DNA of 64,000 bases from the NCBI GenBank assembly GCA_049322675.1, contig JBMORM010000009.1, positions 291,517 through 355,516 on the forward strand, in the 5' to 3' direction. The notes beneath the pieces are model-generated. The model did no database searches, was not told the origin of the DNA, and was given only the letters and a program-made list of their open reading frames with translations. This document shows positions 1-64,000 of the stretch, one piece after another (positions within the stretch are counted from its first letter, which is position 1; the number at the start of each line of letters is the position of its first letter). Origin of the DNA: Patescibacteria group bacterium. Its GTDB lineage: Bacteria > Patescibacteriota > JAHJAL01. The translations under genes were made by a program, and so were the position numbers.

Positions 1-686
1 GTAAAATTTTCGGGTTGGTATTTTTTTATTTCCTCTACTATAGATTGAGGGGAAGTCATATCGTAGCCTTTAGCCACAATCAATTGGTCGGAACCATCTT
101 TCAATTCCAGAGAAATAATAAATTTATCATCGTTTTCGTATTTTATTATTTTAATATTATCCTTCTGTTCCCTATTCTCAGCATAAAAACCTTTGACATC
201 GTTATTTTGAAATTTAACGTTTTTTTCGGTAAATTGGGTGAGATACTCGACCTCTTTTAGAAAATAGGCGTAGGAAATAATATCTTTAGGATTGAGCTGG
301 ATTTGCAGATCTGGAAAACTTTTATTGGGGAATTTGAGTTTTGATTCTTGATTAATTTTATTGACCGTTTCTTGCCCGTATCCACTTTTAACATAATAAC
401 TATTTTCGTCCAAGTCATTTTTGGAAAATGTGTGTTCATTGAATTTTTGAACCATTTCTATTGCGACTGGATTAGTGGTCCCCAATTGCAATTTGTCATG
501 CAAAATATTTTCATTGAGATCATTCCAAGCCAGGTTCATGGCTCCACCCCAAACATAATTGTCTTCATAATAGCTTCCGAGATAATTTCCGGTATTGTTT
601 TTGGTGGTGAAGACATCAGAGACAAAACATCCGGAAACAGGAATTGCCAATAGAACGATCAGGATTGAGAAAATTAATTTTTTCAT
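1..686 (-). CDS. Hypothetical lipoprotein, partial. The 3' end runs off the window start, so it is absent from the ORF track.
   Basis: ATG on the minus strand at 686-684. Translation is MKKLIFSILIVLLAIPVSGCFVSD..., a signal peptide with a VSGC lipobox. Hand translation of this frame down to position 1 shows no stop. Confidence 0.45.
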   Translation of the reverse strand, partial: MKKLIFSILIVLLAIPVSGCFVSDVFTTKNNTGNYLGSYYEDNYVWGGAMNLAWNDLNENILHDKLQLGTTNPVAIEMVQKFNEHTFSKNDLDENSYYVKSGYGQETVNKINQESKLKFPNKSFPDLQIQLNPKDIISYAYFLKEVEYLTQFTEKNVKFQNNDVKGFYAENREQKDNIKIIKYENDDKFIISLELKDGSDQLIVAKGYDMTSPQSIVEEIKKYQPENF

Positions 687-725
687 CTTTTGTCATTTTT
701 GAATGAATATATTTTTTAAATACAA

Positions 726-1499
726 TTATAAATCTTCTTTCTTTATTATATTCAAGAATCTGGTGATTGAAATATAACGGTCGGCCAAGAGTTGGCCGTC
801 TTTAATTAGATTAAAAACGGAATATATTCCTGGGGCGGATTGAGCTTTTTTGGCCGAGTCGATTTCGGTAATGTTCAGCTTAATCTTTTTTTGTTGCAGG
901 ATCGGCTTGACTTCTTCGACGAAACGAACCACCCAAGGGCATTGTTTGGAGTAAATAATATGCCAGCCCGAATATTGTTTTAGTCTATCTTGATTGATTA
1001 GTAATTTTGGTGGATTATTTTTGGCCGCAAATTTTTTGGCTAATAGCTGGAAGTTATTAAATTCTTCAACAATTTCAAAGCCATTTTTGACAAATAATTC
1101 TTTTTTGGCCATGAAAGGACCGTCGCTGGTGATTGTGGCGACGCCGGATTTTTTTAACTTTTTTGCATCTTGGAGAGCTGCTGCAACCAGAGTTGTTCCC
1201 AAACCGTGCCGGCGATTTTTATTGGGACTGACCCAGAGACAATGGATGAATAAATAATTTGTAGCTTTTACCGCACGCCAGGCTTCTTCACCCGGCAGAT
1301 ATTCGACGAAGCCAATTATTTTTTTGGTTTGTTTTAATCTTAATAATTTTATAACCAAACCTTTTTTGAATTGTTTTTTGAGCCAAGCGATTTTGAGATT
1401 GAAATATTCATTTTTGGGATTGATAAAACAAATTGTTTGCGGATAATCACCGAGATTGTCGGCGGTGACGGTGATCGTTTCGTATAAATTGTCTGTCAT
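726..1499 (-). CDS. GNAT N-acetyltransferase with a C-terminal thioredoxin-like (YoaP-like) domain
   Basis: The GNAT core block is HCLWVSP..RRHGLGTTLVAAAL. The C-terminal domain has a CPW motif (YSKQCPWVVRFVEE) typical of thioredoxin-fold or YoaP-like tails. Confidence 0.55.
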   Translation of the reverse strand: MTDNLYETITVTADNLGDYPQTICFINPKNEYFNLKIAWLKKQFKKGLVIKLLRLKQTKKIIGFVEYLPGEEAWRAVKATNYLFIHCLWVSPNKNRRHGLGTTLVAAALQDAKKLKKSGVATITSDGPFMAKKELFVKNGFEIVEEFNNFQLLAKKFAAKNNPPKLLINQDRLKQYSGWHIIYSKQCPWVVRFVEEVKPILQQKKIKLNITEIDSAKKAQSAPGIYSVFNLIKDGQLLADRYISITRFLNIIKKEDL

Positions 1500-1500
1500 T

Positions 1501-2220
1501 TTATTTCTCCTTGGCCATGGCTTTAGTTTTTAATTTCGGAGGCATTTTTTCAATCGCGTAGCGGAGAGCGGTGCGAGGCATGTTGTTTTTGTTTTTTATA
1601 ACATAATCAAAGACTTCTTTTTGGTGAGCCTGGCTGGCAACCTTGAGCATCCAGCCGTAACCTTTTTGGACCATGTCTTCGGAATCAGTAAGCAGCGAAT
1701 CGGCGATTTGGAAAACTTCTGGTAAAAAAAGGCCGCGTTTGGCGGGGACGATTAGTGAGACAGCGGCGGCGCGGCGCAGCCAGCGATTTTTGGATTTGGT
1801 CCAGGTAAATAATTGCGGTAGATATTTTGGATAAATTTCAATGAATGATCCGACAGTATGGTTGCAAAAAGTATCGCAAGAAGCCCAGTTGTTGATATAT
1901 TTTTTGATCCAATCTTCAAATGTTTTAAAATCTTGGGGTTCATATTTTTGGCGAAGGGCATACGACCAATTGCAAGCGATAAACGTCTCTTCCAGGTAGC
2001 CGGATTGCCATAATTGCTCGCAGAGAGAGAATATTTTCGATTTGGCTTGATCTTTTATTTCTTTAAAAAATTTTTTGCCGAGTTGGCTGACGAGAGCGGT
2101 TTTGACACCGTATAATTTTATCTCTTCTTTAAAAAATCTTTGCCCGCTGGTTTTGGTTTTTTCGTCAGCATTTTGTTTCAATTCCTGGCGGATTTGAGAA
2201 ATGATATTTTTGGTGTTCAT
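1501..2220 (-). CDS. DNA alkylation repair enzyme (AlkD/AlkC-like HEAT-repeat glycosylase family)
   Basis: The W/Y-rich HEAT-like repeat pattern (..CNWSYALRQ..WIKKYINNWASCDTF..RWLRRAAAVSLI) resembles the DNA alkylation repair family. Confidence 0.5.
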   Translation of the reverse strand: MNTKNIISQIRQELKQNADEKTKTSGQRFFKEEIKLYGVKTALVSQLGKKFFKEIKDQAKSKIFSLCEQLWQSGYLEETFIACNWSYALRQKYEPQDFKTFEDWIKKYINNWASCDTFCNHTVGSFIEIYPKYLPQLFTWTKSKNRWLRRAAAVSLIVPAKRGLFLPEVFQIADSLLTDSEDMVQKGYGWMLKVASQAHQKEVFDYVIKNKNNMPRTALRYAIEKMPPKLKTKAMAKEK

Positions 2221-2708
2221 TGAGGAGATTTTAATTGGTTAAATTTTTGCAATATTTCACTCCCCCACTTTGAGGCCCGCTCGATTTCGCCTTCGATGAT
2301 CGGACCTTCTTTTCCTTTGACCAAAAAATCAACCGGATCTGTTAGTGCCACACCACCTTTTAGTTTCAATCCTTTTTGAATGTGTTTGGCGGCATAACCA
2401 AAAAGCCACATGATAAATTTGATAAACAGACTTTCTCCGATGGCGGAAGAACCGGTACCAAAGGCTGCGATAGCAATGTTTTTTAGGCTATCCGAAGGAA
2501 GGTTTTTGATGAATAATTGGATAGGGACGGTTGGACGGCCGGCGTGGGTGGGCGAGCCGACAATCAATAAATTACAGTTTAGTGGTTTGGAAGAATCAAA
2601 TTGTTTGACCGACAAAATAGTCGTCTCGCCGCCAATACTTTGTCCGATCGCTTCGGCAATTTTTTTGGTATTACCATAGAGAGAGTCGTAGATGATTAGG
2701 GTTTTCAT
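2217..2708 (-). CDS. Flavodoxin-like protein
   Basis: The N-terminus MKTLIIYDSLYGNTKKIAEAI is a flavodoxin FMN-binding loop. The protein is 163 aa. Confidence 0.6.
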   Translation of the reverse strand: MKTLIIYDSLYGNTKKIAEAIGQSIGGETTILSVKQFDSSKPLNCNLLIVGSPTHAGRPTVPIQLFIKNLPSDSLKNIAIAAFGTGSSAIGESLFIKFIMWLFGYAAKHIQKGLKLKGGVALTDPVDFLVKGKEGPIIEGEIERASKWGSEILQKFNQLKSPQ

Positions 2709-2743
2709 TTTTACAATATGAAGAATAATAATTAAACTACGGT

Positions 2744-3580
2744 TTAAAAATTTATAAATAATCGGAGAAATGTAACTAAAAATAAAGCAAATATTAGGCT
2801 AAGAAAATTCATAATTAACACCATGGAAATCAATCGGCTAAAAGAGGTGGTTTTTTTGTTGAGAAAATAAATGAAATAGTATTCAAATGCTAGAGTAAAA
2901 ACTGCAGAAAATAAGATATATAAAAACCAATTTTTAATAAACGATATTACAAAAAAGACAACGAGCAAGGAAAGTAAATTGGCCATGAAAACCGCGAGCA
3001 AGATTTTTTTGGGAAATTTAGCGATTAGAATATACAAGAATGCAATAAATAGTTCTACAAGTAATATCGGTATGATCATAATCAGAAATGATCTAACTTT
3101 GTCGCTGGATATAATGGGAGTGGTCTCAAAAATACTGGCTGAGCCATCTGAGCTTAATTCAACCGAATAGTTACTTTTGAAATTATTTCTAGAAATCTGA
3201 TCAGTAATGAACACTTTTTTCACACTCGGCACATATATTGCCAGCTTAAAAGTCGAGGGCAACATATAGTTGAAGTGACAAGACGAGTTTTGGCAATTTC
3301 CGCCCCAAGCTAGGCCTTCCAGTTTCCAATAACAAAGATTTTTTGCATCATATTCATTTATATTTAGTTGTGGTATCAAATCCGAAATGGGAAAGGGACC
3401 TCTGTCCTCGGTTTGGCAGGTGAGCATTTTTGCATAAAAAGAATTGTCGGAAATTGTTTGATTGTTCAGGGTAACATAGATATCCGTGGAGGGTTTTGGA
3501 CCCATGTCGGCTGACGCAACCGAAGGGATAAATATCGAGAATACTAAAAATGCAATAACCGAAACGAGTTTACGATACAT
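2744..3580 (-). CDS. Hypothetical membrane protein with an N-terminal signal peptide and C-terminal TM helices
   Basis: The signal peptide is MYRKLVSVIAFLVFSIFIPSVASA. The C-terminal half is hydrophobic. Confidence 0.4.
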   Translation of the reverse strand: MYRKLVSVIAFLVFSIFIPSVASADMGPKPSTDIYVTLNNQTISDNSFYAKMLTCQTEDRGPFPISDLIPQLNINEYDAKNLCYWKLEGLAWGGNCQNSSCHFNYMLPSTFKLAIYVPSVKKVFITDQISRNNFKSNYSVELSSDGSASIFETTPIISSDKVRSFLIMIIPILLVELFIAFLYILIAKFPKKILLAVFMANLLSLLVVFFVISFIKNWFLYILFSAVFTLAFEYYFIYFLNKKTTSFSRLISMVLIMNFLSLIFALFLVTFLRLFINF

Positions 3581-3965
3581 ATTTTTTTAATGAAAATAAT
3601 AATTTTAAGATCAAACCGCTTTCAAAACATTTGATAAGAAAACCATCACAGAAACGATCATTGCGAATAATAAAAGTAAAAATTTTGTAAATGGTGTCGA
3701 TGTCAACCGTGGCGAAGTCAAAGTCCTGATCGGCCAACATTTTGCGTCCTTCTTCCCAATTGCGCCAATCAAAAGGGACGATGATTTCCGATTTTTGTGC
3801 CGCTAGGCGAAATTTTTGCACTATCGGAGCTTCTTCGTAATATGGCGCCGGAAATGACCCGTCCGGATTGGATTGTTTGATAATAATATTTCCAAATGTG
3901 GTCTTGGCCTGGATTTCCGGAATAAGATCAATTAATGCGACTACTAAAGGTGACTGTTTAGACAT
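3570..3965 (-). CDS. Hypothetical protein. The start is reassigned to an internal Met because the track ORF 3570..4037 runs through the upstream gene's terminator.
   Basis: A rho-independent terminator lies at 3991-4024 inside the 5' end of the predicted ORF. The internal start is MSKQSPLVV... Confidence 0.35.
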   Translation of the reverse strand: MSKQSPLVVALIDLIPEIQAKTTFGNIIIKQSNPDGSFPAPYYEEAPIVQKFRLAAQKSEIIVPFDWRNWEEGRKMLADQDFDFATVDIDTIYKIFTFIIRNDRFCDGFLIKCFESGLILKLLFSLKKYVS

Positions 3966-3990
3966 TAGGAAAATTAATAAACCGTTTTTA

Positions 3991-4024
3991 TTGTAATAAA
4001 AAAGAGGTGCCGGTGAAAGCACCC
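3991..4024 (-). terminator. Rho-independent terminator downstream of the AraC-family gene
   Basis: The minus-strand hairpin GGTGCtttcaccgGCACC is followed by a T-run (ctcttttttatt). Confidence 0.5.
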
Positions 4025-4037
4025 CTTTTATGCTCAA

Positions 4038-4967
4038 TTATATTTTCTTGACCGGGATACAGATATCGACGATCATGTCGCCATTTTTTTGTTTGCAGTC
4101 GGATGGGTACATCTCAAACGGCGGTTTGTTGTCTGGTTGGTAACCGCTATCTGGCAACCAATTGTTGTATAGTTCATTCCAGTATTGTTCGTATTCTTTG
4201 GGATCTTTGATGATACAACGGGCGATGGCGTACTCGCCGCCGGCAATTTCTTGCTTACCGATTTCGCCATCGACCGGCGTTTCTTTTGGCACATTTACAC
4301 ATATATCCATGCGCAATTTGGATTCGTCGGTAACTTCCGGACCATCGTAATAGATACAAATAAATTTTGACTCCTGATCGATTAGATTCCGTGGCCCGGC
4401 CCAGCTGCAAAGCTGGTTAAATAATTTTTCAAAAAGAGCCGGGTTGCCTTTGTAGGGACCGATATGACGAAGGTAAGCCAAGGTCATATCGGGCAGGGTT
4501 TTGATTTCGACTTTCATGTTTGGTTGGTTAGTTGATGTAAAAGAAATAGATGGCCGTCTATTGTTTTCATCATAATGAAAATTGATCAGATAATCTTTTC
4601 GGTTATTGCGATTTTTGTAGCGAATCTTGCTAGCCTGATATAGTTTGGGCGTGGTGTGAAAAAAGGTGCGAAATTCGCGAGCAAAGGTTTGCGAGCTGGA
4701 AAATCCGTTGGCAAGAGCTATTTCTGTCATCGAGTAATTGGGATTGGTATAGAGCATATTGGCCGCTTTTTCGATCCGGACGCGCCGGACAAATTGGTTG
4801 AGATTTTCGCCCATGAATGACTTGAAAAGGCGGTGAAAATGGTAGGGGGAAATGGCGGCGGTTTTGGAGATTTTTTCCAAGGAAAGCGGCTCGGCGATAT
4901 TTTTTTCGATATAGTCGATGGCGATGTTGATACGGGAGATGTAGTAGGTTTTTTGGTTGTGGGGCAT
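4038..4967 (-). CDS. AraC-family transcriptional regulator with a GyrI-like effector-binding domain
   Basis: The N-terminal AraC HTH region is (..HFHRLFKSFMGENLNQFVRRVRIEKAANML..GFSSSQTFAREFR..). The ~150-aa C-terminal domain is typical of GyrI-like small-molecule binding domains. Confidence 0.65.
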   Translation of the reverse strand: MPHNQKTYYISRINIAIDYIEKNIAEPLSLEKISKTAAISPYHFHRLFKSFMGENLNQFVRRVRIEKAANMLYTNPNYSMTEIALANGFSSSQTFAREFRTFFHTTPKLYQASKIRYKNRNNRKDYLINFHYDENNRRPSISFTSTNQPNMKVEIKTLPDMTLAYLRHIGPYKGNPALFEKLFNQLCSWAGPRNLIDQESKFICIYYDGPEVTDESKLRMDICVNVPKETPVDGEIGKQEIAGGEYAIARCIIKDPKEYEQYWNELYNNWLPDSGYQPDNKPPFEMYPSDCKQKNGDMIVDICIPVKKI

Positions 4968-4972
4968 GAAAA

Positions 4973-6463
4973 TTAAATAGTTTTACTAATATAATGATCA
5001 ACCGGAGCGTAATCATCGGTTAGGATCGACATGTCGGACGCGATCGGATTTTGCCACAAATGTTTTAATAGTTGATCTATTTCGGAATTGCTACTTGAAA
5101 AATCCGGTTTATCATTGGATTTCAATGCGACCAAGATAATATTTTGGACTTTTTCTCCATTGGTCGGTTCTTTTACCGGGAACAAATAAACTTGGGGAAA
5201 TATATTTTTGTAGGTGAGATACTCGGCTCGCAGAAATTGTCCTCTATCTCCATTTACGGCGGAAATAATATTCAAGATAACTACGCCGTTTTCATTTAAG
5301 ATGTCGTATTTTCTTTGAATTGCTTCTTGAGTCGTTAGCTGGTAAGGCAAGGAATAATGCGAGCTAAAGGCGTCGCCGAAAATAATATCATATTTTTTGT
5401 TTGTTTGGTTGAGATATACTCGCCCGTCTTCATGAAAAATCGTTAACCTCGGATTTTCTTTGAGTTTAAAATACTTTTGAGCCAACTGGGTAATTTTGGG
5501 ATCAATTTCTACAACGTCAATCTTGGCGTCAGGATAATGAAGTAAATAATCTTTGGGAAATGAATAACCAGCGCCGCCCAACATTAAAGCGGAATTGAAA
5601 TTGGGATGAAAGTGAGATGCCAAATGATAGTATTTTGTATATTCATAAACCAGATCATCTTTATTTAAAAACATGGCTGAGCTATTTTCGTTGTTTATAG
5701 AAAAAGTACGGATTGGTTGTTGATTTTTTTCATCAACCAGATCAAAAATCCAAATACGATTGTAGGCAGTGTCGACGTCGATAAAGCCATTTTTTTCCAT
5801 CCTTTGGCTTATTTTTTCAATCGCAAACCAACTAATAATTAGAATCAAAAATACAGATATTTTTAGACTTGGATGTTTTTTGGCAGACAGTAAGACGGAT
5901 ATCAGGACAAGAGTTATAGATATAATTATCAGCATTTTATCCGTGCCAAAATTGGGGATCAGATAAAATCCGGATAAAAATGTGCCGAATATGCTGCCGG
6001 CAGTAGAGATGGCATAAAGATTACCGATCGTTGAGCCGGAAGTTTGAAGATCGGACAACTTTAGTTTTGCCGCATAGGGCGAAACCATACCCAAAAGAAG
6101 ACTGGCTGGGGAGAACAAAATTAAAGATGCAACAATTGATGTTATTTTTATATTGGAAAAATATGTTTGAAGAAAGATTAGTAAATAATTTTTACCAACC
6201 ATGGTGAGAGCGATAAAAATGGCCGACAAAAAAATAATAAACGACAAAGTGTTTGTGTCGGTTTTTTTGTCGGCGAATTTACCGCCAAGATAATAACCCA
6301 AACTAAGACTGCCTAAGATAATTCCAATCAGACTGGTCCAAACGAAGATTGATGTGCCAAGATGTGGACCGAGGATTCGAGATCCGACCAATTCGAACAC
6401 CATGACGATAGCGCCGCAAATAAATATCGCAATTTCCAAGATGTATTTACCAGTTTTCATCAA
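4973..6463 (-). CDS. Membrane-anchored spermidine/spermine synthase-family aminopropyltransferase
   Basis: About 7 N-terminal TM helices are followed by the spermidine-synthase core (LMLGGAGYSFP..IDVVEIDPKI..FGDAFSSHYSLPYQLTTQE). Confidence 0.6.
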   Translation of the reverse strand: MMKTGKYILEIAIFICGAIVMVFELVGSRILGPHLGTSIFVWTSLIGIILGSLSLGYYLGGKFADKKTDTNTLSFIIFLSAIFIALTMVGKNYLLIFLQTYFSNIKITSIVASLILFSPASLLLGMVSPYAAKLKLSDLQTSGSTIGNLYAISTAGSIFGTFLSGFYLIPNFGTDKMLIIISITLVLISVLLSAKKHPSLKISVFLILIISWFAIEKISQRMEKNGFIDVDTAYNRIWIFDLVDEKNQQPIRTFSINNENSSAMFLNKDDLVYEYTKYYHLASHFHPNFNSALMLGGAGYSFPKDYLLHYPDAKIDVVEIDPKITQLAQKYFKLKENPRLTIFHEDGRVYLNQTNKKYDIIFGDAFSSHYSLPYQLTTQEAIQRKYDILNENGVVILNIISAVNGDRGQFLRAEYLTYKNIFPQVYLFPVKEPTNGEKVQNIILVALKSNDKPDFSSSNSEIDQLLKHLWQNPIASDMSILTDDYAPVDHYISKTI

Positions 6464-6486
6464 CGACTTTTTTAGCCATAAAAATA

Positions 6487-7278
6487 CTATCTGCCGGCGA
6501 ATATGACAGATTCGGAGATTTGATCAAAATCGCTGTACCATTTTTGAATTTCCGGGGAGGCGGTGCCGGCAACCAGCTGGTTGTAAAATTTTTCCTGTTG
6601 GTCAAAATTCCAGATTTTCTCGGTACTGCAATTGGTAGAATCGGTAGTAAAATAATCGGACATGGTTGTTTTTAGTTTATCAATCGGAGCGTAAAGCGTA
6701 ATGACAATTTGTTGGTTGTTGTGGTAGAAAAGAAGTTTTCTCTCCAAAGTCACATTACACACATCAAACCGTGATAAAACTAAAAAATCTTGAGCAAATA
6801 AAAATCCGACGGGACGGACTTTTTTGGAAGGAGTTAGGGGCCAGTCGATATCAAATCCATAACTGCCACTTGCCAAGGCTTCGATATTTTTCATTTCATC
6901 GGCCGCATCAAGATCGCTGGGGCTTTGGGTTTTTCCAATTTCTTTGGTTTCGATTTTCAATGATTTTTGATCGAGAGACGGGGTTGTATTTTGATCAATC
7001 AATGCTACTTGCGTGGGATATTCGAGAGAAATTCCCAAATCGGCATTTTCATATTTTTGTTTGGATTGATTGTCGTTGTTAGTTGCGTTTTGTTTTGATT
7101 CCTCGTTTTTTACAACTGTATTGTTTCCGGTTGCCACCTCTTGATTATTTTCTTCTTTTTGGCTGTTATTGGTTGTTTTTTTGATTGGATTGTCCGTGGT
7201 TTTGGACGCGGGGTTAGTACAACCAATGAGAGATAACAAAAGGAGAGAAAAGAGAAAAAATGGGATGGTTTTTTTCAT
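6487..7278 (-). CDS. Hypothetical secreted lipoprotein
   Basis: The signal peptide has a lipobox (LLLLSLIGC). A low-complexity N/Q/T-rich linker follows. Confidence 0.45.
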   Translation of the reverse strand: MKKTIPFFLFSLLLLSLIGCTNPASKTTDNPIKKTTNNSQKEENNQEVATGNNTVVKNEESKQNATNNDNQSKQKYENADLGISLEYPTQVALIDQNTTPSLDQKSLKIETKEIGKTQSPSDLDAADEMKNIEALASGSYGFDIDWPLTPSKKVRPVGFLFAQDFLVLSRFDVCNVTLERKLLFYHNNQQIVITLYAPIDKLKTTMSDYFTTDSTNCSTEKIWNFDQQEKFYNQLVAGTASPEIQKWYSDFDQISESVIFAGR

Positions 7279-7351
7279 AGTAAAAATAGTTAGAAAAAAA
7301 TAAATAAGTTGCTTTTATCATAAAGAATACGTCGAAGATTCACAATTTGCT

Positions 7352-8425
7352 CTATAACAATTTTTGTTCCTGTTGGAATCTTTCGATAGCCAATTGGATC
7401 AAATTGTCGATCAGTTCCGGATAGGATATGCCGCTGGCCGCCCACAATTTTGGATACATGCTAATCTTGGTAAATCCCGGAATGGTGTTGATTTCGTTGA
7501 CGAGGATATCTCCGTTGTCTTTCAGAAAAAAATCAACGCGACCCAGTCCTGAGCACGAGAGGGTTTGAAAAGTTTGTATCGCCAGATCTTGAATCTGTTT
7601 GGTGGTTTTGGCGGAAAGTTTGGCGGGGATTTCCAGTTTGGCCCCATTTTCATCGAGATATTTGGCGTCGTACGAGTAAAATTCGTGGGTGGGGACTATT
7701 TCGCCGGGGACTGAAGCGAGAGGATGAGAATTACCCAACACTCCACATTCGATTTCTCTACCAGCGATAAATTCTTCGATGATAATTTTAACGTCATAAG
7801 AAAAAGCAGTTTTGACGGCGGCGATGTATTCGGTTTGACTATTTACTTTATTTACTCCGACCGAAGACCCCATGTTGGCCGGTTTGATAAAAAATGGGGT
7901 GCCGAGCTTGGCTACGATTTCGGTAAAATCAGGGATGGCGTCATCGGATTTGAGGGCAACGAATTTACCGATCGGAATACCGGCTTCTCGCAATAAACGC
8001 TTCATCACATCTTTGTCCATACCGACCGCCGAGCCCAAAACGCCGGCGCCGACAAAAGGAATATTGGCAAGTTTTAGTAACCCTTGGATAGTTCCGTCTT
8101 CGCCAAATGGACCGTGCAAGATAGGAAAAGCTACATCCAAGGAATATTTATTTTCCGGATTGGTGAGATTTACGATGTTGCCGTTACCTTGTGAAGGAAA
8201 AACTATTTCCTCCAACTCTTTTTTCTCCGAGGTTGATGAAGGAGGTAAAAAAATCGCCTCATCGCAAGGCAGCCACTTTCCGGCTTTGTTGATGATAATC
8301 AATACCGGATGATATTTATTTTTATCCAAAGCTTCATAGACATTTTTGGCGGATTGCAAAGAAACTTCATGTTCCGCCGATCTCCCACCAAAGATGATGC
8401 CTATCTTTATCTTTTTTTGGTTCAT
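7352..8425 (-). CDS. ddl: D-alanine--D-alanine ligase
   Basis: The N-terminal block KIKIGIIFGGRSAEHEVSLQSAKNV and the ATP-grasp C-terminal half are present. The length is 357 aa. Confidence 0.85.
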   Translation of the reverse strand: MNQKKIKIGIIFGGRSAEHEVSLQSAKNVYEALDKNKYHPVLIIINKAGKWLPCDEAIFLPPSSTSEKKELEEIVFPSQGNGNIVNLTNPENKYSLDVAFPILHGPFGEDGTIQGLLKLANIPFVGAGVLGSAVGMDKDVMKRLLREAGIPIGKFVALKSDDAIPDFTEIVAKLGTPFFIKPANMGSSVGVNKVNSQTEYIAAVKTAFSYDVKIIIEEFIAGREIECGVLGNSHPLASVPGEIVPTHEFYSYDAKYLDENGAKLEIPAKLSAKTTKQIQDLAIQTFQTLSCSGLGRVDFFLKDNGDILVNEINTIPGFTKISMYPKLWAASGISYPELIDNLIQLAIERFQQEQKLL

Positions 8426-8430
8426 GATTT

Positions 8431-8997
8431 TTATTTTATAATTAAAGATTTGATCGCAGTAAATATCTGGTCATAATTGATCGCAGAAAAGTCGGTAGTG
8501 TCGATTTTTGCAATCTTTCCTTCAAGATCAAGAGGTTGATGTACGTCGCGTATTATCACATCTTTTATCTCATCATAATCTTGATGGTCGGCGTGACCAG
8601 GATGTCTTTCACCAGATTCCCAGCGGTTTTTGAAACGCTTCAATAAAGTATGCTTGTCGGCAAAACAAAATAATTGCATAGAAAGAAAATGATATTTTGC
8701 CTGCAAATTTTGAAAGATTTGATCATCAAATTTTGGGCTAAAATTGCTCTCGACGATCAAAGACTGTCCCGAAATCAAGAGTGATTCTATCATCCTATAC
8801 ATCACCTTGTAACTGGCAGCGCCGAGTTTGGTTGACCAATCACGATCTTTTATCCCCAAAGAGTCAAAAAGAGCTTCTTTGATATTGTCACGACTGATTA
8901 AAGGTAGATTAAATTTTTTGGCGATTTTTTTACCAAGGGTTGTTTTGCCCGCGCCCGGATTCCCGGAAATGATTATGAGCAGAGATCTTGTCGTCAT
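8431..8997 (-). CDS. P-loop NTPase / small-molecule or nucleotide kinase-like protein (AAA_33-type)
   Basis: A Walker A motif is at the N-terminus (ISGNPGAGKTTLGKKIA). The protein is 188 aa. Confidence 0.5.
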   Translation of the reverse strand: MTTRSLLIIISGNPGAGKTTLGKKIAKKFNLPLISRDNIKEALFDSLGIKDRDWSTKLGAASYKVMYRMIESLLISGQSLIVESNFSPKFDDQIFQNLQAKYHFLSMQLFCFADKHTLLKRFKNRWESGERHPGHADHQDYDEIKDVIIRDVHQPLDLEGKIAKIDTTDFSAINYDQIFTAIKSLIIK

Positions 8998-9072
8998 TTT
9001 AATATTTTATAAAAAATTATTTGAGTAACAGAAACGGAATGTTCTTGATTAAAATATTTTTCTGCGATATTT

Positions 9073-9351
9073 TTACTCTTTGAAATCATACTTTTTGCGG
9101 ACGGCTAGGATGAGCAGGCCGTATTTGTCGATGTCTTCTTTGGTGTAAAATTTTTCGACTGCCTTGGTGTTCAATTTGTAGAGGAGTTCGCAATCGATTT
9201 TTCGGCCGGTGAGTTCTTGGCCTTTTTGTTCGAGCAGAACGATCGTGTCGCCGGGTTCGCACTCGAAATCAGCCAGGCGGACTTCAAATCTTTTGCGGCC
9301 GTCCAAAATATCTTCAAAGTAATTGGATTGGACTTTTTTAATGATTTCCAT
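9073..9351 (-). CDS. DUF3850 / ASCH-like (PUA-fold) small protein
   Basis: The pattern ..ILDGRKRFEVRLADFECEPGDTIVLLE.. matches ASCH/DUF3850-type domains. Confidence 0.5.
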   Translation of the reverse strand: MEIIKKVQSNYFEDILDGRKRFEVRLADFECEPGDTIVLLEQKGQELTGRKIDCELLYKLNTKAVEKFYTKEDIDKYGLLILAVRKKYDFKE

Positions 9352-9371
9352 GGTTGGATTTTTTAATAATA

Positions 9372-9953
9372 TTAATACTCAATCTCAATGCCAAAAGTAT
9401 CAAGCAAAGATAATACTTCGGGGTAGGAAAAGCGGGCGTGTTTTAACTTATTTTGTTTGGGGTCGAGGTAATAATTTTTGGCACCAATAAAGTTGGCGCT
9501 TTCCAAATTGGTATTTTGAAATTTACTGGCTTTGAAATCGGAACCGGAAAAATCACATTTGGTCAGATTGGTGTTGATAAAATCATTTTCCCGTAATTCG
9601 CAATGAATAAATTGGCTATCTTTGATATTGAGGTCGCTAAAATCACAGAGGGCGACAATACATTTTTGGAAAGACCATTTGATCAGGAAAGTATGTATAT
9701 TGGCAAAGACAATACCGAGGAGTTTGCAATTGGTAAAATTTACTCCCTGAAAACGACAGCCGTCAACTTTGATGTTGGAAAGATTGCAATCCAAAAAAGA
9801 ACAGTCCATGAAAGACGAACCGGCAAACGAACATTCGCTAAAATCGCATTTTTTGAAAACACAATTGGAAAATTCTTTGTTGCGTAAATCAGTTTTGGGA
9901 CAGACGATATTGGTAAAATTTTCTTTGTCAAAAGTGGAGGCAGTAAAGTTCAT
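9372..9953 (-). CDS. Pentapeptide-repeat protein (Qnr/MfpA-like)
   Basis: Continuous A(D/N)LxF-type pentapeptide repeats (CDFSECSFAGSSFMDCSFLDCNLSNIKVDGCRFQGVNFTNCKL...) span 193 aa. Confidence 0.75.
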   Translation of the reverse strand: MNFTASTFDKENFTNIVCPKTDLRNKEFSNCVFKKCDFSECSFAGSSFMDCSFLDCNLSNIKVDGCRFQGVNFTNCKLLGIVFANIHTFLIKWSFQKCIVALCDFSDLNIKDSQFIHCELRENDFINTNLTKCDFSGSDFKASKFQNTNLESANFIGAKNYYLDPKQNKLKHARFSYPEVLSLLDTFGIEIEY

Positions 9954-10050
9954 GGAAATGCAATTGAAAAAAATAGGCTCAGAATTTATTATAGCCTATT
10001 TTGACCAGGTTGAGACGTTTTATTACCTTGAGGCGAGCAAGGGTTATGAC

Positions 10051-10377
10051 TTAGCTTTTTTTCTTTTTTGGTTTGGGGGCGGGAAGTTCGGCGGCGGTGA
10101 TTTTGATCAACTTGCTGAGCCATTCATGATCTTCCAATTTGTCCTCAATCAGAAAACTCATTTTGGCGCCGGGGTAAGCCGGGGCTTCGACTATATTTTT
10201 GATGAATGAGCGTCCGGCAGAAGTTGGTTTAACAAAAAGTTGGTTGTCGCAAACAAGAGCGACTACTTTACCGTCGCAATAGATGGCGTACTCGCCAAAC
10301 ATTTTTCTAAATGTAATGGGGCCGGCATTTTCCATCTGGCTGACGACGTAATTTACAAAGTCTTGGTCGGAGGACAT
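10051..10377 (-). CDS. TfoX N-terminal domain protein
   Basis: ..RKMFGEYAIYCDGKVVALVCDNQLFVK.. matches the TfoX_N signature. A K-rich tail follows. Confidence 0.5.
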   Translation of the reverse strand: MSSDQDFVNYVVSQMENAGPITFRKMFGEYAIYCDGKVVALVCDNQLFVKPTSAGRSFIKNIVEAPAYPGAKMSFLIEDKLEDHEWLSKLIKITAAELPAPKPKKKKS

Positions 10378-10382
10378 AACGA

Positions 10383-11183
10383 TTAATTGATTGAATTATT
10401 TTGCTCACCGCCTTCTCCACCCCATTCCACCACGGTAAATCCTTTTCTTTCAAAAGGTTGAAAGACTTGGGGCTCAATTTCGATTTTTTCGTGAAGTGGT
10501 TTAAAAATCATAAAAACTCGCAGGATTGAATCCGGTTTGGGAGTAATTGTCAGAGGTGCCGTTTTTGTATATTGTTCATCGGCAAAATGAATGAGATTGT
10601 ATTTGTTGTCTTTCATTTTCGGATACCAATAAACGATAAATTCATTGTATTCTTTGGGAGTTAGGCCAATTTTGGCAAGAGTGTCTTGTAAAAATTCTCT
10701 AGTATTTTCTCCTTTGACGACAAAACCTTGAGAGAAGTCCCAATTGATCGTTTCTCTTGATTTACCTTCCCAGAAAAGATAGCTGTATTCATTATTATCA
10801 TCATGGTTAATGATTTTTCCGTCAGGATAAGCGGTTACTTTCCAACCATGAATAATATCATTATATTTTGGATATGAGGCAGTTATAGTTCCTGCATAAT
10901 TTAATTGCACGGTCACATCTTGCTTTTGTTCTGTATATAAATAGATTATTGGTTTGGCCGGAAGGCTAGGAACTGCGCGATAATTATCATTTAAACCATT
11001 TGTCGAATTTGGAATACTTACTGGCTTTTGGTTTTCTGGACACAATATTTCAATATCTAAAAAATTGGAAATGTACCCGGCTTTGGTCAGCCCCGCCCAA
11101 CTAAAGATTATTATTAGAAGAATGATGATAATGACCTGGCCAAATTTTATTTTTGGTTTTTTTGCTAAAGGTTTTTGTTCCAT
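10383..11183 (-). CDS. Hypothetical membrane-anchored or secreted protein
   Basis: An N-terminal TM helix (VIIIILLIIIFSWAGL) is followed by a soluble domain. Confidence 0.4.
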   Translation of the reverse strand: MEQKPLAKKPKIKFGQVIIIILLIIIFSWAGLTKAGYISNFLDIEILCPENQKPVSIPNSTNGLNDNYRAVPSLPAKPIIYLYTEQKQDVTVQLNYAGTITASYPKYNDIIHGWKVTAYPDGKIINHDDNNEYSYLFWEGKSRETINWDFSQGFVVKGENTREFLQDTLAKIGLTPKEYNEFIVYWYPKMKDNKYNLIHFADEQYTKTAPLTITPKPDSILRVFMIFKPLHEKIEIEPQVFQPFERKGFTVVEWGGEGGEQNNSIN

Positions 11184-11221
11184 GATTTTTGAAAATTATT
11201 TTGTAAATTTTAGAAATGACT

Positions 11222-11800
11222 TTAGTGATGATTTTGTTGATTGTTTTTTAGATATTCTATTAATAAACTAACATTATTGATATTGTTATTCCAAAATTGG
11301 ATCATTTGCTTTCTAGGTATTTCGGACTCGGGGTGATTGAGACCCTTTGGGATGAAAATTTCGTTTATCGAAGTTTGTCCTTGTTTTCCCGATTTGATAG
11401 AAATTTTGCCTTCAGCGGAAGAAAAGAATAAAACCGGATTTTGGCCGGGTTCGCAGTATGCCAGACATTCTTTAAAAAATACTTTCCGGTTATTTTTTCC
11501 AGTCATCAATCGCAAAAAATCCTGGGCGGTCAAATATTGATTGACGTATTTTATAAAAGGGCCAGGAAAACCATTTAATGATTCGATAAAGCAACCGGCG
11601 TCTGTCAAGAAAATAGGGTGTTTTAGAATATTCGCCGCAAATTTTGCTGAAAATGAAGCAATTTTCCCCAAGTCATCACTTTGTATTTCTGGAGTATCTA
11701 TAGTTTTTTGCAATAACTCAAAGCCGGAATCTTTGAACGCCACGAGGGCGGTTTGAAATTTATTTTTATTGCCGGTAATGAAGTAAATTTTTTTTAACAT
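11222..11800 (-). CDS. rdgB: Non-canonical purine NTP pyrophosphatase (Ham1/RdgB family)
   Basis: The N-terminus IYFITGNKNKFQTALVAF..TPEIQSDD is the Ham1 signature. The protein is 192 aa. Confidence 0.7.
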   Translation of the reverse strand: MLKKIYFITGNKNKFQTALVAFKDSGFELLQKTIDTPEIQSDDLGKIASFSAKFAANILKHPIFLTDAGCFIESLNGFPGPFIKYVNQYLTAQDFLRLMTGKNNRKVFFKECLAYCEPGQNPVLFFSSAEGKISIKSGKQGQTSINEIFIPKGLNHPESEIPRKQMIQFWNNNINNVSLLIEYLKNNQQNHH

Positions 11801-11838
11801 AATTTTTTGCCTACAAAAATGGCATTTTTGTTATCTTA

Positions 11839-13104
11839 TCAATATTGTCTGATCAAATCTTCGAGCTGATCTCTTTTTCTAATCAAATAGTCTTGTCCTT
11901 GGGAATCGACCAGGACTTCGGCGGGTTTGAGGCGGCAGTTGTAGTTGGAACTCATGGACATACCATACGCGCCGGCGTCTAGAACTCCAAGAATATCGCC
12001 TTCGATAATTGTTGGGAGGGCGCGGTCTTTGGCGATGATATCGCCGCTTTCGCAAATGTTACCGACAACTGTAACGGTTTCGTTTTTGGTATTTTTTCTG
12101 GAAGTGTCACTGTAAATTTCCAGATCATGATAGGCGTCGTACATGATCGGGCGGACGAGAACATTGAAGCCGAGATCGGTGCCAACATATTTTTTACCGC
12201 CACTTTCTTTGATGGTGTGGACTTGACCTAGCAGGACTCCGCATTCGGCGACGACGTATCTGCCGGGTTCAATCATGATCGCTAGTTGTCGATTACTTTT
12301 TTTGATTTCGAGATCAAGTAATTTTTGGAGTTTTTTGCCAAATGATTTTAAATTCATGGGCTTTTCACCTCGTTCTTTGTGATACGGTATGCCAAAACCG
12401 CCGCCTAGATCGACAAATTCCAGGTCGGGAAAATCGGCGGCAAATGCGAGAATAAATGAGACGGCTTTTAGAAAAGAACTGGCAGACATAAAATGTGAGC
12501 CGATGTGTTGGTTTATCCCGACTAAACGAAGTTTATAACGAGTCAGAATTGCTTTTATTTCATCGATAAAGACGGGATTGATACCAAATTTGGTTTTGTC
12601 GCCGGCCGTAATAACTTTTTCATGGTGGCCGGCACCGATGCCCGGGTTGATACGAACGGCCACTTTGCCGCCCGGGTTTGAACGGCCGTAACGTTCGAGT
12701 TGAGACAGAGAATCGGCGCTAAATAAAACACCGGTTTTGACGGCATAAGTTATCTCGTCATCGGAAACATTGTTGCCGACAAAGAAAATTTCTTCCGGTT
12801 TGTAGCCGGCTTGCAACTCGAGAAATATTTCTCCGGCCGACATGGCGTCAACTGACAATCCCTCGGAACGAACAATGCGCAACAATGAAGGATTGGTATT
12901 GGCTTTGGCGGAATAGTTGACACGGAAATTGGGGTAAGAAATAAGGTTTTTCAAATCGCGGCAACGTTGGCGGAGAATATTTTCATTGTAAACATATAAT
13001 GGGGAACCATATTTTTTGATAAGATCAACGGGGTTGGTTTGACCATAAAATGAATTGGCTTTGGTCCAGATTTCGTGGATGTATATTGAATTATTTTTGT
13101 CCAT
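11839..13104 (-). CDS. lysA: Diaminopimelate decarboxylase (PLP-dependent, Orn/DAP/Arg decarboxylase family)
   Basis: A PLP-lysine block is present (YSAKANTNPSLLRIV). The 421-aa length, a Gly-rich loop DLGGGFGI and a C-terminal beta-domain fit lysA. Confidence 0.7.
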   Translation of the reverse strand: MDKNNSIYIHEIWTKANSFYGQTNPVDLIKKYGSPLYVYNENILRQRCRDLKNLISYPNFRVNYSAKANTNPSLLRIVRSEGLSVDAMSAGEIFLELQAGYKPEEIFFVGNNVSDDEITYAVKTGVLFSADSLSQLERYGRSNPGGKVAVRINPGIGAGHHEKVITAGDKTKFGINPVFIDEIKAILTRYKLRLVGINQHIGSHFMSASSFLKAVSFILAFAADFPDLEFVDLGGGFGIPYHKERGEKPMNLKSFGKKLQKLLDLEIKKSNRQLAIMIEPGRYVVAECGVLLGQVHTIKESGGKKYVGTDLGFNVLVRPIMYDAYHDLEIYSDTSRKNTKNETVTVVGNICESGDIIAKDRALPTIIEGDILGVLDAGAYGMSMSSNYNCRLKPAEVLVDSQGQDYLIRKRDQLEDLIRQY

Positions 13105-13206
13105 TTGGCGTCCTTTTTTTTGCTTATGGATTTCCGGTTTTATTCAGATAAAATCAGATGTACTGCGGTAGTTAAATATTAAACGTATTTAAAGGGTTGT
13201 AACGGC

Positions 13207-13554
13207 TTATTTTATTTTTTGCGATAGCCAGATGACGTTGCCGTCCGGATCGGCAAATTGGGTTAAAAGAACATCATTTTTCATTTGACAACGAGTACTG
13301 ATTTCTACGCCGAGCGATTCATAATATTTGGTTGCCGCTTCGCAATCTTCCACTTGAAAACCAATACCGGCATTGCCGATATTGTCGTCGTTGGTAACTT
13401 TTTTAAGTGCTAGATCGAAATTTTCGTCAAAAGCAAGTTCGGACCAATCGTCAGTTTGGTAGAGAACTTTCAATCCGAGTTTGTTTTGATAAAAGTCCAA
13501 AGATTTTTCCATATCTTTGACGGAAAGCATAAAATGACTGGGAGTGGTTTTCAT
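13207..13554 (-). CDS. VOC-family (glyoxalase/bleomycin-resistance fold) protein
   Basis: The 115-aa protein has the N-terminal block HFMLSVKDMEKSLDFYQNKLGLKV. Confidence 0.55.
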   Translation of the reverse strand: MKTTPSHFMLSVKDMEKSLDFYQNKLGLKVLYQTDDWSELAFDENFDLALKKVTNDDNIGNAGIGFQVEDCEAATKYYESLGVEISTRCQMKNDVLLTQFADPDGNVIWLSQKIK

Positions 13555-13581
13555 AATAATATTGGTTTATTTAATATATTC

Positions 13582-13986
13582 TTAGATCGCATGTAATTTA
13601 TTTTCGTTTGATGAATTTTCTGATTGTTTCTTATTGATCTCTTCTACCCTAAATTTGACAATTTTTTTAATAATTGCGAACGGTATTGGCTTATCAATTG
13701 GAAATTGGACTGAACCTTTGGCTTGTTTATATATTGATAATTCTTTTTTGAAAGCCGAAATGGCGGTGGGAGTTGGATAAAAACCAATATGATTTTTATA
13801 GCCGGCAAAGTGGACCAGGTTTTCTGAGAGTACAAAAGTGGGGATGCCGTATTTCATTGCTTCTTTGGCTGCTGGAGCCGATTCTTTTATCACTTGTCTG
13901 ATTTTTTCTAGAATTGTCTGGGTATTTTTGGGAAATGAGGCAATGTAGGAGTCGATATTATTTATTTTTTTGGGCAAAGAAAACAT
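13582..13986 (-). CDS. DUF1801 (YdhG-like) domain protein
   Basis: The pattern ..TQTILEKIRQVIKESAPAAKEAMKYGIPTF..HFAGYKNHIGFYP.. fits DUF1801. Confidence 0.45.
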   Translation of the reverse strand: MFSLPKKINNIDSYIASFPKNTQTILEKIRQVIKESAPAAKEAMKYGIPTFVLSENLVHFAGYKNHIGFYPTPTAISAFKKELSIYKQAKGSVQFPIDKPIPFAIIKKIVKFRVEEINKKQSENSSNENKLHAI

Positions 13987-14042
13987 ATTCTCAATTAATA
14001 ATCAGCTTCAAAATGATGTTTTTGTACAATCGGAAAAAATTT

Positions 14043-14783
14043 TTATGTCATATTGTTTTTTCGCTTTTCGTATTTTCTTCTCACTTTTGTTTTTCGCCAC
14101 TTTTCAATTTTTTCGTGATGTCCGGACAATAGTATTTCCGGGACCTGCCAGCCTTTATACTGGACTGGTTTTGTGTATTGTGGATATTCCAGTAAATTTG
14201 GGGTGCGACCTTTTTTGTTGGCCCTGATGGAAAAAGATTCCCCTTGATGGGATTCGGTTTTTATGACGCCGGGGACGAGGCGACTAACGGCGTCAATGAC
14301 GACCATAGCGGGAATTTCGCCACCGGTTAAAACATAGTTGCCGATGGAAATTTGTTCATCAACCAGATGTTCGCGAATTCGTTCGTCAAAGCCTTCATAA
14401 TGGCCACAGATTAAGATCAATTGATCGTATTTGGCCAGACGGCGGGCGGTTGATTGGTTAAATGTTTTACCTTGAGGGGTTAATAATATTTTATGGGTTT
14501 TTCGTAGGGGCAGGTCGCGATCTGCCCCTACATTTGGGCGGACACTTTGGTCCGCCCCTACGATATCGGTTAAACATCGGTCCATCACATCAACTTTTAG
14601 GACCATGCCGGCTCCGCCGCCATATGGCGTGTCGTCAACTTGTTTGTGTTTGTCGATAGCCCAATTTCTTAAATTATGAAGATTAATATTGATAATCCCT
14701 TTCTGTTGAGCTTTTTTCAAAATACTGACATCAAAGACGCCAATAAACATTTCGGGGAATAAAGTGATAATGTCGAAGATCAT
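14043..14783 (-). CDS. trmD: tRNA (guanine37-N1)-methyltransferase
   Basis: MIFDIITLFPEMF...DDTPYGGGAGMVLKVD...ILLTPQG...ICGHYEGFDERI aligns to TrmD throughout. The track's longer start (14831) translates the upstream repeat (WKLCLENWEFN), so the start is reassigned to the internal Met. Confidence 0.85.
   Translation of the reverse strand: MIFDIITLFPEMFIGVFDVSILKKAQQKGIININLHNLRNWAIDKHKQVDDTPYGGGAGMVLKVDVMDRCLTDIVGADQSVRPNVGADRDLPLRKTHKILLTPQGKTFNQSTARRLAKYDQLILICGHYEGFDERIREHLVDEQISIGNYVLTGGEIPAMVVIDAVSRLVPGVIKTESHQGESFSIRANKKGRTPNLLEYPQYTKPVQYKGWQVPEILLSGHHEKIEKWRKTKVRRKYEKRKNNMT
14504..14561. repeat. Tandem pair of GC-rich perfect hairpins, both ending in GCCCCTAC, lying in-frame inside trmD
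   Basis: GTAGGGGCAG-gtcgcgat-CTGCCCCTAC has a 10-bp stem. GGGCGGAC-actttg-GTCCGCCCCTAC has an 8-bp stem. The composition is very GC-rich against an AT-rich background. The pair encodes ..VGADQSVRPNVGADRDLPL.., about 15 aa extra relative to E. coli TrmD. Confidence 0.6.
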
Positions 14784-14801
14784 AATATTAAATTCCCAAT
14801 T

Positions 14802-14913
14802 TTCAAGGCACAATTTCCAATAAATTCTCAATTTCCAATTTTCAAACGGATTTATTTTTTGAAATTGATCATTGGAAATTTTTTGGAAGCTGGAAATTGG
14901 GAATTGGAAATTT
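14802..14913. repeat. TTCCAAT/ATTGGAA-rich intergenic palindromic repeat (copy A)
   Basis: An imperfect inverted repeat built from ATTTCCAA units flanks a central spacer. It belongs to the family seen again at 15706, 24036, 40250, 45968, 48020, 49140 and 52292. Confidence 0.6.
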
Positions 14914-15652
14914 ATTTTGAATAGAATCTTTTTATTTCTGGCGCTTTGAGCAATCGATAATGTCCCTTGGGGAGGTCGCCGAGTTTGAGATGACCGATCC
15001 GGACTCTAATCAACTTTTGTACCTTCAAACCGACGTTGTGGCACATGCGATATATTTGATGCTTTTTTCCTTCATTGATAGTGATATTAAAACTGATTTT
15101 TTCTCGATCAACTCGAATATTTGTAACATCGGCTGGCTTGGTAAGATAGCCAGAGATCAAAACACCTTTAGTTAACTTTCTGATTGATTCTTCCAGATCC
15201 AAGTCATCAAATCGACTTTTGGCGATAACAAAATATTCTTTACCAATGTGATGTTTGGGATGAGTCAGATAATTGGTGAACTCACCATCGTTGGTCAGTA
15301 TTAACAACCCTTCGGTATCTTTATCCAAACGACCGACGGGATAAACGGGCGGATTGTATGGCACGAGGTCGGTGACTTTTCGGTCGGCATGAATATCAAA
15401 TCTGGTTGAAACATAACCGGCCGGTTTGTGCAGTAGATAGTATATTTTTGACTGAGTCTGAATATTCTTTCGTCCTACTTGGATACGATCAATAGTAGGG
15501 TCAACTTTGGTCCCGAGCTTGTCAACAACGTGACCATTGACCTTGATCAAGCCTTCTTGAATCATGTCTTCGGCCTGCCGACGGGAAGCGACTCCGCATT
15601 GGGAGAGATATTTTTGAAGGCGAATTTTGCTATCAGTGTTTTTCATTGCCAT
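14912..15652 (-). CDS. Pseudouridine synthase, RsuA/RluB family, with an S4 domain
   Basis: An S4 domain is at the N-terminus (LQKYLSQCGVASRRQAEDMI). The catalytic block is RLDKDTEGLLILTNDGEF. Confidence 0.8.
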   Translation of the reverse strand: MAMKNTDSKIRLQKYLSQCGVASRRQAEDMIQEGLIKVNGHVVDKLGTKVDPTIDRIQVGRKNIQTQSKIYYLLHKPAGYVSTRFDIHADRKVTDLVPYNPPVYPVGRLDKDTEGLLILTNDGEFTNYLTHPKHHIGKEYFVIAKSRFDDLDLEESIRKLTKGVLISGYLTKPADVTNIRVDREKISFNITINEGKKHQIYRMCHNVGLKVQKLIRVRIGHLKLGDLPKGHYRLLKAPEIKRFYSK

Positions 15653-15705
15653 CTATAATATTTATTGTTAGAATATGATAATTTTGCGTAGCGAGATAAC
15701 TCGAT

Positions 15706-15845
15706 TAATTCCCAATTTCCAATTCTCAATATTCAAAAAATGTCCAATTTCCAAACGAATGCCAAAAAGAATCATGAAACCAAATTAGTTTGGAAATTGT
15801 GCTTTGGAAATTTATTAGAAATTGAGAATTGAAAATTGGAAATTA
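15706..15845. repeat. TTCCAAT-rich intergenic palindromic repeat (copy B)
   Basis: The left arm cccaatttccaattctcaatattcaaaaaatgtccaatttccaaa mirrors the right arm tttggaaattgtgctttggaaatttattagaaattgagaattgaaaattggaaatt. Confidence 0.6.
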
Positions 15846-15869
15846 TTGGTATTTTTCCACAGGTGTTCA

Positions 15870-15898
15870 TTGACTTTATTCTTGTTGATATGTATAAT
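15870..15898 (+). promoter_or_regulatory. Near-consensus sigma70-type promoter (TTGACT-17 bp-TATAAT)
   Basis: TTGACT is at 15870-15875. The 17-bp spacer is ttattcttgttgatatg. TATAAT is at 15893-15898. Confidence 0.55.
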
Positions 15899-15904
15899 GT
15901 TATG

Positions 15905-16155
15905 ATACTAGAAAATGAGATGTTTATCTAGTATCCCCTTCAAAGGAGGGCAATACAATACGATACTCGAAAGTTTTTTCAAACAAAAACAAAAAAATAT
16001 AAACGAAAAAACTTTCAAACAAAAAGAAAAAAACAAAAATAAATCATAACTTTCGAGTATTGTATTTCACAAACAAAAAGGAGAATATATGTGTCGTATT
16101 ATCCTTTAGAGGAAGAAAAATAATCAATCAAAAAGAAATATCTTACGGATATGAG
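15905..16155 (+). ncRNA. Candidate structured ncRNA of unknown class, forming an orphan promoter-to-terminator unit
   Basis: It sits between a consensus promoter and a strong terminator, with no sizeable + strand ORF. There is a 5' hairpin (gatactag...ctagtatc). A long-range helix (caatacaatacgatactcgaaagtt ... aactttcgagtattgtatt) encloses an A/C-rich ~70-nt loop with a duplicated CTTTCAAACAAAAA motif. Confidence 0.3.
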
Positions 16156-16156
16156 C

Positions 16157-16190
16157 AGGTTTTTGAACCTGTTTTTTTTATTTTTTATAG
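16157..16190 (+). terminator. Rho-independent terminator
   Basis: The hairpin CAGGTT-tttg-AACCTG is followed by TTTTTTTT. Confidence 0.6.
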
Positions 16191-16235
16191 TATAAAATCT
16201 TGACAAATATAATATATGTTGTTTGATATAAAAAT

Positions 16236-17105
16236 TTATTTCTTGCGACCAGAAAAAGATTTTGTTTGTTTTTCCACAGCTTCAAGGAGGTTTTCAAACA
16301 GGGAAACGACGGTCATCGGCCCCACTCCTCCGGGGACTGGTGAAACGGCTTTAGATTTCGATTTTACGTCAAAAAAATCCACATCGCCGGTCAATTGAGA
16401 ACCGGAGATCTTGGTAATGCCGACATCAACTATAACCGCATCCTTTTTTACGTGAGCAGCTTTTATCAGATTTGGCTGACCAGCAGCGACTATCAAAATG
16501 TCGGCTTTGGTTGTTTCATGAGTTAAATCCGGTGTCTGGCGATGACAAATGGTTACGGTAGCATCTTGATGCAACATTAGCAAAGCAGTGGGCAAGCCAA
16601 CTAGACGACTACGCCCGATTATGACTGCTTTTTGGCCAGCAATCGGAATTTGATAGAAATCCAATAGAGAAATAATGCCTTTGGCGGTGGCCGGAAAAAA
16701 ACCACCGGGAATATTGTTGAGTAATTTCCACTGATTAATATAGGTTAATCCGTCAACGTCCTTATCAATGTCGATTACTTGAAGTAATATATTGGGATCC
16801 AAGTGATTGGGCAATGGCAATTGGACAATAATACCATGACAATCTGGATCCTGATTGTCGGCATTTATGGAAGATATTATTTCTTCGGGAGAGGTCTCGG
16901 CGACAAATCTTTTGACGACACATTTGACTCCCAATGCCGAGGCTTTTTTTTGTTTGACGCCAATATATGACAATGACGATGGATTATCGCCAACCAGATA
17001 GATATGAAGGTTTGGAATTATCCCTTTGTTTTTTAAATTATCAATTTTTTTGGCAAGTTTTTCGGTTATTTCACTAGCGACTTTTTTGCCATCCAAAATA
17101 ATCAT
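16236..17105 (-). CDS. folD: Bifunctional methylenetetrahydrofolate dehydrogenase/cyclohydrolase
   Basis: The N-terminus is MIILDGKKVASEI.. The protein is 289 aa with a Rossmann block VVIGRSRLVGLPTALLM. Confidence 0.85.
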   Translation of the reverse strand: MIILDGKKVASEITEKLAKKIDNLKNKGIIPNLHIYLVGDNPSSLSYIGVKQKKASALGVKCVVKRFVAETSPEEIISSINADNQDPDCHGIIVQLPLPNHLDPNILLQVIDIDKDVDGLTYINQWKLLNNIPGGFFPATAKGIISLLDFYQIPIAGQKAVIIGRSRLVGLPTALLMLHQDATVTICHRQTPDLTHETTKADILIVAAGQPNLIKAAHVKKDAVIVDVGITKISGSQLTGDVDFFDVKSKSKAVSPVPGGVGPMTVVSLFENLLEAVEKQTKSFSGRKK

Positions 17106-17107
17106 AG

Positions 17108-17180
17108 AAAATTTTTAATTTTTAATTTTTAATTTTTAAACGATTTCTGTTTAGAAATTAAAAATTAAAATTTAGAATTG
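17108..17180. repeat. AT-only palindrome (aatttttaattttt... / ...aaattaaaaattaaaattt) between folD and the PBP gene
   Basis: An inverted repeat made of TTTTTAA units. A possible weak terminator. Confidence 0.4.
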
Positions 17181-17187
17181 AAGATCG

Positions 17188-19179
17188 TTATTTTTCGGAA
17201 CTGCTTGTAGGGTTGTTGTTCTTTTCCGGGGAGAAATAATAATTGATAATATCTAAAGCAATCGGGGCGGCAGTATCCGATCCTTCTCCTCCACCTTCGA
17301 CAAATACCGTGATAGCTATTTGCGGATTGTCAACGGGGGCATAACAAGTAAACCAGGCGTGTTCTTTTTCATTGTTGCTGAATTGGGCAGTACCGGTTTT
17401 ACCCGCTACTTTGACAACAGCGTTTTGCATAAATTTTGCTGTTCCGTCTGTAACCACTTCTTCCAATCCCTGACGAATAATCTGTAAATCATTTTGTTCT
17501 AAAATATTGTCACTGATTACTTCCGGATTTATATTTAGTTTTATTTTACCATCGCTGGTTTTTATTGTCTGCAAGAGATGAGGTCGATATATTTTGCCAC
17601 CGTTGGCGATTGCTTCGGTATAGGCATTTACTTGAAGGGGGGTAACCAGTATATCTCCCTGACCAATAGCGGTATTATAATCATCTCCCAAATACCACTG
17701 TTCGTTTTTTGTTTTTTGTTTCCAATCGGGATATGGAATAAATCCGGCTCTTTCTCCTGATAAATCTATCCCCAGGGTTTTTGATAACATGTATTTTTCG
17801 GCATACTTGATCAGTTTTTCTATTCCAAGACCTTGATATTCTTCATAACCGCCGCCGAAAATATAGAAATAAATATCAGAAGAAAGACTGAGGGCTTTGA
17901 CTACATTAACAGGTCCCAAACCGGCATGATCCCAACTATAGAAAATATAAATGATCGAGGGGTCATATTTGTTGACAATTCTCAGACTGCCTTGGTCGTT
18001 GATAAAGGTATTGATGTCGGCAATCTTTTCTGCCAGGATAGCGGTGGCGGTGACGATTTTGAAAGTGGAGCCTGGCGGATATTCTCCCGAGATAGCACGA
18101 TTGAATAGTGGTAATTTTTCGTTATTTAATAAAGAATCATACTCGGCCTGAGTAAGTCCTTTGGTCATTTGATTTATGGAAAAAGAGGGATAATTTACCA
18201 AACTTAAAATTTGTCCAGTATTGGGGTCGCTGATCACCACGGAAGCTCCTGTTGCTTTGGGAATATTTGATAACTTGTCTTGCAAGCGTTGAAATACAAA
18301 TTTTTGCAGGTCGGAATCAATGGTTGTGTATAGATTATTTCCGGCTGAACTTTCTTTCGGAGTTAGGGTTTGAATTATTTTACCTGTGGCATCTACGATT
18401 CTATACTCGGCGCCGTTGGTTCCTTTTAATTCTTTTTCATAGTATATTTCTAGTCCGGATTTTCCAACTTGGTCGATTGGTTGATATTTTTCGTCTGAAT
18501 TTAAAGTATCTTGATCGACCAGACCAGTATATCCCAAGAAATGGGCGCATTCTTGATCGCAATAATATTGTCGGGAAGAAATGGTTTGGATAAAAAAACC
18601 GGGAATGATTTTTGATTTAATAAGTAGGCTTTTGTCTCGATCGAGGTTTTTGGCAATCAGCAACTCATTCCAATTTTTCAGTCCATCTTTTTCCACCAAT
18701 CGACTAATATCGCTGACCGAAATCGACGTAATAGACGAAATGTCTTGATAGATTGTTAGTCTTTGTGAACTATTGTCGGGCAAGAGGGCGGGGATTACTT
18801 TTAGATCGTATCTTGAAGTATTGCCAGCAATAATGTTACCTTGGCGGTCGTAAATTACCCCTCGGGGAGCATAGTTTGTTTTTACATGAATGATATTACC
18901 TTCGGCTTTTTTTAAGCTTTCTGCACCTTTTATCACTTGCAGCTGCCAGAGGCGTGTTCCAAGAATCAAAAGAAGCAATATTGAAAATAATTGGGCAAGA
19001 TATTGCCAGGTGAAATTTCTATCCGGTAAAACTTCCGATAGTTCTTTTTTGGTTTGGAGAAGTTTGTCGGTACTGGACAAGTTGCCTTCCCAACTTTCTA
19101 TTTCTTGTTGATTGGGATTGATATTTCGTCGTTTGTTGTCTCCGGGCAAACGATCATATTTTCGACCAAAATAGTCCAT
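17188..19179 (-). CDS. mrdA: Penicillin-binding protein 2-type peptidoglycan D,D-transpeptidase
   Basis: An N-terminal TM helix is followed by SxxK (PGSTFKIV), SxN-like (LSSD) and KTG (GKTGTAQ) motifs. The protein is 663 aa. Confidence 0.8.
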   Translation of the reverse strand: MDYFGRKYDRLPGDNKRRNINPNQQEIESWEGNLSSTDKLLQTKKELSEVLPDRNFTWQYLAQLFSILLLLILGTRLWQLQVIKGAESLKKAEGNIIHVKTNYAPRGVIYDRQGNIIAGNTSRYDLKVIPALLPDNSSQRLTIYQDISSITSISVSDISRLVEKDGLKNWNELLIAKNLDRDKSLLIKSKIIPGFFIQTISSRQYYCDQECAHFLGYTGLVDQDTLNSDEKYQPIDQVGKSGLEIYYEKELKGTNGAEYRIVDATGKIIQTLTPKESSAGNNLYTTIDSDLQKFVFQRLQDKLSNIPKATGASVVISDPNTGQILSLVNYPSFSINQMTKGLTQAEYDSLLNNEKLPLFNRAISGEYPPGSTFKIVTATAILAEKIADINTFINDQGSLRIVNKYDPSIIYIFYSWDHAGLGPVNVVKALSLSSDIYFYIFGGGYEEYQGLGIEKLIKYAEKYMLSKTLGIDLSGERAGFIPYPDWKQKTKNEQWYLGDDYNTAIGQGDILVTPLQVNAYTEAIANGGKIYRPHLLQTIKTSDGKIKLNINPEVISDNILEQNDLQIIRQGLEEVVTDGTAKFMQNAVVKVAGKTGTAQFSNNEKEHAWFTCYAPVDNPQIAITVFVEGGGEGSDTAAPIALDIINYYFSPEKNNNPTSSSEK

Positions 19180-19182
19180 AAT

Positions 19183-19728
19183 CTATTGTTTGATTATCAT
19201 TTTTGGTTGATTGTTTTGTAAAAATAAATTGCCCAAAATGATAAATAATTGGATAAGTAAAAAATAAACAATTGTCTCCATGAGGCCGATTTTTAAAATA
19301 TAGGGGAAAATATTATCCCAGGTGATCAACTTTTGCCAAAATGAAAAAATAATTAGGCAAGTTTCTGTCAAAATCGAGAGACTGAGAATGGCGAAAATTT
19401 TTCCCAATGACAGCTTATCAAATTTATAGTATCGACGAAGAAATATAGTCCAACTACCAAGAATTATTAGTAAAAAAGCGTTGGAAAATAAAGTCAAGCT
19501 ACTGCTAAAAAATAAACAGATCAGGGAAACGAAAAATAAAAACAAGAATGAACGGCTACGTGGAAAAAATATTAATGCTAGAAAGAAACATAATAAAATA
19601 TTGGGGGTAAAGCCGAGAATATGGATTTGCTGCGGAAACGATGTTTGGAGCAAATATAAAAACAAGGGGAATCCCAAAAAGATTGTTTTTAAGAAACGCA
19701 TAAAAAAAGAGGTTAGTTTTTTAACCAC
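19183..19728 (-). CDS. Polytopic membrane protein, possibly MreD-like
   Basis: The 181-aa protein has about 5 TM helices. It lies immediately upstream of PBP2 in the same orientation. Confidence 0.3.
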   Translation of the reverse strand: MVKKLTSFFMRFLKTIFLGFPLFLYLLQTSFPQQIHILGFTPNILLCFFLALIFFPRSRSFLFLFFVSLICLFFSSSLTLFSNAFLLIILGSWTIFLRRYYKFDKLSLGKIFAILSLSILTETCLIIFSFWQKLITWDNIFPYILKIGLMETIVYFLLIQLFIILGNLFLQNNQPKMIIKQ

Positions 19729-19752
19729 CCTTTGGAATATTTTCTAATATTT

Positions 19753-20601
19753 TTATCTGAGGCGGCCGCCAATAATTTTTAAGGATTGGGGGATGATTTG
19801 AATGGAGGCTGGAGTTCTGGCAATTACTTCTTGGCCGGAAAAAAAGAACAACGGTTTTTCGCTTCTGATGTCAATCTGGTTAGCGTGAAAGAGGCTGATA
19901 TTATTTTTTTCAAGAAATTTTGGACTATTGTTGAGCGAATTATAGACTTCGGGTGAATCGACGCGATCAGAAAATGATAGGTGAAGGCTGTTGTCGATCA
20001 TGCTATGGCGAACGCTGTCCAAATCGGAACCAAAAGGACGGATGTTACTGACAACCAAACCGGATACTTCAGAGTGAACTTGATAGTTATTTTCAATCTC
20101 GATATCGACCGGAATTTTTTCCGATGGCGACTGACCATTGCCGGCACCAAGAATTTTGGAAAAAATTGATTTGGATTTGGCAACGGGAGGAAAATCAGGA
20201 GAATGGCTGGCCATGATTTCTGAAATAAAATATTTGTCGTTGATGATTCCAGTATCCATCATCAGAACGCGACGAGCAGCCAAGATTTCACAGGCGGTTT
20301 TCCAGTTACCCAAACCAAGAGCAGTTGATAATACACTTTCTTCCAAGGGCAAAATGCCAATAGCAGTCTTACTGGAAACAAGATTGACGGCAATCTTGTT
20401 GACTAAAATATCTCCTCCAACTGCAACTATAGTACTAAATCCTTTACCAATTCCTGCTTTGACCGCATCGTCAACATCCAAAAGATTGTCAATAAAGTTG
20501 AACTCTCCCAAAATATCAAAATTGGTGAGAATCTCTTTGATTTTTAATTCGATTTTTTCAAATTCGGCCCTTTTGGCGCTTTCTACAATATAGTAATACA
20601 T
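19753..20601 (-). CDS. Diacylglycerol-kinase catalytic-domain (YegS/BmrU-like lipid kinase) family protein
   Basis: The DAGK_cat-like blocks are IVAVGGDILVNKIA (GGDG-like), TAIGILPLE..ALGL and ARRVLMMDTGIIND. Confidence 0.45.
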   Translation of the reverse strand: MYYYIVESAKRAEFEKIELKIKEILTNFDILGEFNFIDNLLDVDDAVKAGIGKGFSTIVAVGGDILVNKIAVNLVSSKTAIGILPLEESVLSTALGLGNWKTACEILAARRVLMMDTGIINDKYFISEIMASHSPDFPPVAKSKSIFSKILGAGNGQSPSEKIPVDIEIENNYQVHSEVSGLVVSNIRPFGSDLDSVRHSMIDNSLHLSFSDRVDSPEVYNSLNNSPKFLEKNNISLFHANQIDIRSEKPLFFFSGQEVIARTPASIQIIPQSLKIIGGRLR

Positions 20602-20603
20602 AG

Positions 20604-20969
20604 TTATATTTCGTAAACTGGTTCGGTATTTAATAATTTAGAATTTTTTTCTTGATCGATTTTTTTACTACAACCAATAAAGTCAGCCCCTTCGTCAATT
20701 TTTAGGATACTGGAAATAACGTCTCCCAGTAGTTTTCCCGTTGCGGAAACATAGACTTTTTTGGCTCGGCATTTTCCTTCCAAGGTGCCATACAAGGAAA
20801 AATCGAGACATTCAAGGCCACCTTTCACTACTCCTGATTGATTGACGATAATATTTCCGTCAGAGAAGATGGTGCCATCTGTCTGACCGTTGACGACAAT
20901 ATTGGCGACAGTTTTCATATTTCCGGAGACGGAGGTGTTTTGACCAATTATTGTATCGTTGAATTGCAT
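20604..20969 (-). CDS. Bactofilin (polymer-forming cytoskeletal protein)
   Basis: The 121-aa protein shows the beta-helical repeat pattern GNMKTVANIVVNGQTDGTIFSDGNIIVNQSGVVKGGLECLDFSLYGTLEG. Confidence 0.65.
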   Translation of the reverse strand: MQFNDTIIGQNTSVSGNMKTVANIVVNGQTDGTIFSDGNIIVNQSGVVKGGLECLDFSLYGTLEGKCRAKKVYVSATGKLLGDVISSILKIDEGADFIGCSKKIDQEKNSKLLNTEPVYEI

Positions 20970-21093
20970 AGATCAAATTATATTTTTTTCTATTATACTA
21001 TATATTTTCTAAATATTTTTTTCAGAATGTCTGCATCTCAATAACCTAGACAGGAAGGGCGTTTTTTGGTACAGTTCGGTAAAACTTACAACT

Positions 21094-21783
21094 ATGGAGC
21101 AGACGGAAACAAAAATATGGCGAAATTCCAATAAAATCCTAATATTGATTTTAGGTATTTTGGGTTTGTATCTGGCAGGAAATATAAATATTCAAACTTT
21201 GTTGATTATTGCTGTCTTTACCGTGATTATTTTTTTCGTAAACGAACTGGCTTTATTTTTTTTGGCGGCGATTACCTTGATTTTATGGCCAACGGTATTT
21301 TATTTTGACGAAAATTGGCTAATTTTCATCGGAAATCTGACATATATTTTGTTGTTTTTGGCTGCGGTTATAGCGATCGCTAAAGGTCAGATGATAACTA
21401 ATATTAAAGTTGAGTGGCGAAAATATATCGTGCCATTGGCAGGAGCGACGCTTGTAATCCTGATTGGATTGACGGGATATAAATTGTCGAGAGATTATTA
21501 TAAAACCGATAACAAGCAGATCAAAGAAGATTGGTCAATCGGCGTTAAGAGTCAGAATATTGATGAGGATTTGATAGTGACGATAGAAAACTTGAAAGAT
21601 AAAAAACAATTTTTGGTTGTCTGGCAAAAACCTGACGGACAATTGTTTTCCTTTAAGAATTTTCTGGAAGAGAATAATAATGCAATCACAATTTACAAGG
21701 AACTTGTCGATCAAACTGGAAAATACTGGCTGACTGTTGGGGAAGGAGAAGAAATGAAAACAAAAGAAATTGAGATAAAATAA
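21094..21783 (+). CDS. Hypothetical membrane protein
   Basis: Four N-terminal TM helices precede a soluble C-terminal domain. Confidence 0.45.
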   Translation: MEQTETKIWRNSNKILILILGILGLYLAGNINIQTLLIIAVFTVIIFFVNELALFFLAAITLILWPTVFYFDENWLIFIGNLTYILLFLAAVIAIAKGQMITNIKVEWRKYIVPLAGATLVILIGLTGYKLSRDYYKTDNKQIKEDWSIGVKSQNIDEDLIVTIENLKDKKQFLVVWQKPDGQLFSFKNFLEENNNAITIYKELVDQTGKYWLTVGEGEEMKTKEIEIK

Positions 21784-21819
21784 ATATAGGTTATATTTCA
21801 GCAAATAAGAAACTAATTT

Positions 21820-22749
21820 TTGCAAAGATTTTTTACCAAAGAACTAAAGAAATATTGTCTAAACTTGGGTTTTGATTTGTTTGGCGTGACTTTGCCGAGA
21901 AAATCAAATTTTGGAGAATATTTTGAGAAGTGGCTAGATAAAAAATATCAAGCGGATATGAGCTGGTTGAAAAAAACAGAAACCAGAAATAATCCCACCT
22001 TGGTTTTAAAAGACTGTAAATCGATATTGATATTGGGTGTTTCATATTTTAACCGCGACTACGGAGACGACGAGAAAAATGATAATAAAAGAGCATTGAT
22101 TGCTAGATATGCGTGGGGAGATGATTACCATTTGGTTTTAGGTGAAAAAATGAAACAAATTCAAGAGTGGCTTAATAAACAATACTCATGCAATTATCTA
22201 CACAAGTACTATGTAGATACCGGACCGATTTTGGAAAAAGAATTGGCAACGTGGGCGGGATTGGGTTTTATGGGGAAGAATACACAATTGATAAATCAAA
22301 ATTTTGGTTCGTATTTTTTTATTGCATGTCTCTTCACTCAAATTCCTTTTGAGCAATCAACGACAAAAGTTGTCGGTGGCTGCGGCACGTGCGACAAATG
22401 TATCAAGGCTTGTCCCACCAAGGCTTTGGAGGAACCATACGTTTTGAATGCTTCAAAATGTTTGTCTTATCACACAATAGAAAACAAAGGAATAATTCCG
22501 GATGAAATAAAAAAAGCAAAGAAAAATCGGATATTTGGCTGTGATATATGTCAGGAAGTATGTCCTTGGAATAAAAGAGCTAAAATAACCAAGATGCCTG
22601 ATCTGAGAACGAAACTTCGTCGAGATAAGCTCACTATAGAGCAAATTAAGGAAATGGACATAAATGAATATCGCCGAATTTTTAAAAAATCGGCGGTAAA
22701 AAGAGCGAAATTTTCTGGTTTAAAAAGAAATATCGAGGGACTGAATTAA
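21820..22749 (+). CDS. queG: Epoxyqueuosine reductase
   Basis: The 4Fe-4S motifs are CGTCDKCIKACP and CDICQEVCPWN. The C-terminal region is HEAT-like. Confidence 0.8.
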   Translation: MQRFFTKELKKYCLNLGFDLFGVTLPRKSNFGEYFEKWLDKKYQADMSWLKKTETRNNPTLVLKDCKSILILGVSYFNRDYGDDEKNDNKRALIARYAWGDDYHLVLGEKMKQIQEWLNKQYSCNYLHKYYVDTGPILEKELATWAGLGFMGKNTQLINQNFGSYFFIACLFTQIPFEQSTTKVVGGCGTCDKCIKACPTKALEEPYVLNASKCLSYHTIENKGIIPDEIKKAKKNRIFGCDICQEVCPWNKRAKITKMPDLRTKLRRDKLTIEQIKEMDINEYRRIFKKSAVKRAKFSGLKRNIEGLN

Positions 22750-23972
22750 ATTTTTTCAGTTTTAAATAGCGCCAAAGATATGAATAAAAGCATTATTCCG
22801 CTGCAGACCAAGGTTACATGAACCATCTGGGAAACATTTTGATGGAAAAAAGTATAGGCAAAGAATTGAATAATAGCCGAAAATCCTAAAGCAATAGCAA
22901 ATAACCAACCTTTGCGAGCCAGTAAATAATTGACGATCAATTGAACAATCCCTACCACTCCCAAAGACAAGCCAATAAGACCCAATAAGATCCAAGAAAA
23001 AACATATTTTTCGCCAAATAAAATGGTAAATATCAACTTTGGCCAGATAAAATAAAATATTAAGGCGATCACAACTACGCCGCAGACCATCAATAAAGCT
23101 TTTTTAAGTAATTTCAGGCGTATTGCCAGTCTGCTTTCCTGACTTATATAGGGAAAAAGGGCGGTGGCGATGCTAAGGGGGGCAAAATAGACAATTTTGC
23201 CAAGAGTGGACAGAGCGGTATATAGGCCGGCATCATAGGCGGATAAATATTTTTTTGCCATCAAGACATCAATACTAAGAAAAAATGAAACACCCAAAAT
23301 ACCAACTATCATGCGCAGACTTTCTTTAATAAGTTTTATGTAGTCGATTTTTATGTCTTTGGATATTTTGTTGGCGGAAAATTTTTGTTTGAGATAAAAA
23401 ATGCTTAAACAGAAAGCAACCAATAAAGCCAAGACTAAACTAATAATGGCGATATCAGCACGTAAAAAAAGCAAACCTAGCAGTATTCCAAAAAAAAGTT
23501 TAACCAGTCCTTCGGAAGCAAAAGAGATACTAAGCCAATTGAAATCAAATAATCCCTGCATGACTCCCCTATTCCAGGAAAGTTTAAACATAAACAATAA
23601 ACCGAAGCCGAGTATGGTTAAACCAATAAAACTGGTGAAGTTGAAATAATGATAAATAAGTCCAATACAAAAAAAATAAATGAATAGCGAGATAATGCTG
23701 ATTTTATTCAAATATTGATTGGTGAGGGCAATTTTCCCCGCCAAAATATTGGAATCTTCTTTTTTTTGGCTGATTATTTTGGCAGCCGTATTCTCCACTG
23801 CACCGAGTGGCGTGGCCAAAATAATATAAATAGATAGCAGAGCGCCGAGGGTAGAATACTCAGCCGGCGACAAAATTCGACCAAGCGCCAAATGAAAAAA
23901 ATAGGCGCCGGCATTGGCGGTCATGGTCCCGATGAATAATATTACTGAGGATTTTAGAAAGGATTTGGACAT
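22746..23972 (-). CDS. MOP-superfamily polysaccharide/lipid-linked oligosaccharide flippase (Wzx/MurJ-like)
   Basis: The 408-aa protein is predicted to have 12 to 14 TM helices, and its N-terminus is typical of this family. Confidence 0.55.
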   Translation of the reverse strand: MSKSFLKSSVILFIGTMTANAGAYFFHLALGRILSPAEYSTLGALLSIYIILATPLGAVENTAAKIISQKKEDSNILAGKIALTNQYLNKISIISLFIYFFCIGLIYHYFNFTSFIGLTILGFGLLFMFKLSWNRGVMQGLFDFNWLSISFASEGLVKLFFGILLGLLFLRADIAIISLVLALLVAFCLSIFYLKQKFSANKISKDIKIDYIKLIKESLRMIVGILGVSFFLSIDVLMAKKYLSAYDAGLYTALSTLGKIVYFAPLSIATALFPYISQESRLAIRLKLLKKALLMVCGVVVIALIFYFIWPKLIFTILFGEKYVFSWILLGLIGLSLGVVGIVQLIVNYLLARKGWLFAIALGFSAIIQFFAYTFFHQNVSQMVHVTLVCSGIMLLFISLALFKTEKI

Positions 23973-24035
23973 TATTTTTTATTTAGCTTGAAAACAAAAT
24001 TTTGAATATTGGATAGTATTTACGAGTTTTGTCTT

Positions 24036-24112
24036 AATTTTCAATTTTCAATTTCCAATTTCCACTAAATGATCAATTTTCAATGAGAATGATTAGTTTG
24101 GAAATTATTAAT
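24036..24112. repeat. TTCCAAT-rich intergenic palindromic repeat (copy C)
   Basis: ttttcaattttcaatttccaatttccac...gattagtttggaaattattaattgaag. Confidence 0.5.
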
Positions 24113-24126
24113 TGAAGATTTTGTTA

Positions 24127-27069
24127 TTATTTTACGACAATGTTTACTATCTTTCCCTTAATATAAATTTCTTTGACAATTTCTTTGCCGGTGATAAACT
24201 TTGTTACTTCGGGAGTTGATTTGGCAAGGGAAATGATTGTTTTTTCTTCAAGGTCGGCGGCAATAACAATTTCCGCCCGTCTTTTGCCGTTAACTTGAAT
24301 AGGAATTGTCAGAAGTTCTTCTTTGACTAGATCAGGATCGTATTGCGGCCAAGTCATGAGATTGATTGAATTGTTGTGACCCAATTGATGCCAAAGTTCT
24401 TCGCAAACATGGGGACAAATTGGAGAAAGCAATAACAATAAACCTTCCAGGGCTTGTTTCCAAGCCAGGGGATCTTTGGCAAGAGGAAATTTTTGTTTCA
24501 GATCGTTGAGGTCGTTAACAAAAATCATCAGATTGGAAACAACGGTGTTGAAGCTAAATTTGTCATACAAGGAGCTGATGCGCTTGATGTTTTTGTGTAC
24601 AAGAGAAGCCAATTCGACTTCTTTTATTTCTGACGAGTCATAGAGCCATTGGTCGGGGGTTTCTTGGATCTTTTCGTTTACCAAAATAATTTCTTGTGCT
24701 AACGTCCACAGTTTGAATAAAAATCGATTGACGCCTTTGACGCCGTTGGTATCCCAAGGAATGGCATCGGTATAAGGACCCATAAACATTTCATAGCCAC
24801 GCAAAGTATCGGCTCCGTATTCATCAATTACTTCTATGGGATTGATAACATTGCCCTTGGATTTGGACATTTTTATACCACCTTCTCCAAGAACCATGCC
24901 ATGAGCGATGCGTTTTTGGTAAGGTTCGGAAGTCGGCACCAGGCCTTGATCAAAGAGAAATTTGTGCCAGAAACGGGAATACAGAAGATGCAAAGTAACA
25001 TGTTCCATTCCACCATTGTAAATATCGACCGGAGACCAATATTGTAATTTTTTGTAATCAGCAAAAATATCCTCATTATGAGGGTCGCAATAGCGAAGAT
25101 AATACCAGGAAGATCCTGCCCAGTTGGGCATAGTGTCGGTTTCGCGTTTGGCCGGACCACCGCAAGTTGGACAAGTAGTATTTACCCACTCGTCAATCGA
25201 GGCCAAAGGTGATTCGCCGGTATCGGTTGGTTGGTAATTTTTGACGTCTGGCAAGATTAAAGGCAAATCTTTTTCTGGCAAAGGAATAGTGCCACATTGT
25301 TCACAATAAACAATTGGAATCGGTTCGCCCCAATAATGCTGGCGGGAAAAAACCCAATCGCGGAGATTGTAATTGACTTTCTTTGATCCTAGTTTTTGTT
25401 CTTGTAACCAAGTAATTATTTTCTCTGTGGCAATAGCCGAATCCAATCCGGAAAATTCGCCCGAATCATGAGTGACACCATAATCAGAGAATAGTTTGGA
25501 GTTATTAAAAAATCTTTCTTTCCAGATATTAAATTCTGAGCAATTTAGATTTGGATCATGTTCCAATTCATCCCAAGTAAGCCAAATTAGATCGTATTTT
25601 TCTTGCTCATCGGCAGAGATGGATTGCTGTTGATTATCTATAAGCTCAAAGACCAAAGCAGTAAATAATGCTTGTCGGTTTACGTCTTTATGGGCGGCAT
25701 AAAAATTGGACTGAACTGGTAATCCTAGCGTTTTGATAAATTTTAAATTAAAAAATCCCGTTTCTTCGGCGATCTCTCTTTGAGCGGCAGCGATAGTATC
25801 CTCTCCTTCTTCGATACCTCCTACAATTAATGTAGTCCAAGGAAATTTTTTATGTCGAAGGCACAATATTTTTTTTGTCTTTGGATCAATAACAATGGCC
25901 TGGATTGCTTGTCGAAATACAGTAGATTTATCGTCTCGCAGAGGATGTTTGGTATCAATTATTTTGGGAATAATTACTTCTTTGATAGGCAAATCGTATT
26001 TGGAAGCAAAATCCCAATCGCGTTGATCGTGAGCAGGGACGGCCATGATGGCGCCGGTGCCATAGTCGGCCAGAACATAATCGGCAATCCAAATTGGTAT
26101 TTTCTCATTATTGATTGGATTAACCGCATAAGAACCAGTAAAAACACCTGTTTTTTCTTTATTTTCTTGGCGTTCGATATTGCTTTTGGCAAGCGAAAGC
26201 TTGACATACTTGTCCACATCTTTTTTTTGTTCGGGAGTAATTATTTTTTCAATCAATTCATGCTCAGGTGCCAAAACCATAAAAGTAACGCCAAATAAGG
26301 TGTCAGGTCTGGTTGTAAAAACTTCTAAATATTTATCTTTGAGTTTTGAGTTTTGAATTTTGAATTTGATACTTGCCCCTTCCGATCTTCCGATCCAGTT
26401 GGCTTGTTGATCTTTAATCGCAGGCAGATAATCAACATCCTTGAGACCATTTAATAATTTGTCCGCGTAGGCAGTAATTTTGAGCATCCATTGAGAAAGC
26501 TCTTTTTTGGTTGTGGGCGTGCCGCAACGCTCGCAATTGCCGGCAATTACTTCTTCGTTGGCTAAGCCCGTTTTACAAGAAGGACACCAATTGATTGGCA
26601 TCTTTTTTTTGTAAGCCAAACCGGCTTTGTAAAGTTGCAGAAATATCCATTGGGTCCACTTGTAGTATTCAGGTTTGGAGGTGTCAATTTCCCTCGACCA
26701 ATCGAAGGAAAAACCGACACGTTGAGCTTGTTTTTTAAAATTGGCGGTATTTTTGGCGGTAACGATTGTCGGATTGATCCCGTGTTTGATGGCATAATTT
26801 TCGGTTGGCAGGCCAAAAGCATCCCAGCCAAAGGGGAAAAGAACATTGTAACCATCCATACGACTTTTGCGTGCGACGATATCTAAAGCAGTATAAGGAC
26901 GGCAATGACCGACGTGCAGACCTTCGCCGGAGGCGTAGGGAAACTCGATCAAAATATATTTTTTGGGCTTGGAGGAAGAGTCTTGGCCTTGATATATTTT
27001 TTCTTCTTCCCAGACAGATTGCCATTTGGGCTCTATTTCTTGCGGATTATAATTTTTTTGTTTATCCAT
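24127..27069 (-). CDS. leuS: Leucyl-tRNA synthetase carrying an internal Nudix-domain insertion
   Basis: Present are the HIGH-class motif (HVGH), KMSKS, an editing-domain block TTRPDTLFGVTFMVLAPEH and the conserved C-terminal domain. At 980 aa it is longer than the roughly 860 aa of E. coli LeuRS. Confidence 0.9.
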   Translation of the reverse strand: MDKQKNYNPQEIEPKWQSVWEEEKIYQGQDSSSKPKKYILIEFPYASGEGLHVGHCRPYTALDIVARKSRMDGYNVLFPFGWDAFGLPTENYAIKHGINPTIVTAKNTANFKKQAQRVGFSFDWSREIDTSKPEYYKWTQWIFLQLYKAGLAYKKKMPINWCPSCKTGLANEEVIAGNCERCGTPTTKKELSQWMLKITAYADKLLNGLKDVDYLPAIKDQQANWIGRSEGASIKFKIQNSKLKDKYLEVFTTRPDTLFGVTFMVLAPEHELIEKIITPEQKKDVDKYVKLSLAKSNIERQENKEKTGVFTGSYAVNPINNEKIPIWIADYVLADYGTGAIMAVPAHDQRDWDFASKYDLPIKEVIIPKIIDTKHPLRDDKSTVFRQAIQAIVIDPKTKKILCLRHKKFPWTTLIVGGIEEGEDTIAAAQREIAEETGFFNLKFIKTLGLPVQSNFYAAHKDVNRQALFTALVFELIDNQQQSISADEQEKYDLIWLTWDELEHDPNLNCSEFNIWKERFFNNSKLFSDYGVTHDSGEFSGLDSAIATEKIITWLQEQKLGSKKVNYNLRDWVFSRQHYWGEPIPIVYCEQCGTIPLPEKDLPLILPDVKNYQPTDTGESPLASIDEWVNTTCPTCGGPAKRETDTMPNWAGSSWYYLRYCDPHNEDIFADYKKLQYWSPVDIYNGGMEHVTLHLLYSRFWHKFLFDQGLVPTSEPYQKRIAHGMVLGEGGIKMSKSKGNVINPIEVIDEYGADTLRGYEMFMGPYTDAIPWDTNGVKGVNRFLFKLWTLAQEIILVNEKIQETPDQWLYDSSEIKEVELASLVHKNIKRISSLYDKFSFNTVVSNLMIFVNDLNDLKQKFPLAKDPLAWKQALEGLLLLLSPICPHVCEELWHQLGHNNSINLMTWPQYDPDLVKEELLTIPIQVNGKRRAEIVIAADLEEKTIISLAKSTPEVTKFITGKEIVKEIYIKGKIVNIVVK
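25510..25947 (-). other. Nudix hydrolase domain inserted in-frame within leuS
   Basis: A perfect Nudix box GGIEEGEDTIAAAQREIAEETGF is encoded at + 25757-25821, inside about 140 extra residues between ..IKEVII and ..SGEFSGLD. Confidence 0.7.
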
Positions 27070-27169
27070 AGATATTTATAAAAAAGTATTACGATAAGTT
27101 TATTTTACAATAAATATCTTCACTGAGCCATTGTCGAAATAATAAAAAATTCTTATCTGTTTTTGATTG

Positions 27170-27204
27170 ACTTGTTTCAATTTTTTTGTTATAATGTGAA
27201 GATT
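27170..27204 (+). promoter_or_regulatory. Near-consensus sigma70-type promoter (TTGACT-17 bp-TATAAT) for the HExxH / ATP-grasp operon
   Basis: The sequence is ttgact tgtttcaatttttttgt tataat. It lies about 40 nt upstream of the start at 27242. Confidence 0.55.
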
Positions 27205-27241
27205 TAGTGCGAACTGAAAATAAAAAACAAAAATAAAAAAA

Positions 27242-29251
27242 ATGATCGAGGAATTGATAAATTTTAGTTCAAAAAATGGGGAAAATACGACAAGATCGGC
27301 GACTTACCGCTCGAAGTTGGAGATGTATCCAACTAGACCGACGGAAGGATTGGAAGAACCGATCGAAGAGTTGAAAAAAATATTTGAAAGTAAAAATAAA
27401 GAAAATATCAATGAAAAGAACGAGCTGTCGGAAGAAAACAAACAAAAACTTTTTAAATTCGAGGAACAGTTATTCGAAAAATTGAAACCTTCTTATGATT
27501 TGGAAGTAGGGTTATACACTTTTTACCCGGAATATTTTTTGACCAAAGAAGGACAAAATAATTGGGAGGAAATATTTGGAGAATCAATCGAATTTAAGGA
27601 CGAAAATGATATTAAAAGATATTTGATTACCAATCGAAATAGATTGGAAAGAGCGGTTTTGGAAGAAAGAGAAATAAAAAAATCGCAAAGAAAAAGATCA
27701 GTCAAATACGCCAATAAAAAACCAGAAAAACTATTATTCGATTTTATAGTTAAAGAAGGACCGGAGATTGGGGAGTTGCCACCTGACAGCATAAAAGGTT
27801 TGAAGTACCCGGAGCGAATTTCAGTAGTAGCTGATTTGAAGGGATTGTTGACAAAAATAGAAGCATATCTTGAATTCAAGAAAGATTTGTCTGTAAAAAT
27901 TGTTGAGTTTGAAAAAGAAGATAATAATTTAAAAAAACGCTTGATAGATTCAGAGGATGATTTATTGGAGAACAAGAGACAACTGTGGCGAGCGAAAATG
28001 GCGATTGCAAAAATTTATCAGAAAAAAATCAATGTTTTGTTGGCTGAATTATATGAATATGCGGTGGCTTTACAATTGATAAAAAAAGAAGACAAATTGT
28101 CCGAGGAAGAAAAAAGTATATTGAATTATTTTCGGGGTTTGAATAGACCGGAAAAAAACTTATCCAGAATCGATAAATTTAAACATGGTACCGCAATCGA
28201 AAAGCCGGCACAAATTGGATCAAATCTTTTAGAATATGCCGAAGAGCTTCGGGAAATTTATCAAGAAAATGAAATCAAGAAAATTGAAAATCCAGAGATA
28301 TTTTTGGAGGGCAAAAATGGTTTTTCGGTTGAAACTTTTGAAGAGCTGGCAAACAAATTATTAATACGATTGGAGCTTAAAACTACCAAGGACACAAGCA
28401 AGATTCCAATGGAAAAAAAAGCTGATGATAATAAGTGGCGAATAACAGTTGATGATGCAAAAACTTCCATGGGAATAGATAGAAAAACTAAAAATATCAT
28501 ATTGGATAAAAAGGGAAAATCGATATATTCAATTTTTTGCGTGATGATGGCACATGAATTTACTCATGTATTTCAAAATATTTTGAAGGAAGAGTTGAAG
28601 GATGTTTTGAATCTCAAAATAATCGCCGAGATCGGCGGGGATCGTGGCGCAATTTTCGCGGAAGCGGGCGCGAAAATGATGGAAGACAAGATGAGCCAGG
28701 AATTATTTGGGTTAAAGAATCTTCCTCACCCTAATTATATTGCCGCCATGCAAGCCAGATTGGCGGGCAATAATTATTTTGGTTGCGTTAAGGCTTTTTA
28801 TGATAGTGCGCTGGAAATAAATCGATATGTAAAAACACAAAGAATAAACAGAGGGGATAATCCCGAAGAAGTTATGGCCGATTTTATGGCACAAAACAAA
28901 AAAAATCTAAACGATGCAATTTCGAGAGTCAAAAGGTTATTTAGGCCAAGTGTAGTTTCCTTGAATTCTAAAGATCCTTATCTGACTTCAAGCAAAGAGA
29001 CTGTATATTTGGAACAATTACAATTGGTGGAAAAACTAGGGAAAAACAAGATGGAATTTTTGACCTTGATTGGAGGATTGAATCTGGAAAATTTGGCTTT
29101 GTTGACCAAAGTCGGCCTGATCGATAAAAATATTTTGAATAAGTTGAGAGAAAAAACGAGCGAGATTGAGAAAATGTTATTTACAAAAATCAAAGAGATA
29201 TATAATGAATTCGTGATGGAACAACAAAAAGTTAAAATTAAGAGCATATAG
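27242..29251 (+). CDS. Large coiled-coil protein with a C-terminal HExxH zinc-metallopeptidase-like domain (possibly DUF1704/MATCAP-like)
   Basis: The N-terminal ~400 aa is E/K-rich. The C-terminal domain has CVMMAHEFTHVFQ, an HExxH motif. Confidence 0.45.
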   Translation: MIEELINFSSKNGENTTRSATYRSKLEMYPTRPTEGLEEPIEELKKIFESKNKENINEKNELSEENKQKLFKFEEQLFEKLKPSYDLEVGLYTFYPEYFLTKEGQNNWEEIFGESIEFKDENDIKRYLITNRNRLERAVLEEREIKKSQRKRSVKYANKKPEKLLFDFIVKEGPEIGELPPDSIKGLKYPERISVVADLKGLLTKIEAYLEFKKDLSVKIVEFEKEDNNLKKRLIDSEDDLLENKRQLWRAKMAIAKIYQKKINVLLAELYEYAVALQLIKKEDKLSEEEKSILNYFRGLNRPEKNLSRIDKFKHGTAIEKPAQIGSNLLEYAEELREIYQENEIKKIENPEIFLEGKNGFSVETFEELANKLLIRLELKTTKDTSKIPMEKKADDNKWRITVDDAKTSMGIDRKTKNIILDKKGKSIYSIFCVMMAHEFTHVFQNILKEELKDVLNLKIIAEIGGDRGAIFAEAGAKMMEDKMSQELFGLKNLPHPNYIAAMQARLAGNNYFGCVKAFYDSALEINRYVKTQRINRGDNPEEVMADFMAQNKKNLNDAISRVKRLFRPSVVSLNSKDPYLTSSKETVYLEQLQLVEKLGKNKMEFLTLIGGLNLENLALLTKVGLIDKNILNKLREKTSEIEKMLFTKIKEIYNEFVMEQQKVKIKSI

Positions 29252-29268
29252 ATTTAAACACACAACAT

Positions 29269-30174
29269 ATGAAAATTGGAATTTTTGGTTCAAAAAATAC
29301 TCCTGAATCTCAATTGTTGGAAAAAGCAGCGATTGAGAAAGGACATACAGCCGTCAGATTTTCGCAATATGATTTTACTTTCGAATTGCGCAACAATATT
29401 TTTTCGATTAGATCGGAAATTGATTTTGCCGACTTGGATATTGTATTAATCAGAGGAATAGACAGACAGTACAATTTTGATAATAGAAGTTTTAATAAAG
29501 CAAATGAGGCATTGATTACCCTCAGGTACTTAAGAGAAGAATTGGGTATTCCTCTGGTTGATGAATATCGGGTATTGGATCCATTTTTTTATCAATCCGG
29601 TAAAATGATGACAGCACAAAAGTTGGCTCAGGAAAAAATTCCTCAACCTGATGCTTGGCAGTTTGGTTCAAAAGAAAAACTGAAAGAAGCTATAAATAGT
29701 TTTTCCTTTCCTTTGATTGCCAAAAGTCCCAATGGAAGAAAGGGGTTGGGAATCTACAAGTTGGAATGTCAGGCTGATTTGGAAAAATTGTTGAGCGATC
29801 TGACAACAGATAGTTTTCCTTATATTATTCAGGAATATCTTCCTTCGGATGGGGATATTCGGGTTTTTTGCGTCGGTTACAAAGCATTGGGCGCGATGAA
29901 AAGGTTTATTCCAACAGGCGACTTTCGAGCAAATATATCTCAGGGCGGCAGAGGAGAAAAAATTGTTTTACCAAAAGAAGCGATAGAAATTGCCGAAAAG
30001 GCTGCCGAGGTGACTAAAACGGAAATTGCCGGCGTGGATTTGATTGAGTCAAATGGCAAATACTATGTGATAGAGGTCAATCAAGCGCCGCAGTTTAGAG
30101 GTTTTATTGAATATACTGGTATCAATCCGGCTAACGCGATCGTGGATTATCTGGAGAAGAAAGCAAAAAAGTGA
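29269..30174 (+). CDS. RimK-family ATP-grasp ligase (alpha-L-glutamate ligase-like)
   Basis: GDIRVFCVGYKALGAMKRFIPTGDFRANISQGGRGEKI and GVDLIESNGKYYVIEVNQAPQF align block-for-block with E. coli RimK. The start is 18 nt after the upstream gene's stop. Confidence 0.75.
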   Translation: MKIGIFGSKNTPESQLLEKAAIEKGHTAVRFSQYDFTFELRNNIFSIRSEIDFADLDIVLIRGIDRQYNFDNRSFNKANEALITLRYLREELGIPLVDEYRVLDPFFYQSGKMMTAQKLAQEKIPQPDAWQFGSKEKLKEAINSFSFPLIAKSPNGRKGLGIYKLECQADLEKLLSDLTTDSFPYIIQEYLPSDGDIRVFCVGYKALGAMKRFIPTGDFRANISQGGRGEKIVLPKEAIEIAEKAAEVTKTEIAGVDLIESNGKYYVIEVNQAPQFRGFIEYTGINPANAIVDYLEKKAKK

Positions 30175-30178
30175 TTTT

Positions 30179-31063
30179 TTACTTTTGGATTTTTTGCTGG
30201 AGATAATCAATAATCTCGGCCGCCACGTCAATACTGGTGGCCTTTTTGAAACCGTCAAAATAACAATATCGATTGATTTCGATAATATACGGTTGGCCTT
30301 GATGAAAAAGAATATCGATTCCGGCGTGTTCGCATTTGACCGCTGAGGAGGCGCGGAGTGCCAGATCGGCAATTTCCGGAGGAACGGAATAATTTTCGAC
30401 TTGATTGCCCAATGAATAATTGGTGCGAAATTCCTGTGGATTTATAGAAATTCTTTTCATGCCACCGAGTACTTTTTTACCCAAAGTAATAATGCGTAAA
30501 TCATAATCGATCGGCCAGTATTTTTGAGCCAAATAAAGACGATGTTTGGCTCTTTTTTGATATCTGGGGAGATTTTCAAGATCGGATGAATTATTAATTT
30601 TATAAACTGTCAGACCGCAAGTACCGTTGATGCATTTGTAAATAAATGGCAGACCAAATGTTTGAGAAATGTAGCGAAAATCATTTTTTACAGTATCCAA
30701 GGTGGCCGGAATGATGGGAATTGATTTTTCGGCTAGCAGAGCATATTGGATAGCTTTGTCAAAGAGCGGATAATCGATAATAGAGTCTTGATTGAGTAGA
30801 TATATATTGTGTTTTTTGGCGTAAATTGCCAGTAGATGAGAAATATGAGTAAGATTGACCGGACGGCGCAGGATAAGACAATCATAGGTTGACAAAGGCA
30901 AATCGGGAACAAGTATTTGGAAACCGTCTTGATTGTTAAAAATTAGTTTAAGATCACGATAGCTGCAGTGATCGATTTGATGATTTTTTGACTGGCCGGC
31001 AGCGATCAAACTTTCCACCGGTTGATTGTTTTTTTTGATTAAACTGACGATAAGAATTTTCAT
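30179..31063 (-). CDS. Second RimK-family ATP-grasp ligase, convergent with the first
   Basis: The blocks DYDLRIITLGKKVLGGMKRI..EFRTNYSLGNQ and AGIDILFHQGQPYIIEINRYCYFDGF are present. Confidence 0.7.
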   Translation of the reverse strand: MKILIVSLIKKNNQPVESLIAAGQSKNHQIDHCSYRDLKLIFNNQDGFQILVPDLPLSTYDCLILRRPVNLTHISHLLAIYAKKHNIYLLNQDSIIDYPLFDKAIQYALLAEKSIPIIPATLDTVKNDFRYISQTFGLPFIYKCINGTCGLTVYKINNSSDLENLPRYQKRAKHRLYLAQKYWPIDYDLRIITLGKKVLGGMKRISINPQEFRTNYSLGNQVENYSVPPEIADLALRASSAVKCEHAGIDILFHQGQPYIIEINRYCYFDGFKKATSIDVAAEIIDYLQQKIQK

Positions 31064-31138
31064 AGTTTTTTGGTTAAAAAATATAAGTATTTGATATAAT
31101 TGTTTTACTGATGAATATTTATCAAAGAGAAGGGCAAA

Positions 31139-32413
31139 ATGGATTTAAAAGAATCAATAGATTTTAGTTGGATGAAAACATTGAATGGAGATCGGGGGGT
31201 ACCAAATAAAGAAGAGTTAATAAATCAACGCAATCGCTTGCTTGGCGAATTGATGCAACAAACCCAACTTACACCAAATGACAATGGAGAGAAAAGAGGA
31301 AAATTGCTGAGCGAAATAAAAGAGTTGATGCAAGAGATAAACGAGTTTGGCAAAGAAAATGAGGAAAATGAATTTAAGACGGTTCAGCTTGCTCCCGAAC
31401 AGGAAGAAGATGATTTGACGACCAGAATGTTGCCGGAGTTGCCGGAGGATTTTTCTGACAATACAAATATGGACACAAAGACAAATATTCTGCCTGACGA
31501 GATGGGAAGCGGACAAAACAAAGCGGATGAAATTTTGGAACATGAGAATATTTATTTTTTGCAAGATAGTTTGTACGAGCTTTTTGCCGATGTGTGGGCA
31601 GATGATTTTGACCAAAATAGATTTGAAAAATTGAAGCAAGAAATCGAATGTAGGTTTGAAGATTTGGATGATAGAAGAGAGTTGATCCAGGGTTATATCA
31701 ATGACCATCGATTGAAGAGTCGGATATTTTTGAATTTGGCCGAATTGATTTGTTTCAAAACGACCAAAATTGTGATGCGAGAAAAACCGGGAGAAAATAT
31801 CGAATTATATGATGAAGAATTGATTAGGGAGTTGGACGATACGCTTTACAACTTCATTGCTTTGGATTTGAATAAAGACGAGGACAAATTTGATAATCCT
31901 GATTTATGCGAGACAGAAGAACAGGAGGAAAAATATCTGGCTACGACCGATATTGACAATATTATCCAAACAATTGACCAGGACAAAAGAAGTAAAGAGG
32001 AAATGGCAAATTATTTGTCCAGTTATTACGGTGATTTAAAACAAAAAATCAAATATTTTTATAAGATTGCCAACAATCTCTGCGAAAAACCGATGGATAT
32101 AATTTTTGAACCGGGAGAAAAGTTGACGGAAAGAGAATTGAAGATAATGTTGGAGGATTTTGGTTTTGGAAAATATTTGTTTGACATTATCGAATTTGAA
32201 GACATAAAACATAAGCCCAACAAAGAAACAAATAAAACTACCGCCGAACCAGATCGCTCTAACGAGGCAGAGATTATAAAGGTTAAACCGATTGCTTATG
32301 ATAGCTCGGAAATAAAAACGATCGGCAATGCCAGAGGTGGCCAAAAAGTGTTTTATCAGTTTGAAAATCCACTGGTAGAATTGTGGGGAGAAAGAATAAA
32401 AAAGAAGGAATAG
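31139..32413 (+). CDS. Highly acidic (D/E-rich) hypothetical protein
   Basis: The 424-aa protein has long D/E-rich stretches and no recognisable catalytic motif. It is divergently arranged with the second ATP-grasp gene. Confidence 0.45.
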   Translation: MDLKESIDFSWMKTLNGDRGVPNKEELINQRNRLLGELMQQTQLTPNDNGEKRGKLLSEIKELMQEINEFGKENEENEFKTVQLAPEQEEDDLTTRMLPELPEDFSDNTNMDTKTNILPDEMGSGQNKADEILEHENIYFLQDSLYELFADVWADDFDQNRFEKLKQEIECRFEDLDDRRELIQGYINDHRLKSRIFLNLAELICFKTTKIVMREKPGENIELYDEELIRELDDTLYNFIALDLNKDEDKFDNPDLCETEEQEEKYLATTDIDNIIQTIDQDKRSKEEMANYLSSYYGDLKQKIKYFYKIANNLCEKPMDIIFEPGEKLTERELKIMLEDFGFGKYLFDIIEFEDIKHKPNKETNKTTAEPDRSNEAEIIKVKPIAYDSSEIKTIGNARGGQKVFYQFENPLVELWGERIKKKE

Positions 32414-32479
32414 TTTTTACTTGTTCCAAAAAATTTATTATCCTAAAATTACCATTATTTTTTATATAAGAGCCATATC

Positions 32480-35400
32480 ATGACATTCAAACCGATCGAT
32501 CCCAAAAAAAAGTTGCCCCAGTTGGAGGAGGAAGTGTTGGAATTTTGGGAAAGTGATAAAACATTTGAAAAGAGTATTCAAATCAGGGAAGGCGGAGAAA
32601 ATTTTATTTTCTACGAGGGCCCGCCGACTGCAAACGGAAAGCCCGGTCTTCATCATGCGATTGCTCGCGCTTTCAAGGATATCGTCCCTCGCTACAAAAC
32701 TATGAAAGGTTACAAAGTGGAGCGGAAAGCCGGTTGGGATACCCATGGTTTACCGGTAGAATTACAGGTGGAAAAACAGTTGGGCCTAAAAAATAAACAG
32801 GATATTGAAAATATAGTTCCGGGAAACCCAAGACAAAGCATTATTGATTTTAATCAGAAATGTAAAGAGTCGGTCTGGGAATACAAAGATTTGTGGACAA
32901 CTTTTACTAAACGAATGGGTTATTGGGTGGATTTAGAAAATCCATATATTACCTATGAAGATAATTATATTGAAAATGTTTGGTGGGTGTTGCAGCAAAT
33001 GGCAACGGTTGAAGACGAACAAAAAAACAGCATTGTCTATAAAGGCCACAAAGTTGTCCCCTATTGTTATCGTTGCGGAACAGCTTTATCGACACATGAA
33101 TTGGCGCAAGGTTATCAAACTATAAAAGATAATTCCGTTTATATTAAAATGAAGTTGGCCGGTCAGGAAAATACATATTTTCTAGTCTGGACAACCACTC
33201 CTTGGACTTTGCCCGGTAATGTTGCCTTGGCGATAGGTAAAAATTTTAATTACGTCAAAGTAAAGTACAACGGTGAGTTTTTGATTCTGGTAAAAGATAG
33301 ATTGGCAGTGTTGGACGGTGATTATGAAATAGTGGAGGAAATGACCGGGGAGAGTTTGTTGGACCTGGAGTACGAACCATTGTTCAAAGTCGATAATCCT
33401 GAAAACAAAAAAGCTTATTTTGTAATTGCGGGGGATTTTGTTTCGACAATGGATGGAACCGGTATTGTGCATATTGCGCCTGCTTTTGGTGTTGATGATG
33501 AAGTGGTTAGCCGAGCAAACAATTTACCGGTTTTAAACACAGTTAATGACAAAGGACAAATAACCGCTGATGTTCCGGGGCAAGGAATACCGCTCAAAAA
33601 GAAAAATGATAAAAACCGATACGAAGTAGATGACTTGATCATGAATAACCTGAAAGACCGGGGTTTGTTTTTCAAAGAAGAATCATACGAACACGAATAT
33701 CCGTTTTGCTGGCGTTGTGACACACCGCTGATTTATTTTGCCAAACCGTCGTGGTTTGTAAAAATGAGTATTTTTGCTGATGATCTGGTGAAGAATAACG
33801 ATGAGATCAATTGGGTGCCGGAGCATATCAAGCACGGAAGATTTGGAGAATGGTTGGCAGGGGTCAAGGATTGGGCGATTTCCCGGGATCGGTTTTGGGG
33901 TACTCCCCTACCGATTTGGGAATGTGATCAATGCCACCGATTTGAAGTGGTTGGTTCAAAAAAAGAGGTTGAAGAAAAATCGGGAAAGACTTTGACCGAT
34001 TTGCACAAACCTTATATTGATGAAGTTGGTTGGAAATGCGAGTGCGGCGGGAATATGAATCGAGTGCCGGAGGTGATGGACGTTTGGTTTGATTCCGGTT
34101 CTATGCCCACGGCTCAGTTTGGTTACCCCAATAATGCGACGGAAGATGATAAGAAAAAAATTGAGAGTGGCGATTTTTATCCGGCAGACTATATATCTGA
34201 AGCTATCGACCAAACTCGAGGCTGGTTTTATACACTTTTAGCCATAGCAACCGTTTTAAACAAAGCGGGAAAAGTACCCAACGGCTTCCCCTATCGCAAT
34301 GTTATTTGTTTGGGGCATATCAACGATAAAAATGGGAAGAAAATGAGTAAATCGCGCGGGAATGTAGTAGATCCGGCTGACGTTATGAATCAATTTGGGG
34401 CAGATATCATGCGCTGGTATATGTACACTATCAACCAGCCGGGCTTGCCAAAAAGATTTGACCCCAAAGGATTGCAGGACATCAATAATCGCTTGATGAG
34501 AATGTTGATCAATTCGTATTCTTTCTTTGTTATGTATGCAAATACGGATAATTGGCAGCCAAATAATGATAATGATTTCAGTCCGAGTAATTTTTTGGAT
34601 CAGTGGATTTTATCAGAATTAAATGAATTGATCTTGCTAGTCGATGACAGGCTAGAAAAATACGATATTTACGGGGCAGCCAAAGAGATTGAAGTTTTTG
34701 TAGATAATTTGTCAAACTGGTATATCAGGCGTTCGAGAAGACGTTTTTGGAAGAGTGAAAGCGATAAAGATAAAAACGAGGCTTATCAGACTTTGTATAT
34801 GGTATTAGTGGATTTGTGCAAATTAATCGCTCCGTTTATGCCTTTTGTGACAGAGACTATTTACCTTAATCTCACCAAAGAAAAAGAATCGATTCATTTA
34901 CAAGATTTTCCTATCCCAAGGAAGGACTTGATTAAACCGGAATTGAACCAGCAGATGGATATTGTTAGAAAGGCGGTAGAATTGGGGTTAGCAGTGCGGG
35001 CAAAAGCGGCAATCAAGGTTAGACAACCATTGGGCAAATTAATAATTGCAACAACAAGCAGTATTGAGATTGACGAAAATTTAATCGAGCTGATAAAAGA
35101 CGAAGTAAATATTAAAGAAATCGCGATTGAAAAAGATTTTGATGGAGACGAAAAATGGGCGGTGATAGAAAATTATGGTTTAAAAGTTTACCTGGACACT
35201 ACTATCACCGACGAATTGCGGTTGGAGGGATTGTCGCGGGAGATTGTTCGTCATATTCAAGAGGCGAGAAAGGCGGCGGGTTTAAATATTGATGATCGAA
35301 TCAAGGTGACGTGGCTTACTGAAAGTGCGGAAATAAAGGAAGTGATGATGGTCCATCATGATTATATTGCCGGAGAAATCTTGGCGGAGAATTTGGCGGA

Positions 35401-35482
35401 GAATTCTTCAGGAGATTTTTCTTTCAAGACAGAAGTGATGATTGAGGGACAAAAATTACAGATATGTTTAAATAAGATTTGA
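32480..35482 (+). CDS. ileS: Isoleucyl-tRNA synthetase (type-2-like, 1000 aa)
   Basis: PPTANGKPGLHHA (HIGH region), KMSKSRGN, a CP1 editing region and C-terminal Zn-binding Cys pairs (CYRCGT, CDQCH, CECGG) are all present. Confidence 0.9.
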   Translation: MTFKPIDPKKKLPQLEEEVLEFWESDKTFEKSIQIREGGENFIFYEGPPTANGKPGLHHAIARAFKDIVPRYKTMKGYKVERKAGWDTHGLPVELQVEKQLGLKNKQDIENIVPGNPRQSIIDFNQKCKESVWEYKDLWTTFTKRMGYWVDLENPYITYEDNYIENVWWVLQQMATVEDEQKNSIVYKGHKVVPYCYRCGTALSTHELAQGYQTIKDNSVYIKMKLAGQENTYFLVWTTTPWTLPGNVALAIGKNFNYVKVKYNGEFLILVKDRLAVLDGDYEIVEEMTGESLLDLEYEPLFKVDNPENKKAYFVIAGDFVSTMDGTGIVHIAPAFGVDDEVVSRANNLPVLNTVNDKGQITADVPGQGIPLKKKNDKNRYEVDDLIMNNLKDRGLFFKEESYEHEYPFCWRCDTPLIYFAKPSWFVKMSIFADDLVKNNDEINWVPEHIKHGRFGEWLAGVKDWAISRDRFWGTPLPIWECDQCHRFEVVGSKKEVEEKSGKTLTDLHKPYIDEVGWKCECGGNMNRVPEVMDVWFDSGSMPTAQFGYPNNATEDDKKKIESGDFYPADYISEAIDQTRGWFYTLLAIATVLNKAGKVPNGFPYRNVICLGHINDKNGKKMSKSRGNVVDPADVMNQFGADIMRWYMYTINQPGLPKRFDPKGLQDINNRLMRMLINSYSFFVMYANTDNWQPNNDNDFSPSNFLDQWILSELNELILLVDDRLEKYDIYGAAKEIEVFVDNLSNWYIRRSRRRFWKSESDKDKNEAYQTLYMVLVDLCKLIAPFMPFVTETIYLNLTKEKESIHLQDFPIPRKDLIKPELNQQMDIVRKAVELGLAVRAKAAIKVRQPLGKLIIATTSSIEIDENLIELIKDEVNIKEIAIEKDFDGDEKWAVIENYGLKVYLDTTITDELRLEGLSREIVRHIQEARKAAGLNIDDRIKVTWLTESAEIKEVMMVHHDYIAGEILAENLAENSSGDFSFKTEVMIEGQKLQICLNKI

Positions 35483-35648
35483 GATCAAAATTGTCGATAT
35501 CTCTTTATTTGACGGCGATAATCGCATGAGTTATGATTGATTTGAGATCATGAATGTTTAATATTTTTACATAAGATATGCATTGTTTTCAGAAATATTT
35601 TTGTTTGGAGAAAGAAAGATTATTTTCCAACATCGACGTTGTTTAGGA

Positions 35649-35676
35649 TAGTTTTGGCGGCGGACACTTGTGTTCG
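35649..35676 (+). terminator. Rho-independent terminator about 170 nt downstream of ileS
   Basis: GGCGGAC-acttgt-GTTCGCC is followed by TTTTTT. The stem resembles the GGGCGGAC hairpin found inside trmD. Confidence 0.5.
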
Positions 35677-35738
35677 CCTTTTTTATTTAAGATTGGGGGA
35701 TCTATTTTTTAGAAAAAGCATTTGGGTAGAAAAATAAT

Positions 35739-36581
35739 ATGAGTACGAGCGACAAAATAAAAAGTGAACAGAAAATGTATTTTAACCTTGAATATGTCGA
35801 GCGGATTATTGCCAGGCAAAGAGATTATGAAAATAATCGCGAGCACATCGGGACAACAAGAATTTTTCAATCTATTGCATTGACTCATCTAAAAAAGAAC
35901 GAGGCAAAAAGTATAATGATAGCCAATTTGGGGGCAGGCGCTTGCATTGATGAATTGGGAGATCTGTTTGACTATTTGTCGGCAAGAGCAGGCAAGATCT
36001 CTTGGGTAGATCATTCTCCTTTCATGATTAAATTTGCCAAAGAATATTTGCCAAAAAAATATCTTGATACTGTGGAAATTTATCAGCAAGATTGGTTAAC
36101 TTGGCTGAATACACGTATCGACGAGACCCTGGATTTTGTTTTTATGGAATATACTTTTAATTACGTTGATGATTTGGACAAATTTTTTAAGCTTTTGGCG
36201 AAAAAGATGTCCAAGAAAGCAATATTTGCCGCTAATCCCAATTTGTATCCTCGGGGTTTGAAAAGTGAAACAACAAATGCATTTTATTCAATTAACGGAC
36301 AAATGATCGCCGATGGCACAGTGGAATATCCGGTTAGTGGCGATGTGATCGGCGTGCATTTTAAAACTGCCGTAAATTCCAGGCAAACTATTACTTCTTA
36401 CAAGATTACATACCTGGATAAAAACGATATTTTGAAAGCCGCGACAAAATACTTTAAAAAAGCTACGATTTTGGACAATTGGCAACAGAACAAAGAATAT
36501 GTGAATGAATTTGATAGATTGTCAAAAAATCAGAAACTGGATTTTAATAAAGATAAAATATATTTGATTATGGAAAAATAA
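35739..36581 (+). CDS. Putative class I SAM-dependent methyltransferase-like protein
   Basis: A glycine-rich motif IANLGAGACIDE (motif I-like) is present. The call rests on weak similarity only. Confidence 0.3.
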   Translation: MSTSDKIKSEQKMYFNLEYVERIIARQRDYENNREHIGTTRIFQSIALTHLKKNEAKSIMIANLGAGACIDELGDLFDYLSARAGKISWVDHSPFMIKFAKEYLPKKYLDTVEIYQQDWLTWLNTRIDETLDFVFMEYTFNYVDDLDKFFKLLAKKMSKKAIFAANPNLYPRGLKSETTNAFYSINGQMIADGTVEYPVSGDVIGVHFKTAVNSRQTITSYKITYLDKNDILKAATKYFKKATILDNWQQNKEYVNEFDRLSKNQKLDFNKDKIYLIMEK

Positions 36582-36641
36582 GCGGAATAATTTTTTCTTC
36601 AGAAAATTTTTAATTGTATTTAATTTTTTGTTTAATTTTTT

Positions 36642-36717
36642 ATCATCCCCTATTTTTTATTGTTATTTGGTGAACTTTAAAAATTCACCAAAAAAATAAA
36701 AAAGGGGATGATTTTTT
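36642..36717 (+). terminator. Long perfect palindrome plus T-run. It serves as a terminator for the upstream gene and also overlaps the Shine-Dalgarno of the next gene.
   Basis: The palindrome is atcatcccctattttttatt..ttggtgaa-ctttaaaaa-ttcaccaa..aataaaaaaggggatgat, followed by tttttt and then the ATG at 36718. The SD AAGGGGA lies inside the 3' arm. Confidence 0.5.
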
Positions 36718-39700
36718 ATGGCAAAAACCAAAACGATAATTTTGATTATCTGTATTTTGGTATTTTCAGGTTTGACTGATCAAATGGGAATTTGCGGGGA
36801 AAAAATTTTGTATGACGTGCCATACCGCAATCAGGTTATTGATTTTCCTGGTTGGTCGCAAAATTGGGCTTCGTGCGGTTATACTTCCACGTTGATGAAT
36901 TTATTGTATTGTGAGGCGTTACCATCCGGGATGTCGGAACAATCATTGATCGAGAAAATGTACACAGACTGTTCTATAACGACTGAAGATGGCTCGGTGA
37001 TTTTTTACTACGAAAAATTGGATGAATTTTGTGAACAAAATATCCCCGAGTATGATCTGGAAGTGCGATTTATCCGCGACGACTTTGAAAATAAGATCAA
37101 GAAAACGATTGATGACGAAATGCCGGTAATATGCGGTACATATATTTTTGGCAATGTCGGGCATGTGATTTTGATCGTCGGTTATGACGATAACAATTGG
37201 ATTGTGCACGATCCGGCCAACGACTGGGGACAAGAACGCTGGCCAGACGGAGGTTTTACTTGGGAAAATGCCGATTTTGTTCGTTTTCCAATCGGTAGTT
37301 TTACGATTTTGTATGGAGCCAGTATTTTTTCGGAAAACAGTAAAGAATTTGCCGCCAAGATAGTCGAACAAAGCCCGACGATAGTTTTGTCAAACGAGGG
37401 AGAAATGAAGATGCTGTGGGTAAAGTTGAAAAATAATGGTACTAGTGATTGGTTGCAGGAAAAAATCCATTTGGGAACTTATCAACCGCTTGATCGTTTG
37501 TGCGGATTGGTGGCAAAATCTGATCCAGAAAAATATCGGTGGCTAGGAACGAAAAACAGACTGATGATGGAACAAAAAAAGGTAGAGCCAGGGCAAACGG
37601 CAATTTTTGGAATACCAATGGAGAAAAATAATTTCGTAGGAAATTTTCCCGAGAGTTTTCGTTTGATTAACGACGATCAAAACGGTCGCTGGTTTGGACC
37701 AACAATCTGCTGGAACATCGAGTGCTTGCCGACAGCGAATATCAATCAGCCGGTGAGTATTTTTGCCGGCAAATACTGCTTTCATACCGGCGATCTCCAC
37801 AATCACAGTTCTTGGTCGGGCGAGAAGACAACCGTTGCCCAACTGGTCGAACAAGGTAAAACAAATGGTTTAAAATTTTTGGGCATTACGGATAAAGCGG
37901 AAAAATTGGGAGACAATACTAATATTTGCCAATATCTGTCGGAGATAAAAAAGGTGGCGGATGAAAAGCAATATATTTTGCTGGCAGGCATAGAATACAA
38001 TGTGACAAATTACGGCAACGAAATTTATAGTCCGAACGAATCTGGGATAAAGGCGATCGGGTTGGGCTACAATAATTTGCAACCACAAGATTTGCCAGAT
38101 TGGTTTCCTTGGGAGACAAAGGGAAAAAAAGTGACTTGGGAAGAATTGGTTGACTGGCATTTTCAGCATGGGTTGCCACTTTTTATCGCTCATCCGTTGG
38201 ATAAGGGCAAAAACGGATGGTCGGCAAAGGAATTGATTGAAAAAAGTATGATATCTAAATTAGAAAAATTGGCTGGAATCGAGATTTTTGCAAAAATTCA
38301 TTTTTCATCTTTGTTTGCAATCAACGGCAATAATATGATTGGATTGTTTAATCCCGGTTTGAATTTGGAGAATTCGATCGAATTGTACAAAAACTTTCTG
38401 GGACCGATAGGGATAGGGGTGTTTGGTGGGGAAAATCCGGCAAAAACAATAATTGCCACGGAATCATCTCAACTTAAAACCGAGCAAATAATCGAGGCAA
38501 TATCCAAGAAAAAAACTGTTGCTGTCAACAATACCGCAGCCATTGATTTTATTAAAATATCCAATAAGGAATGGGCGCCGGGAAATTGGGGACAAACGAT
38601 AATATCGGGAGGACAGGTAAAGATCGAGGGGCAAACCCTATGGTTGCCAAACTCCAGTCAACAAAAGTGTTTATATATTATAAGAAACAACAAATTGGTT
38701 CACAAACAGTTGATTGAGGGTAGAGAGAGAATTAATTTTTCTTTTACTGACAACTGCCATAAACCGGGAAAATACGGTTATCAAATCGCAATTTGCGAAA
38801 AGAGAGCAAATCAAGCCGAAGAAGGGAAATTGTTCACTAGTCCGATTTACGTCGAAGTCAAAGATGAAGATCAGGTGGAAAATCAGATGGAAACGGTAAG
38901 TGAACAACAAAAAGAATTGCTTGTTTTTACACCGACAATTCATCTGGGCGATTCGTTTTATGAGGGCGAGATCAATCGGGGTTTTAAACGAGAAAAAGCC
39001 GAATCTGTTTTGGTTACAAAGATTTTTTCTTTATCTTCTGAGGATTTAGTTAATATATCTGATTGTCAGTTGCAACTAGAGCTGTGCGGGGCGCAACTGG
39101 AAAAAAATAGCAATCAAGGTAATCCTATCGTCATCAATTGCCAAAAAATCGGCGAATGTCTGATCCCCAATGAAGATCCCCAAAAAAATAATTTGGTTTA
39201 CAAATACGCCGTTCCTTTGTCCTGTTTGCAAACTGGAAACAACGAGCTATTTATCCGATCTTTGCCTCGAGCTTACTTTTTACGAAATGGAAAGACATTT
39301 ATTGATTTTGATGATTTTGAGATCAGAGACATCAAACTGGTTTTTTATTATGGTAAAAATAATTTCCGACCAGATAAAAATGCCGTTGTGTCAGCCAAAA
39401 AGATACCCTTGAAAAACGGGAGCGAAGAGTTGTCATTTGTCTCGGATCAAGACTTGGATGATTTTTCTCAAGAATCAAAAAAAATAATTGATGATTTTGA
39501 ACAAAAGGGCGGAAAATTTGTTGTGGACAAAGATCCTCGATACCCACAATTTTTAGCTCTGATCGAGCCAATTGTAGAAAATATTGAAAAACTACCGCAA
39601 AGGACAACAATAAAATGGAAATTTTTTGAATCAAATACACTGGATCCGATCGCCTTGCCCGATCGGACAATATTGGTGCCAACAGGGTTGTTGACCAACG

Positions 39701-40182
39701 AAAAGGAACTTCCGGAAAATAAAATATTTCCGATAGTATCCGCAATTTTTCAGTCAGACTTAGGGATAAGTCACAAACAAGCAAATCGGAAAGATTTGGC
39801 CGGTGTTTTAGGTTTTTTGGGGTCGATGCTGACAAAAAATGAAAACATTGTCGCCAAATATACTGGTATGGGTTTATTGTTGGCAGGATCATTATCTTTG
39901 AAATCAGAAGATGAAGACTTTTATATCGCTGACGCCTATGCTTATGATTGGATGAAACAAAATGGCCTGGGATCCGATCAGGCTTTTTCTCTGTTGGATG
40001 CCGCGGGCAGACTAGAAAAATACCCAGGTAATGATCAGAAATATAATATTTTGGCGCCGCCGGCAAACAAAAGGTTGGAGGCGTTGACAAATTATATTTA
40101 TTGGCAGAATACTTATCCTTTGCCAATAACACCAGATATAATCGATTGGGAGAGGGCAGTAGAGAAAAAAGATAAAAATTAA
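36718..40182 (+). CDS. Giant secreted multidomain protein with an N-terminal C39-like papain-fold cysteine peptidase domain and a PHP-family phosphoesterase domain
   Basis: The signal peptide is MAKTKTIILIICILVFSGLTDQ. A Cys/His pair typical of the Peptidase_C39-like fold is present (..NWASCGYTS.. and ..GHVILIVGYDDNNWIVHDPAN..). A PHP motif follows (FHTGDLHNHSSWSGE). About 700 aa at the C-terminus are unassigned. Confidence 0.55.
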   Translation: MAKTKTIILIICILVFSGLTDQMGICGEKILYDVPYRNQVIDFPGWSQNWASCGYTSTLMNLLYCEALPSGMSEQSLIEKMYTDCSITTEDGSVIFYYEKLDEFCEQNIPEYDLEVRFIRDDFENKIKKTIDDEMPVICGTYIFGNVGHVILIVGYDDNNWIVHDPANDWGQERWPDGGFTWENADFVRFPIGSFTILYGASIFSENSKEFAAKIVEQSPTIVLSNEGEMKMLWVKLKNNGTSDWLQEKIHLGTYQPLDRLCGLVAKSDPEKYRWLGTKNRLMMEQKKVEPGQTAIFGIPMEKNNFVGNFPESFRLINDDQNGRWFGPTICWNIECLPTANINQPVSIFAGKYCFHTGDLHNHSSWSGEKTTVAQLVEQGKTNGLKFLGITDKAEKLGDNTNICQYLSEIKKVADEKQYILLAGIEYNVTNYGNEIYSPNESGIKAIGLGYNNLQPQDLPDWFPWETKGKKVTWEELVDWHFQHGLPLFIAHPLDKGKNGWSAKELIEKSMISKLEKLAGIEIFAKIHFSSLFAINGNNMIGLFNPGLNLENSIELYKNFLGPIGIGVFGGENPAKTIIATESSQLKTEQIIEAISKKKTVAVNNTAAIDFIKISNKEWAPGNWGQTIISGGQVKIEGQTLWLPNSSQQKCLYIIRNNKLVHKQLIEGRERINFSFTDNCHKPGKYGYQIAICEKRANQAEEGKLFTSPIYVEVKDEDQVENQMETVSEQQKELLVFTPTIHLGDSFYEGEINRGFKREKAESVLVTKIFSLSSEDLVNISDCQLQLELCGAQLEKNSNQGNPIVINCQKIGECLIPNEDPQKNNLVYKYAVPLSCLQTGNNELFIRSLPRAYFLRNGKTFIDFDDFEIRDIKLVFYYGKNNFRPDKNAVVSAKKIPLKNGSEELSFVSDQDLDDFSQESKKIIDDFEQKGGKFVVDKDPRYPQFLALIEPIVENIEKLPQRTTIKWKFFESNTLDPIALPDRTILVPTGLLTNEKELPENKIFPIVSAIFQSDLGISHKQANRKDLAGVLGFLGSMLTKNENIVAKYTGMGLLLAGSLSLKSEDEDFYIADAYAYDWMKQNGLGSDQAFSLLDAAGRLEKYPGNDQKYNILAPPANKRLEALTNYIYWQNTYPLPITPDIIDWERAVEKKDKN

Positions 40183-40212
40183 TATCAATATTAAAATCGA
40201 TCGCAAATATTG

Positions 40213-40242
40213 ACCTCGGATATAAATATCTGAGGTTTTTTA
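40213..40242 (+). terminator. Rho-independent terminator
   Basis: acctcggata-taaa-tatctgaggt is followed by TTTTTT. Confidence 0.5.
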
Positions 40243-40249
40243 TTAAATT

Positions 40250-40375
40250 CTAATTTCCAATTCTCAATTTCCAAAAAATGTCCAATTTTCAATTTTCAAA
40301 CATTATTGAATTTAACTTGGAAATTGGACATTTTTTGGAAATTGAAAATTGTGAATTGGAAATTTTGTGCAGCTA
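40250..40375. repeat. TTCCAAT-rich intergenic palindromic repeat (copy D)
   Basis: aatttccaattctcaatttccaaaaaatgtccaattttcaattttcaaac mirrors cttggaaattggacattttttggaaattgaaaattgtgaattggaaatt. Confidence 0.6.
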
Positions 40376-40417
40376 CTTGTATAATTATGTTTGTATATAT
40401 TCAAATTAAACTGAATT

Positions 40418-40990
40418 ATGGAAATATTTTGGCACGGTAATTCATCGGTAACCATCAAGACCAAAAATGCAACCCTTGGTTTTAACCCCAAGAAAAATGA
40501 TGATTATGATTTGTTGGTATTTGGTACCAAACAGGAAAAGTTGAAATTGAAAGAATATCAATTTGTCATCGATAGTCCGGGAGAATATGAGGCAAAGTCA
40601 ATTATGGTTTATAGTGTTTACAACGAAGAAAAGCAAAGTCGTGGTTGGCAAGTCAAGATTGAAGACTTAACCGTGTATTTTACCGATAATCTAGATTTTT
40701 TGCCGACTAAAGAACAGCTGGACAATTTGGGAACAGTCGATTTGGCCTTTTTCCCAGCGGTAATCAATAAGGACGATGAAAAAAAACTGCAGAAACAAGT
40801 AGAAGCGATCGATCCACGGATTATTATTCCAATCGCCGGCAGCGACGAAGTGGAAGCACAGGTTTGCCAAGATTTGGCCCGAGTTTTAGGATTGAAATGC
40901 AATGAAATATTAAAAAGTTACAAGATCAAATCAAGACAGCAATTGCCTGAAGAAGAACAGCTTTTCGTAACACTGGAAAAGACAGCGTAG
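40418..40990 (+). CDS. Putative metal-dependent hydrolase (MBL-fold/Lactamase_B_3-like)
   Basis: The beginning MEIFWHGNSSVTIKTKNATLGFNP and ..DLAFFPAV...IIIPIAGSD resemble short MBL-fold hydrolases. The assignment is weak. Confidence 0.35.
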   Translation: MEIFWHGNSSVTIKTKNATLGFNPKKNDDYDLLVFGTKQEKLKLKEYQFVIDSPGEYEAKSIMVYSVYNEEKQSRGWQVKIEDLTVYFTDNLDFLPTKEQLDNLGTVDLAFFPAVINKDDEKKLQKQVEAIDPRIIIPIAGSDEVEAQVCQDLARVLGLKCNEILKSYKIKSRQQLPEEEQLFVTLEKTA

Positions 40991-40997
40991 TTCATTA

Positions 40998-41090
40998 TTG
41001 AATTTCCAATTTTTCCCTCACGGGACTTAAGCTGCTGCTGGCAATTTATAATTTCCAAAGGAAAATCTCTTTGAAAATTATAAATTGAGC
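40998..41090. repeat. TTCCAAT repeat variant with a conserved GC core (CCCTCRCGGGA...GCTGCTGCTGRCAATTT...GAAAATCYC..TTTGAAAATT), copy 1 of 2
   Basis: About 70 nt are shared with 45968-46078. The loop of the small hairpin ccc-tcRc-ggg differs between the copies while the stem is kept. Confidence 0.5.
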
Positions 41091-41265
41091 CATTTTTGGA
41101 GAGAAAATTGTTCTTGGCTTTCAGCGAAAAGGTAAAATGATGCTTGAATGTGTATTTAACAAAAAAATTGTCGCAGAAATTTTTTTGTAGAGGAGGAGGC
41201 GTTCTGGTAGTGGAGTGAGAGACGGTATTCCGGCTCGCACGGAACGATAAGAACGACTCCGACGC

Positions 41266-41349
41266 GGGCGAGTGGCGGAACTGGCAGACGCAAGGGACTT
41301 AAAATCCCTCGGAGTTTACTCCATGAGAGTTCGATTCTCTCCTCGCCCA
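41266..41349 (+). tRNA. tRNA-Leu (anticodon TAA), type II with a long variable arm
   Basis: The acceptor pairs GGGCGAG with CTCGCCC. The D-arm is gcgg..cgc. The anticodon stem pairs AGGGA with TCCCT and the loop is cTTAAaa. The variable arm pairs ggagt with actcc. The T-arm is GAGAG-TTCGATT-CTCTC, and the discriminator is A. Confidence 0.85.
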
Positions 41350-41365
41350 GCTTTAGAATAAGACA

Positions 41366-41396
41366 AAACACAGTTATTTAAACTGTGTTTTTTTAT
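41366..41396 (+). terminator. Rho-independent terminator after tRNA-Leu
   Basis: aaacacagtt-attta-aactgtgttt is followed by TTTTTT. Confidence 0.55.
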
Positions 41397-41493
41397 GATA
41401 TAAAAATGTAGATTTAATATTTCCTTAAGAATTTCTTTAATTTTATTTAATTTCCTTAATATATTCTTAGAATTGTTTATGTAGAGCCAATTT

Positions 41494-42348
41494 ATGAAAA
41501 TATATAAAATGAAAAAAGATTATCTAGAAATTGAGCGATTCAGTGATGATCGGGAGATATCCGAACAAAACATCGAAGAAATTGTGGGATTGGACGAGTA
41601 TATCGACAATATTGGATGTATTGTAGAAAGGTTTAAAAATACTGGTAATCCAAAAATCAACCATTTACTTCATGAAATAAAAAACCAGATGGCAATAATT
41701 GTTGGACACAAGGAATTACAAGAAAATTTTTCAAAACCATTTCCAGAATCAAAAATCGCTATTGCAAAATCACGAGGGAAAATAAGTAATATGATTTTGA
41801 TACTTTATGATAAAATTCCTATTAAAAAAACAACCGAGTTTAGAAAATATTTGTTTATCGACTCATATGGCAAGAAAGAAGTTGATTCTCATGCAAAATT
41901 ATTTTGCAGTAAAAAAGTTATTCCTGATTTGATTGATACCGATGCAAAAAATTTCCTTCCAAAAGACGAGGAAATTTATACTAAATTGTGCAACCAGGAT
42001 TATAATATTATGATGGTAAATTTGATTAAAAATGCTGCGGAATCTTTTGATAAAAAAAGAAGTAGGATTGGATTGGAGTTGCGAAAGGAGATTGTCGCAG
42101 AAGAAAACAAAGAGGTTCTTTCGATCAAACTAACAGACAATGGTTGTGGAATAGAAAAAAATGATTTGAATAGGATATTTGAGGAAGAATTTTCTACAAA
42201 AGAAAAATCTGATACTATCGCTTTTGGGAGAGGGTATGGATTGCCAATAGTAAAGGATATTGTGCAAAAGGCGGAAGGAAAAATAGAATGTACCAGTAAA
42301 AAAAGTGAAGGCACTTGTTTTTCAATTTTGTTGCCGATAATTTCGTAA
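41494..42348 (+). CDS. Cytoplasmic sensor histidine kinase (H-box plus HATPase_c), with no cognate response regulator in the window
   Basis: The H-box-like region is LHEIKNQMAIIVGH. The ATPase N/G boxes are LIKNAAESF, TDNGCGIE and GRGYGLPIV. Confidence 0.6.
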   Translation: MKIYKMKKDYLEIERFSDDREISEQNIEEIVGLDEYIDNIGCIVERFKNTGNPKINHLLHEIKNQMAIIVGHKELQENFSKPFPESKIAIAKSRGKISNMILILYDKIPIKKTTEFRKYLFIDSYGKKEVDSHAKLFCSKKVIPDLIDTDAKNFLPKDEEIYTKLCNQDYNIMMVNLIKNAAESFDKKRSRIGLELRKEIVAEENKEVLSIKLTDNGCGIEKNDLNRIFEEEFSTKEKSDTIAFGRGYGLPIVKDIVQKAEGKIECTSKKSEGTCFSILLPIIS

Positions 42349-42443
42349 ACGAAACAAAAAAAGATAAAACGATTCCCATATAATGAAAATAAGTATATAC
42401 TCACTCTGTTATGAATATAGAATCGTTAATTTGGTAAAACTTT

Positions 42444-43136
42444 ATGGGAAATTTTAATCGAGGCAATAGATCAGGCGGCGGTAGAGGTTTTGGTGGACGC
42501 AGATTTGGTGGTGGCGGCGGAGGAAGAGGTATGGGACGACCGCAGATGCATCAAGCTACTTGCAGTGAATGCGGAGAGGAATGCGAAGTTCCTTTTCGGC
42601 CAAGCAATGACAAACCAGTATATTGCGATGATTGTTTTGGAGAAAAAAAAGGTAGTAGTTTAAAAAGATCGGATAGAAGAGATGCTGATTTTGGGAATAG
42701 GTCAAAGTTTAATGATAAAAAAATGCATGATGCTATCTGTGATAGTTGCGGAGATCGATGTCAGGTTCCTTTCAAACCAACCAGCGGCAAACCAGTGTTT
42801 TGCAGTGAATGTTTTGAAAAAGAGGGGGGCGGGGCAAGAAAAAATAAGAGAAATGACAGTAGGTCAGAACAAGCAGAAATTATTGATAACAGCTATGAAA
42901 TTGGACAGATCAAGGCAGAATTATTCGCTTTAAATAGCAAAGTGGATAATATATTGCATATTTTAAATAAAACAGAGACGACCGAGGAACCAAATAAGAA
43001 GGAAGTTAAAAAGCCAGAAAAAAAGGAAGTTACCAAAAAAAGTGGCAAAAAGAATAAGACGGAAAATACTGAAAAACAGTCTATCGGGAAAAAGAAAACA
43101 ACGGTCAAAAAGACAAAGAAATCGAAGAGAAAATAG
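42444..43136 (+). CDS. RGG-rich protein with a tandem CxxCG zinc ribbon and a lysine-rich tail (putative nucleic-acid binding)
   Basis: The N-terminus is GGGRGFGGRRFGGGGGGRG. The two repeats are CSECGEECEVPFRPSNDKPVYCDDCF and CDSCGDRCQVPFKPTSGKPVFCSECF. The C-terminal tail is K-rich and histone-H1-like. Confidence 0.55.
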   Translation: MGNFNRGNRSGGGRGFGGRRFGGGGGGRGMGRPQMHQATCSECGEECEVPFRPSNDKPVYCDDCFGEKKGSSLKRSDRRDADFGNRSKFNDKKMHDAICDSCGDRCQVPFKPTSGKPVFCSECFEKEGGGARKNKRNDSRSEQAEIIDNSYEIGQIKAELFALNSKVDNILHILNKTETTEEPNKKEVKKPEKKEVTKKSGKKNKTENTEKQSIGKKKTTVKKTKKSKRK

Positions 43137-43158
43137 CTTTCGTATTGCTAATTATTAA

Positions 43159-43188
43159 AAGACACAATTTAATGTTGTGTCTTTTTGT
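43159..43188 (+). terminator. Rho-independent terminator
   Basis: aagacacaa-tttaatg-ttgtgtctt is followed by a T-run. Confidence 0.45.
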
Positions 43189-43513
43189 ATTCGATACGTT
43201 CGCGTAATATTCTTTCATTTAATAAATTACGATTTATTAAAAATTCTGGAAAATCAATATTTTCCTGTTCTTTGGCCATCTCAAGATATTTCTGCCCTAA
43301 TTTACTTTCATCGATTTGAAAAAAATAGTCACTAATTTCCCCCATCAATTTACTATTGGTTTTATTTTCAGACAGTTCTTGTTTTAATTTTTCGATTTTT
43401 TTTCGAATATCGTCTTTTTCCCAGGGAGCAAGGTATTCAAGGCTCATAAAATTAGGAAAATTAAATTTGATAAAGATTAATGGCCCAATGTTGCAATAAT
43501 AAAATTCTAACAA
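43169..43513 (-). CDS. Hypothetical protein
   Basis: The 114-aa ORF has no recognisable motif. Confidence 0.3.
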   Translation of the reverse strand: MLEFYYCNIGPLIFIKFNFPNFMSLEYLAPWEKDDIRKKIEKLKQELSENKTNSKLMGEISDYFFQIDESKLGQKYLEMAKEQENIDFPEFLINRNLLNERILRERIEYKKTQH

Positions 43514-43616
43514 AAAATTTTGATGACTGATAGAGGTAAATTTTTGATTCTATAATAAACCACGTATTTTTTTAAATACGTGGTTTATATTTTATCTGTT
43601 GTCAGAGAAGATGCTG

Positions 43617-44897
43617 CTAATATGATTTTTGACGACGAAAATTTGGCTTGGACCATCGGGATTGTCGATTGCGAGGAAAAGAATTTCGAGAATGTTGATT
43701 TTTCGAAGAAGATCTTCTTCGAGATGATTGTCTAGGGCTACTATCGGCAGACGTGATTGGATACGGATGTTCTTCGATAACTGGAATAGTTTGTTTGATT
43801 AGATAATTTATGTCACGGAGATATTTTTTTTCTTCTTGATCACAAAAAGACAAGGCGATACCCGCCGCGCCGGCGCGTCCGGTTCGACCGATGCGATGAA
43901 CATAGGTTTCGGGCAGGTTGGGAATATCGTAGTTGATCACATGTGACAATGATTCAATATCCAGTCCTCTGGCGGCAATATCGGTGGCAACCAAAATTTT
44001 AGTTCGTTTGTTTTTAAAATTTTGCAAAGCGCGCTGACGGGCATTTTGGGATTTGTTGCCATGAATCGCTTCGGCGCTAATGCCAGCTTGATACAGATAT
44101 CTGACGACACGATCGGCACCAAATTTGGTCCGGGTAAAGACAAGAGCGGAAGCGATATTGTTTTCTTTAATAACGTCAATCAGGAGAGATCTCTTTTTTG
44201 ATTTTTCGACATAATACATGGATTGCTGAACCGTGGTCGCTGTTGAAGAAACTGGATTGACCGCTACTTTCACCGGATTGACTAAAATTGTTTTCGACAG
44301 ATCATCGATGGCTGAAGGCATAGTGGCGCAAAAAAACAAGTTTTGGCGGTGGGGCGGTAAATAATTGATTACTTTTTTTATATCATGAATAAAACCCATA
44401 TCGAGTAAACGATCGGCTTCATCCAGGGTAAAAATTTTGACAAAAGACAAGTCAATATAGCGCTGATTAATCAAATCAAGTAACCTTCCGGGGGTAGCAA
44501 TCAAAATATCAACACCGGCTCGTAACATTTTGGTCTGGTGAAATTGACTGACCCCACCATAGATCACGCCATGTCGGAGGTGAAGATATTTGCCATATGA
44601 GGAAAAATTCTCACTGATTTGAATGGCCAATTCTCGAGTCGGGGTAATAATCAGTGCTCGAATATTTCTTCGATAACTCGATTTTTTTTGGTTTTTTTGA
44701 TCATTGTGAAGAAGTTGCAAAATAGGAATAGCAAAGGCGGCGGTTTTGCCGGTACCGGTTTGGGCGCAACCCAATAAGTCCTTTTGATCAAGAATAACAG
44801 GAATGGACTTGGATTGAATAGGTGTCGGTTCGAAATATTTCTCGGATTTAATAGCATCCATAAGTGGGGAAATGAGATTGAGATCGGAAAATGTCAT
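43617..44897 (-). CDS. DEAD-box ATP-dependent RNA helicase with an Arg/Ser-rich C-terminal tail
   Basis: The Q-motif (F..L.L), Walker A (AQTGTGKTAAF), DEAD (TLDEADRLLDMGF) and HRIGRTGRAG are present. Confidence 0.85.
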   Translation of the reverse strand: MTFSDLNLISPLMDAIKSEKYFEPTPIQSKSIPVILDQKDLLGCAQTGTGKTAAFAIPILQLLHNDQKNQKKSSYRRNIRALIITPTRELAIQISENFSSYGKYLHLRHGVIYGGVSQFHQTKMLRAGVDILIATPGRLLDLINQRYIDLSFVKIFTLDEADRLLDMGFIHDIKKVINYLPPHRQNLFFCATMPSAIDDLSKTILVNPVKVAVNPVSSTATTVQQSMYYVEKSKKRSLLIDVIKENNIASALVFTRTKFGADRVVRYLYQAGISAEAIHGNKSQNARQRALQNFKNKRTKILVATDIAARGLDIESLSHVINYDIPNLPETYVHRIGRTGRAGAAGIALSFCDQEEKKYLRDINYLIKQTIPVIEEHPYPITSADSSPRQSSRRRSSSKNQHSRNSFPRNRQSRWSKPNFRRQKSY

Positions 44898-45114
44898 AGA
44901 AAAAATTTATATCAATAAACTGTAAAAGCAGAGAATAATTTAAAGTTGACCCACATTTTTTTCAACTCAAAATAATATCGCCGTTTAAACGTTGATTGAT
45001 TATAAAGTATATTACGCAAGTTGGCAAACTTTGTTGCAAAAATTTAAATTTTTGAGATTTGCCAGTCTCAGGTTAATTTGCTATTTTAGAAGCATTATAT
45101 GAATAAAGAATATC

Positions 45115-45489
45115 ATGGAGAATATCCCAGAAAGACAGGAAAAATCATTGAACAAAGAGGGGCATTTAGACCAAAAAATTGAAAAACAAACTTACAAAAG
45201 ATTGATTGTTGATTTGTCTGACAGACAAATCAAAGAAGATGCAAGGGAAGAGATTTTTAGGACTTTTTTGGAAGAAAGAGATAAAAAAACGGTATTGCCA
45301 GAATTATATGAGTTGGTTAAGGACAAACCATTTATTGTCAGACTAATTATAAAAAATACACCCGAAATGGCGAAAAAGATGGAATATTTTGATACGACTT
45401 ATACTTTTATCGAAAATACCAAAAAACCTCAGGAAAAAAGTAGATTGCTCAATGAATTGTTTAATATCAAAAATGGAAATATTGACTAA
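45115..45489 (+). CDS. Hypothetical protein
   Basis: The 124-aa ORF has a K/E-rich N-terminus. Confidence 0.35.
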   Translation: MENIPERQEKSLNKEGHLDQKIEKQTYKRLIVDLSDRQIKEDAREEIFRTFLEERDKKTVLPELYELVKDKPFIVRLIIKNTPEMAKKMEYFDTTYTFIENTKKPQEKSRLLNELFNIKNGNID

Positions 45490-45967
45490 TCCCAATGACT
45501 TTTTGCGACAAAAAATGAAAAAAGTCGAGGTGTTTGATCGCAACTTGCAGCAATTTGCTCGTGATTTTATTGAGACTATGTTGGAAAAAGATGGGGTGGG
45601 ATTGGCCGCAACCCAGATTGGCGCAAACAGGAGAATTATCGCTATCAATTTGGATAAAAAAGAGGGTTACCCGGATAGTTTGATTATGCCGATGGTTTTG
45701 GTTAATCCGGAGATTTTGGAAGCATCAGCTCAACAGGTTGAAATGGATGAGGCCTGCTTGAGCGTACCGGGCCTGGTCGGATCAGTAATCCGACCAGAAG
45801 AAGTGATCGTTACCTATCAAGATTTAAATGGAAAACAATATCATGTTGATGCCGATGGTTGGCTGGCAAGAGTATTACAACACGAGATTGATCATCTAAA
45901 CGGAATTTTATTTATCGATAGAATTTCAGACAAGAAAAAATTGCGGAAATATGAGGTGAAAGAATAA
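45473..45967 (+). CDS. def: Peptide deformylase
   Basis: GVGLAATQIG, EACLSVPG and QHEIDHLNG are present. The start is set at the internal Met (MEILTNPNDFLRQ) rather than the track's longer ORF. Confidence 0.85.
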   Translation: MEILTNPNDFLRQKMKKVEVFDRNLQQFARDFIETMLEKDGVGLAATQIGANRRIIAINLDKKEGYPDSLIMPMVLVNPEILEASAQQVEMDEACLSVPGLVGSVIRPEEVIVTYQDLNGKQYHVDADGWLARVLQHEIDHLNGILFIDRISDKKKLRKYEVKE

Positions 45968-46078
45968 TTTCCGGTTTCCAATTTCCAAAAAATTTCCAAT
46001 GATTCCCTCGCGGGATCGAGTTGCTGCTGACAATTTTCAATGAAAATCCCGTTTGAAATTGGATATTGAGAATTTCTT
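45968..46078. repeat. TTCCAAT repeat variant with the conserved GC core, copy 2 of 2
   Basis: tttccaatttccaaaaaatttccaatgattCCCTCGCGGGAtcgagtTGCTGCTGACAATTTtcaatGAAAATCCCgTTTGAAATTgg. The matching copy is at 40998-41090. Confidence 0.5.
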
Positions 46079-46101
46079 GAAGAAAATAATAACTAATAGA
46101 A

Positions 46102-47037
46102 ATGAATATTTGCGATCAAAAAATCGTTTTTATGGGAACGCCCGAGTTTGCGGCGGGGATTTTGCAATCTCTGCTGAATAACAATTTTAACGTTGTCGGG
46201 GTGGTGACGGCACCGGATCGGCCAAAGGGGCGGGGACAAAAGATAGCAATGTCCGAAGTAAAGGAATTGGCGTTGAAAAACAAATTAGTTGTTTGGCAAC
46301 CGGATAAAGTTAGATCCGAAGATTTTTTTCAGAAGCTAAAAGATATACTACCGGATTTGATCATAGTGGCCGCATATGGTCAGATAATACCAAAGAAGAT
46401 ATTGGAATTGCCCAAATTTGGGTGCATTAACGTGCATGCTTCCCTGCTCCCAAAATATCGCGGTGCTTCGCCGATTCATTATGTCTTGCTCAATGGCGAA
46501 CAGGAAACCGGGGTTACTATTATGAAGATGGATGAGGGAATGGATACGGGGGAGATAATTTCCAATTTCCAATTTCCAATTTCCAATAAAGACAATCTGA
46601 TTTCTTTATACGAAAGGTTAGCTAAAATAGGAGCGGAATTGTTGGTCAAGACAATACCGGATTATATAGCGGGGAAAATTGAATTGAAAAAGCAGGACAA
46701 TAATCTGGCGAGCTACACGAAGATAATTACCAAGTCTGACGGTAAAATTGATTGGAATATGAAGGGACGAGATATTTTTAATAAAATCAGAGCATTTAAC
46801 CCCTGGCCGGGTACTTTTACCAATTGGCAAGAAAGAAAATTGAAGATTCATTCTGCAAGGTTGACTGAGAGGAAATTTTCACCAGGTGAGGTTATAGTTG
46901 AAGACAAAAAAATTTACGTGGGAACGGACGATTTTGCTCTGGAAATTATAGATTTACAACTTGAGGGAAGAAAAACTGTCTCAGCCGAGAATTTTGTGTT
47001 GGGAAATAAGGAGATAGATAAAGCCAAGTTGTTATAA
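46102..47037 (+). CDS. fmt: Methionyl-tRNA formyltransferase
   Basis: KIVFMGTPEFAAGIL, NVHASLLPKYRGASPI and a C-terminal domain are present. Confidence 0.85.
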   Translation: MNICDQKIVFMGTPEFAAGILQSLLNNNFNVVGVVTAPDRPKGRGQKIAMSEVKELALKNKLVVWQPDKVRSEDFFQKLKDILPDLIIVAAYGQIIPKKILELPKFGCINVHASLLPKYRGASPIHYVLLNGEQETGVTIMKMDEGMDTGEIISNFQFPISNKDNLISLYERLAKIGAELLVKTIPDYIAGKIELKKQDNNLASYTKIITKSDGKIDWNMKGRDIFNKIRAFNPWPGTFTNWQERKLKIHSARLTERKFSPGEVIVEDKKIYVGTDDFALEIIDLQLEGRKTVSAENFVLGNKEIDKAKLL

Positions 47038-47119
47038 ATTGAGTTGATTTGACTATTTTTATCACCTATAATAAGATTTGTGTGAGATTTATATTTGTTT
47101 TTATATCAGAAGAGAAATT

Positions 47120-47470
47120 ATGTTAATGATCAGATTGGCTCGCTTTGGCAAGAAGAAACAACCTTTTTATCGTTTGTCCGTAGCGGAAAGAAGACATAGT
47201 CCAAATGGTAAGAATACTGAGTATATTGGTATTTATAATCCGAAAAGCAAGGAATTGAAAATTGACCAAGAAAGAGCGAAGTACTGGTTAAGCAAAGGTG
47301 CTGGTTGTTCCAGAACTATAGCTATGTTATTTGTCAAAGAGGGGTTATTAAAAAAAGAAGGTTTGCCAGCCAAGTACTTGCATGCCAGAACAAGGAAGAA
47401 AAAGAAACAATCAGAATCGGAGGCAGCGCCACAAGCTGCTGCTAGTCCGGCTGAGCAACCAGCGGCGTAG
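47120..47470 (+). CDS. rpsP: 30S ribosomal protein S16 with a basic/Ala-Pro C-terminal extension
   Basis: MLMIRLARFGKKKQPFYRLSVAERRHSPNGKNTEYIGIYNP. The start is set at an internal ATG, because the track's upstream extension MCEIYICF.. is unlikely to be real. Confidence 0.8.
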   Translation: MLMIRLARFGKKKQPFYRLSVAERRHSPNGKNTEYIGIYNPKSKELKIDQERAKYWLSKGAGCSRTIAMLFVKEGLLKKEGLPAKYLHARTRKKKKQSESEAAPQAAASPAEQPAA

Positions 47471-47484
47471 AGTTGGTACCGAAA

Positions 47485-47513
47485 TTGAATTCAGTCTGAA
47501 TTGTTGTTATAAT
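47485..47513 (+). promoter_or_regulatory. Consensus-like sigma70-type promoter (TTGAAT-17 bp-TATAAT) between rpsP and the KH-domain gene
   Basis: ttgaat tcagtctgaattgttgt tataat. About 110 nt of leader contain an 8-bp stem (ctggtaaa / tttaccag) before a strong SD, GAAGGAG. Confidence 0.5.
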
Positions 47514-47638
47514 ATTTTTGAAGTGTCTTGCAAGCTGGTAAATTTTGTTTTGGTCGATGATAGCAATATATTTTTACCAGTAACTTTGGACACGGTTTTC
47601 TAAATAGTTTATCAGTAAGAAATATTTGAAGGAGTGAA

Positions 47639-47935
47639 ATGGGTGACGAAAAAAGACAAGATCAGGAGTTTATTGAATTCATCGTCAAAGCGATTGTTGA
47701 TATTCCTGATAAAGTAAGAACAGAGAGAATTATCGACGAAAGAGGTGTTTTGATTACTTTGTATGTTGACCCTTCTGATATGGGCAAAGTAATTGGAAAA
47801 GAAGGTCGCACGGCCAAGGCTATTCGAACTTTGTTGAAAGTTTTGGGCGCCAAAAATGAAGCTCGCGTTACTATGAAAATTGTTGAGCCAGAAGGTGGAC
47901 GAGCAGTTGATTTGGGCGGTGACGAGGACCTATAA
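47639..47935 (+). CDS. KH-domain RNA-binding protein (YlqC/UPF0109-like)
   Basis: It has the KH GxxG loop VIGKEGRTAKAIRTLL. The position downstream of rpsP is conserved. Confidence 0.7.
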   Translation: MGDEKRQDQEFIEFIVKAIVDIPDKVRTERIIDERGVLITLYVDPSDMGKVIGKEGRTAKAIRTLLKVLGAKNEARVTMKIVEPEGGRAVDLGGDEDL

Positions 47936-47961
47936 TCTCTAATAAATTGAAAGTAACAAAT

Positions 47962-47991
47962 AATACCTCCGGTTGGGGGTATTATTTTTTT
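47962..47991 (+). terminator. Rho-independent terminator
   Basis: aatacc-tccggttggg-ggtatt is followed by a T-run. Confidence 0.5.
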
Positions 47992-48019
47992 GGATTAATA
48001 AATATAATTAGAATAATAG

Positions 48020-48144
48020 AAATTTTCAATTCTCAATTTCCAATTTCCAAAAAATTTCCAATGATCAATTTCAGATGGATGATCTGCTTGGAAATTGGAA
48101 ATTGAGATTTTTTTGGAAATTGATCATTGGAAATTGGAAATTAA
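48020..48144. repeat. TTCCAAT-rich intergenic palindromic repeat (copy F), ending at the start codon of the next gene
   Basis: A nested perfect inverted repeat (ttccaatgatcaatttc / gaaattgatcattggaa) is present. The element abuts the ATG at 48145. Confidence 0.6.
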
Positions 48145-49134
48145 ATGTTTTTTATGTGGCAGGAAGGATTAAAACTAGCGATGGCTGGATTGATGATAAT
48201 TCTTGATTTGATGGGGATTAATCAGGCGAATCAACAAGTGATTAATGCTACTACAAGGTTGGGTATTGAACAGCCTTATGCAATAAATAATAACGAGGAA
48301 AATGATCTGACAATCGCAACAGTACGATCGGTCGCAACTCCTCAATTGCGTTTGGCTACCAGATACCCCAAGGTGGTTGATTCAATTAGCCAGCCGGTAG
48401 TTGATGCGCAAGCAATCGCAATAATCGATGCCAAAACCGCCACTTTGCTTTATGCCAAAAATGCTGATGAGAAGAGAGCTATTGCTTCGGTAACAAAACT
48501 GATGACGGCTTTGGTAGCACTCGATAATTTAAAAACTAATGACGCGATTGTCGTCCAACCTCAAGATGTGGAAATTGAGCCTACGACAATGAATTTGACG
48601 ATTGGGGAATCGATTACGGTTGGCGATTTGATGCGGGGTTTATTGATAGTCTCGGCCAATGATGCCGCTTTAACGCTAGGACGAGTGGCGGGAGATGGGG
48701 ATTTGGACAATTTTGTGAAAATGATGAATGAGAAAGCAAGTAAGATGGGGTTAAAAAACAGTCATTTTTCCAATCCCCATGGTTTGGATCAGGATGGTTT
48801 ATATTCTTCGGCAAAAGATATGGCTCTGATCGCCAAAAATGCTATCGATAATCCAATAATTGCTGAGATTGTTTCTACAAAGGAAACTACAGTAACTTCA
48901 ATCGATGGGAGTATTTCACACTCTTTGAAAAACACAAATAAATTACTCGATTCTTATCTCAATGTATACGGAGTAAAAACCGGATTTACCGATAACGCGG
49001 GCCAAGTATTAATCACAGCCGCGACAAATAAAGACGGGGACAAAATAATTTGCGTAGTATTGGGCAGTAATGATCGTTTTCAGGACTCAAAAGTACTGAT
49101 TGATTGGACTTTTGGTAATTTTTATTGGGAATAG
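48145..49134 (+). CDS. D-alanyl-D-alanine carboxypeptidase (peptidase S11, PBP5/6-like)
   Basis: The SxxK (ASVTKLM), SxN (SANDAA) and KTG (KTGFT) motifs are present. A signal/TM segment is at the N-terminus. Confidence 0.75.
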   Translation: MFFMWQEGLKLAMAGLMIILDLMGINQANQQVINATTRLGIEQPYAINNNEENDLTIATVRSVATPQLRLATRYPKVVDSISQPVVDAQAIAIIDAKTATLLYAKNADEKRAIASVTKLMTALVALDNLKTNDAIVVQPQDVEIEPTTMNLTIGESITVGDLMRGLLIVSANDAALTLGRVAGDGDLDNFVKMMNEKASKMGLKNSHFSNPHGLDQDGLYSSAKDMALIAKNAIDNPIIAEIVSTKETTVTSIDGSISHSLKNTNKLLDSYLNVYGVKTGFTDNAGQVLITAATNKDGDKIICVVLGSNDRFQDSKVLIDWTFGNFYWE

Positions 49135-49139
49135 CAAAG

Positions 49140-49262
49140 CAATTTTCAATTCTCAATTTCCAAAAAATGTCCAATTTCCAATTTTCAATGAATGCGATCT
49201 GTTTGGAAATTGTGCCTTGGAAATTTTTTGGAAATTGGAAAAAGGAAATTGGAGATTTATTA
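49140..49262. repeat. TTCCAAT-rich intergenic palindromic repeat (copy G)
   Basis: caattttcaattctcaatttccaaaaaatgtccaatttccaattttcaatg ... tttggaaattgtgccttggaaattttttggaaattggaaaaaggaaattgg. Confidence 0.6.
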
Positions 49263-49280
49263 TAAATTATAAATTGAATT

Positions 49281-50219
49281 ATGTTTTACGCAATTACCAT
49301 TGATGGGCCAGCGGGCAGCGGAAAAAGTACCTTGGCCCGAAATTTGGCAAAAGAACTAAAAAGTTTTGCAGTCGTTGATACCGGCGCCTACTATCGTTGG
49401 GCAACGCATTTGGCGCTGGAAGAAAAAGTGGACTTATCCAAACAAAAAGTTTTGATCAAGGCGGTCAAGGAAAAATTGACTTTGGATTTTATGCCCTACA
49501 ATCAGAACAATAAGAAATATACAAAATATGCGGCAAAAGTATTGTTTGAAGGTAAAGACATCAATGAAAAACTTTATACCAAAAAAGTAACGGACAATGT
49601 TTCTATCGTAGCGGTTTATCGGCCGCTCCGGGTAATAATTAAAAACAAGATCAAAGAGTTGGCCAAACAGAAAAATATTATTGTCGCCGGACGAGAAATT
49701 GGCACTTATGTTTTGCCAAAGGCGCAAATCAAGTTTTTTATCGAACCACAGATTGATGTCAGAGTTCGACGGCGCTATAAAGATTATGTTAAAGAAGGAC
49801 GCGCAGTCTCATTGAAAGAGTTGAGAGAAAATATTGAAAAACGCGATTATTTGGACAAAAATCGGGAATACAATCCTTTGGCAAAACCTGATGATGCTTT
49901 TGACATAGATAACACCAATTTGTTGCCATCACAGACTTTGAAAGAGGCACTGGACTATATTTACAGAAAAGAGCCGGAGATTAAAAAAATTAAAGATCAG
50001 ACGGTAAAAGAATTGAAAACAGAGGCGCCAAAAGCGACAGCTAGCAATTGTAATGGCAGCAGTTTTCAATCTCCCCTACTGGGATTTGATACTTCGCCTG
50101 TTTCTGCACCTTCTTCAACTTCGACAGTTAAGAGCGAATCAATTAAGGAATTGAAAAAGAGGTTGAAAGCAAAATACAAATCAGATCAATCCGGCGGGAG
50201 TTTTTGGCAGAAACGTTAG
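49281..50219 (+). CDS. cmk: Cytidylate kinase with a C-terminal extension
   Basis: AITIDGPAGSGKSTLARNLA is the P-loop. The core is cmk-like, followed by an unassigned tail of about 90 aa. Confidence 0.75.
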   Translation: MFYAITIDGPAGSGKSTLARNLAKELKSFAVVDTGAYYRWATHLALEEKVDLSKQKVLIKAVKEKLTLDFMPYNQNNKKYTKYAAKVLFEGKDINEKLYTKKVTDNVSIVAVYRPLRVIIKNKIKELAKQKNIIVAGREIGTYVLPKAQIKFFIEPQIDVRVRRRYKDYVKEGRAVSLKELRENIEKRDYLDKNREYNPLAKPDDAFDIDNTNLLPSQTLKEALDYIYRKEPEIKKIKDQTVKELKTEAPKATASNCNGSSFQSPLLGFDTSPVSAPSSTSTVKSESIKELKKRLKAKYKSDQSGGSFWQKR

Positions 50220-50253
50220 AATATATATTTCCAATTTATTGTTTTCAATGTCG

Positions 50254-50279
50254 GGCGGGTTTAAAACCCGCCCCTACGT
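50254..50279. repeat. GC-rich hairpin GGGCGGG-tttaaaa-CCCGCCC followed by CTACG, the same family as the hairpins inside trmD
   Basis: The shared 3' end is CGCCCCTACG. The element is very GC-rich relative to its surroundings. Confidence 0.5.
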
Positions 50280-50303
50280 TATGTCAAAAGACCACAAAAA
50301 AAC

Positions 50304-50335
50304 TCCCGGCATATACGTTTGGACGGGAGTTTTGC
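50304..50335. terminator. Bidirectional hairpin terminator AAAAAAACTCCCG..CGGGAGTTTT, copy 1
   Basis: The stem pairs CTCCCG with CGGGAG and has A- and T-runs on either side. A near-identical copy lies at 51345-51392. Confidence 0.5.
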
Positions 50336-50360
50336 TTTGATTATGAAAAAATTGAAGACT

Positions 50361-51266
50361 TTACTTTTCATAATGATGCAGTTTGTTATATATACTACTT
50401 TCTTTGTTTCTAAAAAATCCTTTTTGATTATCAGGTAATAGATCGGCGATTTTTTGACCAACCATATTTGCTTGTTCTCTCAGTTGTTTTATCACTTCAC
50501 GAAAATCGTCTCTTTCCTTTTGGGTTATTTTCTTTCCTTCTGATCTTTTGTAGAAAACCTCTTCGATGATATTTATTTTCGCAATTTTTTCGAGGGTTAT
50601 CGGTTGGCCGATATGAAAGATTGCTTTTCCATTGGCTTTACCCAATATACCTTTGGCAATATTGACTAGACCTTCCAAACTAATTGAGTTGCCGACAATT
50701 TCTAGGGCGGTCGGAATAATTTTTGTACCAGTTTTTTGGGCTAAATATATTGCTCCGATTTTTGGTTCTTTCATCTCTCCATCTTCATTGAAAGCATGAA
50801 TGGCTATCCATGGAGTTTTGCCGATTTTGATTCTTTCAAATATAGTCTCAAAATTTTTTGGATTAAACACTCCCGATTTTCCTTTGTTGGTTTTGTGATA
50901 ATCGAGGGGGATAAAGTTTTCTTCACCGCCAGTCCGAAATAACAACATACGCTGGGGGGCAAAACGGCGAAACGAAGATGATTCTGCGGTAATCTGCATG
51001 TCGAAAATATCTCCCAATGATTTAATGGCAGCAGGGGCGTCCAGATTGGAAAAATGTGAAGAAGCGATGACATATTTGTTCTCTGGATGTTTTTCTATTT
51101 CTTCTTTAATATTCTCCCTTCCCTCTACTTTAAATTCATTACAAAATTGATTTATCAGCAAATCACCCAGAGACCGCAATCTAAAATCGGTAGTCTTGCG
51201 GTTTTCTTCCACTTTGACGGTTTTGTCCTGGTTTTTAGAATAAAATTCTCTAATCTTACCTAGCAT
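50361..51266 (-). CDS. Lysophospholipid (1-acyl-sn-glycerol-3-phosphate) acyltransferase-family protein
   Basis: The HxxxxD acyltransferase motif (ASSHFSNLDAPA) is present. Confidence 0.6.
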   Translation of the reverse strand: MLGKIREFYSKNQDKTVKVEENRKTTDFRLRSLGDLLINQFCNEFKVEGRENIKEEIEKHPENKYVIASSHFSNLDAPAAIKSLGDIFDMQITAESSSFRRFAPQRMLLFRTGGEENFIPLDYHKTNKGKSGVFNPKNFETIFERIKIGKTPWIAIHAFNEDGEMKEPKIGAIYLAQKTGTKIIPTALEIVGNSISLEGLVNIAKGILGKANGKAIFHIGQPITLEKIAKINIIEEVFYKRSEGKKITQKERDDFREVIKQLREQANMVGQKIADLLPDNQKGFFRNKESSIYNKLHHYEK

Positions 51267-51344
51267 TGAATTTTTTATTAATTTAATTTTAAATCTGATT
51301 ATTGTAGCATAATTTCTTGATTATTTCCAGATATAAATTGGCAT

Positions 51345-51392
51345 AAAAAAACTCCCGGCATATGCGTCGGCGGACACGTAGATGGCGGGAGT
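51345..51392. terminator. Hairpin terminator, copy 2 (AAAAAAACTCCCGGCATATGCG...GGGAGTAAAAAAG)
   Basis: The stem is the same as at 50304. The loop contains CGGCGGACACG. On the minus strand it is followed by a T-run, directly after the stop at 51400. Confidence 0.5.
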
Positions 51393-51399
51393 AAAAAAG

Positions 51400-52176
51400 T
51401 TAGTTTTTGTTTTGATTTTGATTTTTTCCACACCCTACCCCAGGGTCTGGCAAGGTGTGAAAAATGCCGGCGGAGGACCGATCGTCCTCCTTTCTCATCC
51501 GCCAATACCATTTATGGTAATAGGGTGAGAAAAATATTGTTATTACCGTAAATAAAAACAGTAACAATAATAAAAGAAGGTGATCGGTTAAAACATTAAA
51601 ATTACTTGCCACCCAGCCGGCGAGGGCGGCGAAGAGAATGGAAATTCCCCAAGAAATGAAATAATCTAGTGGCAATCCCCCTACCCACGGGGACTTTGAA
51701 TGCCACCAGATATTTTGTGGTTTAAATTTTTCCCACTTATAATGGGGATTTAATATAAACCATAAAAAGTCCCAAAGGCACATGGCGACAAAGTACATGG
51801 CCAATGAGACTAATTCCCCTTTCAAACTCCATGCCAACCCCATGAAAAATTGGACATGGAATATCAAAAGAGGAAAAATGAACATAAAGGAGTGATAACC
51901 TGTCAGTGGTCTCCCTCCTAAAATTTTCATATAAATCTTTGCGGCCAGGCCCCTGGTACGATACCAGGTTGGCATCTTTTCGGCCCAACCGCACTTTCCC
52001 TCGGCCTCGACTTCTATGCCGGCGAGGACGAGGCAAAAAAGAAAAAAGAAGCCGGCTTTTAATAATAAAAAGGAGAAATGCAACATGCAAATCCCCTCCT
52101 TTCTTGAAAAAATTCGTTGCGACAAGAAAGACATGCAAAAAATATTATTACTAGCTGAAAAAATATTTCTTGCCAC
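51400..52176 (-). CDS. Hypothetical polytopic membrane protein (start uncertain)
   Basis: Several TM helices are present (..FFFLFCLVLAGI.., ..FIFPLLIFHVQFFMGLAW.., ..ISILFAALAGWVA..). Confidence 0.4.
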   Translation of the reverse strand: MARNIFSASNNIFCMSFLSQRIFSRKEGICMLHFSFLLLKAGFFFLFCLVLAGIEVEAEGKCGWAEKMPTWYRTRGLAAKIYMKILGGRPLTGYHSFMFIFPLLIFHVQFFMGLAWSLKGELVSLAMYFVAMCLWDFLWFILNPHYKWEKFKPQNIWWHSKSPWVGGLPLDYFISWGISILFAALAGWVASNFNVLTDHLLLLLLLFLFTVITIFFSPYYHKWYWRMRKEDDRSSAGIFHTLPDPGVGCGKNQNQNKN

Positions 52177-52291
52177 AACTTTTTAATGAACAAAAGTGGC
52201 TTTATTGTAGGGCTTTTTCGGTTAATTTGCTAGGGATTCATATTTTGTGAATATGGGAGAAAAATAGTATTATATAAGATAGTGGTTAGCG

Positions 52292-52404
52292 TAAATTTCC
52301 AATTTCCAAGGCTCAATTTCCAAAAAATTTCCAATAGTCAATTTCCAAATGATATAATTCATTGAAAATTGGACATTTTTTGGAAACTGGAAATTGGAAA
52401 TTTA
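52292..52404. repeat. TTCCAAT-rich intergenic palindromic repeat (copy H), just upstream of secA
   Basis: gtaaatttccaatttccaaggctcaatttccaaaaaatttccaatagtcaatttccaaatg ... attggacattttttggaaactggaaattggaaattt. Confidence 0.6.
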
Positions 52405-52427
52405 ATTTTTAATTATTAATTTTAAAT

Positions 52428-55130
52428 ATGAATATTATAAACTGGATATTTGGCGATCCTAATGTGAAGGAGATCAAGAAGCTGCAACCGTTGGTTGATA
52501 AGATTAATGGCTGGGAGGCCGAAATAAGTGGGTTGTCAGATGATGAATTGAAGGGAAAGACTGATTATTTCAAGAAAATTATTGCCGAGAGGTTGGTCAA
52601 AGGTGAGGAGCAGGAAAAAATATTGAATGATCTGTTGCCGGAAGCTTATGCGGTGGTGCGAGAAGCGAGTAAGCGAACGATTGGTTTGCGACATTTTAAT
52701 GTCCAGATGATTGGCGGTATTGTTTTACACCAAGGAAAGATTTCGGAAATGAAAACCGGAGAAGGCAAAACTTTGGTGGCTACTCTTCCTTTATACCTCA
52801 ATGCTTTGACCGGTAAAGGTTGCCATCTGGTGACGGTCAATGATTATCTGGCCAAACGTGACGCGGACTGGATGGGTGAGGTTTTTTACTTTTTGGGACT
52901 AAGCACAGGGGTAATAGTTCATGATCAGTCTTTTATCTTTGATCCGGGGGCGGTTAGAGAAGAAGAAGAAACAGTGGAAACCAAGGGAAAACAGTTGAAA
53001 TTCAGATTAAAGCAAGTCACGCGAAAAGATGCTTACAATGCCGATATTACCTATGGAACGAATAATGAATATGGTTTTGATTATTTGCGTGACAATATGG
53101 TGATTGAATTGTCGCAAATGGTCCAACGGGAGTTGAATTATGCGATCGTGGACGAAGTTGATAATATTTTGATTGACGAAGCGAGAACGCCACTGATTAT
53201 TTCCGGACCGGCGGAAGAATCAAACGAGATGTATCAACAATTTGCCAGTCTGGTGACAAAATTGAATGAAAACACTGATTACAATGTGGATGAGAAAATG
53301 CGAGCCGTGTCTTTGACGGAAGAAGGGATTAGTCATGTGGAAAATTTGTTGGGCGTCAAAAATGTTTATGAAGAAAAAGGGATAAAAACAGTTCATCACC
53401 TGGAGGAAGCTTTGAAGGCGCAGATTTTGTTTAAAGTTGATAAAGATTATGTTGTAAAAAATGGGGAAATAATCATCGTTGATGAATTTACCGGACGTCT
53501 GATGCCTGGTCGTCGTTATTCTCGCGGTTTGCACCAAGCGATCGAGGCCAAGGAGGGAGTGGAAATCAAACGGGAAAGTAAAACTATCGCCACTATTACT
53601 TTTCAAAATTATTTTAGGATTTACAAGAAATTGGCGGGCATGACCGGAACGGCCGTGACAGAGGCGGAAGAGTTGGCGGCGATTTATAAATTGGATGTAA
53701 TACTGATTCCAACCAATAAAGAGGTTGTCAGGAAAGATCTGAATGATTTGATTTATAAAACTGAAGAAGGAAAGTTTAACGCGGTGGCGGCGGATATTAA
53801 GGAAAAAAATTCCAAAGGGCAACCAGTATTGGTAGGTACAATATCGGTAGAAAAATCGGAAACTTTGAGTGATTTGTTGACCAGACAAGGAATCCAACAC
53901 AACGTATTGAACGCCAAGAATCATGAAAGAGAGTCAGATATCGTGGCATTGGCCGGACAAAAAGGGGCAGTGACTATTGCCACCAATATGGCCGGTCGCG
54001 GTACGGATATAAAATTGGGCGAAGGGGTGGAAGATTTGGGCGGGTTACATATTATTGGTACGGAAAGGCACGAATCAAGACGAATCGATAACCAGTTGCG
54101 AGGTCGTAGTGGACGTCAAGGAGATCCGGGATCTAGTCAATTTTACACTTCATTGGAAGATGATTTGATGCGAATTTTTGGGTCGGACAAGATTAAGGGA
54201 TTGATGGAAAAGTTTGGCTTTCCCGAAGATCAGCCGATAGAACACAAGTGGATTACTTCTTCGATTGAAGGCGCGCAAAAGAAGGTGGAAGGCTACAACT
54301 TTGATATTCGAAAAAGCGTAGTTGATTATGACGACGTAATGAATAAACATCGCACCGCAATATACAAAAAAAGACGGATGATTTTGGAAAATGCCAATTT
54401 GAAAGAAGAAATGCAGAAAATAATTCGTCAGGATATAGAAAGTATTGTTAATACTCATACTTCGGGAATTCAGGCGGAATGGAATTTGAAAGAGATAAAT
54501 GAAAATTTTAAAACGATTGTGGGTGCATATTTCGTCCCACAGGATTTGAGCAAATTTGATAACCCCCAAGGAATTATTGATCACCTGTATGAACAGGCGA
54601 TCCTTTATTATGACCACAAAGAAAAAGAACTGACACCGGAGGTGATGCGAAGATTGGAAAAATTGGTGATGCTGAGAATCATAGATAATTTGTGGCAAGA
54701 CCATTTGGATGAAATGGATTATTTGCGAACAGGGGTGGGTTTGCGGGGATATGGACAGAGAGACCCATTAATAGAATACAAAGAAGAAGCATATAAGCTT
54801 TATCAACAATTGTTGTTTCAAATCAATGATCAGATATCAAAAACAATCTATAAAGTGACAATTTTGCAAGCCCCTACCCAACCGGTAAAAGGTCAGGAAA
54901 TAAAAAGAGAGGCAGCGCCTATAACACCGGGCAATAGTCAAAATAGCGGTACTGAGGGAAATGTGCGAACTTATTCTCGATCAGGAAGCAGCGCTTCTTT
55001 GCCCCAGCAAACTAAAGCCAACCCAACCGGAAAAGCGGCAACCGTCACACGCAGCCAACCAAAAGTCGGGCGCAATGATCCTTGTCCTTGTGGGAGCGGG
55101 AAGAAGTATAAAAAATGCCATGGAGTCTAA
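52428..55130 (+). CDS. secA: Preprotein translocase ATPase SecA
   Basis: Both DEAD motor domains are present, and the protein is 900 aa. The C-terminus has the zinc-binding motif [14 protein letters not shown]. Confidence 0.9.
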
Positions 55131-56095
55131 AGATGGGAAAGTGGGTATTGATTTTCTGCTTTTTGCTTTTATTGTTTGTTCCTTTGAAATTTATCGGTTT
55201 TCTGCCGGTGAGTTCAGTAAATTTTTTAGTGGAATTTCAAGGCAAACAATATAATGGAGCGGATATAAAAATTTTATCCTGTCAAAAGAATTTTTCTGAG
55301 AGTTTGGAGGCTAACACAAAACAGTACGTCTCTGAAACAAAAGATGTAATTAATAATTGTTATTGGTATGTGGACAATATAAAATCCGACGACTACGCAA
55401 TTTACAAAATGCTAAATCAGATGACACGTCCGTGTTCGGTAGCGGTGAATGGAGTTTGTAAAACAAATGCTGTTATTGGGAGTTTTGAGAGATATCACCA
55501 GACTTATTTTGTCCCAGATAAATACAGAATTCACGTTGTGGACTACACAAATGACATTCATTGGACTTCGGAGCCGATTATCAAAAAGACGGTAAATGAG
55601 CAGATACTGGTCAAAATGTCAGATACAAAAAATATTCAGCTGGTAAATAGCGAGAGTTTTTATGGCGGGTTGTATATTGGTAATTTTTTCTTTGGAATAT
55701 TAATCTTATTGATAGCAAAAATAATAATTATTCTCTATTTTTCATCAAAATATCATCCGTTGAATAAAATAAATCCGGAAGACAGGTTGGATCAAATTGG
55801 CTTGAAAATTGATATTGAAGAAAATAATAATCGAAAAATTGGTTTAATTTTGACCACTTTGGTTTTGGGAATACTGTTTATGGGGATTTATTGGTTTGTT
55901 TTACCAGTAATGCTTCACCCCAAGTTTTTTGTTTTGGTTTTCGTTTTTGGTACCTTTCTGTTTGAAATACCGCTTTTATATTTTTTTAACAGAAAAAGAA
56001 TATCTTGGTGGCAGGCGTTGGAATTGGTTTTGTTGCCATATATTTTATTAACCGTAATTGGCTTTGTTCCATATAGTCGCTGGAGACACTATTGA
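55115..56095 (+). CDS. Hypothetical membrane protein
   Basis: An N-terminal TM helix is followed by about 200 soluble aa and then about 4 C-terminal TM helices. Confidence 0.4.
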
Positions 56096-56155
56096 TAATC
56101 AGGCCCTAAATCTATTTTTGGACGCGGTTTTGGAAAAAGTTAATTTTGGTGGAGA

Positions 56156-56791
56156 TTGGTTTTTCATGATTTCTTTTATTTGAAAATAATGAATAAATTT
56201 TGGCACAATAAATATTTACTGAATCTGTTTGTTTTCAATGGGATATTTGTTTTGGCAAGCGGTTTATTGGGACCCTTGTATGCTGTTTTTGTGGAAAAAA
56301 TCGACAATAGCGTGTTGGCTGTTAGTTTTTCTTGGGCGGCATTTTTGTTTTCCACTACATTTTTTTTGTTTTTGGTTGCAAGATATGCCGATCGAGTAAG
56401 GCCGCGAAAATATCTAGTGATGGCCGGGTATCTGATCCAAACAATAGTCTGGTTACTATATCCTAGTATTACAAGTTTGTGGCAACTGGTGGTTTTGCAA
56501 ATAGTGCTTGGTTCGGCCGAAGCTATGGGAGCGCCCACTTTTCAAGCTATGATTGCCGAACATTTGGATGATGGAAATAAAATTCAGGAGTTATCAGTCT
56601 GGAAAATAATTTTGAATGCCGCAACGGCAATAGCTGCAGTAACCGGAGGCCTCGTAGTAAACTTTTGGGGATTTGATGTTCTGTTTTATTTGATGGCTTG
56701 TTTGGCAATAATTTCTTTTTTGGGATTGTCGTTTAATTTAAAAGAAAGTAATGAAAAAACTCGGCCGCGAGGAAATAAAAAAGATATTTAA
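56156..56791 (+). CDS. Six-TM N-terminal half of an MFS transporter (truncated gene or half-transporter)
   Basis: MFS motif A (ARYADRVRPRKYL) lies between TM2 and TM3. Only 6 TM helices are present before the stop. Confidence 0.45.
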   Translation: MVFHDFFYLKIMNKFWHNKYLLNLFVFNGIFVLASGLLGPLYAVFVEKIDNSVLAVSFSWAAFLFSTTFFLFLVARYADRVRPRKYLVMAGYLIQTIVWLLYPSITSLWQLVVLQIVLGSAEAMGAPTFQAMIAEHLDDGNKIQELSVWKIILNAATAIAAVTGGLVVNFWGFDVLFYLMACLAIISFLGLSFNLKESNEKTRPRGNKKDI

Positions 56792-57179
56792 AAAAGTAAA
56801 GCACTTGCGATTGGCAGGTGATTTTGATGATGTAAATTTTGATGAGATAAAATATTACTCTTGGATTGACGAGACCAATAAGCGATGTTTGATGTTGTGT
56901 GATTACAAGGGAGAAATGACGGGGATTGTTTGGAAGATTTATCGAGCCAAAGAAGCCGCCATGAAATTGGGGCGGTGTGAAATATGTTTGAAACACCGGA
57001 AAAACAATGAAGTAATTTTTGTTTATACAAAAACCAAACACTTACCGAAAGGAATAGAATACAGAAGTCGGGGAAATTTTGTTTGTAGCAATTATCGAAA
57101 ATGTAATCAAGATATGAAAAATGAGGATGGTATCGAAAAATTATTTGATCTAATATTACAAAATGAAAAAAATATTTGA
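56751..57179 (+). CDS. Hypothetical Cys-containing protein (possible treble-clef zinc finger), start uncertain
   Basis: RCEICLKH...CSNYRKCNQD. The ORF overlaps the preceding gene's 3' end. Confidence 0.3.
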   Translation: MKKLGREEIKKIFKKVKHLRLAGDFDDVNFDEIKYYSWIDETNKRCLMLCDYKGEMTGIVWKIYRAKEAAMKLGRCEICLKHRKNNEVIFVYTKTKHLPKGIEYRSRGNFVCSNYRKCNQDMKNEDGIEKLFDLILQNEKNI

Positions 57180-57741
57180 AAAGTTGTCGAAAATTATTTT
57201 TAAAAAACAAATGGATAGGCCGAAACCGTGGAAAGAATTGTCTCGGGAGGTGGTTTTTGAGAAATTTAATCGCAAAGTGGAAGAGGTTAAGTTTTTAACT
57301 CCGGTCGGCAAAGAGGAAAAATATTGGATTCGCAATGAACAAAAAGTGGCTACTGTTTTGGCTTTGACGCCGGAAAAGAAAGTGATACTTTGTCAGCAAT
57401 TTAGACATGGTCCCAAAAAAGTTTTGACTGAATTTCCCGGAGGTTTGGTCAATGAGGGCGAGGAGCCGATAGTTGCGGCCAAACGAGAACTACTGGAAGA
57501 AACTGGATATAGCGGTAAAATGGAATTGGTAACATCTTATTTTGATGACGGTTATTCGACTCGGATTAGTTATGCTTTTGTCGCGACCGGTTGCAAGAAG
57601 ATTGGCAAACAAAAACTGGATACAACAGAATATATTCAAGTTAGATTATTTTCGTTGGACAGATTAAAGAGATTATTGAGAAGCGGTAATATGACTGATA
57701 TTGAGGTGGGTTATCTAGGTTTGGATTATTTGAGATTGTGA
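57163..57741 (+). CDS. Nudix hydrolase (ADP-ribose pyrophosphatase-like)
   Basis: The Nudix box is GGLVNEGEEPIVAAKRELLEETGY. Confidence 0.7.
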   Translation: MKKIFEKLSKIIFKKQMDRPKPWKELSREVVFEKFNRKVEEVKFLTPVGKEEKYWIRNEQKVATVLALTPEKKVILCQQFRHGPKKVLTEFPGGLVNEGEEPIVAAKRELLEETGYSGKMELVTSYFDDGYSTRISYAFVATGCKKIGKQKLDTTEYIQVRLFSLDRLKRLLRSGNMTDIEVGYLGLDYLRL

Positions 57742-57744
57742 TTT

Positions 57745-58218
57745 ATGTCGGAAGTAAAAAATTTATACTCAAAGGAAAATATGATTGAATTTAATTTTAA
57801 AAAAGAAAAGTCGTGTGGTTTTGTGGTTTATCAAAGGCCAGAAGAAGGAGAGATAAAATATTTATTGGTGCGACAAGGCAATAATACCTGGGGATTTCCG
57901 AAAGGACATATTGAAAATAATGAGAGTGAATTGCAAACAGCCATGAGGGAGTTGAAAGAAGAAACGGGACTGGAAGTGAGAATTTTTTTGGGATTCAAAG
58001 AAATAATCAGTTATCCTTTGGGCAAAAACGCAGTAAAAAAAGTTATATTTTTTTTGGGAGAAAGCGATACCGACGAGGTAAAATGCGATGGGGCGGAAAT
58101 TGTGGAATACCGGTGGTTACCTTACAATATCGCCCTAAGTCAGTTGTCTTTTGATGATCTAAAAAGAGTTTTGGAGAAGGCCGATGTTTGTTTGAATACG
58201 ATCAAGAGAAAAAAGTAG
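57745..58218 (+). CDS. Nudix hydrolase
   Basis: The Nudix box is GFPKGHIENNESELQTAMRELKEETGL. Confidence 0.7.
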   Translation: MSEVKNLYSKENMIEFNFKKEKSCGFVVYQRPEEGEIKYLLVRQGNNTWGFPKGHIENNESELQTAMRELKEETGLEVRIFLGFKEIISYPLGKNAVKKVIFFLGESDTDEVKCDGAEIVEYRWLPYNIALSQLSFDDLKRVLEKADVCLNTIKRKK

Positions 58219-58291
58219 CGAGATATGATTGTAAATAAATATTTTTTTTCTTATGATTATGGAGGAATAAAAAAATAATTGAGGAGAGAAA

Positions 58292-58972
58292 ATGGACGAA
58301 ATAAATCAGGTGCAGGGCACCAAAGAACCAAAAAATAATCAGGTTCTTTTTTTTGTTGTAGTGATTGTTTTGTTGGTGATTATTGTTGGCGGGTATATGT
58401 GGTGGAAATCAGGAAGTGATAAAAATAGACAAGGCAGTGAACAAAAAGTGGCGGAAGAACAAAATAGAAATCAGAGTGTGTTGAGTTTTTTTGGTTTGAT
58501 TAAAAATATTGAAGGGAACAATATCACGATATATGACGCAGGCAGCGGACAAACCGCAACTTTTGTTCGATCCGAAAATACTTCGGTAACCAAAGAAAAT
58601 ATTGTTACCCAAGGTTTTGACAAGATTAGTTTTGCCGAATTGAAGACAGGGCAAACCGTTAATCTGATGTACCAAAATGATCAGACAAAAACTCCGTTGT
58701 CGATAGTTGTGATGGGGGGAACCAATATCGCCGGAGAAGTAATCGAAACAAGTAATGATCAGATAACTATTAAAAATCAAACTGACACATACACAGTAAA
58801 ATTTAAAAAACAAACAAGTATAGTTCGTCTAGGAGATAATGGCAAAATGGAAAACAATTTGTCTTTGACTGAAATTAAAAAAGGAAATTACGTGACAGTG
58901 ACGGCAGAAAATAGATTGCAAAATGAGGAAAAAATAGTGGAAGCGGACAAGATTGAGATTTTATCTCAATAA
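58292..58972 (+). CDS. Hypothetical membrane-anchored protein
   Basis: An N-terminal TM helix (VLFFVVVIVLLVIIVGGYMWW) is followed by a beta-rich extracytoplasmic domain. Confidence 0.4.
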   Translation: MDEINQVQGTKEPKNNQVLFFVVVIVLLVIIVGGYMWWKSGSDKNRQGSEQKVAEEQNRNQSVLSFFGLIKNIEGNNITIYDAGSGQTATFVRSENTSVTKENIVTQGFDKISFAELKTGQTVNLMYQNDQTKTPLSIVVMGGTNIAGEVIETSNDQITIKNQTDTYTVKFKKQTSIVRLGDNGKMENNLSLTEIKKGNYVTVTAENRLQNEEKIVEADKIEILSQ

Positions 58973-58981
58973 AAAATTAAG

Positions 58982-59542
58982 ATGTCCAATAGAAAATTAA
59001 TATTTGCGTTTATTGGTTTTTCATTTGTCATCCTGATAGCGGCGATTTTGGTTGCGAGAGAAAAAAGTCCGAGCGTCAAGGAAAATACGATTGAAAAAAA
59101 AGTGGTTGGATTTATTGATCAACTCCAAGAGGACAGATTGGTTGTTGATGACGGAAAATATCTTTATGAATTCAAAAATTGGAAAGATAGCGATATTTTG
59201 TTGGCAAATCAAGCGATGCAGGCCGAGAAAGTAGATTGGAATATTTTAAAGGAATACGCCCCATTAGAACAAAAAATTGAGGTTAATTTTACTCAAAAAG
59301 AAGACGAAAGCGAGGTGCTGGAAATAATAATTTCTTTAAACAAGGCATGGACGGGAAGATTGAAAGAAATTGATTTGGAAAAAAAGACTTTGTCACTACA
59401 AGGAGATAATAAAATATTGGTATTCGCCAATGACAAAGTAAAAGGAATTGATTTAAAATCAGGTGATGAGATATCAATTTGGGTAGATTATGACCGAGTG
59501 ATAAAAAAATTTATTATAAGTAAAATACAATTAAATCAATAA
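58982..59542 (+). CDS. Hypothetical membrane-anchored protein
   Basis: The N-terminal TM helix is LIFAFIGFSFVILIAAILVA. Confidence 0.4.
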   Translation: MSNRKLIFAFIGFSFVILIAAILVAREKSPSVKENTIEKKVVGFIDQLQEDRLVVDDGKYLYEFKNWKDSDILLANQAMQAEKVDWNILKEYAPLEQKIEVNFTQKEDESEVLEIIISLNKAWTGRLKEIDLEKKTLSLQGDNKILVFANDKVKGIDLKSGDEISIWVDYDRVIKKFIISKIQLNQ

Positions 59543-60541
59543 ATGAGAAATTATTTTTTGGTATTGGTGATTGGATTATTTAGTTTTTTGGGATTCGGAA
59601 TACAGACGGCAAATGCTTGTGAAAATCAGCCAAAATTGGAGATCAAGAACAAAGGGGAAACAAATGAGGAATGGGTTTTGTCAGTTGATTTATCTGATCC
59701 TAGTTGCAAAACGGTAAAGAAATTTACCTGGTCGTATGATTGGTGGGATTATCAAGGACAGGCTGTACAAAGTGTTAAAGAAAAAGAGGTGGCCGACGGT
59801 GAAAGTATTTCTCTAAAACATGGCGACATGGTAACTATCACCGCCAGCATGTTTTCGCCGGTAACCAATAATGAATCTTCCGAGAGCGGTAATCCATGTT
59901 CCAATTTGCCGCCGGGAGTTTTGGGCTGTTCAACCGATGGAGGTAAAACATTTTATAGTTATACCAATAAGACAAAACGAGATACTGCCGGAGCAGACAG
60001 CTACAATGAATCGACAAATACTTATACTTATCAATTGATGCCCTATTCCGATTTTCCTCTCGAGGCAACGGTAGAATGCAACAAAACAACACCTAGTGTC
60101 CATTTGTATTGGATAGATTTTGAGACCAGGGCAAGAAGGGTTTCATCTTCAAGTACTGCTGATGGCGTGACTAGAAATGATAGTTTATTGTCACATGTTT
60201 TGGCATCGAGCGACGGGAGTAGTGCTTATGATTTCCGGATTTATCGGGGTAACGGGGAACAATATGAAGCGGAAAATTGCCGGGACAATTTGCCATATCA
60301 TTGCGTACAATCATCAGTTGATTCAACGCCCATCTACGAGAGAAATAATGATTGGGATTATGAAAATCCGGTGGGAACGTTGGCAAAGTATGGGTATGAT
60401 GAATTTTTAGATAGTAATGTAACTAATAATCAATACTATCACTATTTTGCTTCATATTCCGGTTCCAGCGGATCATATGGAGACTTGAATGCGGATTCAA
60501 ACTATCTGACTGTTTATGTCAATTGCCCTAACATGCAATAA
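59543..60541 (+). CDS. Hypothetical secreted Cys-containing protein
   Basis: The signal peptide is MRNYFLVLVIGLFSFLGFGIQTANA. Eight or more Cys are spread through the mature region. Confidence 0.45.
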   Translation: MRNYFLVLVIGLFSFLGFGIQTANACENQPKLEIKNKGETNEEWVLSVDLSDPSCKTVKKFTWSYDWWDYQGQAVQSVKEKEVADGESISLKHGDMVTITASMFSPVTNNESSESGNPCSNLPPGVLGCSTDGGKTFYSYTNKTKRDTAGADSYNESTNTYTYQLMPYSDFPLEATVECNKTTPSVHLYWIDFETRARRVSSSSTADGVTRNDSLLSHVLASSDGSSAYDFRIYRGNGEQYEAENCRDNLPYHCVQSSVDSTPIYERNNDWDYENPVGTLAKYGYDEFLDSNVTNNQYYHYFASYSGSSGSYGDLNADSNYLTVYVNCPNMQ

Positions 60542-60581
60542 TTTGCGGATAAAAATTTATTTTTAGTTAATTTTTTAAATA

Positions 60582-63500
60582 ATGAAAAATAAAGTATTTT
60601 TTGGTCTTGCGATCTTGATTGGTATCTTGCTTCCCACCATTGAGGTAAGGGCACAAGTAGCCGGTGAGGATATTCCTCGAGAACAAATTCAGACAAAGAT
60701 TATTCAATTGGCGGATGTGGAGATAGTTGACCCAAAAATACTTAAACAAAAGGATAATGTTGTTACCTTGTCTTGGCAGTTGACCAATGGTGACAATGTT
60801 CAGCCAGATGTCAATTATGGCGTAAAGCTGGTGAAATACATTGGCACAGATAAATTTTTGGTTGACGAATATCATTATGATCATGTGCTAAATATGGTCG
60901 CTGAGGAGAAAATTGATTTGGAGGCGGAATACAAGGCTCCCGCATATCTACAAGGCAAATACGAAATATGGATAAATGCCTTCAACAGCAATTCTATGAC
61001 TTTTGGTTTGGCTAGAGCGGGAGATATTGAATTGAATGGTAATGGCAAATATGTAGAAATCGAAACGCAAAGTTGTTTTTTGACCTTGGAAGGTGACGAA
61101 AACCAGACTTCTTACCAACCGTTGCAGGGTTTAACTGTCGATTCCCAAGAAAAATTATTGGCTCACTGTCCGACCAAAAATCTATTGGGAAAAGAAGCCA
61201 AAATAATCGGGAAGATTCAATTGTTTTATCGGTCGTTGGCCGGAGAAGAGATTGCTTCCGATACTAAGGATGATATGTTGACTTTGAAAATTGACGAAGA
61301 AAGAGAATATGTCCAGTTGTTGCCAAAACCACTTGATGCTAAACCTCAGGCTTATGAAGCTGTGTTAAAGTTTTTTGATGAACAAGGTCAACCAGTATCA
61401 AATATGGTTGTTTTTCATTTTGTCTTGACTGGTCCATCTGCCACCATACAAAATGTTACTTTGGACAAAGATGGTTACAAAAAGGGCGATATAGCACAAG
61501 TAACAGCTTATTGGACGGGAGCGGCAGACGACTATTTGAATTCCAGGTTAAAAGAAGGCGGCACACTGAATGAGTTGCAGATGATTTTGGAATTGAAAAA
61601 CGCTGAGGGACAAAGTTGTACAGAAATAAAGAAGGAAGTGTGGCCGATTAATACTGACAAACAAAAGGTTATCAGTTTGCCAATTGACAGAGAATGCACT
61701 CGACCAAATGTGATTTTGAGCTTGGCTGATAGCGACAGCGGCAAGATTTTGGACGAAAAAAAATATGATATCGTTACGCGACAGGACAATAATCGTAATA
61801 ATCTGATTTTAATCCTGACAATATTGTTGATTATAGTTGGTTTGATTTTGGTGATATGGTTTAGGAAAAGAGTAAAAGGAATTCACTTGTGGGTAGGTCT
61901 TTTTTTGGGAGTCGGAGCTTTATTTTTTTCCAACAAAGTCTATGCCAAAACATTTTTGGTAGAGGCGACCTGGGGAGCCACTACTATTGGAAGGATAGAA
62001 TATACCGTTAGTTTGGATAAAGCGACTTATGTTCAGGATGATCCAATGACTTATAGCATTTCCGTCAAAGATGCCAATTGTTTGAATCATTCTGCTCAAT
62101 CTGATTTTTTGGTCTGGATTGATGATGCTTTTGTCGCAGACGGAGATCATGGTCAGACCGATCCACAAAATCAGGCGGAAAGTTTGACACTGGGTGACAC
62201 AACATTAAATAATCCACCGAGTAATTTTGATGATAGTTTTTCTTCGATCGGGTTTATTGCTTCTCATGCTCCCAATGATTTGTCAAATCCGTATCATTTT
62301 TTACAAAGTCGTTTGGATGTAAGTATCAATTATGCTCCCGACCCGGGCAACCTGCATGATTTTGGACCATATTTTAGTTATAGTTCCGGTTTTGATATAC
62401 CTTATGTCATCAAGAGTGACCCGACTCCTCCGGCTCCACCACAAACTCTAACTGATCCAATAACCTATTTGGATAAAGATGTAACTGTTAATAATCCTCA
62501 ACCGGAATTTCCTTTAGAAAATTATACTCTTCGATATGAGAAAAGGTGCGACAGCGGCAATCCGATTGTAGATTTGCATTGGGAAAAATTTGATCAGGCG
62601 ACGCAGTATTATCTGGTCAGGAACAATAATCCAATCACGAGTATGTGGACAAATTATAGTTATGATTTGGGTGACGGTGGATTTATCGAAGGAGCCAAGA
62701 TGGAAGTGAGGGGTGATTATATAAAATACACTCAGGGTTTGACATATCAGGATCAAATAAATCCTTGCGCGGCAACTTGTTTTGGCAATGCAGCTTGTGT
62801 TAATGATTCAAATTGGGACGGAGTAATCGACACAACTCCATATTATTCAATTCGCGATTTGGATAATGACAGTACGGCGGATATCAATGATGTGGATTTT
62901 GGTTATGCTTCTCTACCTGACATAGACAATGACTTGGATAATGATGGCCTAACCAATGATGTTGATCCGGATATTGATAATGATGGTATATCAAATGACT
63001 TGGACCCGGATGATGACAATGATAGCGTCTTGGATATTTATGATGTTGATTGGGACAATGACCAAATAGTAAATTTGTTGGACCCAGATAGTGGAGGCGG
63101 GCAGAGTGATCTGGATAATGATTTGGACGATGATGGTCTGACCAATGACGTCGATCCAGATATTGACAATGATGGCACCTCAAATCAGGGTGGTAATGAT
63201 TGGGATGAAGACGGGATAGAAAATGATATCGATGTTGATGACGATGGCGATGGGATAGCTGATGCAGACGAGGTGGACACTGACGAAGATTTGGACAATG
63301 ATGGCTTGATCAATGATCAGGATCGGGATAACGATGGAGATGGTATTTTAAATTCAGAGGATGAAGACAATGATAATGACGGGTGGACAAACGATCTCGA
63401 CCCGAATAGCCGTGGCGGTAATCACAGTGACTGTTCAGCAGAGTATAGAGTCTATGCCCATGTTCCGATTATTAATTACAAAATGACTGTGGCGAGCGAA

Positions 63501-64000
63501 ACGCCGACGACGGTTGATTATGACTTACAGCTGGTGTTTTGGCCTGTGACGGAAAGATTTTTGTCTCATTACCGATTTCCGAGTTATTCGGTCGGATCGG
63601 CCAATACTGTACTTGTTCCTATGTATTGTTCCACTCCTGGACAACCGCCGGTAGTTGAAGAAATAAATTTGACAACCAGCGTGGATTGTTCCGATTATGA
63701 AAATCCAGAAGTCAATCTTGATTGGTCGGTGGTTTCTGATATCGAAAGTACGCACATAATCAAATTTGATGTTGACAATTATCCGCCGCGAAATATTTTG
63801 GCGATCAATCCAGTTACAGATACCGGTCTTGATGATGCGGCAATATCAAATAATAATACTTACGGGTACTATGTTCAGATAAAAAAGACAAGTGGCGAAT
63901 ATTTGTATTCCAATGAAAGAAAAGTAGTTGTCCAATGTACTCCTCCTGCACCAGATACTCTGACAATTGCCGGTGGTTGCAGCCAATGCAGCCAAGGCAA
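60582..64000 (+). CDS. Giant cell-surface protein (partial, >1139 aa, continues past the window end) with a signal peptide, an internal two-helix membrane hairpin and Asp-rich thrombospondin-type-3-like calcium-binding repeats
   Basis: The ATG is at 60582 and the signal peptide is MKNKVFFGLAILIGILLPTIEVRA. I found no stop by hand translation through 64000. The track lists no + ORF here, which is consistent with an open frame truncated by the window edge. The internal hairpin is LILILTILLIIVGLILVIWF-RKRVKG-IHLWVGLFLGVGALFF. Confidence 0.55.
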   Translation, partial: MKNKVFFGLAILIGILLPTIEVRAQVAGEDIPREQIQTKIIQLADVEIVDPKILKQKDNVVTLSWQLTNGDNVQPDVNYGVKLVKYIGTDKFLVDEYHYDHVLNMVAEEKIDLEAEYKAPAYLQGKYEIWINAFNSNSMTFGLARAGDIELNGNGKYVEIETQSCFLTLEGDENQTSYQPLQGLTVDSQEKLLAHCPTKNLLGKEAKIIGKIQLFYRSLAGEEIASDTKDDMLTLKIDEEREYVQLLPKPLDAKPQAYEAVLKFFDEQGQPVSNMVVFHFVLTGPSATIQNVTLDKDGYKKGDIAQVTAYWTGAADDYLNSRLKEGGTLNELQMILELKNAEGQSCTEIKKEVWPINTDKQKVISLPIDRECTRPNVILSLADSDSGKILDEKKYDIVTRQDNNRNNLILILTILLIIVGLILVIWFRKRVKGIHLWVGLFLGVGALFFSNKVYAKTFLVEATWGATTIGRIEYTVSLDKATYVQDDPMTYSISVKDANCLNHSAQSDFLVWIDDAFVADGDHGQTDPQNQAESLTLGDTTLNNPPSNFDDSFSSIGFIASHAPNDLSNPYHFLQSRLDVSINYAPDPGNLHDFGPYFSYSSGFDIPYVIKSDPTPPAPPQTLTDPITYLDKDVTVNNPQPEFPLENYTLRYEKRCDSGNPIVDLHWEKFDQATQYYLVRNNNPITSMWTNYSYDLGDGGFIEGAKMEVRGDYIKYTQGLTYQDQINPCAATCFGNAACVNDSNWDGVIDTTPYYSIRDLDNDSTADINDVDFGYASLPDIDNDLDNDGLTNDVDPDIDNDGISNDLDPDDDNDSVLDIYDVDWDNDQIVNLLDPDSGGGQSDLDNDLDDDGLTNDVDPDIDNDGTSNQGGNDWDEDGIENDIDVDDDGDGIADADEVDTDEDLDNDGLINDQDRDNDGDGILNSEDEDNDNDGWTNDLDPNSRGGNHSDCSAEYRVYAHVPIINYKMTVASETPTTVDYDLQLVFWPVTERFLSHYRFPSYSVGSANTVLVPMYCSTPGQPPVVEEINLTTSVDCSDYENPEVNLDWSVVSDIESTHIIKFDVDNYPPRNILAINPVTDTGLDDAAISNNNTYGYYVQIKKTSGEYLYSNERKVVVQCTPPAPDTLTIAGGCSQCSQG
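62890..63420 (+). repeat. Tandem DxDxDG-type Asp-rich repeats (TSP3-like) inside the giant ORF
   Basis: DNDLDNDGLTNDVDPDIDNDGISNDLDPDDDND ... DNDLDDDGLTNDVDPDIDNDGTSN ... DEDLDNDGLINDQDRDNDGDGILNSEDEDNDNDGWTNDLDP. The DNA is correspondingly repetitive (gataatgatgg units). Confidence 0.55.

Follow-up and report, generated by a model that had tools for sequence, protein, structure and literature searches.

The window analysed here, a stretch of 64,000 nucleotides from a Patescibacteria group bacterium, contains trmD, an essential tRNA methyltransferase gene whose product TrmD is a drug target. The start of the gene was set at the ATG at 14783 (MIFDIITLFPEMF...); the mechanical open reading frame reaches further upstream, to a TTG at 14831. 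The ORF matched the Pfam family tRNA_m1G_MT (PF01746) with E = 9e-61 and solved TrmD proteins in the PDB matched the product with E = 2e-65, and the alignment showed that the full set of invariant TrmD residues was present. The best match in the protein collection was 94% identical to the TrmD of the window, and an identical TrmD was absent there. A scan of genome contigs yielded relatives of at most 64% identity. Within the coding sequence a pair of hairpins was found, across which the reading frame is unbroken. The hairpin stretch is translated as V75-L93 within ..DIVGADQSVRPNVGADRDLPLRKTHKILLTPQG, and the peptide from V75 to R94 is VGADQSVRPNVGADRDLPLR. The features of the locus and of the other sites discussed below are listed in Table 1.

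Table 1. Features of the trmD locus and candidate relatives of its hairpins in the window
Feature	Position	Strand	Description
trmD CDS	14043..14783	-	246 aa + stop; from ORF list, Pfam, PDB matches and structure model
5' REP unit	14536..14561	-	GTAG tag at 14561-14558; 8-bp stem GGGCGGAC/GTCCGCCC; loop CAAAGT; encodes VGADQSVR(P)
Inter-unit spacer AAAT	14532..14535	-	4 nt; also in L081, L082 and L089
3' unit	14504..14531	-	28-nt palindrome GTAGGGGCAG-atcgcgac-CTGCCCCTAC; tags at both ends (GTAG, CTAC); encodes VGADRDLPL and the first base of R94
Extragenic family member	50253..50277	-	Downstream of cmk, between convergent genes; GTAG + GGGCGGGTT-tta-AACCCGCCC
ileS terminator hairpin (possible relative)	35655..35681	+	GGCGGAC-acttgt-GTTCGCC, then T-run; stem and loop similar to those of the trmD 5' unit; no GTAG tag
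GGCGGACAC fragment (doubtful relic)	51369..51377	+	Within a terminator-like hairpin; no GTAG tag

On the + strand, positions 14504-14531 read GTAGGGGCAG-gtcgcgat-CTGCCCCTAC, a perfect hairpin with a 10-bp stem, and positions 14536-14557 read GGGCGGAC-actttg-GTCCGCCC, a perfect hairpin with an 8-bp stem that is followed by CTAC at 14558-14561. The coding strand of the stretch is GTAG-GGGCGGAC-caaagt-GTCCGCCC-aaat-GTAGGGGCAG-atcgcgac-CTGCCCCTAC-g, and the outer ends of the pair are GTAG...CTAC, the 5' unit being followed by the doubly tagged 28-nt palindrome. When the region 14495-14570 was folded, precisely these two hairpins were obtained. The free energy was -37.7 kcal/mol as RNA (z = -6.4) and -21.1 kcal/mol as DNA (z = -5.5), and none of 200 shuffled sequences equalled the native value in either case. 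In a sliding 60-nt fold of the 64 kb the site ranked first, with -39.2 kcal/mol compared to a mean of -9.3 and a standard deviation of 4.0. The GC content of the units was 69-71% while that of the window was 37%. The twin perfect hairpins and their GC-richness against an AT-rich background, both described in the first-pass annotation of this DNA, were thus borne out by sequence and folding. Perfect GC-rich hairpins number only seven in the 64 kb, of which three terminate in GCCC(C)TAC. The 8-mer GCCCCTAC, which forms the + strand end of both units, occurs five times in the window compared to 0.37 expected, a number reached by none of 100 shuffles.

Several explanations for a hairpin in this position were considered and rejected. 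No intrinsic terminator was called at the hairpin site on either strand and a U-run was absent, so that a terminator or attenuator was discarded. The site had no match to Rfam at E <= 1, which removed the known RNA families; over the whole window, the Rfam search returned only a tRNA-Leu. A mimic of the tRNA anticodon arm for autoregulation by TrmD was rejected since the loops are unconserved and a G36-G37-like motif is lacking. Programmed +1 frameshifting at CCC-C (..CTG CCC CTA) was rejected as well, as the zero frame yields the full conserved protein in 12/12 genes.

Anatomically, the 58-base stretch consists of two GTAG-tagged REP units of the REP/REPIN/BIME kind. The hallmark of these elements is a 5' GTAG (or GTGG) tag adjoining a GC-rich stem of 6-13 bp with a short loop (Nunvar 2010, PMC2817692; Bertels & Rainey 2011, PMC3116915; Di Nocera 2013, PMC3733652). 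An unpaired GTAG lies directly 5' of both trmD stems and of the stem of the 50253-50277 copy. Known GTAG REPs are palindromes of 20-40 bp, to which the trmD stems of 8 and 10 bp, in units of 26 and 28 nt with complementary stem changes, correspond. The GTAG super-family comprises 24 sub-families, in which stems measure 6-13 bp and complementary variants of the stem are frequent; its members cluster, and they often pair with their tags outward (HH dimers) at a spacing of 1-100 nt (PMC3733652). Many intragenic GTAG REPs have been described, more than half of them dimers encoding 20-30 residues and including Pseudomonas putida inserts that start with VGAG.., and the same survey relates intragenic REPs to the in-frame Rickettsia palindromic elements (PMC3733652). 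The earlier suggestion of a small family of REP-like palindromes with one member in frame in trmD was therefore supported by the GTAG tag and the GC-rich stem-loop anatomy.

Two other parts of that suggestion did not hold. The peptide pair VGADQS/VGADRD had been taken for a tandem duplication; it is instead the translation of the REP head, GTAGGGGC[G/A]GA, which is all that the two units have in common, and their stems differ. A simple duplication of VGADxx was rejected on these grounds. The element had also been called MITE-like. Like a MITE, it is small, non-coding in type and palindromic, and MITEs may occupy genes. However, MITEs are 70-300 bp long with terminal inverted repeats of 15-30 bp and a target-site duplication, whereas the units here measure 24-28 nt. 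At the junctions (..ATC / GTAG...CTAC / GAA.., 58 nt in all) no target-site duplication of the MITE type was seen and the hairpins themselves were the only terminal inverted repeats, so a MITE was rejected.

Elsewhere in the window, one further unit was identified. This extragenic copy downstream of cmk was 24/25 identical to a unit in the trmD loop of the relative L086. It had been cited in the first-pass annotation together with two other sites, the ileS terminator and the fragment at 51369-51377, and of these three relatives only the copy downstream of cmk could be upheld. The other two are doubtful, having no GTAG tag and being missed by the covariance model. Their sole overlap with the trmD unit is the 9-mer GGCGGACAC, found three times in the window compared to 0.12 expected. 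The ileS terminator hairpin is possibly a relative of the family or else a chance resemblance, and it is doubtful that the 51369-51377 fragment is a relic of it. With filters off, a scan of the window by a covariance model for this unit detected nothing beyond the three units used to build it (the 5' unit scored 33.4 bits). The 64 kb accordingly hold three units, two inside trmD and one elsewhere.

No GTAG units were found outside the trmD loop in 223 kb of related loci, nor in about 210 kb of flanking DNA from the Patescibacteria relatives, which represents largely the same syntenic neighbourhood. A Pfam scan of about 35 ORFs of the window revealed no Y1 transposase or RAYT. Furthermore, when every stop-to-stop segment in 337 kb of Patescibacteria DNA, which covers little of each genome, was searched for RAYTs by phmmer and hmmsearch with two verified RAYTs, none was found. 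The GTAG hairpin family is rare and low-copy in the DNA examined.

The hairpins add a loop to the protein. Compared to the solved TrmDs, the product shows an alignment gap of 15-16 residues precisely at the insert, in agreement with the earlier estimate of about 15 residues added before the ILLTPQG block. The spacing from GGGxGM to PQG was mostly 34-38 residues in 80 bacterial loci, 51 in the trmD of the window and 45-69 in its close relatives and clade. The extra loop was missing from most of the 80 loci, and the possibility that it is general to TrmD, which had been named as a way to refute the first-pass reading, was not what the comparison returned. Judged by these alignments, the extra loop is lineage-specific. 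In an AlphaFold model of TrmD, computed with 29 homologues as input, the insert lies between the helix 64-80 and the strand 96-107, and pLDDT is below 50 at residues 79-92. On one side it is flanked by the helix downstream of the GGGAGM motif, on the other by the strand leading into the LLTPQG AdoMet loop. Crystal structures of TrmD fit the model outside the insert. According to the model, the insert is probably an additional, disordered surface loop on an otherwise normal TrmD.

The trmD loci of relatives were collected from four independent sources (Logan, JGI, ENA and NCBI) and from the species-representative genome L002. Eleven related Patescibacteria, whose protein identity extends as low as about 55-64%, have GTAG hairpins at the same trmD junction. 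In the closest relative (94% identity) both units are present and differ by a few substitutions. L081-L087 and L089 contain GTAG...CTAC hairpins at the junction shared with the window, and in L002 and L332 (about 55-64% protein identity) an inverted unit plus CTAC is found there, GGACAGGTT-aca-AACCTGTCC-CTAC. The outer ends are uniform, reading ..GA[TC] A[TC]C / GTAGGGGC ... GCCCCTAC / R-AAAA.., with D-I/T preceding them in the protein. Thus the earlier statement that one member had landed in trmD without breaking the frame was correct as to the frame, but the event was not a landing in this genome: the insert was inherited, as the same junction in 11 relatives indicates. It had also been proposed that the idea would fail if relatives carried these residues without the palindromic DNA signature; the relatives do carry the signature.

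Between the junctions the insert is variable. The number of units ranges from 1 to 3 or more, with one in L083 and three in L082, and an arm is partially duplicated in L084 and L085. The single unit of L083 is consistent with a deletion between repeated GTAGGGGC heads. In L084, L085, L086 and L089 the arrangement is GTAG-unit ... unit-CTAC with outward tags, as in the HH dimers of Di Nocera 2013 (PMC3733652), the inverted foldable pair that characterizes REPIN and BIME doublets, and in L089 the whole pair folds into one long hairpin. Two members of the clade, P0011 and P0014, have no insert. L088 has a GC-rich hairpin in the loop from which the GTAG tag is absent, and in L331 this TrmD loop contains AT-rich heptamer repeats, which are unrelated. 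A second TrmD loop of L002 and L332 also gathers hairpin-rich inserts. At the protein level, the peptide ends V-G-A and L-P-L-R recur in most relatives and the middle varies in sequence and length.

Conservation of the units was evaluated with 19 aligned copies. The tag was GTAG in 17 of them, GTGG in one and mutated in one. Stem cells were paired in 97.4% of cases compared to 85.7% after shuffling, double-sided changes were seen at 5/8 stem pairs, compensatory cells numbered 26 compared to 8 expected (0/500 shuffles reached this number), and pairing fell to 33-55% when partners were shifted by one to three columns; these values refer to a structure derived from the same sequences, with left and right units that are paralogous. 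The four-fold silent sites of trmD, in contrast, were only 0.22-0.53 identical to those of the window, near saturation between most genes. Homologous units were 81-96% identical, whereas identity at four-fold silent sites was 33-59%. For example, L081 and L085 shared 24/26 unit positions at a four-fold identity of 0.33 (P = 5e-10), and L086 and L082 shared 24/25 at a four-fold identity of 0.59 (P = 4e-5). A passive relic would decay at close to the silent-site rate; the conservation of the units therefore indicates that they are not decaying. Because third codon positions within the units are kept whereas the peptide varies between its ends, the constraint appears from these comparisons to act on the nucleic acid.

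The left unit was also searched for in metagenome contigs with 20 fixed bases, as GTAGGGGCGGAC-N6-GTCCGCCC. At least 120 contigs, spanning 36-70% GC, contained the exact left unit, which shows that it belongs to a cosmopolitan sequence family. The loop consensus among the listed copies was C-Y-R-Y-G-T. Many copies were arranged as inverted pairs, and most were extragenic and often downstream of ORFs; three copies in L317 were placed directly downstream of ORFs. None of the 120 listed contigs was a trmD locus. Two of them encoded RAYTs (NCBIfam NF047646, 103 and 118 bits, cut-off 80), and these two genes were not immediately flanked by units. The left unit of L085, with the loop CCATGT, was the commonest cosmopolitan variant. 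In viral contigs the 28-29-nt GTAGGGGC...GCCCCTAC palindrome format was common, and many of these palindromes were perfect, differing solely in the middle. A REP-type process fits the identity of the element and the match of L085 to the commonest variant. The few copies and the lack of a RAYT in the DNA searched speak against upkeep of this type, yet the units are near the cosmopolitan master sequence.

We favour the interpretation that an inherited GTAG REP dimer is tolerated in a permissive loop of TrmD and kept by REP-type constraint, and we assign to it a probability of roughly 0.6. An ancestor of this Patescibacteria clade would have acquired the REP dimer in the permissive trmD loop, likely by the route proposed for GTAG REPs in general, in which a RAYT (HUH/Y1 transposase) recognises folded GTAG single-stranded DNA. 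Since trmD is essential, only in-frame and stop-free versions would have survived, and the tag itself would rule out one of the frames (TAG). The dimer may then have diversified in place, through loss of units between GTAGGGGC heads (L083), partial duplications (L084 and L085) and turnover of the hairpin tips, while tags and lower stems would have stayed under constraint as DNA or as RNA. The protein would merely tolerate the loop. As to the cause of the constraint, recognition or conversion by REP machinery seems likeliest and use by the host less likely.

Use by the host would mean that the former REP dimer is now a selected cis element in trmD, either an mRNA structure that influences translation rate or decay or a DNA bound by a protein, with purifying selection keeping tags and stems. 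Such a take-over, as an mRNA or single-stranded DNA element in a deep Patescibacteria clade with genomes that are almost REP-free and perhaps RAYT-free, is in our judgement unlikely. In its favour, the units are conserved far beyond four-fold sites, their stems change in a compensatory manner while the peptide varies, and no local structure in the 64 kb is more stable than theirs; the family is rare and no RAYT was found in the DNA searched; and even the tagless insert of L088 retains a GC-rich hairpin. However, units vary freely in number and type, unlike in a fixed regulatory structure, the loop sequences are variable, unlike a G36-G37 anticodon loop, P0011 and P0014 do without the insert and L331 has heptamer repeats in its place, and neither a U-run nor a terminator call nor an Rfam family was found. 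The strand that is constrained may be judged from imperfect pairs. In the 3' units, 5/5 non-Watson-Crick stem positions were G-T on the GTAG strand and A-C in the mRNA, which given the small numbers argues weakly against selection for the mRNA fold; in the 5' units the ratio of G-T to A-C was 4:3. The first-pass annotation had offered as an alternative that the hairpin is maintained inside the mRNA. Maintenance as such agrees with the covarying stems and with conservation of the units beyond silent sites, but the mRNA as the maintained strand was not supported by the data.

The favoured interpretation of one inherited dimer also had to be compared with repeated, independent REP hits on the loop, for example if an existing GTAG/CTAC attracted further units. 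The hairpin tips differ by lineage (GGGCGG-AC, -GT(T) and GGGTGGGG; GGGCAG-GTC and -GC; GGGCAAAC). The unit types GGGCGGAC, GGGCGGGTT, GGGTGGGG, GGGCAGG.., GGGCAAAC and GGGACAGGTT are found in different lineages, as would be expected from separate arrivals. The left unit of L085, being the commonest cosmopolitan variant, the known clustering of REPs (PMC3733652) and the hairpin-rich inserts in the second TrmD loop of L002 and L332 point in the same direction. Nevertheless, the outer junctions are the same in every lineage, and the window, L081, L082 and L089 have the AAAT spacer in common. The variants have the lower stem in common and differ at the tips, which fits divergence in place, and donor copies are scarce in the DNA examined. 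In a neighbour-joining tree of TrmD the GTAG-bearing genes formed one clade and the unit types largely tracked its branches. Since the genes form one clade and the types follow the branches, one old insertion followed by change in place would be the simplest reading, and a hot spot for repeated hits appears improbable.

It is very improbable that the Gly/Pro/Arg-rich loop is retained for a function of the TrmD protein, such as contact with tRNA, with palindromy being incidental. The recurrence of the V-G-A and L-P-L-R ends in most relatives might suggest it, but the inner peptide is conserved neither in sequence nor in length, synonymous third positions in the units are conserved, the loop is modelled as disordered, and the close relatives P0011 and P0014 lack it. 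An assembly or binning artefact, with foreign GC-rich sequence joined into trmD, can hardly be credited: the composition contrast is strong and many unrelated organisms have the same REP, but the frame is intact, 11 independent assemblies (Logan, JGI, ENA and NCBI) have homologous inserts at this codon, and the 94%-identical relative shares both units, with a few substitutions.

An inherited REP dimer in TrmD both resembles and departs from the systems described so far. GTAG REPs are typically extragenic and near the 3' ends of ORFs, which is true of the family (the 50253-50277 copy and those of L317) but not of the trmD copy. Known GTAG REPs usually exceed 100 copies per genome, compared to three units in 64 kb here, only one of them outside trmD. 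In REP-RAYT systems a cognate RAYT is encoded in the same genome and is usually flanked by REPs; none was found in the 337 kb searched, which is a small fraction of the genomes. The host, with a small AT-rich Patescibacteria genome, differs from those of the known GTAG REPs; the survey of 2013 covered 8 phyla, Patescibacteria not included (PMC3733652). A further difference from known REPs is that the intragenic copy has been kept at an orthologous site across a deep clade and has changed more slowly than silent sites.

The closest precedent for an in-frame palindrome in a reduced genome is that of the Rickettsia palindromic elements (RPEs). As Ogata et al. 2000 are summarised in PMC3733652, RPEs are in-frame palindromic repeats inserted as surface loops in functional host proteins, including the products of tRNA/rRNA modification genes, of a reduced genome. 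The trmD insert is likewise an in-frame palindrome in a reduced genome. In contrast, RPE-4 and RPE-6 have the tag CGTC and RPE-1 is much longer (PMC3733652), compared to GTAG and 26-28 nt here, and no sequence relation was seen to the RPEs as they are presented in that survey. RPEs, in the same summary, are present in many copies per Rickettsia genome, compared to a single site other than trmD in 64 kb.

In-frame REPs are thus already established, and the present case adds to them its host phylum, the essentiality of the gene and the DNA-level conservation of one locus across a deep clade. The published list of REP-decorated genes does not include trmD (PMC3733652). Our literature search retrieved no description of such orthologous retention for single REP loci, and no paper that ties REPs or RAYTs to Patescibacteria or reports palindromic inserts in TrmD.

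These results add the reduced, AT-rich genomes of Patescibacteria to the range of GTAG-type REPs and of their tolerance, in frame, by essential genes. In TrmD, two loops are now marked as accepting large insertions. For annotation, the peptides VGAD..VRP, VGAG..LPLR and RAGLKPAPT should be taken as a warning, being translations of palindromes that occur in real proteins as well as in spurious ORFs. The locus also provides a natural test case, with one REP dimer at one orthologous codon position in a dozen lineages that are nearly saturated at silent sites, for the question whether a REP is preserved by its transposase, by gene conversion or by the host.

The nonamer GGCGGACAC was found three times in the window, at positions 14537, 35659 and 51369, against 0.12 occurrences expected, and all three copies were on the plus strand. 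When the stem and loop of the trmD unit, one of the GTAG-tagged REP stem-loops, were compared with the hairpin of the ileS terminator, 17 of 20 bases matched; the ileS hairpin carried no GTAG tag. The third copy was enclosed in the second of two terminator-like hairpins (50296-50335 and 51346-51393) that flank the ORF at 50361-51266. These two hairpins shared their initial 24 nt, AAAAAAACTCCCGGCATAT[A/G]CGT.

The segment from 51300 to 52420, about 1 kb between the ORF at 50361-51266 (minus strand) and an ORF of 900 amino acids at 52428-55130 (plus strand), was unusually structured. Of the five 60-mers that ranked next in stability after the trmD site in a scan of 60-nt folds across the window, four were located at 51470-51995 (-27 to -30 kcal/mol), and a long hairpin was present at 52290-52410. 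The sole ORF within this region is listed in the table. No Rfam family scored above threshold for the region, the sub-threshold matches being miRNA-precursor-like only. The region may be an undescribed structured RNA.

Coordinates of the ORF in the structured region and of RAYT genes on contigs bearing the 26-nt unit
Feature	Location	Strand	Remark
Sole ORF within 51300-52420	window 51400-52176	minus	no Pfam hit
RAYT gene	L279 4939-5367		contig bears 26-nt unit
RAYT gene	L319 555-1127		contig bears 26-nt unit

The 26-nt unit GTAGGGGCGGAC-CYRYGT-GTCCGCCC was identical at 20 of 20 fixed bases on metagenome contigs L210-L329, which range from 36% to 70% GC and come from many habitats, a strikingly wide spread for a single REP sequence. 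RAYTs were encoded on two of these contigs, L279 and L319. In the trmD unit of the relative L085 (1105-1216), a partial tandem duplication was observed, with loop, 3' arm and a few bases repeated once. A duplication of the same kind was present in the unrelated AT-rich contig L268 (484-540), a possible sign that these hairpins share a slippage mechanism. At the contig end of L086, another relative, a doubly tagged palindrome of different sequence, GTAGAGACGC-aaaatatt-GCGTCTCTAC, was located at 10627-10654.

A mechanical ORF at 50204-50413 (plus strand) crosses the extragenic REP downstream of cmk, giving ..CRAGLKPAPT... GTAG palindromes yield peptides of this kind when translated, and spurious 'hypothetical proteins' likely arise from them.

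More distant relatives carried a second in-frame TrmD insert, 60-90 residues long, in the linker between the domains (L002, 10545-10815; L332, within 1115-1993). This insert was dense in GC-rich hairpins, the L332 segment folding at -91.7 kcal/mol, and that of L002 contained a ..GCTCCTAC tag. The TrmD linker of the window had a small extra segment, IRANKKGRTPN, at approximately residues 186-197 (pLDDT <50). In the trmD loop of the relative L331 (6227-7030), in-frame tandem heptamers, (ATATGCA)x4 and (AATTCCA)x4, were found in place of hairpins. The trmD loop accepts very different types of insert.

Follow-up and report, generated by a model that had tools for sequence, protein, structure and literature searches.

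The MITEs described in bacteria include the Correia elements of Neisseria, RUP of Streptococcus pneumoniae and ERIC (IRU) of the enterobacteria. The repeat family presented here resembles them in many respects: They are about 100 to 150 bp long, non-coding and bounded by inverted terminal arms, many of their copies are found between genes close to gene starts, and related genomes differ in their insertions. Moreover, their ends can supply a -35 box, and transcribed copies form long hairpins. For REP, ERIC and Correia elements, an uncoupling of the expression of adjacent genes at the RNA level has been reported. However, our family shares no sequence similarity with Correia, RUP or ERIC, and each arm is made up of 7-bp units in an array, with a symmetric 4-bp shift, and not of a unique inverted repeat. 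No IHF-like central site was detected by eye, and there is no cognate IS in the window, i. e. the complete stretch of 64,000 nucleotides (64 kb) that was analysed. In addition, the host belongs to the Patescibacteria (CPR) and has a reduced genome, and a TA duplication fits two pairs of filled and empty sites.

Two other systems share single features with the family. The omega repressor (RHH) of the inc18 plasmids (pSM19035) binds contiguous heptads in direct and inverted orientation at promoters. The elements likewise contain contiguous 7-bp repeats in both orientations, as is typical of heptad operator arrays, but the heptad is TTTCCAA rather than WATCACW, the sites are chromosomal with about ten of them per 64 kb, and they are arranged as a regular palindrome that includes a loop and an 11-mer; an omega-like gene was not identified in the window. 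As in the case of the Rickettsia palindromic elements (RPE), members or half-members of the family lie in frame in coding genes, i. e. in a glycosyltransferase gene (loci L067, L117 and L118) and as a heptad run in fmt. Unlike RPE, only single arms are found in coding sequence here, and the fmt run is not an insertion.

REPINs are described as two inverted units with a spacer that form a hairpin of about 100 nt in extragenic DNA, persist vertically for long times and occur in lineage variants (PMC3116915, PMC3337134). Our elements correspond to REPINs and REP-BIMEs in all of this: inverted units with a spacer as a hairpin in extragenic DNA, long-lasting persistence at given sites, and lineage variants. 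Like BIMEs, they are also combined with other short motifs into mosaics. The units themselves are different, since AT-rich tandem heptads take the place of a short GC-rich REP palindrome with a conserved GTAG-type 5' tetranucleotide. REP systems have a single-copy RAYT gene (Y1 transposase) with the repeats on its flanks; no RAYT gene is present within the 64-kb window. The TIGR arrays of CPR bacteria and phages, which belong to Tas, are tandem, have variable dual spacers and box C/D-like motifs, and adjoin a tas gene (PMC12045711). A TIGR array can be ruled out here: The copies lie scattered instead of forming a tandem array, variable spacers are lacking, and no Tas is found among the annotated genes of the window. 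In the literature that we searched, no dispersed repeat families of CPR bacteria are described, and the sequence itself was not found. The family is lineage-specific, found in one clade of the Patescibacteria, and can be assigned to no named repeat family. The kind of element is already known; new are its abundance in a streamlined CPR genome and the way it is built, from arrays of heptads in which a GC module can be nested.

A family of palindromes built from heptads

A preliminary description of the window had reported an imperfect palindrome at 14802-14913 and at eight other positions, and the sequences at all nine positions are as described there. The postulated family of at least nine copies was recovered completely with an nhmmer profile that was built from seven copies and used to scan the window at E<=1: The matches comprise the nine reported loci (E of about 1e-34 to 1e-5), a heptad run in fmt and no others. 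The full copies gave E values from 2e-34 to 2.5e-16, and the variant copies at 45968 and 40998 gave 1.6e-12 and 1.2e-6, respectively. The elements and the features of their surroundings that are needed for orientation are as follows (window coordinates; a strand is given where one was assigned):

14790..14914, no strand: full element that fills the rlu-trmD spacer (nhmmer E 5e-32)
15706..15846, no strand: full element with a 56-nt loop, 54 nt upstream of the rlu start (nhmmer E 4e-28)
17106..17184, no strand: variant tenth copy, absent from the list of the preliminary description; same architecture with TTTTTAA heptads, arms 90% complementary
24034..24122, no strand: left arm complete, right arm short and degenerate; located between leuS and a gene of polysaccharide synthesis (E 2.5e-16)
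40212..40237, plus strand: intrinsic terminator of the canonical type that closely precedes the 40245 element, context only; the hairpin is kept in L105
40245..40366, no strand: near-perfect palindrome with 51-nt arms, 86% complementary; RNA MFE -51.9 kcal/mol, z -10
40995..41108, no strand: short variant with TTTATAA heptads (E about 1e-6) and the 28-nt GC-rich module TCCCTCACGGGACTTAAGCTGCTGCTGG (41014-41041) in a heptad
45966..46084, no strand: variant copy between def and fmt (E 1.6e-12) with a 27-nt GC-rich module (46004-46030) in a TGAT^CAA heptad
46557..46586, plus strand: heptad run (AATTTCC, four perfect) in the fmt frame, encoding ISNFQFPISN
47958..47987, plus strand: canonical intrinsic terminator after the KH-domain gene, context only; kept in L031, L147, L151 and L105
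48019..48144, no strand: full element (KH-dac), between the terminator plus a TATAAT stretch and the dac start
49139..49260, no strand: full element (dac-cmk) that follows the dac stop (49134) and precedes the promoter-like region of cmk (E 2e-34)
52290..52409, no strand: full element in a divergent spacer upstream of secA (ATG 52428), followed by (TTTAATT)x4 (E 3e-27)

The elements have a size of 79 to 141 bp and are non-coding, and with their terminal inverted repeats they are in the range of MITEs (less than about 500 bp). The nine copies and the one variant per 64 kb can be aligned from end to end, as expected of a dispersed MITE family; the loops are included in this alignment, the pairwise identity is 70-83%, and the arms follow a common grammar. 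The layout as imperfect inverted repeats, which had been proposed as well, was found in the five to six best copies with arms of 42-54 nt that are 74-86% complementary and 14-56 nt apart. An inverted-repeat search detected long arm pairs at 15706, 40245, 48021, 49136 and 52292, and shorter pairs of 23-24 nt with 83% complementarity at 14823 and 24036.

The unit of the arms is a heptad of the type xxxxCAA, mostly TTTCCAA. Cutting the arms after each CAA yields 51 units of 7 nt and 16 units of 11 nt; the most frequent heptads are TTTCCAA (23), TTTTCAA (11), TTCTCAA (5) and TGATCAA (3). Each arm consists of two to four heptads, one 11-mer AAAAT[G/T]TCCAA that corresponds to 4 nt plus a heptad, and one or two further heptads. 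A loop of 14-18 nt (56 nt at 15706) separates this arm from its mirror image. The 4-nt phase shift is placed symmetrically in both arms, and the outer ends read (T/C/G)AA(A)TTTCCAA on both sides. The variant copy at 17106-17184 is composed of (TTTTTAA)x4, a loop, and then TTAGAAA, TTAAAAA, TTAAAAT and TTAGAAT. The special heptads GGCACAA and TGATCAA occur in one arm only, at positions that vary from copy to copy, and are not mirrored in the partner arm; the earlier idea that modules of the arms are shuffled between copies is therefore correct. In 40995-41108 and 45966-46084, a GC-rich insert of 27-28 nt, TCCCTC[A/G]CGGGA...GCTGCTG[G/A], is always located inside a heptad, between xxxx and CAA. 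This module is polymorphic within one copy: It is present in the KH-dac copy of L031 and lacking from the corresponding copy of the window. Since the forward and reverse alignment scores of the copies conflict with each other, no orientation can be defined, and the idea that the copies point in a fixed direction with respect to the gene or the plus strand was dropped.

The units are short and AT-rich, and relatives carry other heptad arrays with different sequences. It could therefore be argued that the copies are unrelated low-complexity DNA, independent microsatellite expansions or even an artefact of the assembly. Several observations speak against this. The motif TTCCAAT occurs 61 times in the window as compared to 34.2 +/- 5.8 in dinucleotide shuffles, and none of 100 shuffles reached 61; AATTTCCAA with at most one mismatch gives 140 matches versus 91 +/- 9.7 by shuffling, and these matches are tightly clustered. 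The autocorrelation at lag 7 is 0.474 within the elements and 0.300 and flat in the remaining intergenic DNA of about 4 kb, which is thus devoid of a lag-7 signal. Unrelated AT-rich DNA would neither give profile E values down to 1e-34 with no matches beyond ten loci, nor have the 11-mer, the similarity of the loops and the architecture in common. Moreover, an independent Logan contig is 100% identical to the window across 49212-52322, with both of its ends within copies, and an orthologous copy is present in the assembly of another MAG; because of these independent assemblies, the family is not an assembly artefact. Short-read contigs of the same organism break within copies, and this is the behaviour expected of a multi-copy repeat. 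We regard this objection as refuted. About 2% of the window is taken up by the elements, which amounts to about 24% of the intergenic DNA in it; of the 32 window spacers with a length of 50 nt or more, nine are occupied.

The heptad run in fmt is related in sequence to the arms of the elements. It is conserved at the nucleotide level in L105, in which fmt is 68% identical, and reads (AATTACA)x4 in L106, a 54% relative. An in-frame insertion can be ruled out, as the length of the protein is unchanged and the run is kept in L105.

Gene contexts of the copies

The window stems from a MAG of the Patescibacteria (CPR), and its genes are ordinary housekeeping and accessory genes. Its D-Ala-D-Ala carboxypeptidase (dac) is 100% identical to a protein recorded at NCBI. 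The statement that most copies lie upstream of a gene start holds true; it is uninformative, however, since nearly all spacers are tail-to-head and only two are convergent. As had been noticed before, the copy at 48020 adjoins the ATG of the next gene (48145), and the trmD ORF is over-extended by gene callers: Within the 262-aa ORF, the TrmD profile matches from residue 17 onwards, and the codon at this point is the ATG at 14783. The rlu stop codon (14912-14914) lies within the right terminus TAAATTTCC (minus strand) of the 14790 element, the def stop codon (45965-45967) is supplied by the left terminus (TAATTTCC) of the 45966 element, and the 17106-17184 copy takes up the PBP2-folD spacer right to the folD ATG (17105). 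Since the copies at 14790 and 17106 fill the entire spacers, a promoter would not fit in beside them, and transcription must pass through both.

The 40245 copy is placed between the terminator at 40212-40237 and the promoter of the 40418 gene and is therefore probably not transcribed. Its last heptad, TTGGAA (40356), is located 18 nt upstream of TATAAT (40380-40385). A relative without the element has kept the TGGAAATTTTG...TATAAT block of this promoter, and the overlap with the -35 region is conserved at the 40418 promoter. TTGGAA is found at -35 distance from a -10-like hexamer at 40245 and 49139 and weakly at 52290, and the 15706 element lies in a divergent region, with about 24 nt between it and the -35 box that belongs to a promoter-like site on the plus strand. 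For the copies at 48019, 14790 and 17106, a role in promoters is impossible. The 48019 copy follows the terminator at 47958-47987 and a TATAAT-containing stretch that is conserved in four lineages, and it extends up to the dac ATG; from this arrangement, it is probably the 5' leader of dac. A Shine-Dalgarno role was discarded, since the arrays offer at most GGA and relatives have, as judged by eye, GGAG-type sites before several starts.

The proposal of a REP-like insulator or terminator was sustained in part. A terminator function is not needed at the 40245 and 48019 sites because conserved canonical terminators are found just upstream, but the elements may act in this way in the rlu-trmD and PBP2-folD spacers as well as downstream of dac. 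Between dac and cmk, no terminator other than the element was found.

Turnover of the copies among relatives

To scale relatedness, we used the nucleotide identity of dac among the loci L031, L147, L151, L105/L152 and L106/L156. L031 and L147 are sisters (0.90), and each of them is 0.83-0.84 identical to the window; the identity to the window is 0.76 for L151, 0.73 for L105/L152 and 0.67 for L106/L156.

The comparison for presence or absence that the preliminary description had suggested was positive: Five copies of the window (45966, 14790, 15706, 17106 and 48019) are missing at the same sites in relatives, an insertion polymorphism as known for MITEs. The 45966-46084 copy is absent in L031 in spite of 86-90% nucleotide identity; def and fmt overlap there (ATGA), and the C-terminus of def differs from that in the window. 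The rlu-trmD spacer is without an element in L153 (38 nt) and L154 (8 nt), and the 15706 element upstream of rlu is absent at that position in L153. Similarly, the PBP2-folD spacer of L153 (49 nt) has no element, and L156 has (TTCCTAA)x4 there. The 40245 site of L105 contains only AAAATTTC-GGT-GGAAATTTT, and this looks like the two outer ends of a 40245-type element joined to each other.

What the KH-dac site carries differs between the relatives: The copy of L031 is 95.2% identical to the 48019 copy, with no mismatches in the right arm, three substitutions (A>G, A>G, C>T) in the left arm and the extra 27-nt GC module. The variant found in L147 is another one, whose heptads are TTTTCAA/TTTATAA and whose spacer is TCAA in place of AAAA; L151 has only a stub of two heptads, and L105 has no element. 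The aligned loci demonstrate that a variant has been replaced at this one site between sister genomes: The KH-dac copies of L031 and L147 are only 0.58 identical, and the L147 copy is closer to the dac-cmk copy of L151 (0.77) than to its orthologues in the window (0.68) and in L031 (0.58). The dac-cmk site, by comparison, is occupied in every relative that was checked, down to 54% protein identity (L151, L105/L152, L106), and on this distribution its occupation is the oldest. The layout stays constant throughout, and the heptads change: They are TTTCCAA in the window, TTTTCAA/TTTATAA in L151, TTTTCAA/TTCTCAA in L105/L152 and TTTTAAA in L106. Relatives thus demonstrably differ by gain and loss, and site by site the alignments reveal copies that were gained, eroded and replaced, with concerted, lineage-wide changes of the heptad sequence. 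The identity of 95.2% between the 48019 copy and its L031 orthologue compares to 66-83% at the surrounding third codon positions. This conservation as well as the persistence of the dac-cmk copy suggest that these two copies are under constraint at the level of the host rather than being purely selfish DNA.

A scan of genome collections was performed with the 18-mer TTCCAAAAAATKTCCAAT. Most hits were single chance matches, and L031/L099 (one MAG), L045 and L067 were useful; at least 13 clusters of the motif are present, in 12 of the 34 loci among the matches listed. Metagenome contigs and two further MAGs, one with the label Saccharibacteria (L045) and one of the Paceibacteria (L067), contain members of the family, and there were no family matches in viral contigs or in phage and plasmid collections. 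In relatives, single arms occur directly upstream of start codons, twice in L135; arms that read TTGNNAA towards the start codon are these two of L135, the stub of L151, the arm before secA in L142 and the one in L152. The in-frame arms in the glycosyltransferase gene of L067, L117 and L118 are single arms, too. Across the lineages, the heptad variants TTTCCAA, TTTTCAA/TTTATAA, TTTTAAA, TTCCTAA and TTGAWTA were observed.

Proposed propagation and possible roles of the elements

Of the three readings that had been offered, a MITE-like mobile palindrome has the most evidence in its favour. The complex architecture that the copies have in common and the similarity of the loops point to one source rather than to independent expansion at each site, and judged by these alignments the copies are of common descent. 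The many lineage-specific gains, with presence or absence at five sites or more, argue for a family that propagates, and the size, the inverted arms, the intergenic niche, the donation of -35 boxes and the mosaic inserts place it in the MITE-like class. Other observations are less favourable to such a model. A TA target duplication is attractive in two cases, the def-fmt and the rlu-trmD pairs of filled and empty sites, but as a general rule it is unsupported by the 20 termini: Only nine of them have a T before AA(A)TTTCC, and the flanks are AT-rich. Neither a transposase, a RAYT, a recombinase nor another mobilising gene is found among the genes of the 64-kb window, and no pair of arms flanking a gene was seen among the loci examined. 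Finally, the arms do not pair better with their own partner (mean 23.75) than with the arms of other copies (mean 26.3), and the own partner ranks first of six for the 40245 copy only; this is unexpected for recently transposed hairpin elements. With some reserve, we favour the view that the family is a propagating, non-autonomous palindromic mosaic repeat of the MITE/REPIN/Correia type, and that some copies have been co-opted. Copies would be inserted into new intergenic sites and be replaced or eroded at old ones. Their propagation might depend on a trans-acting enzyme encoded elsewhere in the genome or on hairpin- or recombination-based copying, and they may survive only at permissive places such as the gaps between terminators and promoters, 5' leaders and intercistronic spacers. 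Candidates for co-option are the outer TTGGAA heptad, which would provide the 40418 gene with its -35 box, the 48019 copy as the leader of dac, and the copies at 14790 and 17106, which would be transcribed in operons as long AU-rich hairpins.

Alternatively, the elements might act as RNA: Once transcribed, they would fold into AU-rich hairpins that terminate transcription, block 3' exonucleases or are cut by RNase III, and adjacent genes would be uncoupled in this way. The hairpins predicted for six full copies are strong (-31 to -52 kcal/mol, z -3.4 to -10), and the idea is appealing for the read-through copies at 14790 and 17106, for the 48019 copy in the dac leader downstream of the conserved TATAAT-containing stretch, and for the dac-cmk spacer with its lack of another terminator. 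Moreover, on the alignment with L031, the three left-arm substitutions of the 48019 copy may be read as wobble-compatible in the sense RNA. However, the sense RNA is more stable than the antisense RNA in only four of the nine scorable copies. With this split of 4 versus 5, the strand bias gives no signal of selection at the RNA level. The pairing of the arms, which is no better within than across copies, the canonical terminators upstream of two copies, the position of the 40245 copy outside any obvious transcript and the 27-nt insert that is tolerated in the stem in L031 are also difficult to reconcile with this idea. In Rfam 15, the elements have no match at the gathering score, which in the window is reached by tRNA-Leu only; they give sub-threshold matches to generic miRNA-precursor hairpins, and this on both strands. 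For the copies that are certainly transcribed, an RNA-level role is likely; such a role cannot be universal, and as an account of the whole family it is quite improbable. The heptads might also be reiterated sites in double-stranded DNA for a sequence-specific protein, e. g. a nucleoid protein, a global regulator or a protein of the partition type, with one unit bound per 7 bp. The palindrome and the symmetric 4-bp phase shift would then reflect the geometry of the complex, and the heptads would co-evolve with the protein in each lineage. The indifferent pairing of own arms and the special heptads GGCACAA and TGATCAA without a mirror, the RNA folding without an advantage of the sense strand and the probably untranscribed 40245 copy between terminator and promoter all agree with binding to DNA, and so do the single arms that read TTGNNAA towards start codons, the architecture that is kept while the heptads change from TTTCCAA to TTTTCAA/TTTATAA and TTTTAAA, and the strongly conserved 48019 copy, whose gene-proximal arm is free of mismatches in L031.

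On the other hand, no candidate DNA-binding protein is found among the genes of the window, and this includes obvious small DNA-binding partners. The position relative to promoters is inconsistent (upstream of -35, in the 5' leader, or as a whole intercistronic spacer), and arms are also present in frame within coding genes. Furthermore, relatives have no arrays before the same housekeeping genes, and the arrays are therefore dispensable. We consider it unlikely that binding of such a protein is what defines the family. The mobile repeat that we favour and the protein array are not mutually exclusive, because the protein could be the transposase. It is tempting to speculate that the arrays, be they palindromic or single-armed, constitute a genome-wide code for cis-regulation or chromosome structure in this clade that is read by a putative protein binding one unit per 7 bp, and that the mobility of the elements rewires the regulon. 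This extension is a long shot; if it were true, elements would rewire a regulon in genomes that possess very few classical regulators.

The genomes of CPR bacteria (Patescibacteria) are small and dense, and yet about one quarter of the intergenic DNA in these 64 kb belongs to one repeat family. This family turns over between close relatives and breaks short-read assemblies, and it misleads gene callers, as seen for the over-extended start of trmD and for the stops of rlu and def within the termini of elements. It overlaps the promoters or 5' leaders of the core genes fmt, dac, cmk, secA, trmD and folD. The family is a marker for strain-level evolution in uncultured lineages, and it may help to find a new mobilising enzyme or a heptad-binding regulator.

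Element termini and repeat families in the intergenic spacers

The stop codons of def (45965-45967) and rlu (14912-14914) both lie within the termini of copies of the heptad element, the palindromic repeat of about 120 bp whose arms consist of 7-nt units. The def protein ends in YEVKE* in the window and in YQIKNNNQEK* in L031, a related locus that lacks this copy, and it is from this difference that we infer that insertion of the element changed the end of the def protein and disrupted the def-fmt overlap. The rlu-trmD spacer seems, judging from the sequences, to be a landing place that has been used repeatedly, since it is occupied by the heptad element in the window but by a second palindromic repeat family in L156. 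This family, found in related genomes, is GC-rich and has the form TGTCATCC[C/T]...GGATGACA.

Copies of the second, GC-rich palindromic family in related loci
L156 10718-10921
L106 509-620
L147 1385-1420
L152 6140-6200
L146 3550-3610

A GC-rich module of 27-28 nt, TCCCTCACGGGA...GCTGCTGCTGG, with a 4-bp stem and a tetraloop, was seen solely nested in a heptad of the palindromic repeat. Its orientation relative to the CAA strand is constant, and an orthologous copy of the element is polymorphic for this module when L031 is compared with the window.

Positions of the GC-rich module
window 41014-41041
window 46004-46030
L031 6023-6049

More distant relatives carry heptad arrays of other sequence immediately upstream of start codons; these are (TTGAWTA)x6 ahead of secA, (TTGTTAA)x3-4 and (TTCCTAA)x4, and the lag-7 autocorrelation of the intergenic DNA of these relatives is slightly elevated (0.35).

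Other heptad arrays
L142 10887-11035
L152 6200-6250
L156 8303-8366
L156 20284-20357

A candidate transcript and a long open reading frame

The folD-rlu spacer contains a candidate small transcript that would be antisense to the neighbouring genes.

15870-16183, plus strand: candidate small transcript
15870-15898, plus strand: sigma-70-like promoter, TTGACT-17-TATAAT, 11/12
16153-16174, plus strand: terminator, followed by T8

The candidate is kept in four lineages, and its conserved stretch has the long-range stems ATACTCGAAAG/CTTTCGAGTAT and GATACTAG/CTAGTATC. It includes a mini-ORF of six codons, MCRIIL*, preceded by an AAGGAG site, with the counterparts MCPIIL* (L153), MCRIIL* (L154) and MCDIVA* (L156). 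No Rfam family matches the candidate.

At the end of the window, a single long ORF (60900-64000, plus strand, frame 1) continues past the window end; the partial product exceeds 1,030 aa and has a transmembrane-like stretch and numerous Asp-rich DxDxDG-type repeats.

Heptad runs inside coding sequences

The minus-strand gene leuS contains the tandem heptad (TTTGAAT)x4.3 in its coding sequence (26338-26367, 95% matching). Its product is unusually long (980 aa), with weak NUDIX-like matches at residues 384-451. In fmt, four perfect AATTTCC heptads (46557-46586) are read in frame as the peptide ISNFQFPISN. This run is retained at the nucleotide level in L105 and degenerate in L031, and (AATTACA)x4 stands at the corresponding place in L106. 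Slippage of such a 7-nt repeat within the coding sequence would cause a frameshift.

Follow-up and report, generated by a model that had tools for sequence, protein, structure and literature searches.

The RNA unit described here shares its layout with the mccA mini-mRNA of E. coli and H. pylori, in which a promoter, a Shine-Dalgarno (SD) site, a tiny open reading frame (ORF; seven codons in mccA, six here) and an intrinsic terminator follow one another. The short mccA transcript, which ends at the intrinsic terminator, accumulates to high levels, is bound by ribosomes and shows exceptional stability (PMC4231749); the length of its ORF is conserved and parts of the sequence vary (PMC6495379). 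MccA, however, ends in Asn/Asp and is a substrate of the adjacent MccB, whereas the six-residue peptides encoded here end in Leu, Ala, Val or Tyr; in addition, no operon follows here, and a covarying structured domain of 185 nt precedes the ORF. Microcin C-type loci carry an adjacent mccB (a ThiF-like adenylyltransferase) as well as export and immunity genes, none of which is found among the neighbours of this unit; by the Pfam content of those neighbours, no ThiF/MccB-like or other biosynthetic gene lies nearby at any locus.

[quoted passage not shown] The unit likewise carries an SD-like AAAGGAGGG near its 5' end with no conserved start codon behind it. In contrast to cry3A, the motif is partly base-paired in a hairpin, is set back from the 5' end by about 140 nt in one lineage (L007) and belongs to an SD-poor Patescibacteria genome, and a stabilising role can be suggested by analogy. 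Dual-function sRNAs such as SR1/SR1P of B. subtilis, RNAIII/hld of S. aureus and SgrS/SgrT of E. coli are independent structured sRNAs with a conserved small ORF (PMC3526287), as this unit, from its sequence, appears to be; their ORFs nevertheless encode 26-43 or more residues rather than six, and no sequence or Rfam relationship connects them to it. Resistance-gene attenuators of the leader-peptide type (msrDL, encoding MYLIFM, ermCL and ermAL1) also combine an SD-led ORF of hexapeptide scale and hydrophobic core with an intrinsic terminator on its 3' side, and the msrDL hexapeptide stalls at its own stop codon, preventing terminator formation (PMC10314930). Here, by contrast, 40-50 nt separate the stop codon and the terminator, no regulated gene is found behind the latter, and no antiterminator is conserved. 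The pentapeptide 'E-peptide' mini-gene in 23S rRNA was reportedly found by Tenson and Mankin through resistance selection, and its very short SD-led ORF is said to encode a hydrophobic peptide that acts in cis on the translating ribosome; it differs from the present ORF in having five rather than six residues, another consensus and a location inside an rRNA, and nothing links this unit to antibiotics. To our knowledge, almost nothing is known of regulatory RNAs and micro-peptides in Patescibacteria (CPR).

The window analysed here is a stretch of 64,000 nucleotides from a Patescibacteria group bacterium, in which an initial annotation had flagged an orphan promoter-to-terminator unit. Judged by its sequence and conservation, this unit is indeed an RNA gene that stands alone, and it is shared by a small group of Patescibacteria. 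Its function is less certain; the favoured reading, held tentatively and at slightly under an even chance, is that of a free-standing structured-RNA gene of about 280 nt that would also serve as mRNA for a six-codon ORF, and hence of a peptide-coding, possibly dual-function sRNA of a narrow Patescibacteria clade.

Position and distribution of the unit

The unit is on the + strand, between two - strand genes encoding an RluB-type pseudouridine synthase (14912-15652; S4 and PseudoU_synth_2 domains) and FolD (16236-17105), and the initial placement of both flanking genes on the opposite strand is therefore correct. The sigma-70-type promoter TTGACT-N17-TATAAT (15870..15898, +), which had been described as near-perfect, scores 11/12 and is the top-scoring promoter site within 14800-17300. 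All eight instances of the unit retain TTGAC[TA]-N17-TA[TC]AAT-N5-GATA with identical spacing. The strong intrinsic terminator of the initial annotation is also present, although its span (16153..16190, +) is slightly wider than the 16157-16190 claimed; it comprises a 9-bp stem (16153-16174) followed by T8ATTTTTT, is the sole terminator-like site within 14800-17300 and is kept in all instances. Read on the - strand, it has no U-tract directly past the stem; it is thus unidirectional, making - strand read-through plausible.

The comparison set comprises eight instances from about six lineages, of which five are clearly related Patescibacteria lineages and one is divergent. Leave-one-out nhmmer searches gave E values of 1e-10 to 1e-19 across the five lineages; the divergent L007 reached only E=0.59, and its membership is probable on the basis of position, promoter, 5' hairpin, motifs and ORF. 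At every locus the unit lies upstream of the synthase gene and is transcribed divergently from it. The gene on the other side, convergent in 8/8 loci, is FolD, a hypothetical protein of 130 or 155 aa, or TrmB. Unlike the unit, the adjoining intergenic DNA is not conserved, and conservation of the whole unit at the same position thus places its features beyond chance. Its description as an independent promoter-to-terminator unit is supported. A repeat element of 160 nt lies between the synthase and RNA genes in the window, and the RNA is retained.

Only one copy per locus was found by nhmmer, with none elsewhere in the window. A scan of a genome collection with the synthase protein returned one locus, a strict DNA pattern run against metagenome contigs returned solely three already-known lineages, and loose patterns gave only chance matches in viral contigs. 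L024, L025/26 and L027 lack the element in the region upstream of their synthase gene; this count of presence and absence excludes L010, L023 and L028, whose contigs end too near the synthase. No partner gene, whether modifying enzyme, exporter or receptor, is conserved beside the unit.

Structure of the RNA and its relation to known families

The 287-nt transcript, whose start was placed from the -10 box, folds at -61.6 kcal/mol, as compared with -36.4 +/- 3.9 for dinucleotide shuffles (z = -6.4), and none of 200 shuffles folded as well. The 5' hairpin of the initial annotation (GATACTAG..CTAGTATC) is found at 15904-15935 as P1, with arms GATACTAGA...TCTAGTATC on the + strand beginning at that transcription start. 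Across eight sequences, 68/68 P1 cells are paired, whereas sliding the partner arm leaves 25-49% paired, and pairs 5, 7 and 9 vary on both sides (C-G/U-G/U-A, A-U/G-C and A-U/G-C, respectively).

The long-range helix of about 19 bp that had been proposed to close a loop of about 70 nt with a duplicated motif is present as P3, in which the arms 15957..15975 and 16048..16066 (+) pair over 19 bp (18/19 complementary by BLAST, plus one G-U) around a 72-nt A-rich, G-poor loop (15976..16047, +) with a duplicated TTTCAAACAAAAA. The 12-bp core of P3 has 83/84 cells paired in seven sequences, compared with 23-39% when slid, and 4-5 of its pairs show compensatory double changes. Seven G-U cells in this core would become A-C on the - strand; the G-U pairs of P1 and P3 work solely on the + strand and thus fix the strand of the RNA. 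Taken as a whole, 94.7% of cells in the structure are paired (30-44% with partners slid), seven pairs have changed on both sides, and the covariation score of 0.286 (0.192 +/- 0.023 for shuffles) was reached by none of 500 shuffles. The covariation analysis proposed with the initial annotation therefore backs its structure; as read from these alignments, P1 and P3 pairing is maintained through compensatory changes.

The P3 loop contains conserved motifs in all lineages, namely AAACAAAAACAAAAAAA at 15981-15997 and AAACGAAAAAAC at 16001-16012 (both +), and every lineage shows a strong A-skew on one strand of it. It tolerates a 62-nt hairpin insertion in L005, and in L007 the order of the modules is rearranged.

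The small GC hairpin of the initial annotation exists as P2 (15936..15950, +), but its arms are CCCTTC/GGAGGG, and the 'ccctt..aaggg' first given was approximate. Its 3' arm is the SD-like AAAGGAGGG (15942-15950). The motif AAGGAGGG is invariant in 8/8 instances, occupying +39 to +47 in the window; AACCAGGG is a designed altered form of it. In L008 the P2 motif pairs with downstream sequence, so that what is conserved is the sequence and not the hairpin. Two candidate pairings were rejected: a hairpin sequestering the SD of the ORF (AAAGGA with TCCTTT), seen in the minimum free energy fold of the window sequence, is not conserved, and the P2 5' arm, considered as an anti-SD switch, is absent in L008.

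A search at the Rfam gathering threshold found no family matching the unit in the window or in six homologous loci, SRP RNA and RNase P RNA covariance models included; no tmRNA family matched either, and ARAGORN called no tmRNA or tRNA genes in 15000-17000. The short ORF, in contrast to a tmRNA tag reading frame, carries its own SD and ATG. Of the near-matches in Rfam, an L20 leader corresponds to the terminator alone and the miRNAs to the neighbouring palindromic repeat. The scan suggested at the outset thus yielded no known family, in keeping with the earlier failure to match RNase P, SRP RNA, tmRNA or 6S RNA by eye. The initial annotation had kept a 6S-like RNA as one alternative. A 6S-like RNA that binds RNA polymerase would agree with the size of about 280 nt, the strong, constitutive-looking promoter and the high degree of structure. 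However, RF00013 and its relatives gave no match at E<=10 in 15600-16300 and none at the gathering threshold in the six homologous loci. A 6S-type closing stem is absent, since P1 holds the 5' end in a local hairpin and the terminator forms the 3' end; there is no central bubble mimicking an open promoter, and in place of a rod the sole long-range helix encloses a loop of 72 nt that is A-rich and one-sided. The 6S-like alternative is accordingly set aside as extremely improbable.

The six-codon ORF and the Shine-Dalgarno sites

The initial annotation had noted two mini-ORFs, and both exist: one of 44 aa (15915-16049) and the six-codon ATG TGT CGT ATT ATC CTT TAG (MCRIIL; 16089..16109, +), which follows the SD site AAGGAG (16078..16083, +) placed 5 nt 5' of its ATG. 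Treating them as incidental was apt for the K/Q-rich 44-aa ORF, which is not conserved (a 1-nt deletion shifts its frame in L001 and it stops after ILESF in L002), but not for MCRIIL, which shows the clearest coding-type conservation of the unit. The RNA may be largely the leader of a six-codon gene, a case that the initial annotation had itself set against its reading; its proposal of a structured ncRNA is upheld as regards structure and the lack of an Rfam counterpart, whereas a pure ncRNA is not established.

In 8/8 instances the ORF has exactly six codons and a stop, with the variants MCRIIL, MCPIIL, MCDIVA, MCDIVV, MCPIIY and MCKIIL and the consensus M-C-x-I-(I/V)-x. All changes in the Cys2 (TGT/TGC) and Ile4 (ATT/ATC) codons are synonymous and Leu6 is encoded by CTT, CTC or TTA; with eight sequences from about six lineages, this codon pattern reflects few independent changes. 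Residues 3 (R/P/D/K) and 6 (L/A/V/Y) vary radically. Column entropy is 0.62 within the ORF, as against 1.24 upstream and 1.12 downstream of it. The A-rich spacer that follows (16110..16152, +) is free in sequence and constrained in length, the distance from stop codon to terminator loop being 50-59 nt in 8/8 instances. Two further proposals concerning this ORF failed: the in-frame peptides downstream of its stop codon are unrelated K/N-rich strings, which argues against read-through, and a TrmD-dependent codon sensor would require CCN/CUN codons, of which L003 and L009 have none.

A GGAG or GGAGG is found 1-9 nt upstream of the ATG in 7/8 instances even though the surrounding bases differ; the exception is L007, in which an A-rich context takes the place of the SD. 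The genome is SD-poor, with an SD-like motif in 4/59 long ORFs (~7%). The sequence AAAGGAGG is complementary to the canonical anti-SD; SD:anti-SD pairing in the host is assumed here, and neither a 16S rRNA nor an RNase J gene is located within the window or the loci. The second SD-like motif, the invariant AAAGGAGGG, has no conserved start codon behind it, and from one lineage to another the ORFs downstream of it differ in where they start, in frame and in length. An ORF started by this motif was rejected, given that an ATG is present there in L005 only (where a 49-aa ORF was called) and the other instances disagree in frame and length.

Possible roles of the RNA and the peptide

Under the favoured reading of a structured RNA that is also an mRNA, the strong promoter, judging from its sequence and conservation, would fire divergently from the rluB-type synthase gene and yield a transcript that, as covariation also indicates, would begin with a hairpin at +1 and end with the terminator; these two elements would shield both ends from exonucleases. 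The start-codon-less AAAGGAGGG might recruit a 30S subunit in the fashion of the cry3A STAB-SD, and P3 could loop out the unstructured A-rich platform and bring the 5' module beside the real ribosome-binding site. Ribosomes would then start translation at the SD-led ATG and produce the hexapeptide over and over in large amounts, as codon-type conservation suggests, the selected product being either the peptide or the act of translating; bound ribosomes may in turn stabilise the RNA, as they do the mccA mini-mRNA. Retention of the ORF SD in an SD-poor genome, despite diverged context, was counted for this reading; the variability of residues 3 and 6, the lack of an SD in L007 and the lack of a conserved partner gene were counted against it. 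A covarying P3 and invariant A-rich motifs would be needless for a mere mRNA stabiliser, which argues for a separate function at the RNA level.

A bolder and rather doubtful proposal is that the six codons form a true gene in their own right whose hexapeptide M-C-x-I-(I/V)-x is under selection, with the RNA acting as a dedicated ribosome-recruiting scaffold (decoy SD, A-rich platform and true SD), evolved in an otherwise SD-poor Patescibacteria lineage, that delivers the peptide. The peptide would then be a cis-acting or sensor peptide in the ribosomal tunnel or a released signal.

Conversely, the RNA might be purely regulatory and serve as a sponge or a platform, the A-rich loop on P3 and the GGA motifs titrating a protein of Hfq, S1, KH or CsrA type, or free 30S subunits or the anti-SD tail; the mini-ORF would merely load a stabilising ribosome and its peptide would be irrelevant. 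This possibility, which is real although not probable, accords with the invariance of the A-rich AAACAAAAACAAAA and AAAACGAAAA, with the covariation of P3 and the A-skew of its loop in every lineage, and with the retention of AAGGAGGG even in the rearranged L007, in which the SD of the ORF has been lost. It is also unusual for an RNA of an SD-poor genome to carry two strong SD-like sites, and in Bacteroidia, whose ribosomes are SD-blind, SD sites serve special regulation (PMC9976891). It leaves unexplained, however, the exact six codons, the invariant Cys and Ile and the synonymous-only changes in codons 2 and 4, and the loop's tolerance of the L005 insertion and the L007 reordering speaks against it. 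A sensing role for the nascent peptide, by which a small molecule or a lack of tRNA would cause ribosomes to stall on the hexapeptide, as on MsrDL or the Erm leaders, and so alter termination or the fate of the RNA, is quite unlikely; one such altered fate would be read-through antisense into the convergent gene. The succession of SD, six-codon ORF, spacer and intrinsic terminator does resemble msrDL, the I-(I/V) core is hydrophobic, the spacing from stop codon to terminator is constant and promoter-like boxes are conserved in + orientation within and past the terminator. Against this, no co-directional gene follows in 8/8 loci, the convergent gene differs by lineage, the terminator stem at 40-50 nt past the stop codon is beyond the reach of a stalled ribosome, single-sequence folds reveal neither a conserved antiterminator nor a shared alternative pairing, and the C-terminal residue is variable.

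The constant position of the RNA, directly divergent from the synthase whichever gene is the other neighbour, raises the alternative that it controls the adjacent rluB-trmD genes in cis, in which case transcription of the RNA would occlude, collide with or pair antisense to synthase transcripts. The - strand carries a promoter-like pair, TAGATA-17-TATCAT (15902..15930; 9/12), that overlaps the RNA start and may be the synthase promoter; it is found in the same place in 6/8 instances, is weaker and shifted in L005 and is missing there in L007. In those six, its -10-like box (TATCAT/TAATAT) is the reverse complement of the conserved RNA start (ATGATA/ATATTA) and its -35-like box falls in P1. The distance from the synthase ATG is just 45-48 nt to the RNA start and 11-14 nt to the RNA -35 box in L003 and L009. 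With such a layout the promoters of the RNA and the synthase would overlap, and any read-through from upstream - strand genes would run antisense to the RNA gene. Yet interference requires a promoter alone and not covarying helices, an SD-led ORF or loop motifs; the RNA is kept in the window despite the 160-nt repeat between both genes; the synthase occurs without the RNA in the related genomes L024, L025 and L027; and duplexes between the RNA and the region where synthase translation starts do not surpass shuffles. Control in cis is thus unlikely, and by the same duplex energies pairing in trans with that region, the only target tried, was rejected.

No described RNA family corresponds to the unit. 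If translated, the MCRIIL-type ORF would be among the shortest conserved genes known, shorter than the seven-codon mccA, and a natural case of an elaborate covarying RNA scaffold that exists to express six codons; if the unit is only an sRNA that is stabilised and confined to a narrow clade, it adds modestly to the catalogue. Two strong SD-type sites in a genome that hardly uses them offer a handle on special use of the anti-SD tail in SD-poor bacteria, which has so far been studied mainly in Bacteroidia. For annotators, a family model is provided by the promoter, P1, AAGGAGGG and P3, followed by ATGTGY..ATY.

Within the terminator and just past it, in + orientation, is a further promoter-like set, TTGAAC-N17-TATAGT-N8-TTGACA (16163..16205), which is conserved and unexplained. 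Its -35-like and -10-like boxes are spaced by 17 nt in 8/8 instances, and the trailing TTGAC is at a 37-nt offset in six of them, is replaced by TTTAC at 38 in L008 and is lacking in L007. These boxes persist although the downstream gene differs among the loci.

Anatomy and structure of the RNA unit

The window is a chromosomal segment (GC about 37%) in which the intergenic region 15653-16235 is flanked by two - strand genes, one encoding an S4 and PseudoU_synth_2 protein of the RluB/RsuA type (14912-15652, -; the synthase) and the other FolD (16236-17105, -), both belonging to a - strand gene run from 726 to 20969. Here the initial annotation had placed a + strand transcription unit (15870-16190), and its promoter, terminator, hairpins, long helix and small open reading frame (mini-ORF) led by a Shine-Dalgarno (SD) sequence are all present in the sequence. 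The promoter TTGACT-17-TATAAT (15870-15898, +) matches at 11 of 12 positions and is followed on the same strand by hairpin P1 at the inferred +1 (15904-15935), by a small hairpin, P2, whose 3' arm is AAAGGAGGG (15936-15950), and by P3, a 19-bp long-range helix (15957-15975 with 16048-16066) that closes a 72-nt A-rich loop. Downstream lie the SD and mini-ORF, AAGGAG-N5-ATG TGT CGT ATT ATC CTT TAG (16078-16109, +), an A-rich spacer, and a terminator with a 9-bp stem (16153-16174, +) and T8ATTTTTT, the sole terminator-like site in the neighbourhood. The 287-nt transcript has a predicted folding energy of -61.6 kcal/mol (z = -6.4 against dinucleotide shuffles).

Covariation analysis, proposed in the initial annotation as a check, found the pairing of P1 and P3 kept through two-sided changes among eight instances of the unit (the window and seven contigs of relatives), all of which share TTGAC[TA]-N17-TA[TC]AAT-N5-GATA. 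RNAalifold recovers both helices, with 7 of 21 pairs altered on both sides. In a hand alignment all 68 P1 cells pair across eight sequences (25-49% with the partner arm slid), with pair types that include C-G/U-G/U-A, A-U/G-C and A-U/G-C, and 83 of 84 cells of the P3 core pair across seven sequences (23-39% when slid), with double changes at four to five positions. In MAFFT alignment A4, from which the insert of contig L005 was removed, 94.7% of cells are paired versus 30-44% in slid controls, 7 pairs are altered on both sides (a number reached by 8 of 500 shuffles), and the covariation score is 0.286 versus 0.192 +/- 0.023 in shuffles, 0 of 500 of which reach 0.286. Seven G-U cells would become A-C mismatches on the opposite strand. 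That this is a structured RNA is solid; the case from these alignments for selection on its structure, and on the + strand, is good but not overwhelming because the sequences are so few.

The motif AAGGAGGG is invariant, yet its P2 pairing partner, on the upstream side in most lineages, is found downstream of it in L008, which indicates that the constraint on P2 is on sequence and not on pairing. The P3 loop retains two A-rich motifs, AAACAAAAACAAAA and AAAACGAAAA, and withstands in L005 the insertion of a 62-nt near-perfect hairpin (CCCGGTACTAAC...GTTAGTACCGGG; L005 1339-1278, -). The order of modules differs in L007 (2405-2052), where the AAGGAGGG hairpin lies inside the long helix and no SD precedes the ORF.

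An Rfam scan, also suggested initially, matched the unit to no known family: at gathering score the whole window gave a single match, a tRNA at 41266-41349. A permissive scan of 15600-16300 returned just an 'L20 leader', which covers the terminator only (22.9 bits; the gathering score is 58.7), together with near-matches to plant miRNAs on the neighbouring palindromic repeat, one of the GGAAATT/AATTTCC elements that produced them. ARAGORN found no gene at the unit, and an Rfam search of six homologous loci gave no match. The early suggestion of a 6S-like RNA is barely credible, as the unit has neither a covariance-model match to 6S RNA nor its architecture.

Distribution among relatives

The window derives from a Patescibacteria bacterium. 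A synthase 96% identical to its own is encoded in L001 (MAG contig DAIRGB010000026.1, 'Patescibacteria group bacterium'), where the RNA unit is near-identical to that of the window and the DNA separating it from the synthase gene is unrelated; in the window this DNA is a 160-nt palindromic repeat. Among contigs collected through synthase homologues (proteins 57-80% identical), the unit was found in L002 (synthase identity 80%), L005 (70%), L009 (69%), L003 (68%) and L008 (61%), and in rearranged form in L007 (57%). Where found, it always lies upstream of the synthase gene, in divergent orientation, while its other neighbour varies (FolD, a hypothetical protein of 130 or 155 aa, or a TrmB-family regulator) and is always convergent. 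The synthase has no unit upstream of it in L024, L025/26 or L027; L010, L023 and L028, whose contigs end too near the synthase, were left out of the call. The L024 synthase gene (1020-1751) is itself broken by a frameshift or assembly error into two ORFs, one of 48 aa (S4) and one of 170 aa (catalytic).

An HMM search recovered the unit once at each locus and nowhere else in the window. A strict DNA pattern combining promoter, P1 and AAGGAGGG turned up three of the above lineages and no others in metagenome contigs, and looser patterns run on viral contigs gave chance matches only. Leave-one-out searches regained each lineage at E = 1e-10 to 1e-19, except L007 (E = 0.59), which its position, promoter, P1, motifs and ORF mark as a probable divergent member. 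Judged by this recovery and by the recurrence of the unit in relatives, the RNA family is real but narrow; it is undescribed and, within the collections searched, confined to a small Patescibacteria clade.

The six-codon frame and candidate functions

A 44-aa ORF noted initially was rejected as a gene; it is frameshifted in L001 and ends after ILESF in L002, and is thus unconserved. The mini-ORF (16089-16109, +) is kept in 8 of 8 instances, each with six codons and a stop, and reads MCRIIL in the window, L001 and L005, MCPIIL in L002, MCDIVA in L003, MCDIVV in L009, MCPIIY in L008 and MCKIIL in L007. Codon 2 is TGT or TGC, codon 4 ATT or ATC and codon 5 ATY or GTY, and Leu6 is encoded by CTT, CTC or TTA. 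Averaged over columns, entropy is 0.62 within the frame and rises to 1.24 and 1.12 in the flanking 24-nt stretches. Such a pattern, seen across about six lineages, would be expected of purifying selection on a peptide if the frame is translated. GGAG or GGAGG stands 1-9 nt before the frame in seven instances, within differing surrounding bases, and an A-rich context takes its place in L007. Such an SD is notable because the genome is SD-poor: in the window, GGAG, GAGG or AGGA occurs <=17 nt from the first start codon in 4 of 59 long ORFs, and strong SDs precede just a few genes.

By sequence and comparison, this is an autonomous + strand unit with conserved helices, a conserved SD-led six-codon ORF, a terminator, and an invariant SD-like motif that no start codon follows. 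The reading we tentatively prefer, at somewhat short of an even chance, is that it may be a peptide-coding small RNA stabilised by ribosomes. The +1 hairpin and the terminator would shield both RNA ends, and AAAGGAGGG would behave as the cry3A 5' stabiliser STAB-SD, an SD-like, non-initiating sequence that binds 30S and blocks 5'-3' decay (PMC4113751). P3 would loop out an A-rich platform, bringing the 5' module near the true ribosome-binding site, and ribosomes making the hexapeptide would stabilise the RNA, as happens with mccA, the microcin C mini-mRNA, whose short, highly abundant, ribosome-bound transcript ends at an intrinsic terminator (PMC4231749). The unit would work most like an mccA-type mini-mRNA joined to a STAB-SD-type leader, or else like a dual-function small RNA (SR1, RNAIII, SgrS). 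It belongs to none of these because its peptide does not end in Asn, MccB is absent nearby, no attenuated gene follows as in attenuators, and no Rfam model fits. A six-codon gene, if confirmed, would surprise specialists.

The main weakness of the peptide-coding model is that the covarying P3 and the invariant loop motifs seem to exceed what a stabiliser needs; the RNA may therefore double as a sponge or platform that engages a protein or 30S, which is unlikely but carries some weight. The layout also matches that of MsrDL (MYLIFM), a leader hexapeptide that stalls at its own stop codon and prevents terminator formation (PMC10314930). However, the terminator has no gene behind it at any of the loci and lies 40-50 nt beyond the stop codon, so that an arrest-peptide sensor is decidedly improbable.

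Control in cis of rluB-trmD would draw on a promoter-like pair, TAGATA-17-TATCAT (15902-15930, -), that overlaps the RNA start and has an equivalent in 6 of 8 instances. The -35-like box of this pair falls within P1, and TATCAT or TAATAT, at its -10-like position, reads as the reverse complement of the conserved RNA start region. Just 45-48 nt lie between the RNA start and the synthase ATG in L003 and L009; either the two promoters overlap, probably back-to-back, or the synthase is read through antisense to the RNA. Such control nevertheless leaves the RNA anatomy unexplained, and the RNA forms no duplex with the synthase start region better than shuffles; we consider it quite unlikely as the role of the unit, although it may operate side by side with the peptide-coding model.

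Neighbouring sites and genes

Within and just past the terminator, a promoter-like set (16163-16205, +) recurs in the same place in L001, L002, L003, L005, L008 and L009, and partly in L007, despite differing intervening bases and a differing downstream convergent gene. It reads TTGA(AC/CG)-N17-TATAGT/ATTAGT/ATTACT/AATACT/TATACT-N8-TTGAC[AT], with 17-nt box spacing in all eight instances; the trailing TTGAC is offset by 37 nt in six, is TTTAC at 38 in L008 and is missing from L007. It may serve as a second promoter, directed antisense to the convergent gene.

Here the usual rpsP-khpA-rimM-trmD cluster is broken up, with rpsP and khpA together (47078-47935, +) and trmD after the pseudouridine synthase (14043-15652, -), a pairing kept in all related loci. 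A/T-rich runs precede most starts in this genome. SD-led genes lie at 47639-47935 (+), 42531-43136 (+), 726-1499 (-) and 51400-52086 (-); among the strong-SD genes are one for a KhpA-type KH-domain RNA-binding protein, one for a treble-clef zinc-finger protein, one for a GNAT acetyltransferase and one for a membrane protein, the last with AAAGGAGGG-N7-ATG.

Dispersed intergenic elements of 45-160 nt form a GGAAATT/AATTTCC heptamer family (14785-14920, 15695-15855, 24030-24112, 40245-40370, 46550-46595, 48015-48148, 49135-49262 and 52288-52408). The majority are palindromes predicted to form long imperfect hairpins (-13 to -52 kcal/mol); that at 46550 is merely a short tandem run of 46 nt, and that at 15695-15855, which separates the synthase gene from the RNA promoter, is absent there in L001.

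Convergent genes for RimK-like ATP-grasp ligases, enzymes that can modify peptides or proteins, occur at 29269-30174 (+) and 30179-31063 (-) beside Pfam-less ORFs of 669 and 424 aa; they are 13 kb from the hexapeptide ORF and nothing ties them to it. The 980-aa leucyl-tRNA synthetase (24127-27069, -) has an apparent NUDIX domain (residues 386-504) directly after its editing domain, and two more NUDIX genes, each stand-alone, occupy 57163-57741 and 57745-58218. A Peptidase_C39-like domain lies at the N terminus of a 1154-aa protein (36718-40182, +), which also has a weak match to a PHP domain.

Follow-up and report, generated by a model that had tools for sequence, protein, structure and literature searches.

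The gene analyzed here occupies positions 36718..40182 on the plus strand of the window, the whole 64-kb stretch of DNA under study. It is complete, with an ATG start, 1154 codons and a stop codon, and encodes a 1154-aa product of a Patescibacteria (CPR) bacterium. This origin agrees with the initial annotation, which had described the genome as host- or partner-dependent in appearance. The open reading frame given there is exact, the quoted motifs are present and the product, which had been called secreted, carries a hydrophobic signal at its N terminus. An AT-rich spacer of 136 nt separates the ORF from an upstream methyltransferase gene. By direct reading of the sequence, this spacer contains a Shine-Dalgarno-like AGGGGA (36703..36708, plus strand) 9 nt 5' of the ATG. 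A weak sigma-70-like site is located at 36564-36591. Downstream, the stop codon lies 30 nt 5' of an intrinsic-terminator-like element (40212..40247, plus strand), which consists of a hairpin with an 11-bp stem (40212-40237) and a T-run. A terminator-like hairpin is also kept at the locus of the closest orthologue (P0001, locus L002), whose product has 90% amino acid identity. Compared with this orthologue, dN/dS is 0.116 for the whole gene and 0.04–0.15 in each folded domain, and purifying selection acts on all of these domains. This low ratio, relatives at E<1e-30, and the gene's own Shine-Dalgarno-like motif and terminator-like hairpin confirm the ORF as a real gene. None of the other ORFs in the window contains any of the six domains of this protein.

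An exhaustive search with a profile of the C-terminal module found eight representatives at E<1e-30 among 1.84 billion. A word-indexed profile search with the same module returned two proteins among the 8000 candidates scored. The family is seen exclusively in Patescibacteria MAGs. Inspection of the genomic contexts, which had been suggested together with the search for homologues, showed that the locus is constant for the relatives, with the order IleRS gene, family gene, MBL-fold gene. This synteny persists across genomes whose IleRS proteins are only 42–47% identical. A short form without the Ig-PHP block is found at the same locus and represents a positional orthologue; PHP chemistry is therefore dispensable for the core function. 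This conserved synteny in a housekeeping neighborhood points to an old function that was inherited vertically and speaks against a mobile effector. The NJ tree of the family is midpoint-rooted and drawn without support values.

Literature searches yielded no description of this domain architecture, and a phmmer search of the whole protein against the PDB gave noise only. The full-length AF2 model is poor (pLDDT 59.5, pTM 0.33), and only the PHP and small-sandwich matches from a Foldseek search with this model were used. Matches to Xyn30D, complement and transglutaminase are spurious multi-sandwich alignments and were discarded.

The sole TM-like segment of the protein is an N-terminal export signal or signal anchor (aa 1–27; 36718..36798, plus strand). 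It is composed of MAKTK, a hydrophobic core of 14 residues and a polar c-region. The TM-like hydrophobic stretch covers only aa ~5–25, with Lys3 and Lys5 at its N-terminal side. Most full-length relatives carry an equivalent hydrophobic segment, and the dN/dS of ~1.1 for aa 1–27 is at the level expected of a signal peptide. SecA is encoded within the window. These features agree with a Sec signal or anchor, and the protein is presumably exported. Lipoprotein attachment via 'MGIC' was rejected on the grounds of a non-conserved Cys and of relatives that have no lipobox.

The signal is followed by a Peptidase_C39_2 domain with a papain fold (aa 28–208; 36799..37341, plus strand). Pfam family PF13529 matches aa 33–167 with E=1e-13 and 52.5 bits, well above the cut-off of 24, and is found in 9/9 family members (best E=2.3e-18). 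The C39-like domain with a Cys and a His proposed in the initial annotation is thus borne out. Both motifs, NWASCGYTSTLMNLL (aa 49–63) and GHVILIVGYDDNNWIVHDPAN (aa 148–168), are present. The putative catalytic residues Gln39, Cys53, His149 and Asp165 are invariant across the 10 members carrying C39_2, and the Cys and His align, with a weak E-value, to C50 and H178 of PDB entry 3erv, a putative C39-like peptidase. The pLDDT of the AF2 model is 67–84 within the domain, and its dN/dS (0.044) is the lowest among the domains. Because these four residues are invariant and no other domain is as constrained, it is credible that C39_2 is the only intact catalytic center of the protein and that its site is active.

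C39_2 is a sister family of C39 within the papain-like classification (PMC10318531). A classical C39 protease would remove double-glycine leader peptides from secreted peptides or bacteriocins. Such a role is extremely improbable for the protein described here. The Pfam match is to PF13529, whereas PF03412 gives no match at E<=1. The protein has no ABC or TM domain and no fusion to an ABC transporter, the neighboring genes include neither transporters nor precursor peptides, and the domain is predicted to lie on the exported side of the N-terminal signal and not at a transporter's cytoplasmic face. The leader-protease reading is largely refuted by this architecture.

The next module is an Ig-like β-sandwich (aa 209–340; 37342..37737, plus strand) that is all-β in the AF2 model and probably NBR1-like (PF16158-like). 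The PF16158 match (E=0.0066, 17.4 bits) is below the cut-off of 28, and three of nine members match at E<=0.1. The Ig region retrieves P0008, a protein with SpoIID, Amidase_2 and PF16158 domains (E=6e-20), as well as P0009, which contains PF16158 (E=2e-18). The Ig domain is accordingly shared with a Patescibacteria SpoIID/amidase_2 protein. Further downstream in the chain, a galactose-binding-domain-like or CBM-like jelly roll (aa 730–885; 38905..39372, plus strand) was recognized structurally. It carries invariant HLGDS...FDDFE motifs specific to the family. A profile of this region retrieved nothing meaningful from the PDB sequences, and curated CBM and Pfam models gave no significant match. 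The jelly roll is common to M23 peptidoglycan peptidases and CBM-like folds, and it probably binds a glycan.

These modules bear on the question of whether the protein is directed at another cell. As a host-directed effector, released or displayed by an episymbiont, it would breach or digest the wall of the host bacterium at the stem peptides of its peptidoglycan, in order to attach or to scavenge nutrients, and would not remodel the envelope of its own cell. The Patescibacteria lineage and the predicted export signal agree with such a role, as do the use of C39_2 for lysis in phage endolysins (PMC8223927) and the occurrence of Ig-like and jelly-roll domains in amidase_2/SpoIID and M23 cell-wall hydrolases. 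The conserved housekeeping position, on the other hand, speaks against an effector, and the neighborhood contains no immunity-like, secretion-system or mobile-element genes. Purifying selection is strong, and nothing in it suggests an arms race. Furthermore, PBP2 and an S11 carboxypeptidase are encoded in the window; the organism thus produces peptidoglycan itself, and a self-directed role is equally available. An effector that acts on components of the cell wall or capsule, as initially put forward, is possible, and the host-directed reading is rather unlikely.

The Ig-like domain precedes a variant, degenerate PHP domain (aa 350–600; 37765..38517, plus strand), identified with Pfam, a family profile and Foldseek. 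The metal-binding motif FHTGDLHNHSSWSGE is present at aa 355–369. For the window protein alone, PF02811 matches aa 359–431 with E=7e-4 and 20.3–22.4 bits, which is below the cut-off of 26.4. PF02811 is found in 7/7 long relatives (best E=6e-10), the family profile matches PolX PHP domains in the PDB (E=1.5e-5) and Foldseek retrieves the PHP structures 7ug9 (TM 0.50), 9etk and 3e0f. Homology to the PHP superfamily is genuine, and the assignment holds despite the score below the cut-off because family members and profile support it. Of the two domains for which database searches had been recommended, C39_2 is thus above its cut-off and PHP is upheld through its family.

Nine residues coordinate the metals in canonical PHP domains, namely H, H, D/H, H, E, H, C/H, D/N and H (PMC3666897 Table 1). 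The window protein retains four of these nine ligands (H361, H363, E426 and H492). Positions 1–4 follow from HMMER alignments with ttPolX and drPolX, whereas positions 5–9 were assigned solely from their order and from their invariance among relatives with an intact domain. The five losses comprise the replacement of Asp by Gly368 and of two His by Lys393 and Lys445, and the deletion of the SDYHG (DxH) block together with ~55 aa. P0001 and P0002, the two closest relatives, show the same loss, with Glu in place of K393 in P0002 and Arg in place of K445 in P0001. All nine ligands are kept in the more distant P0003–P0006 and P0011. In ttPolX, the substitutions H374A and D529A abolish activity (PMC2665239); the equivalents of both residues are missing from the window protein. 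Since five of nine ligands are lost, including these two, the domain is probably a non-catalytic variant and not a phosphoesterase. H361, H363, E426 and H492 may form a residual one-metal site. The PHP domain is followed by a β-sandwich (aa 601–722; 38518..38883, plus strand), which is all-β in the AF2 model and has a dN/dS of 0.096. The motifs RYHE and QFHE are invariant in the relatives with an intact PHP domain; the window protein has NNTA and LWLP instead. A profile search with the intact PHP domain and sandwich retrieved, beyond the family, only generic matches to the N-terminal part of PolX PHP domains and no closer relatives or donor.

The combination of peptidase and phosphoesterase in the initial annotation is not supported in view of these losses. 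A bifunctional extracellular enzyme, in which C39-like peptidase and PHP phosphoesterase are both active, might for example cut peptide and phosphodiester bonds (teichoic-acid or capsule linkages) of the same surface polymer. [quoted passage not shown] In its favor are the genuine homology, the remaining HxH, E426 and H492 and the dN/dS of the domain (0.147). For P0003–P0006 and P0011, which have all nine ligands as well as RYHE and QFHE, the bifunctional reading is plausible.

The C-terminal domain (aa 910–1154; 39445..40179, plus strand) has the fold of M48 metallopeptidases. Homology to PF01435 was found by both sequence profile and fold, and the M48-like identity of this domain is newly recognized here. 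The region that had been described as a large unknown domain therefore resolves into the rest of the PHP domain, the β-sandwich, the CBM-like jelly roll and this M48-fold pseudo-metallopeptidase. Among the motifs that define M48 enzymes (PMC7950410) are ExxAD, whose Glu is the third zinc ligand, and HPx4R, which plugs the active site. In the window protein, HExxH is replaced by QSDLG (aa 1012–1016), and none of the family members has HExxH. The zinc Glu of ExxAD aligns to a Lys (SLSLK...IAD) and the plug is changed to APx4R (A-P-P-A-N-K-R); AD, Pro and Arg alone are retained. All four zinc ligands are lost. Judged by these substitutions, the domain cannot be a zinc peptidase, because HExxH, the zinc Glu and the plug His are replaced in every member. 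The edge-strand block DPIALPDRTILVPTGL is kept. In BepA, the edge strand supports protease-independent, chaperone-like substrate binding (PMC8423444). Since the zinc ligands are gone and the substrate-binding edge strand is kept, the domain probably holds an extended peptide without cutting it.

With two of three enzyme folds demonstrably degenerate and with the many β-sandwich and CBM-like modules typical of adhesins, the protein might be a non-enzymatic adhesin or scaffold, in which all three enzyme-derived domains only bind and the C39_2 site is non-catalytic. This is very unlikely, as Gln39, Cys53, His149 and Asp165 are invariant in 10/10 members from lineages that differ at >50% of positions, and the strong constraint on C39_2 is the pattern expected of a live active site.

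The residues of the former M48 site are themselves conserved. D-x-G-I-[ST]-x-x-Q-x-x-R, from the helix that carries HExxH in M48 enzymes, and the APx4R residues are universal in the family, which could indicate a new activity instead of mere binding. In an extended form of this idea, these residues and the equally conserved edge strand would form a new metal-independent catalytic or high-affinity ligand site working with C39_2, the protein would be a lineage-specific tool with which these episymbiotic Patescibacteria process cell-wall peptides, either those of the host or their own, and the PHP domain would be an optional part lost twice, by deletion and by active-site decay. This scenario is unlikely.

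The best explanation, slightly more probable than not as a whole, is a cysteine peptidase that is encoded by a monocistronic gene and has its sole live site in C39_2. The protein would be exported by Sec and then displayed on the surface or be extracellular. For C39_2, the most probable reaction is the cleavage of a peptide or amide bond, with a substrate that is associated with the envelope. The putative NBR1-like Ig domain, the variant PHP domain, the β-sandwich, the jelly roll and the M48-fold domain would serve as targeting and scaffold modules, of which the glycan- and peptide-binding ones would target the peptidase to its substrate. Known domains are combined in an unusual way in this protein, which does not amount to a system of a new kind.

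Patescibacteria live in dependence on other cells, and the hydrolases that they export are prime candidates for envelope upkeep or host exploitation. To our knowledge, hardly any of these enzymes have been characterized, and the C39_2 family itself is poorly characterized. The protein offers a testable case in which one predicted live cysteine-peptidase site shares a chain with the PHP and M48 folds, both of which have probably turned non-catalytic. Orthologues with an intact, a dead or no PHP domain at one locus are natural controls and form a compact system for how pseudo-enzyme domains arise and why they are kept. Calling the protein a phosphoesterase, or its C-terminus 'unknown', is an error that could spread through annotations, and the corrected annotation prevents this. 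The very small size of the family limits the practical reach.

Comparison with known systems shows similarities and differences for each enzyme-derived domain. C39_2 resembles the PF13529 family in its HMM score above the curated cut-off, the alignment of Cys and His (e.g. with 3erv), the upstream Gln, the Asp 16 residues past the His and the predicted extracytoplasmic location. C39_2 is listed as an enzymatically active domain in endolysins of phages of Gram-positive bacteria (PMC8223927). Typical members are single-domain proteins (PMC10318531), whereas here the domain heads a chain of 1154 aa with five further domains. The jelly roll resembles a domain of PNGase F, the sugar-binding domain of GH2 enzymes, the CBD of BcsB, CBM6/29/35/36 and domain III of PL4, but unlike these it has no significant match to a curated model and its HLGDS and FDDFE motifs are specific to the family. 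M48 zinc metallopeptidases used for comparison were BepA/YfgC (6sar and 6ait), Geobacter Q74D82 (3c37) and PF01435. These enzymes stand alone or occur with TPRs, whereas the M48-like domain is fused behind a CBM-like jelly roll.

Among PHP subfamilies, CehA/McbA (NCBIfam NF038032) and PolX/RNase AM score best. The NF038032 score is 41.2 bits for the window protein and 16–42 bits for the relatives; scores of ~40 bits are far below the cut-off of 80 bits and do not reach subfamily membership. In P0003 the CehA/McbA model spans PHP domain and sandwich (aa 360–777 to model positions 2–314 of 315), likewise below the cut-off. [quoted passage not shown] The window protein is comparable in that the fold was selectively retained after the loss of five ligands, and in that basic side chains replace lost ligands (Lys here, mostly Arg in Pol III alpha). 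In contrast to the replicase, the context here is a predicted exported hydrolase, the last two ligands were removed through deletion of the DxH block, and dead and intact versions of the PHP domain coexist in close orthologues.

The gene occupies 36718..40182 on the + strand, with an ATG start and 1154 codons, exactly as in the initial annotation, and the three strings quoted there are found in the protein at aa 49–63, 148–168 and 355–369. A 136-nt AT-rich spacer lies upstream, an SD-like AGGGGA is located 9 nt 5' of the ATG, and an 11-bp hairpin with a T-run follows 30 nt 3' of the stop codon. These signals give it the appearance of a separate transcription unit. Its orthologue in a related genome (P0001, locus L002) is 90% identical, with a whole-length dN/dS of 0.116, on which grounds the gene is certainly real. 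The sole TM-like hydrophobic stretch of the protein (aa ~5–25) is preceded by two lysines and SecA is also encoded within the window, so that predicting export is sound.

Among the three enzyme folds of the protein, the N-terminal C39_2 domain alone retains the residues expected of an active enzyme. For this domain (aa 28–208), the C39-like assignment of the initial annotation is borne out by a Pfam match to Peptidase_C39_2 (E=1e-13, 52.5 bits with a cut-off of 24), which recurs in 9/9 aligned members of the family (best 2.3e-18). Gln39, Cys53, His149 and Asp165 recur without exception in the ten members possessing the domain. Asp165 follows His149 by 16 residues, which we take to be the C39-type spacing. 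Both Cys and His have counterparts in the alignment with PDB 3erv, a "putative C39-like peptidase" (a weak match). With a dN/dS of 0.044, this domain is under the strongest constraint of all.

The region at aa 350–600 is homologous to PHP domains. PF02811 matches all seven long members (best 6e-10) and the family profile matches PolX PHP domains in the PDB (E=1.5e-5); homology at the family level is secure on these profiles. Furthermore, Foldseek with the predicted model finds the PHP domain of RNase AM (7ug9, TM 0.50). Metal-binding PHP domains have nine coordinating residues with the consensus H, H, D/H, H, E, H, C/H, D/N, H (PMC3666897). In ttPolX these are Q342, H344, D349, H374, E413, H440, H468, D529 and H531, and the substitutions H344A, H374A, H468A and D529A abolish activity (PMC2665239). 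Positions 1–4 were fixed by HMMER alignment of the family profile with ttPolX and drPolX; the remaining positions were assigned by order and by invariance in intact relatives. Four of the nine ligands are left in the window protein: H361 and H363 (positions 1 and 2), E426 (position 5) and H492 (position 7). The expected D/H, H and H at positions 3, 4 and 6 are replaced by G368, K393 and K445, and the SDYHG block holding positions 8 and 9 (D/N, H) is deleted together with ~55 residues after it. The pattern is the same in P0001 and P0002, which form the window clade with the window protein; P0002 additionally lacks position 7 (AQP). All nine ligands are kept in the relatives P0003–P0006 and P0011. 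Thus, of the phosphoesterase proposed initially the PHP homology stands, and an active enzyme is not supported. The dN/dS of 0.147, roughly threefold that of C39_2, is still far under neutrality, which argues that the window PHP is no decaying sequence but is kept as a non-catalytic, or at least non-canonical, domain. A search with the intact PHP and sandwich profile found no close relatives of this PHP branch outside the family.

The following ~700 aa, initially thought to match nothing, resolve into the rest of the PHP domain, a β-sandwich, a jelly roll and an M48 fold. The β-sandwich (aa 601–722) has no family assignment. Its RYHE and QFHE motifs are invariant in the intact-PHP proteins P0003–P0006 and P0011 (for example at 8001–11606 of locus L005) and lost in the window clade, which suggests that, where PHP is intact, the sandwich takes part in its active site or substrate pocket. 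The CBM-like jelly roll (aa 730–885) has ~95 representatives as sequence relatives, found in M23 peptidases and in proteins that contain CarboxypepD_reg. Between C39_2 and PHP, an Ig-like sandwich (aa 209–340) weakly matches the NBR1-like PF16158; it retrieves a Patescibacteria protein with SpoIID, amidase_2 and PF16158 (E=6e-20) and another PF16158 protein (E=2e-18).

The C-terminal region (aa 910–1154) was assigned to the M48 metallopeptidase fold by exhaustive search, in which five genuine M48 proteins were retrieved (E=1e-27 to 1e-35 with the Pfam M48 model), and by profile-profile comparison (98.6% probability, E=8e-16, 226 columns). The defining motifs of M48 are HExxH, a Glu that binds zinc, and the plug HPx4R (PMC7950410). 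The hhalign alignment pairs HExxH with Q1012-S-D-L-G1016 and the Glu of ExxAD with Lys, and the plug reads A-P-P-A-N-K-R. None of the four zinc ligands is present in any aligned family member. Two of the three enzyme folds, PHP and M48, are dead as judged from their ligand residues.

The family is very small and narrowly distributed. Seven relatives that share C39_2 and further regions specific to the family came out of 5.8 billion clusters in a word-indexed search; five of these are long forms of full length, P0006 is truncated and P0007 is a short form. When the C-terminal module was run exhaustively with HMMER against 1.84 billion representatives, eight proteins reached E<1e-30. The genome records containing the relatives are all Patescibacteria (CPR) MAGs, except one "uncultured bacterium" MAG. 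In 5/5 loci with enough flanking DNA, IleRS is encoded on one side of the gene and a small MBL-fold protein (Lactamase_B_3) on the other. These flanks are constant despite an identity of only 42–47% to the window's IleRS, which indicates an old, vertically inherited locus and no mobile cassette. The surrounding gene content is that of an ordinary core chromosome (LeuRS, IleRS, SecA, PBP2, S11 DD-carboxypeptidase, Fmt, Cmk, DEAD helicase).

The short forms P0007 (639 aa) and P0010 (629 aa) contain no domains but C39_2, jelly roll and the M48-like one, and P0010 holds the same IleRS/MBL position. In a neighbor-joining tree of the shared domains (539 gap-free columns) the short forms are nested among the long ones, where their sister group is P0003 with the window clade; P0004, P0005 and P0011, whose PHP is intact, lie outside. 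This order is tentative, since the tree is midpoint-rooted and carries no support values. The simplest reading is that a long form with active PHP was ancestral and that PHP function then disappeared on two occasions: one lineage deleted the Ig-PHP-sandwich block, and in the lineage of the window the active site decayed. Both states point to C39_2, jelly roll and pseudo-M48 as the invariant core.

Several other features of the window were observed. Imperfect palindromes with heptamer units TTGGAAA/TTGRRAA are dispersed in intergenic clusters (14791–14912, 15707–15844, 24036–24083, 40245–40364, 45966–46074, 48021–48142, 49141–49250 and 52294–52402); one further copy (46557–46586) lies inside an ORF. 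The pattern TTGGAAATTGRAMATT has 53 matches with <=2 mismatches (2.25 expected), and in most clusters minus-strand copies precede plus-strand copies. The palindrome at 40245–40364, between the terminator and the MBL-fold gene, has 51-nt arms (86% complementary); the orthologous spacer of L002 is longer and similar in part only. A 230-aa protein (42444–43136, +) carries two treble-clef zinc fingers (zf_Tbcl_2, PF23477, E=1e-33), and its relatives are conserved downstream in three related loci (L001, L005, L006). LeuRS (24127–27069, −) has a NUDIX domain (aa 386–504) inserted past the editing domain; LeuRS with NUDIX is likewise annotated in the related contig L001 (968-aa product). Two adjacent, convergent RimK-like ATP-grasp paralogues (29269–30174, +; 30179–31063, −; ~30% mutual identity) are conserved in L002, and the proteins flanking them (669 and 424 aa) have no Pfam match. 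The reduced genome also holds polyamine genes, a 496-aa protein that ends in a spermidine-synthase domain after a long N-terminal extension without Pfam match (4973–6463, −) and an Orn/Arg/DAP decarboxylase (11839–13104, −).

The window protein would be exported by Sec and reside on, or be released from, a monoderm-type envelope. The jelly roll and Ig-like domains may direct it to a glycan-containing polymer, an extended peptide could be held in the pseudo-M48 groove, and a peptide or amide bond would be cut by the C39_2 Cys-His-Asp site. Cell-wall association is suggested by the occurrence of C39_2 among the lytic domains of endolysins from phages of Gram-positive bacteria (PMC8223927), by the accessory domains shared with amidase_2/SpoIID and M23 hydrolases, and by the organism's own peptidoglycan synthesis (PBP2 and S11 DD-carboxypeptidase genes in the window). 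No immunity or secretion genes are found among the neighbors of the gene in the window and related loci. Together with the conserved housekeeping synteny and the strong purifying selection, this leans towards a self or housekeeping role, although the target may be the own wall or a host's. The protein is a candidate for an enzyme of the CPR envelope or host interface, and the family constitutes a natural experiment in domain inactivation.

All of the domains fall into known folds or superfamilies. The lineage-restricted architecture with two pseudo-enzyme domains is new, and no description of it was found in the literature searched. [quoted passage not shown] The most conserved block of the M48-like domain is the edge-strand motif DPIALPDRTILVPTGL (NAFALPGG.I....GL in M48), which is kept, whereas the zinc ligands of M48 are gone. 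In BepA, the edge strand takes up substrate by strand addition, and even a protease-independent, chaperone-like function requires it (PMC8423444).
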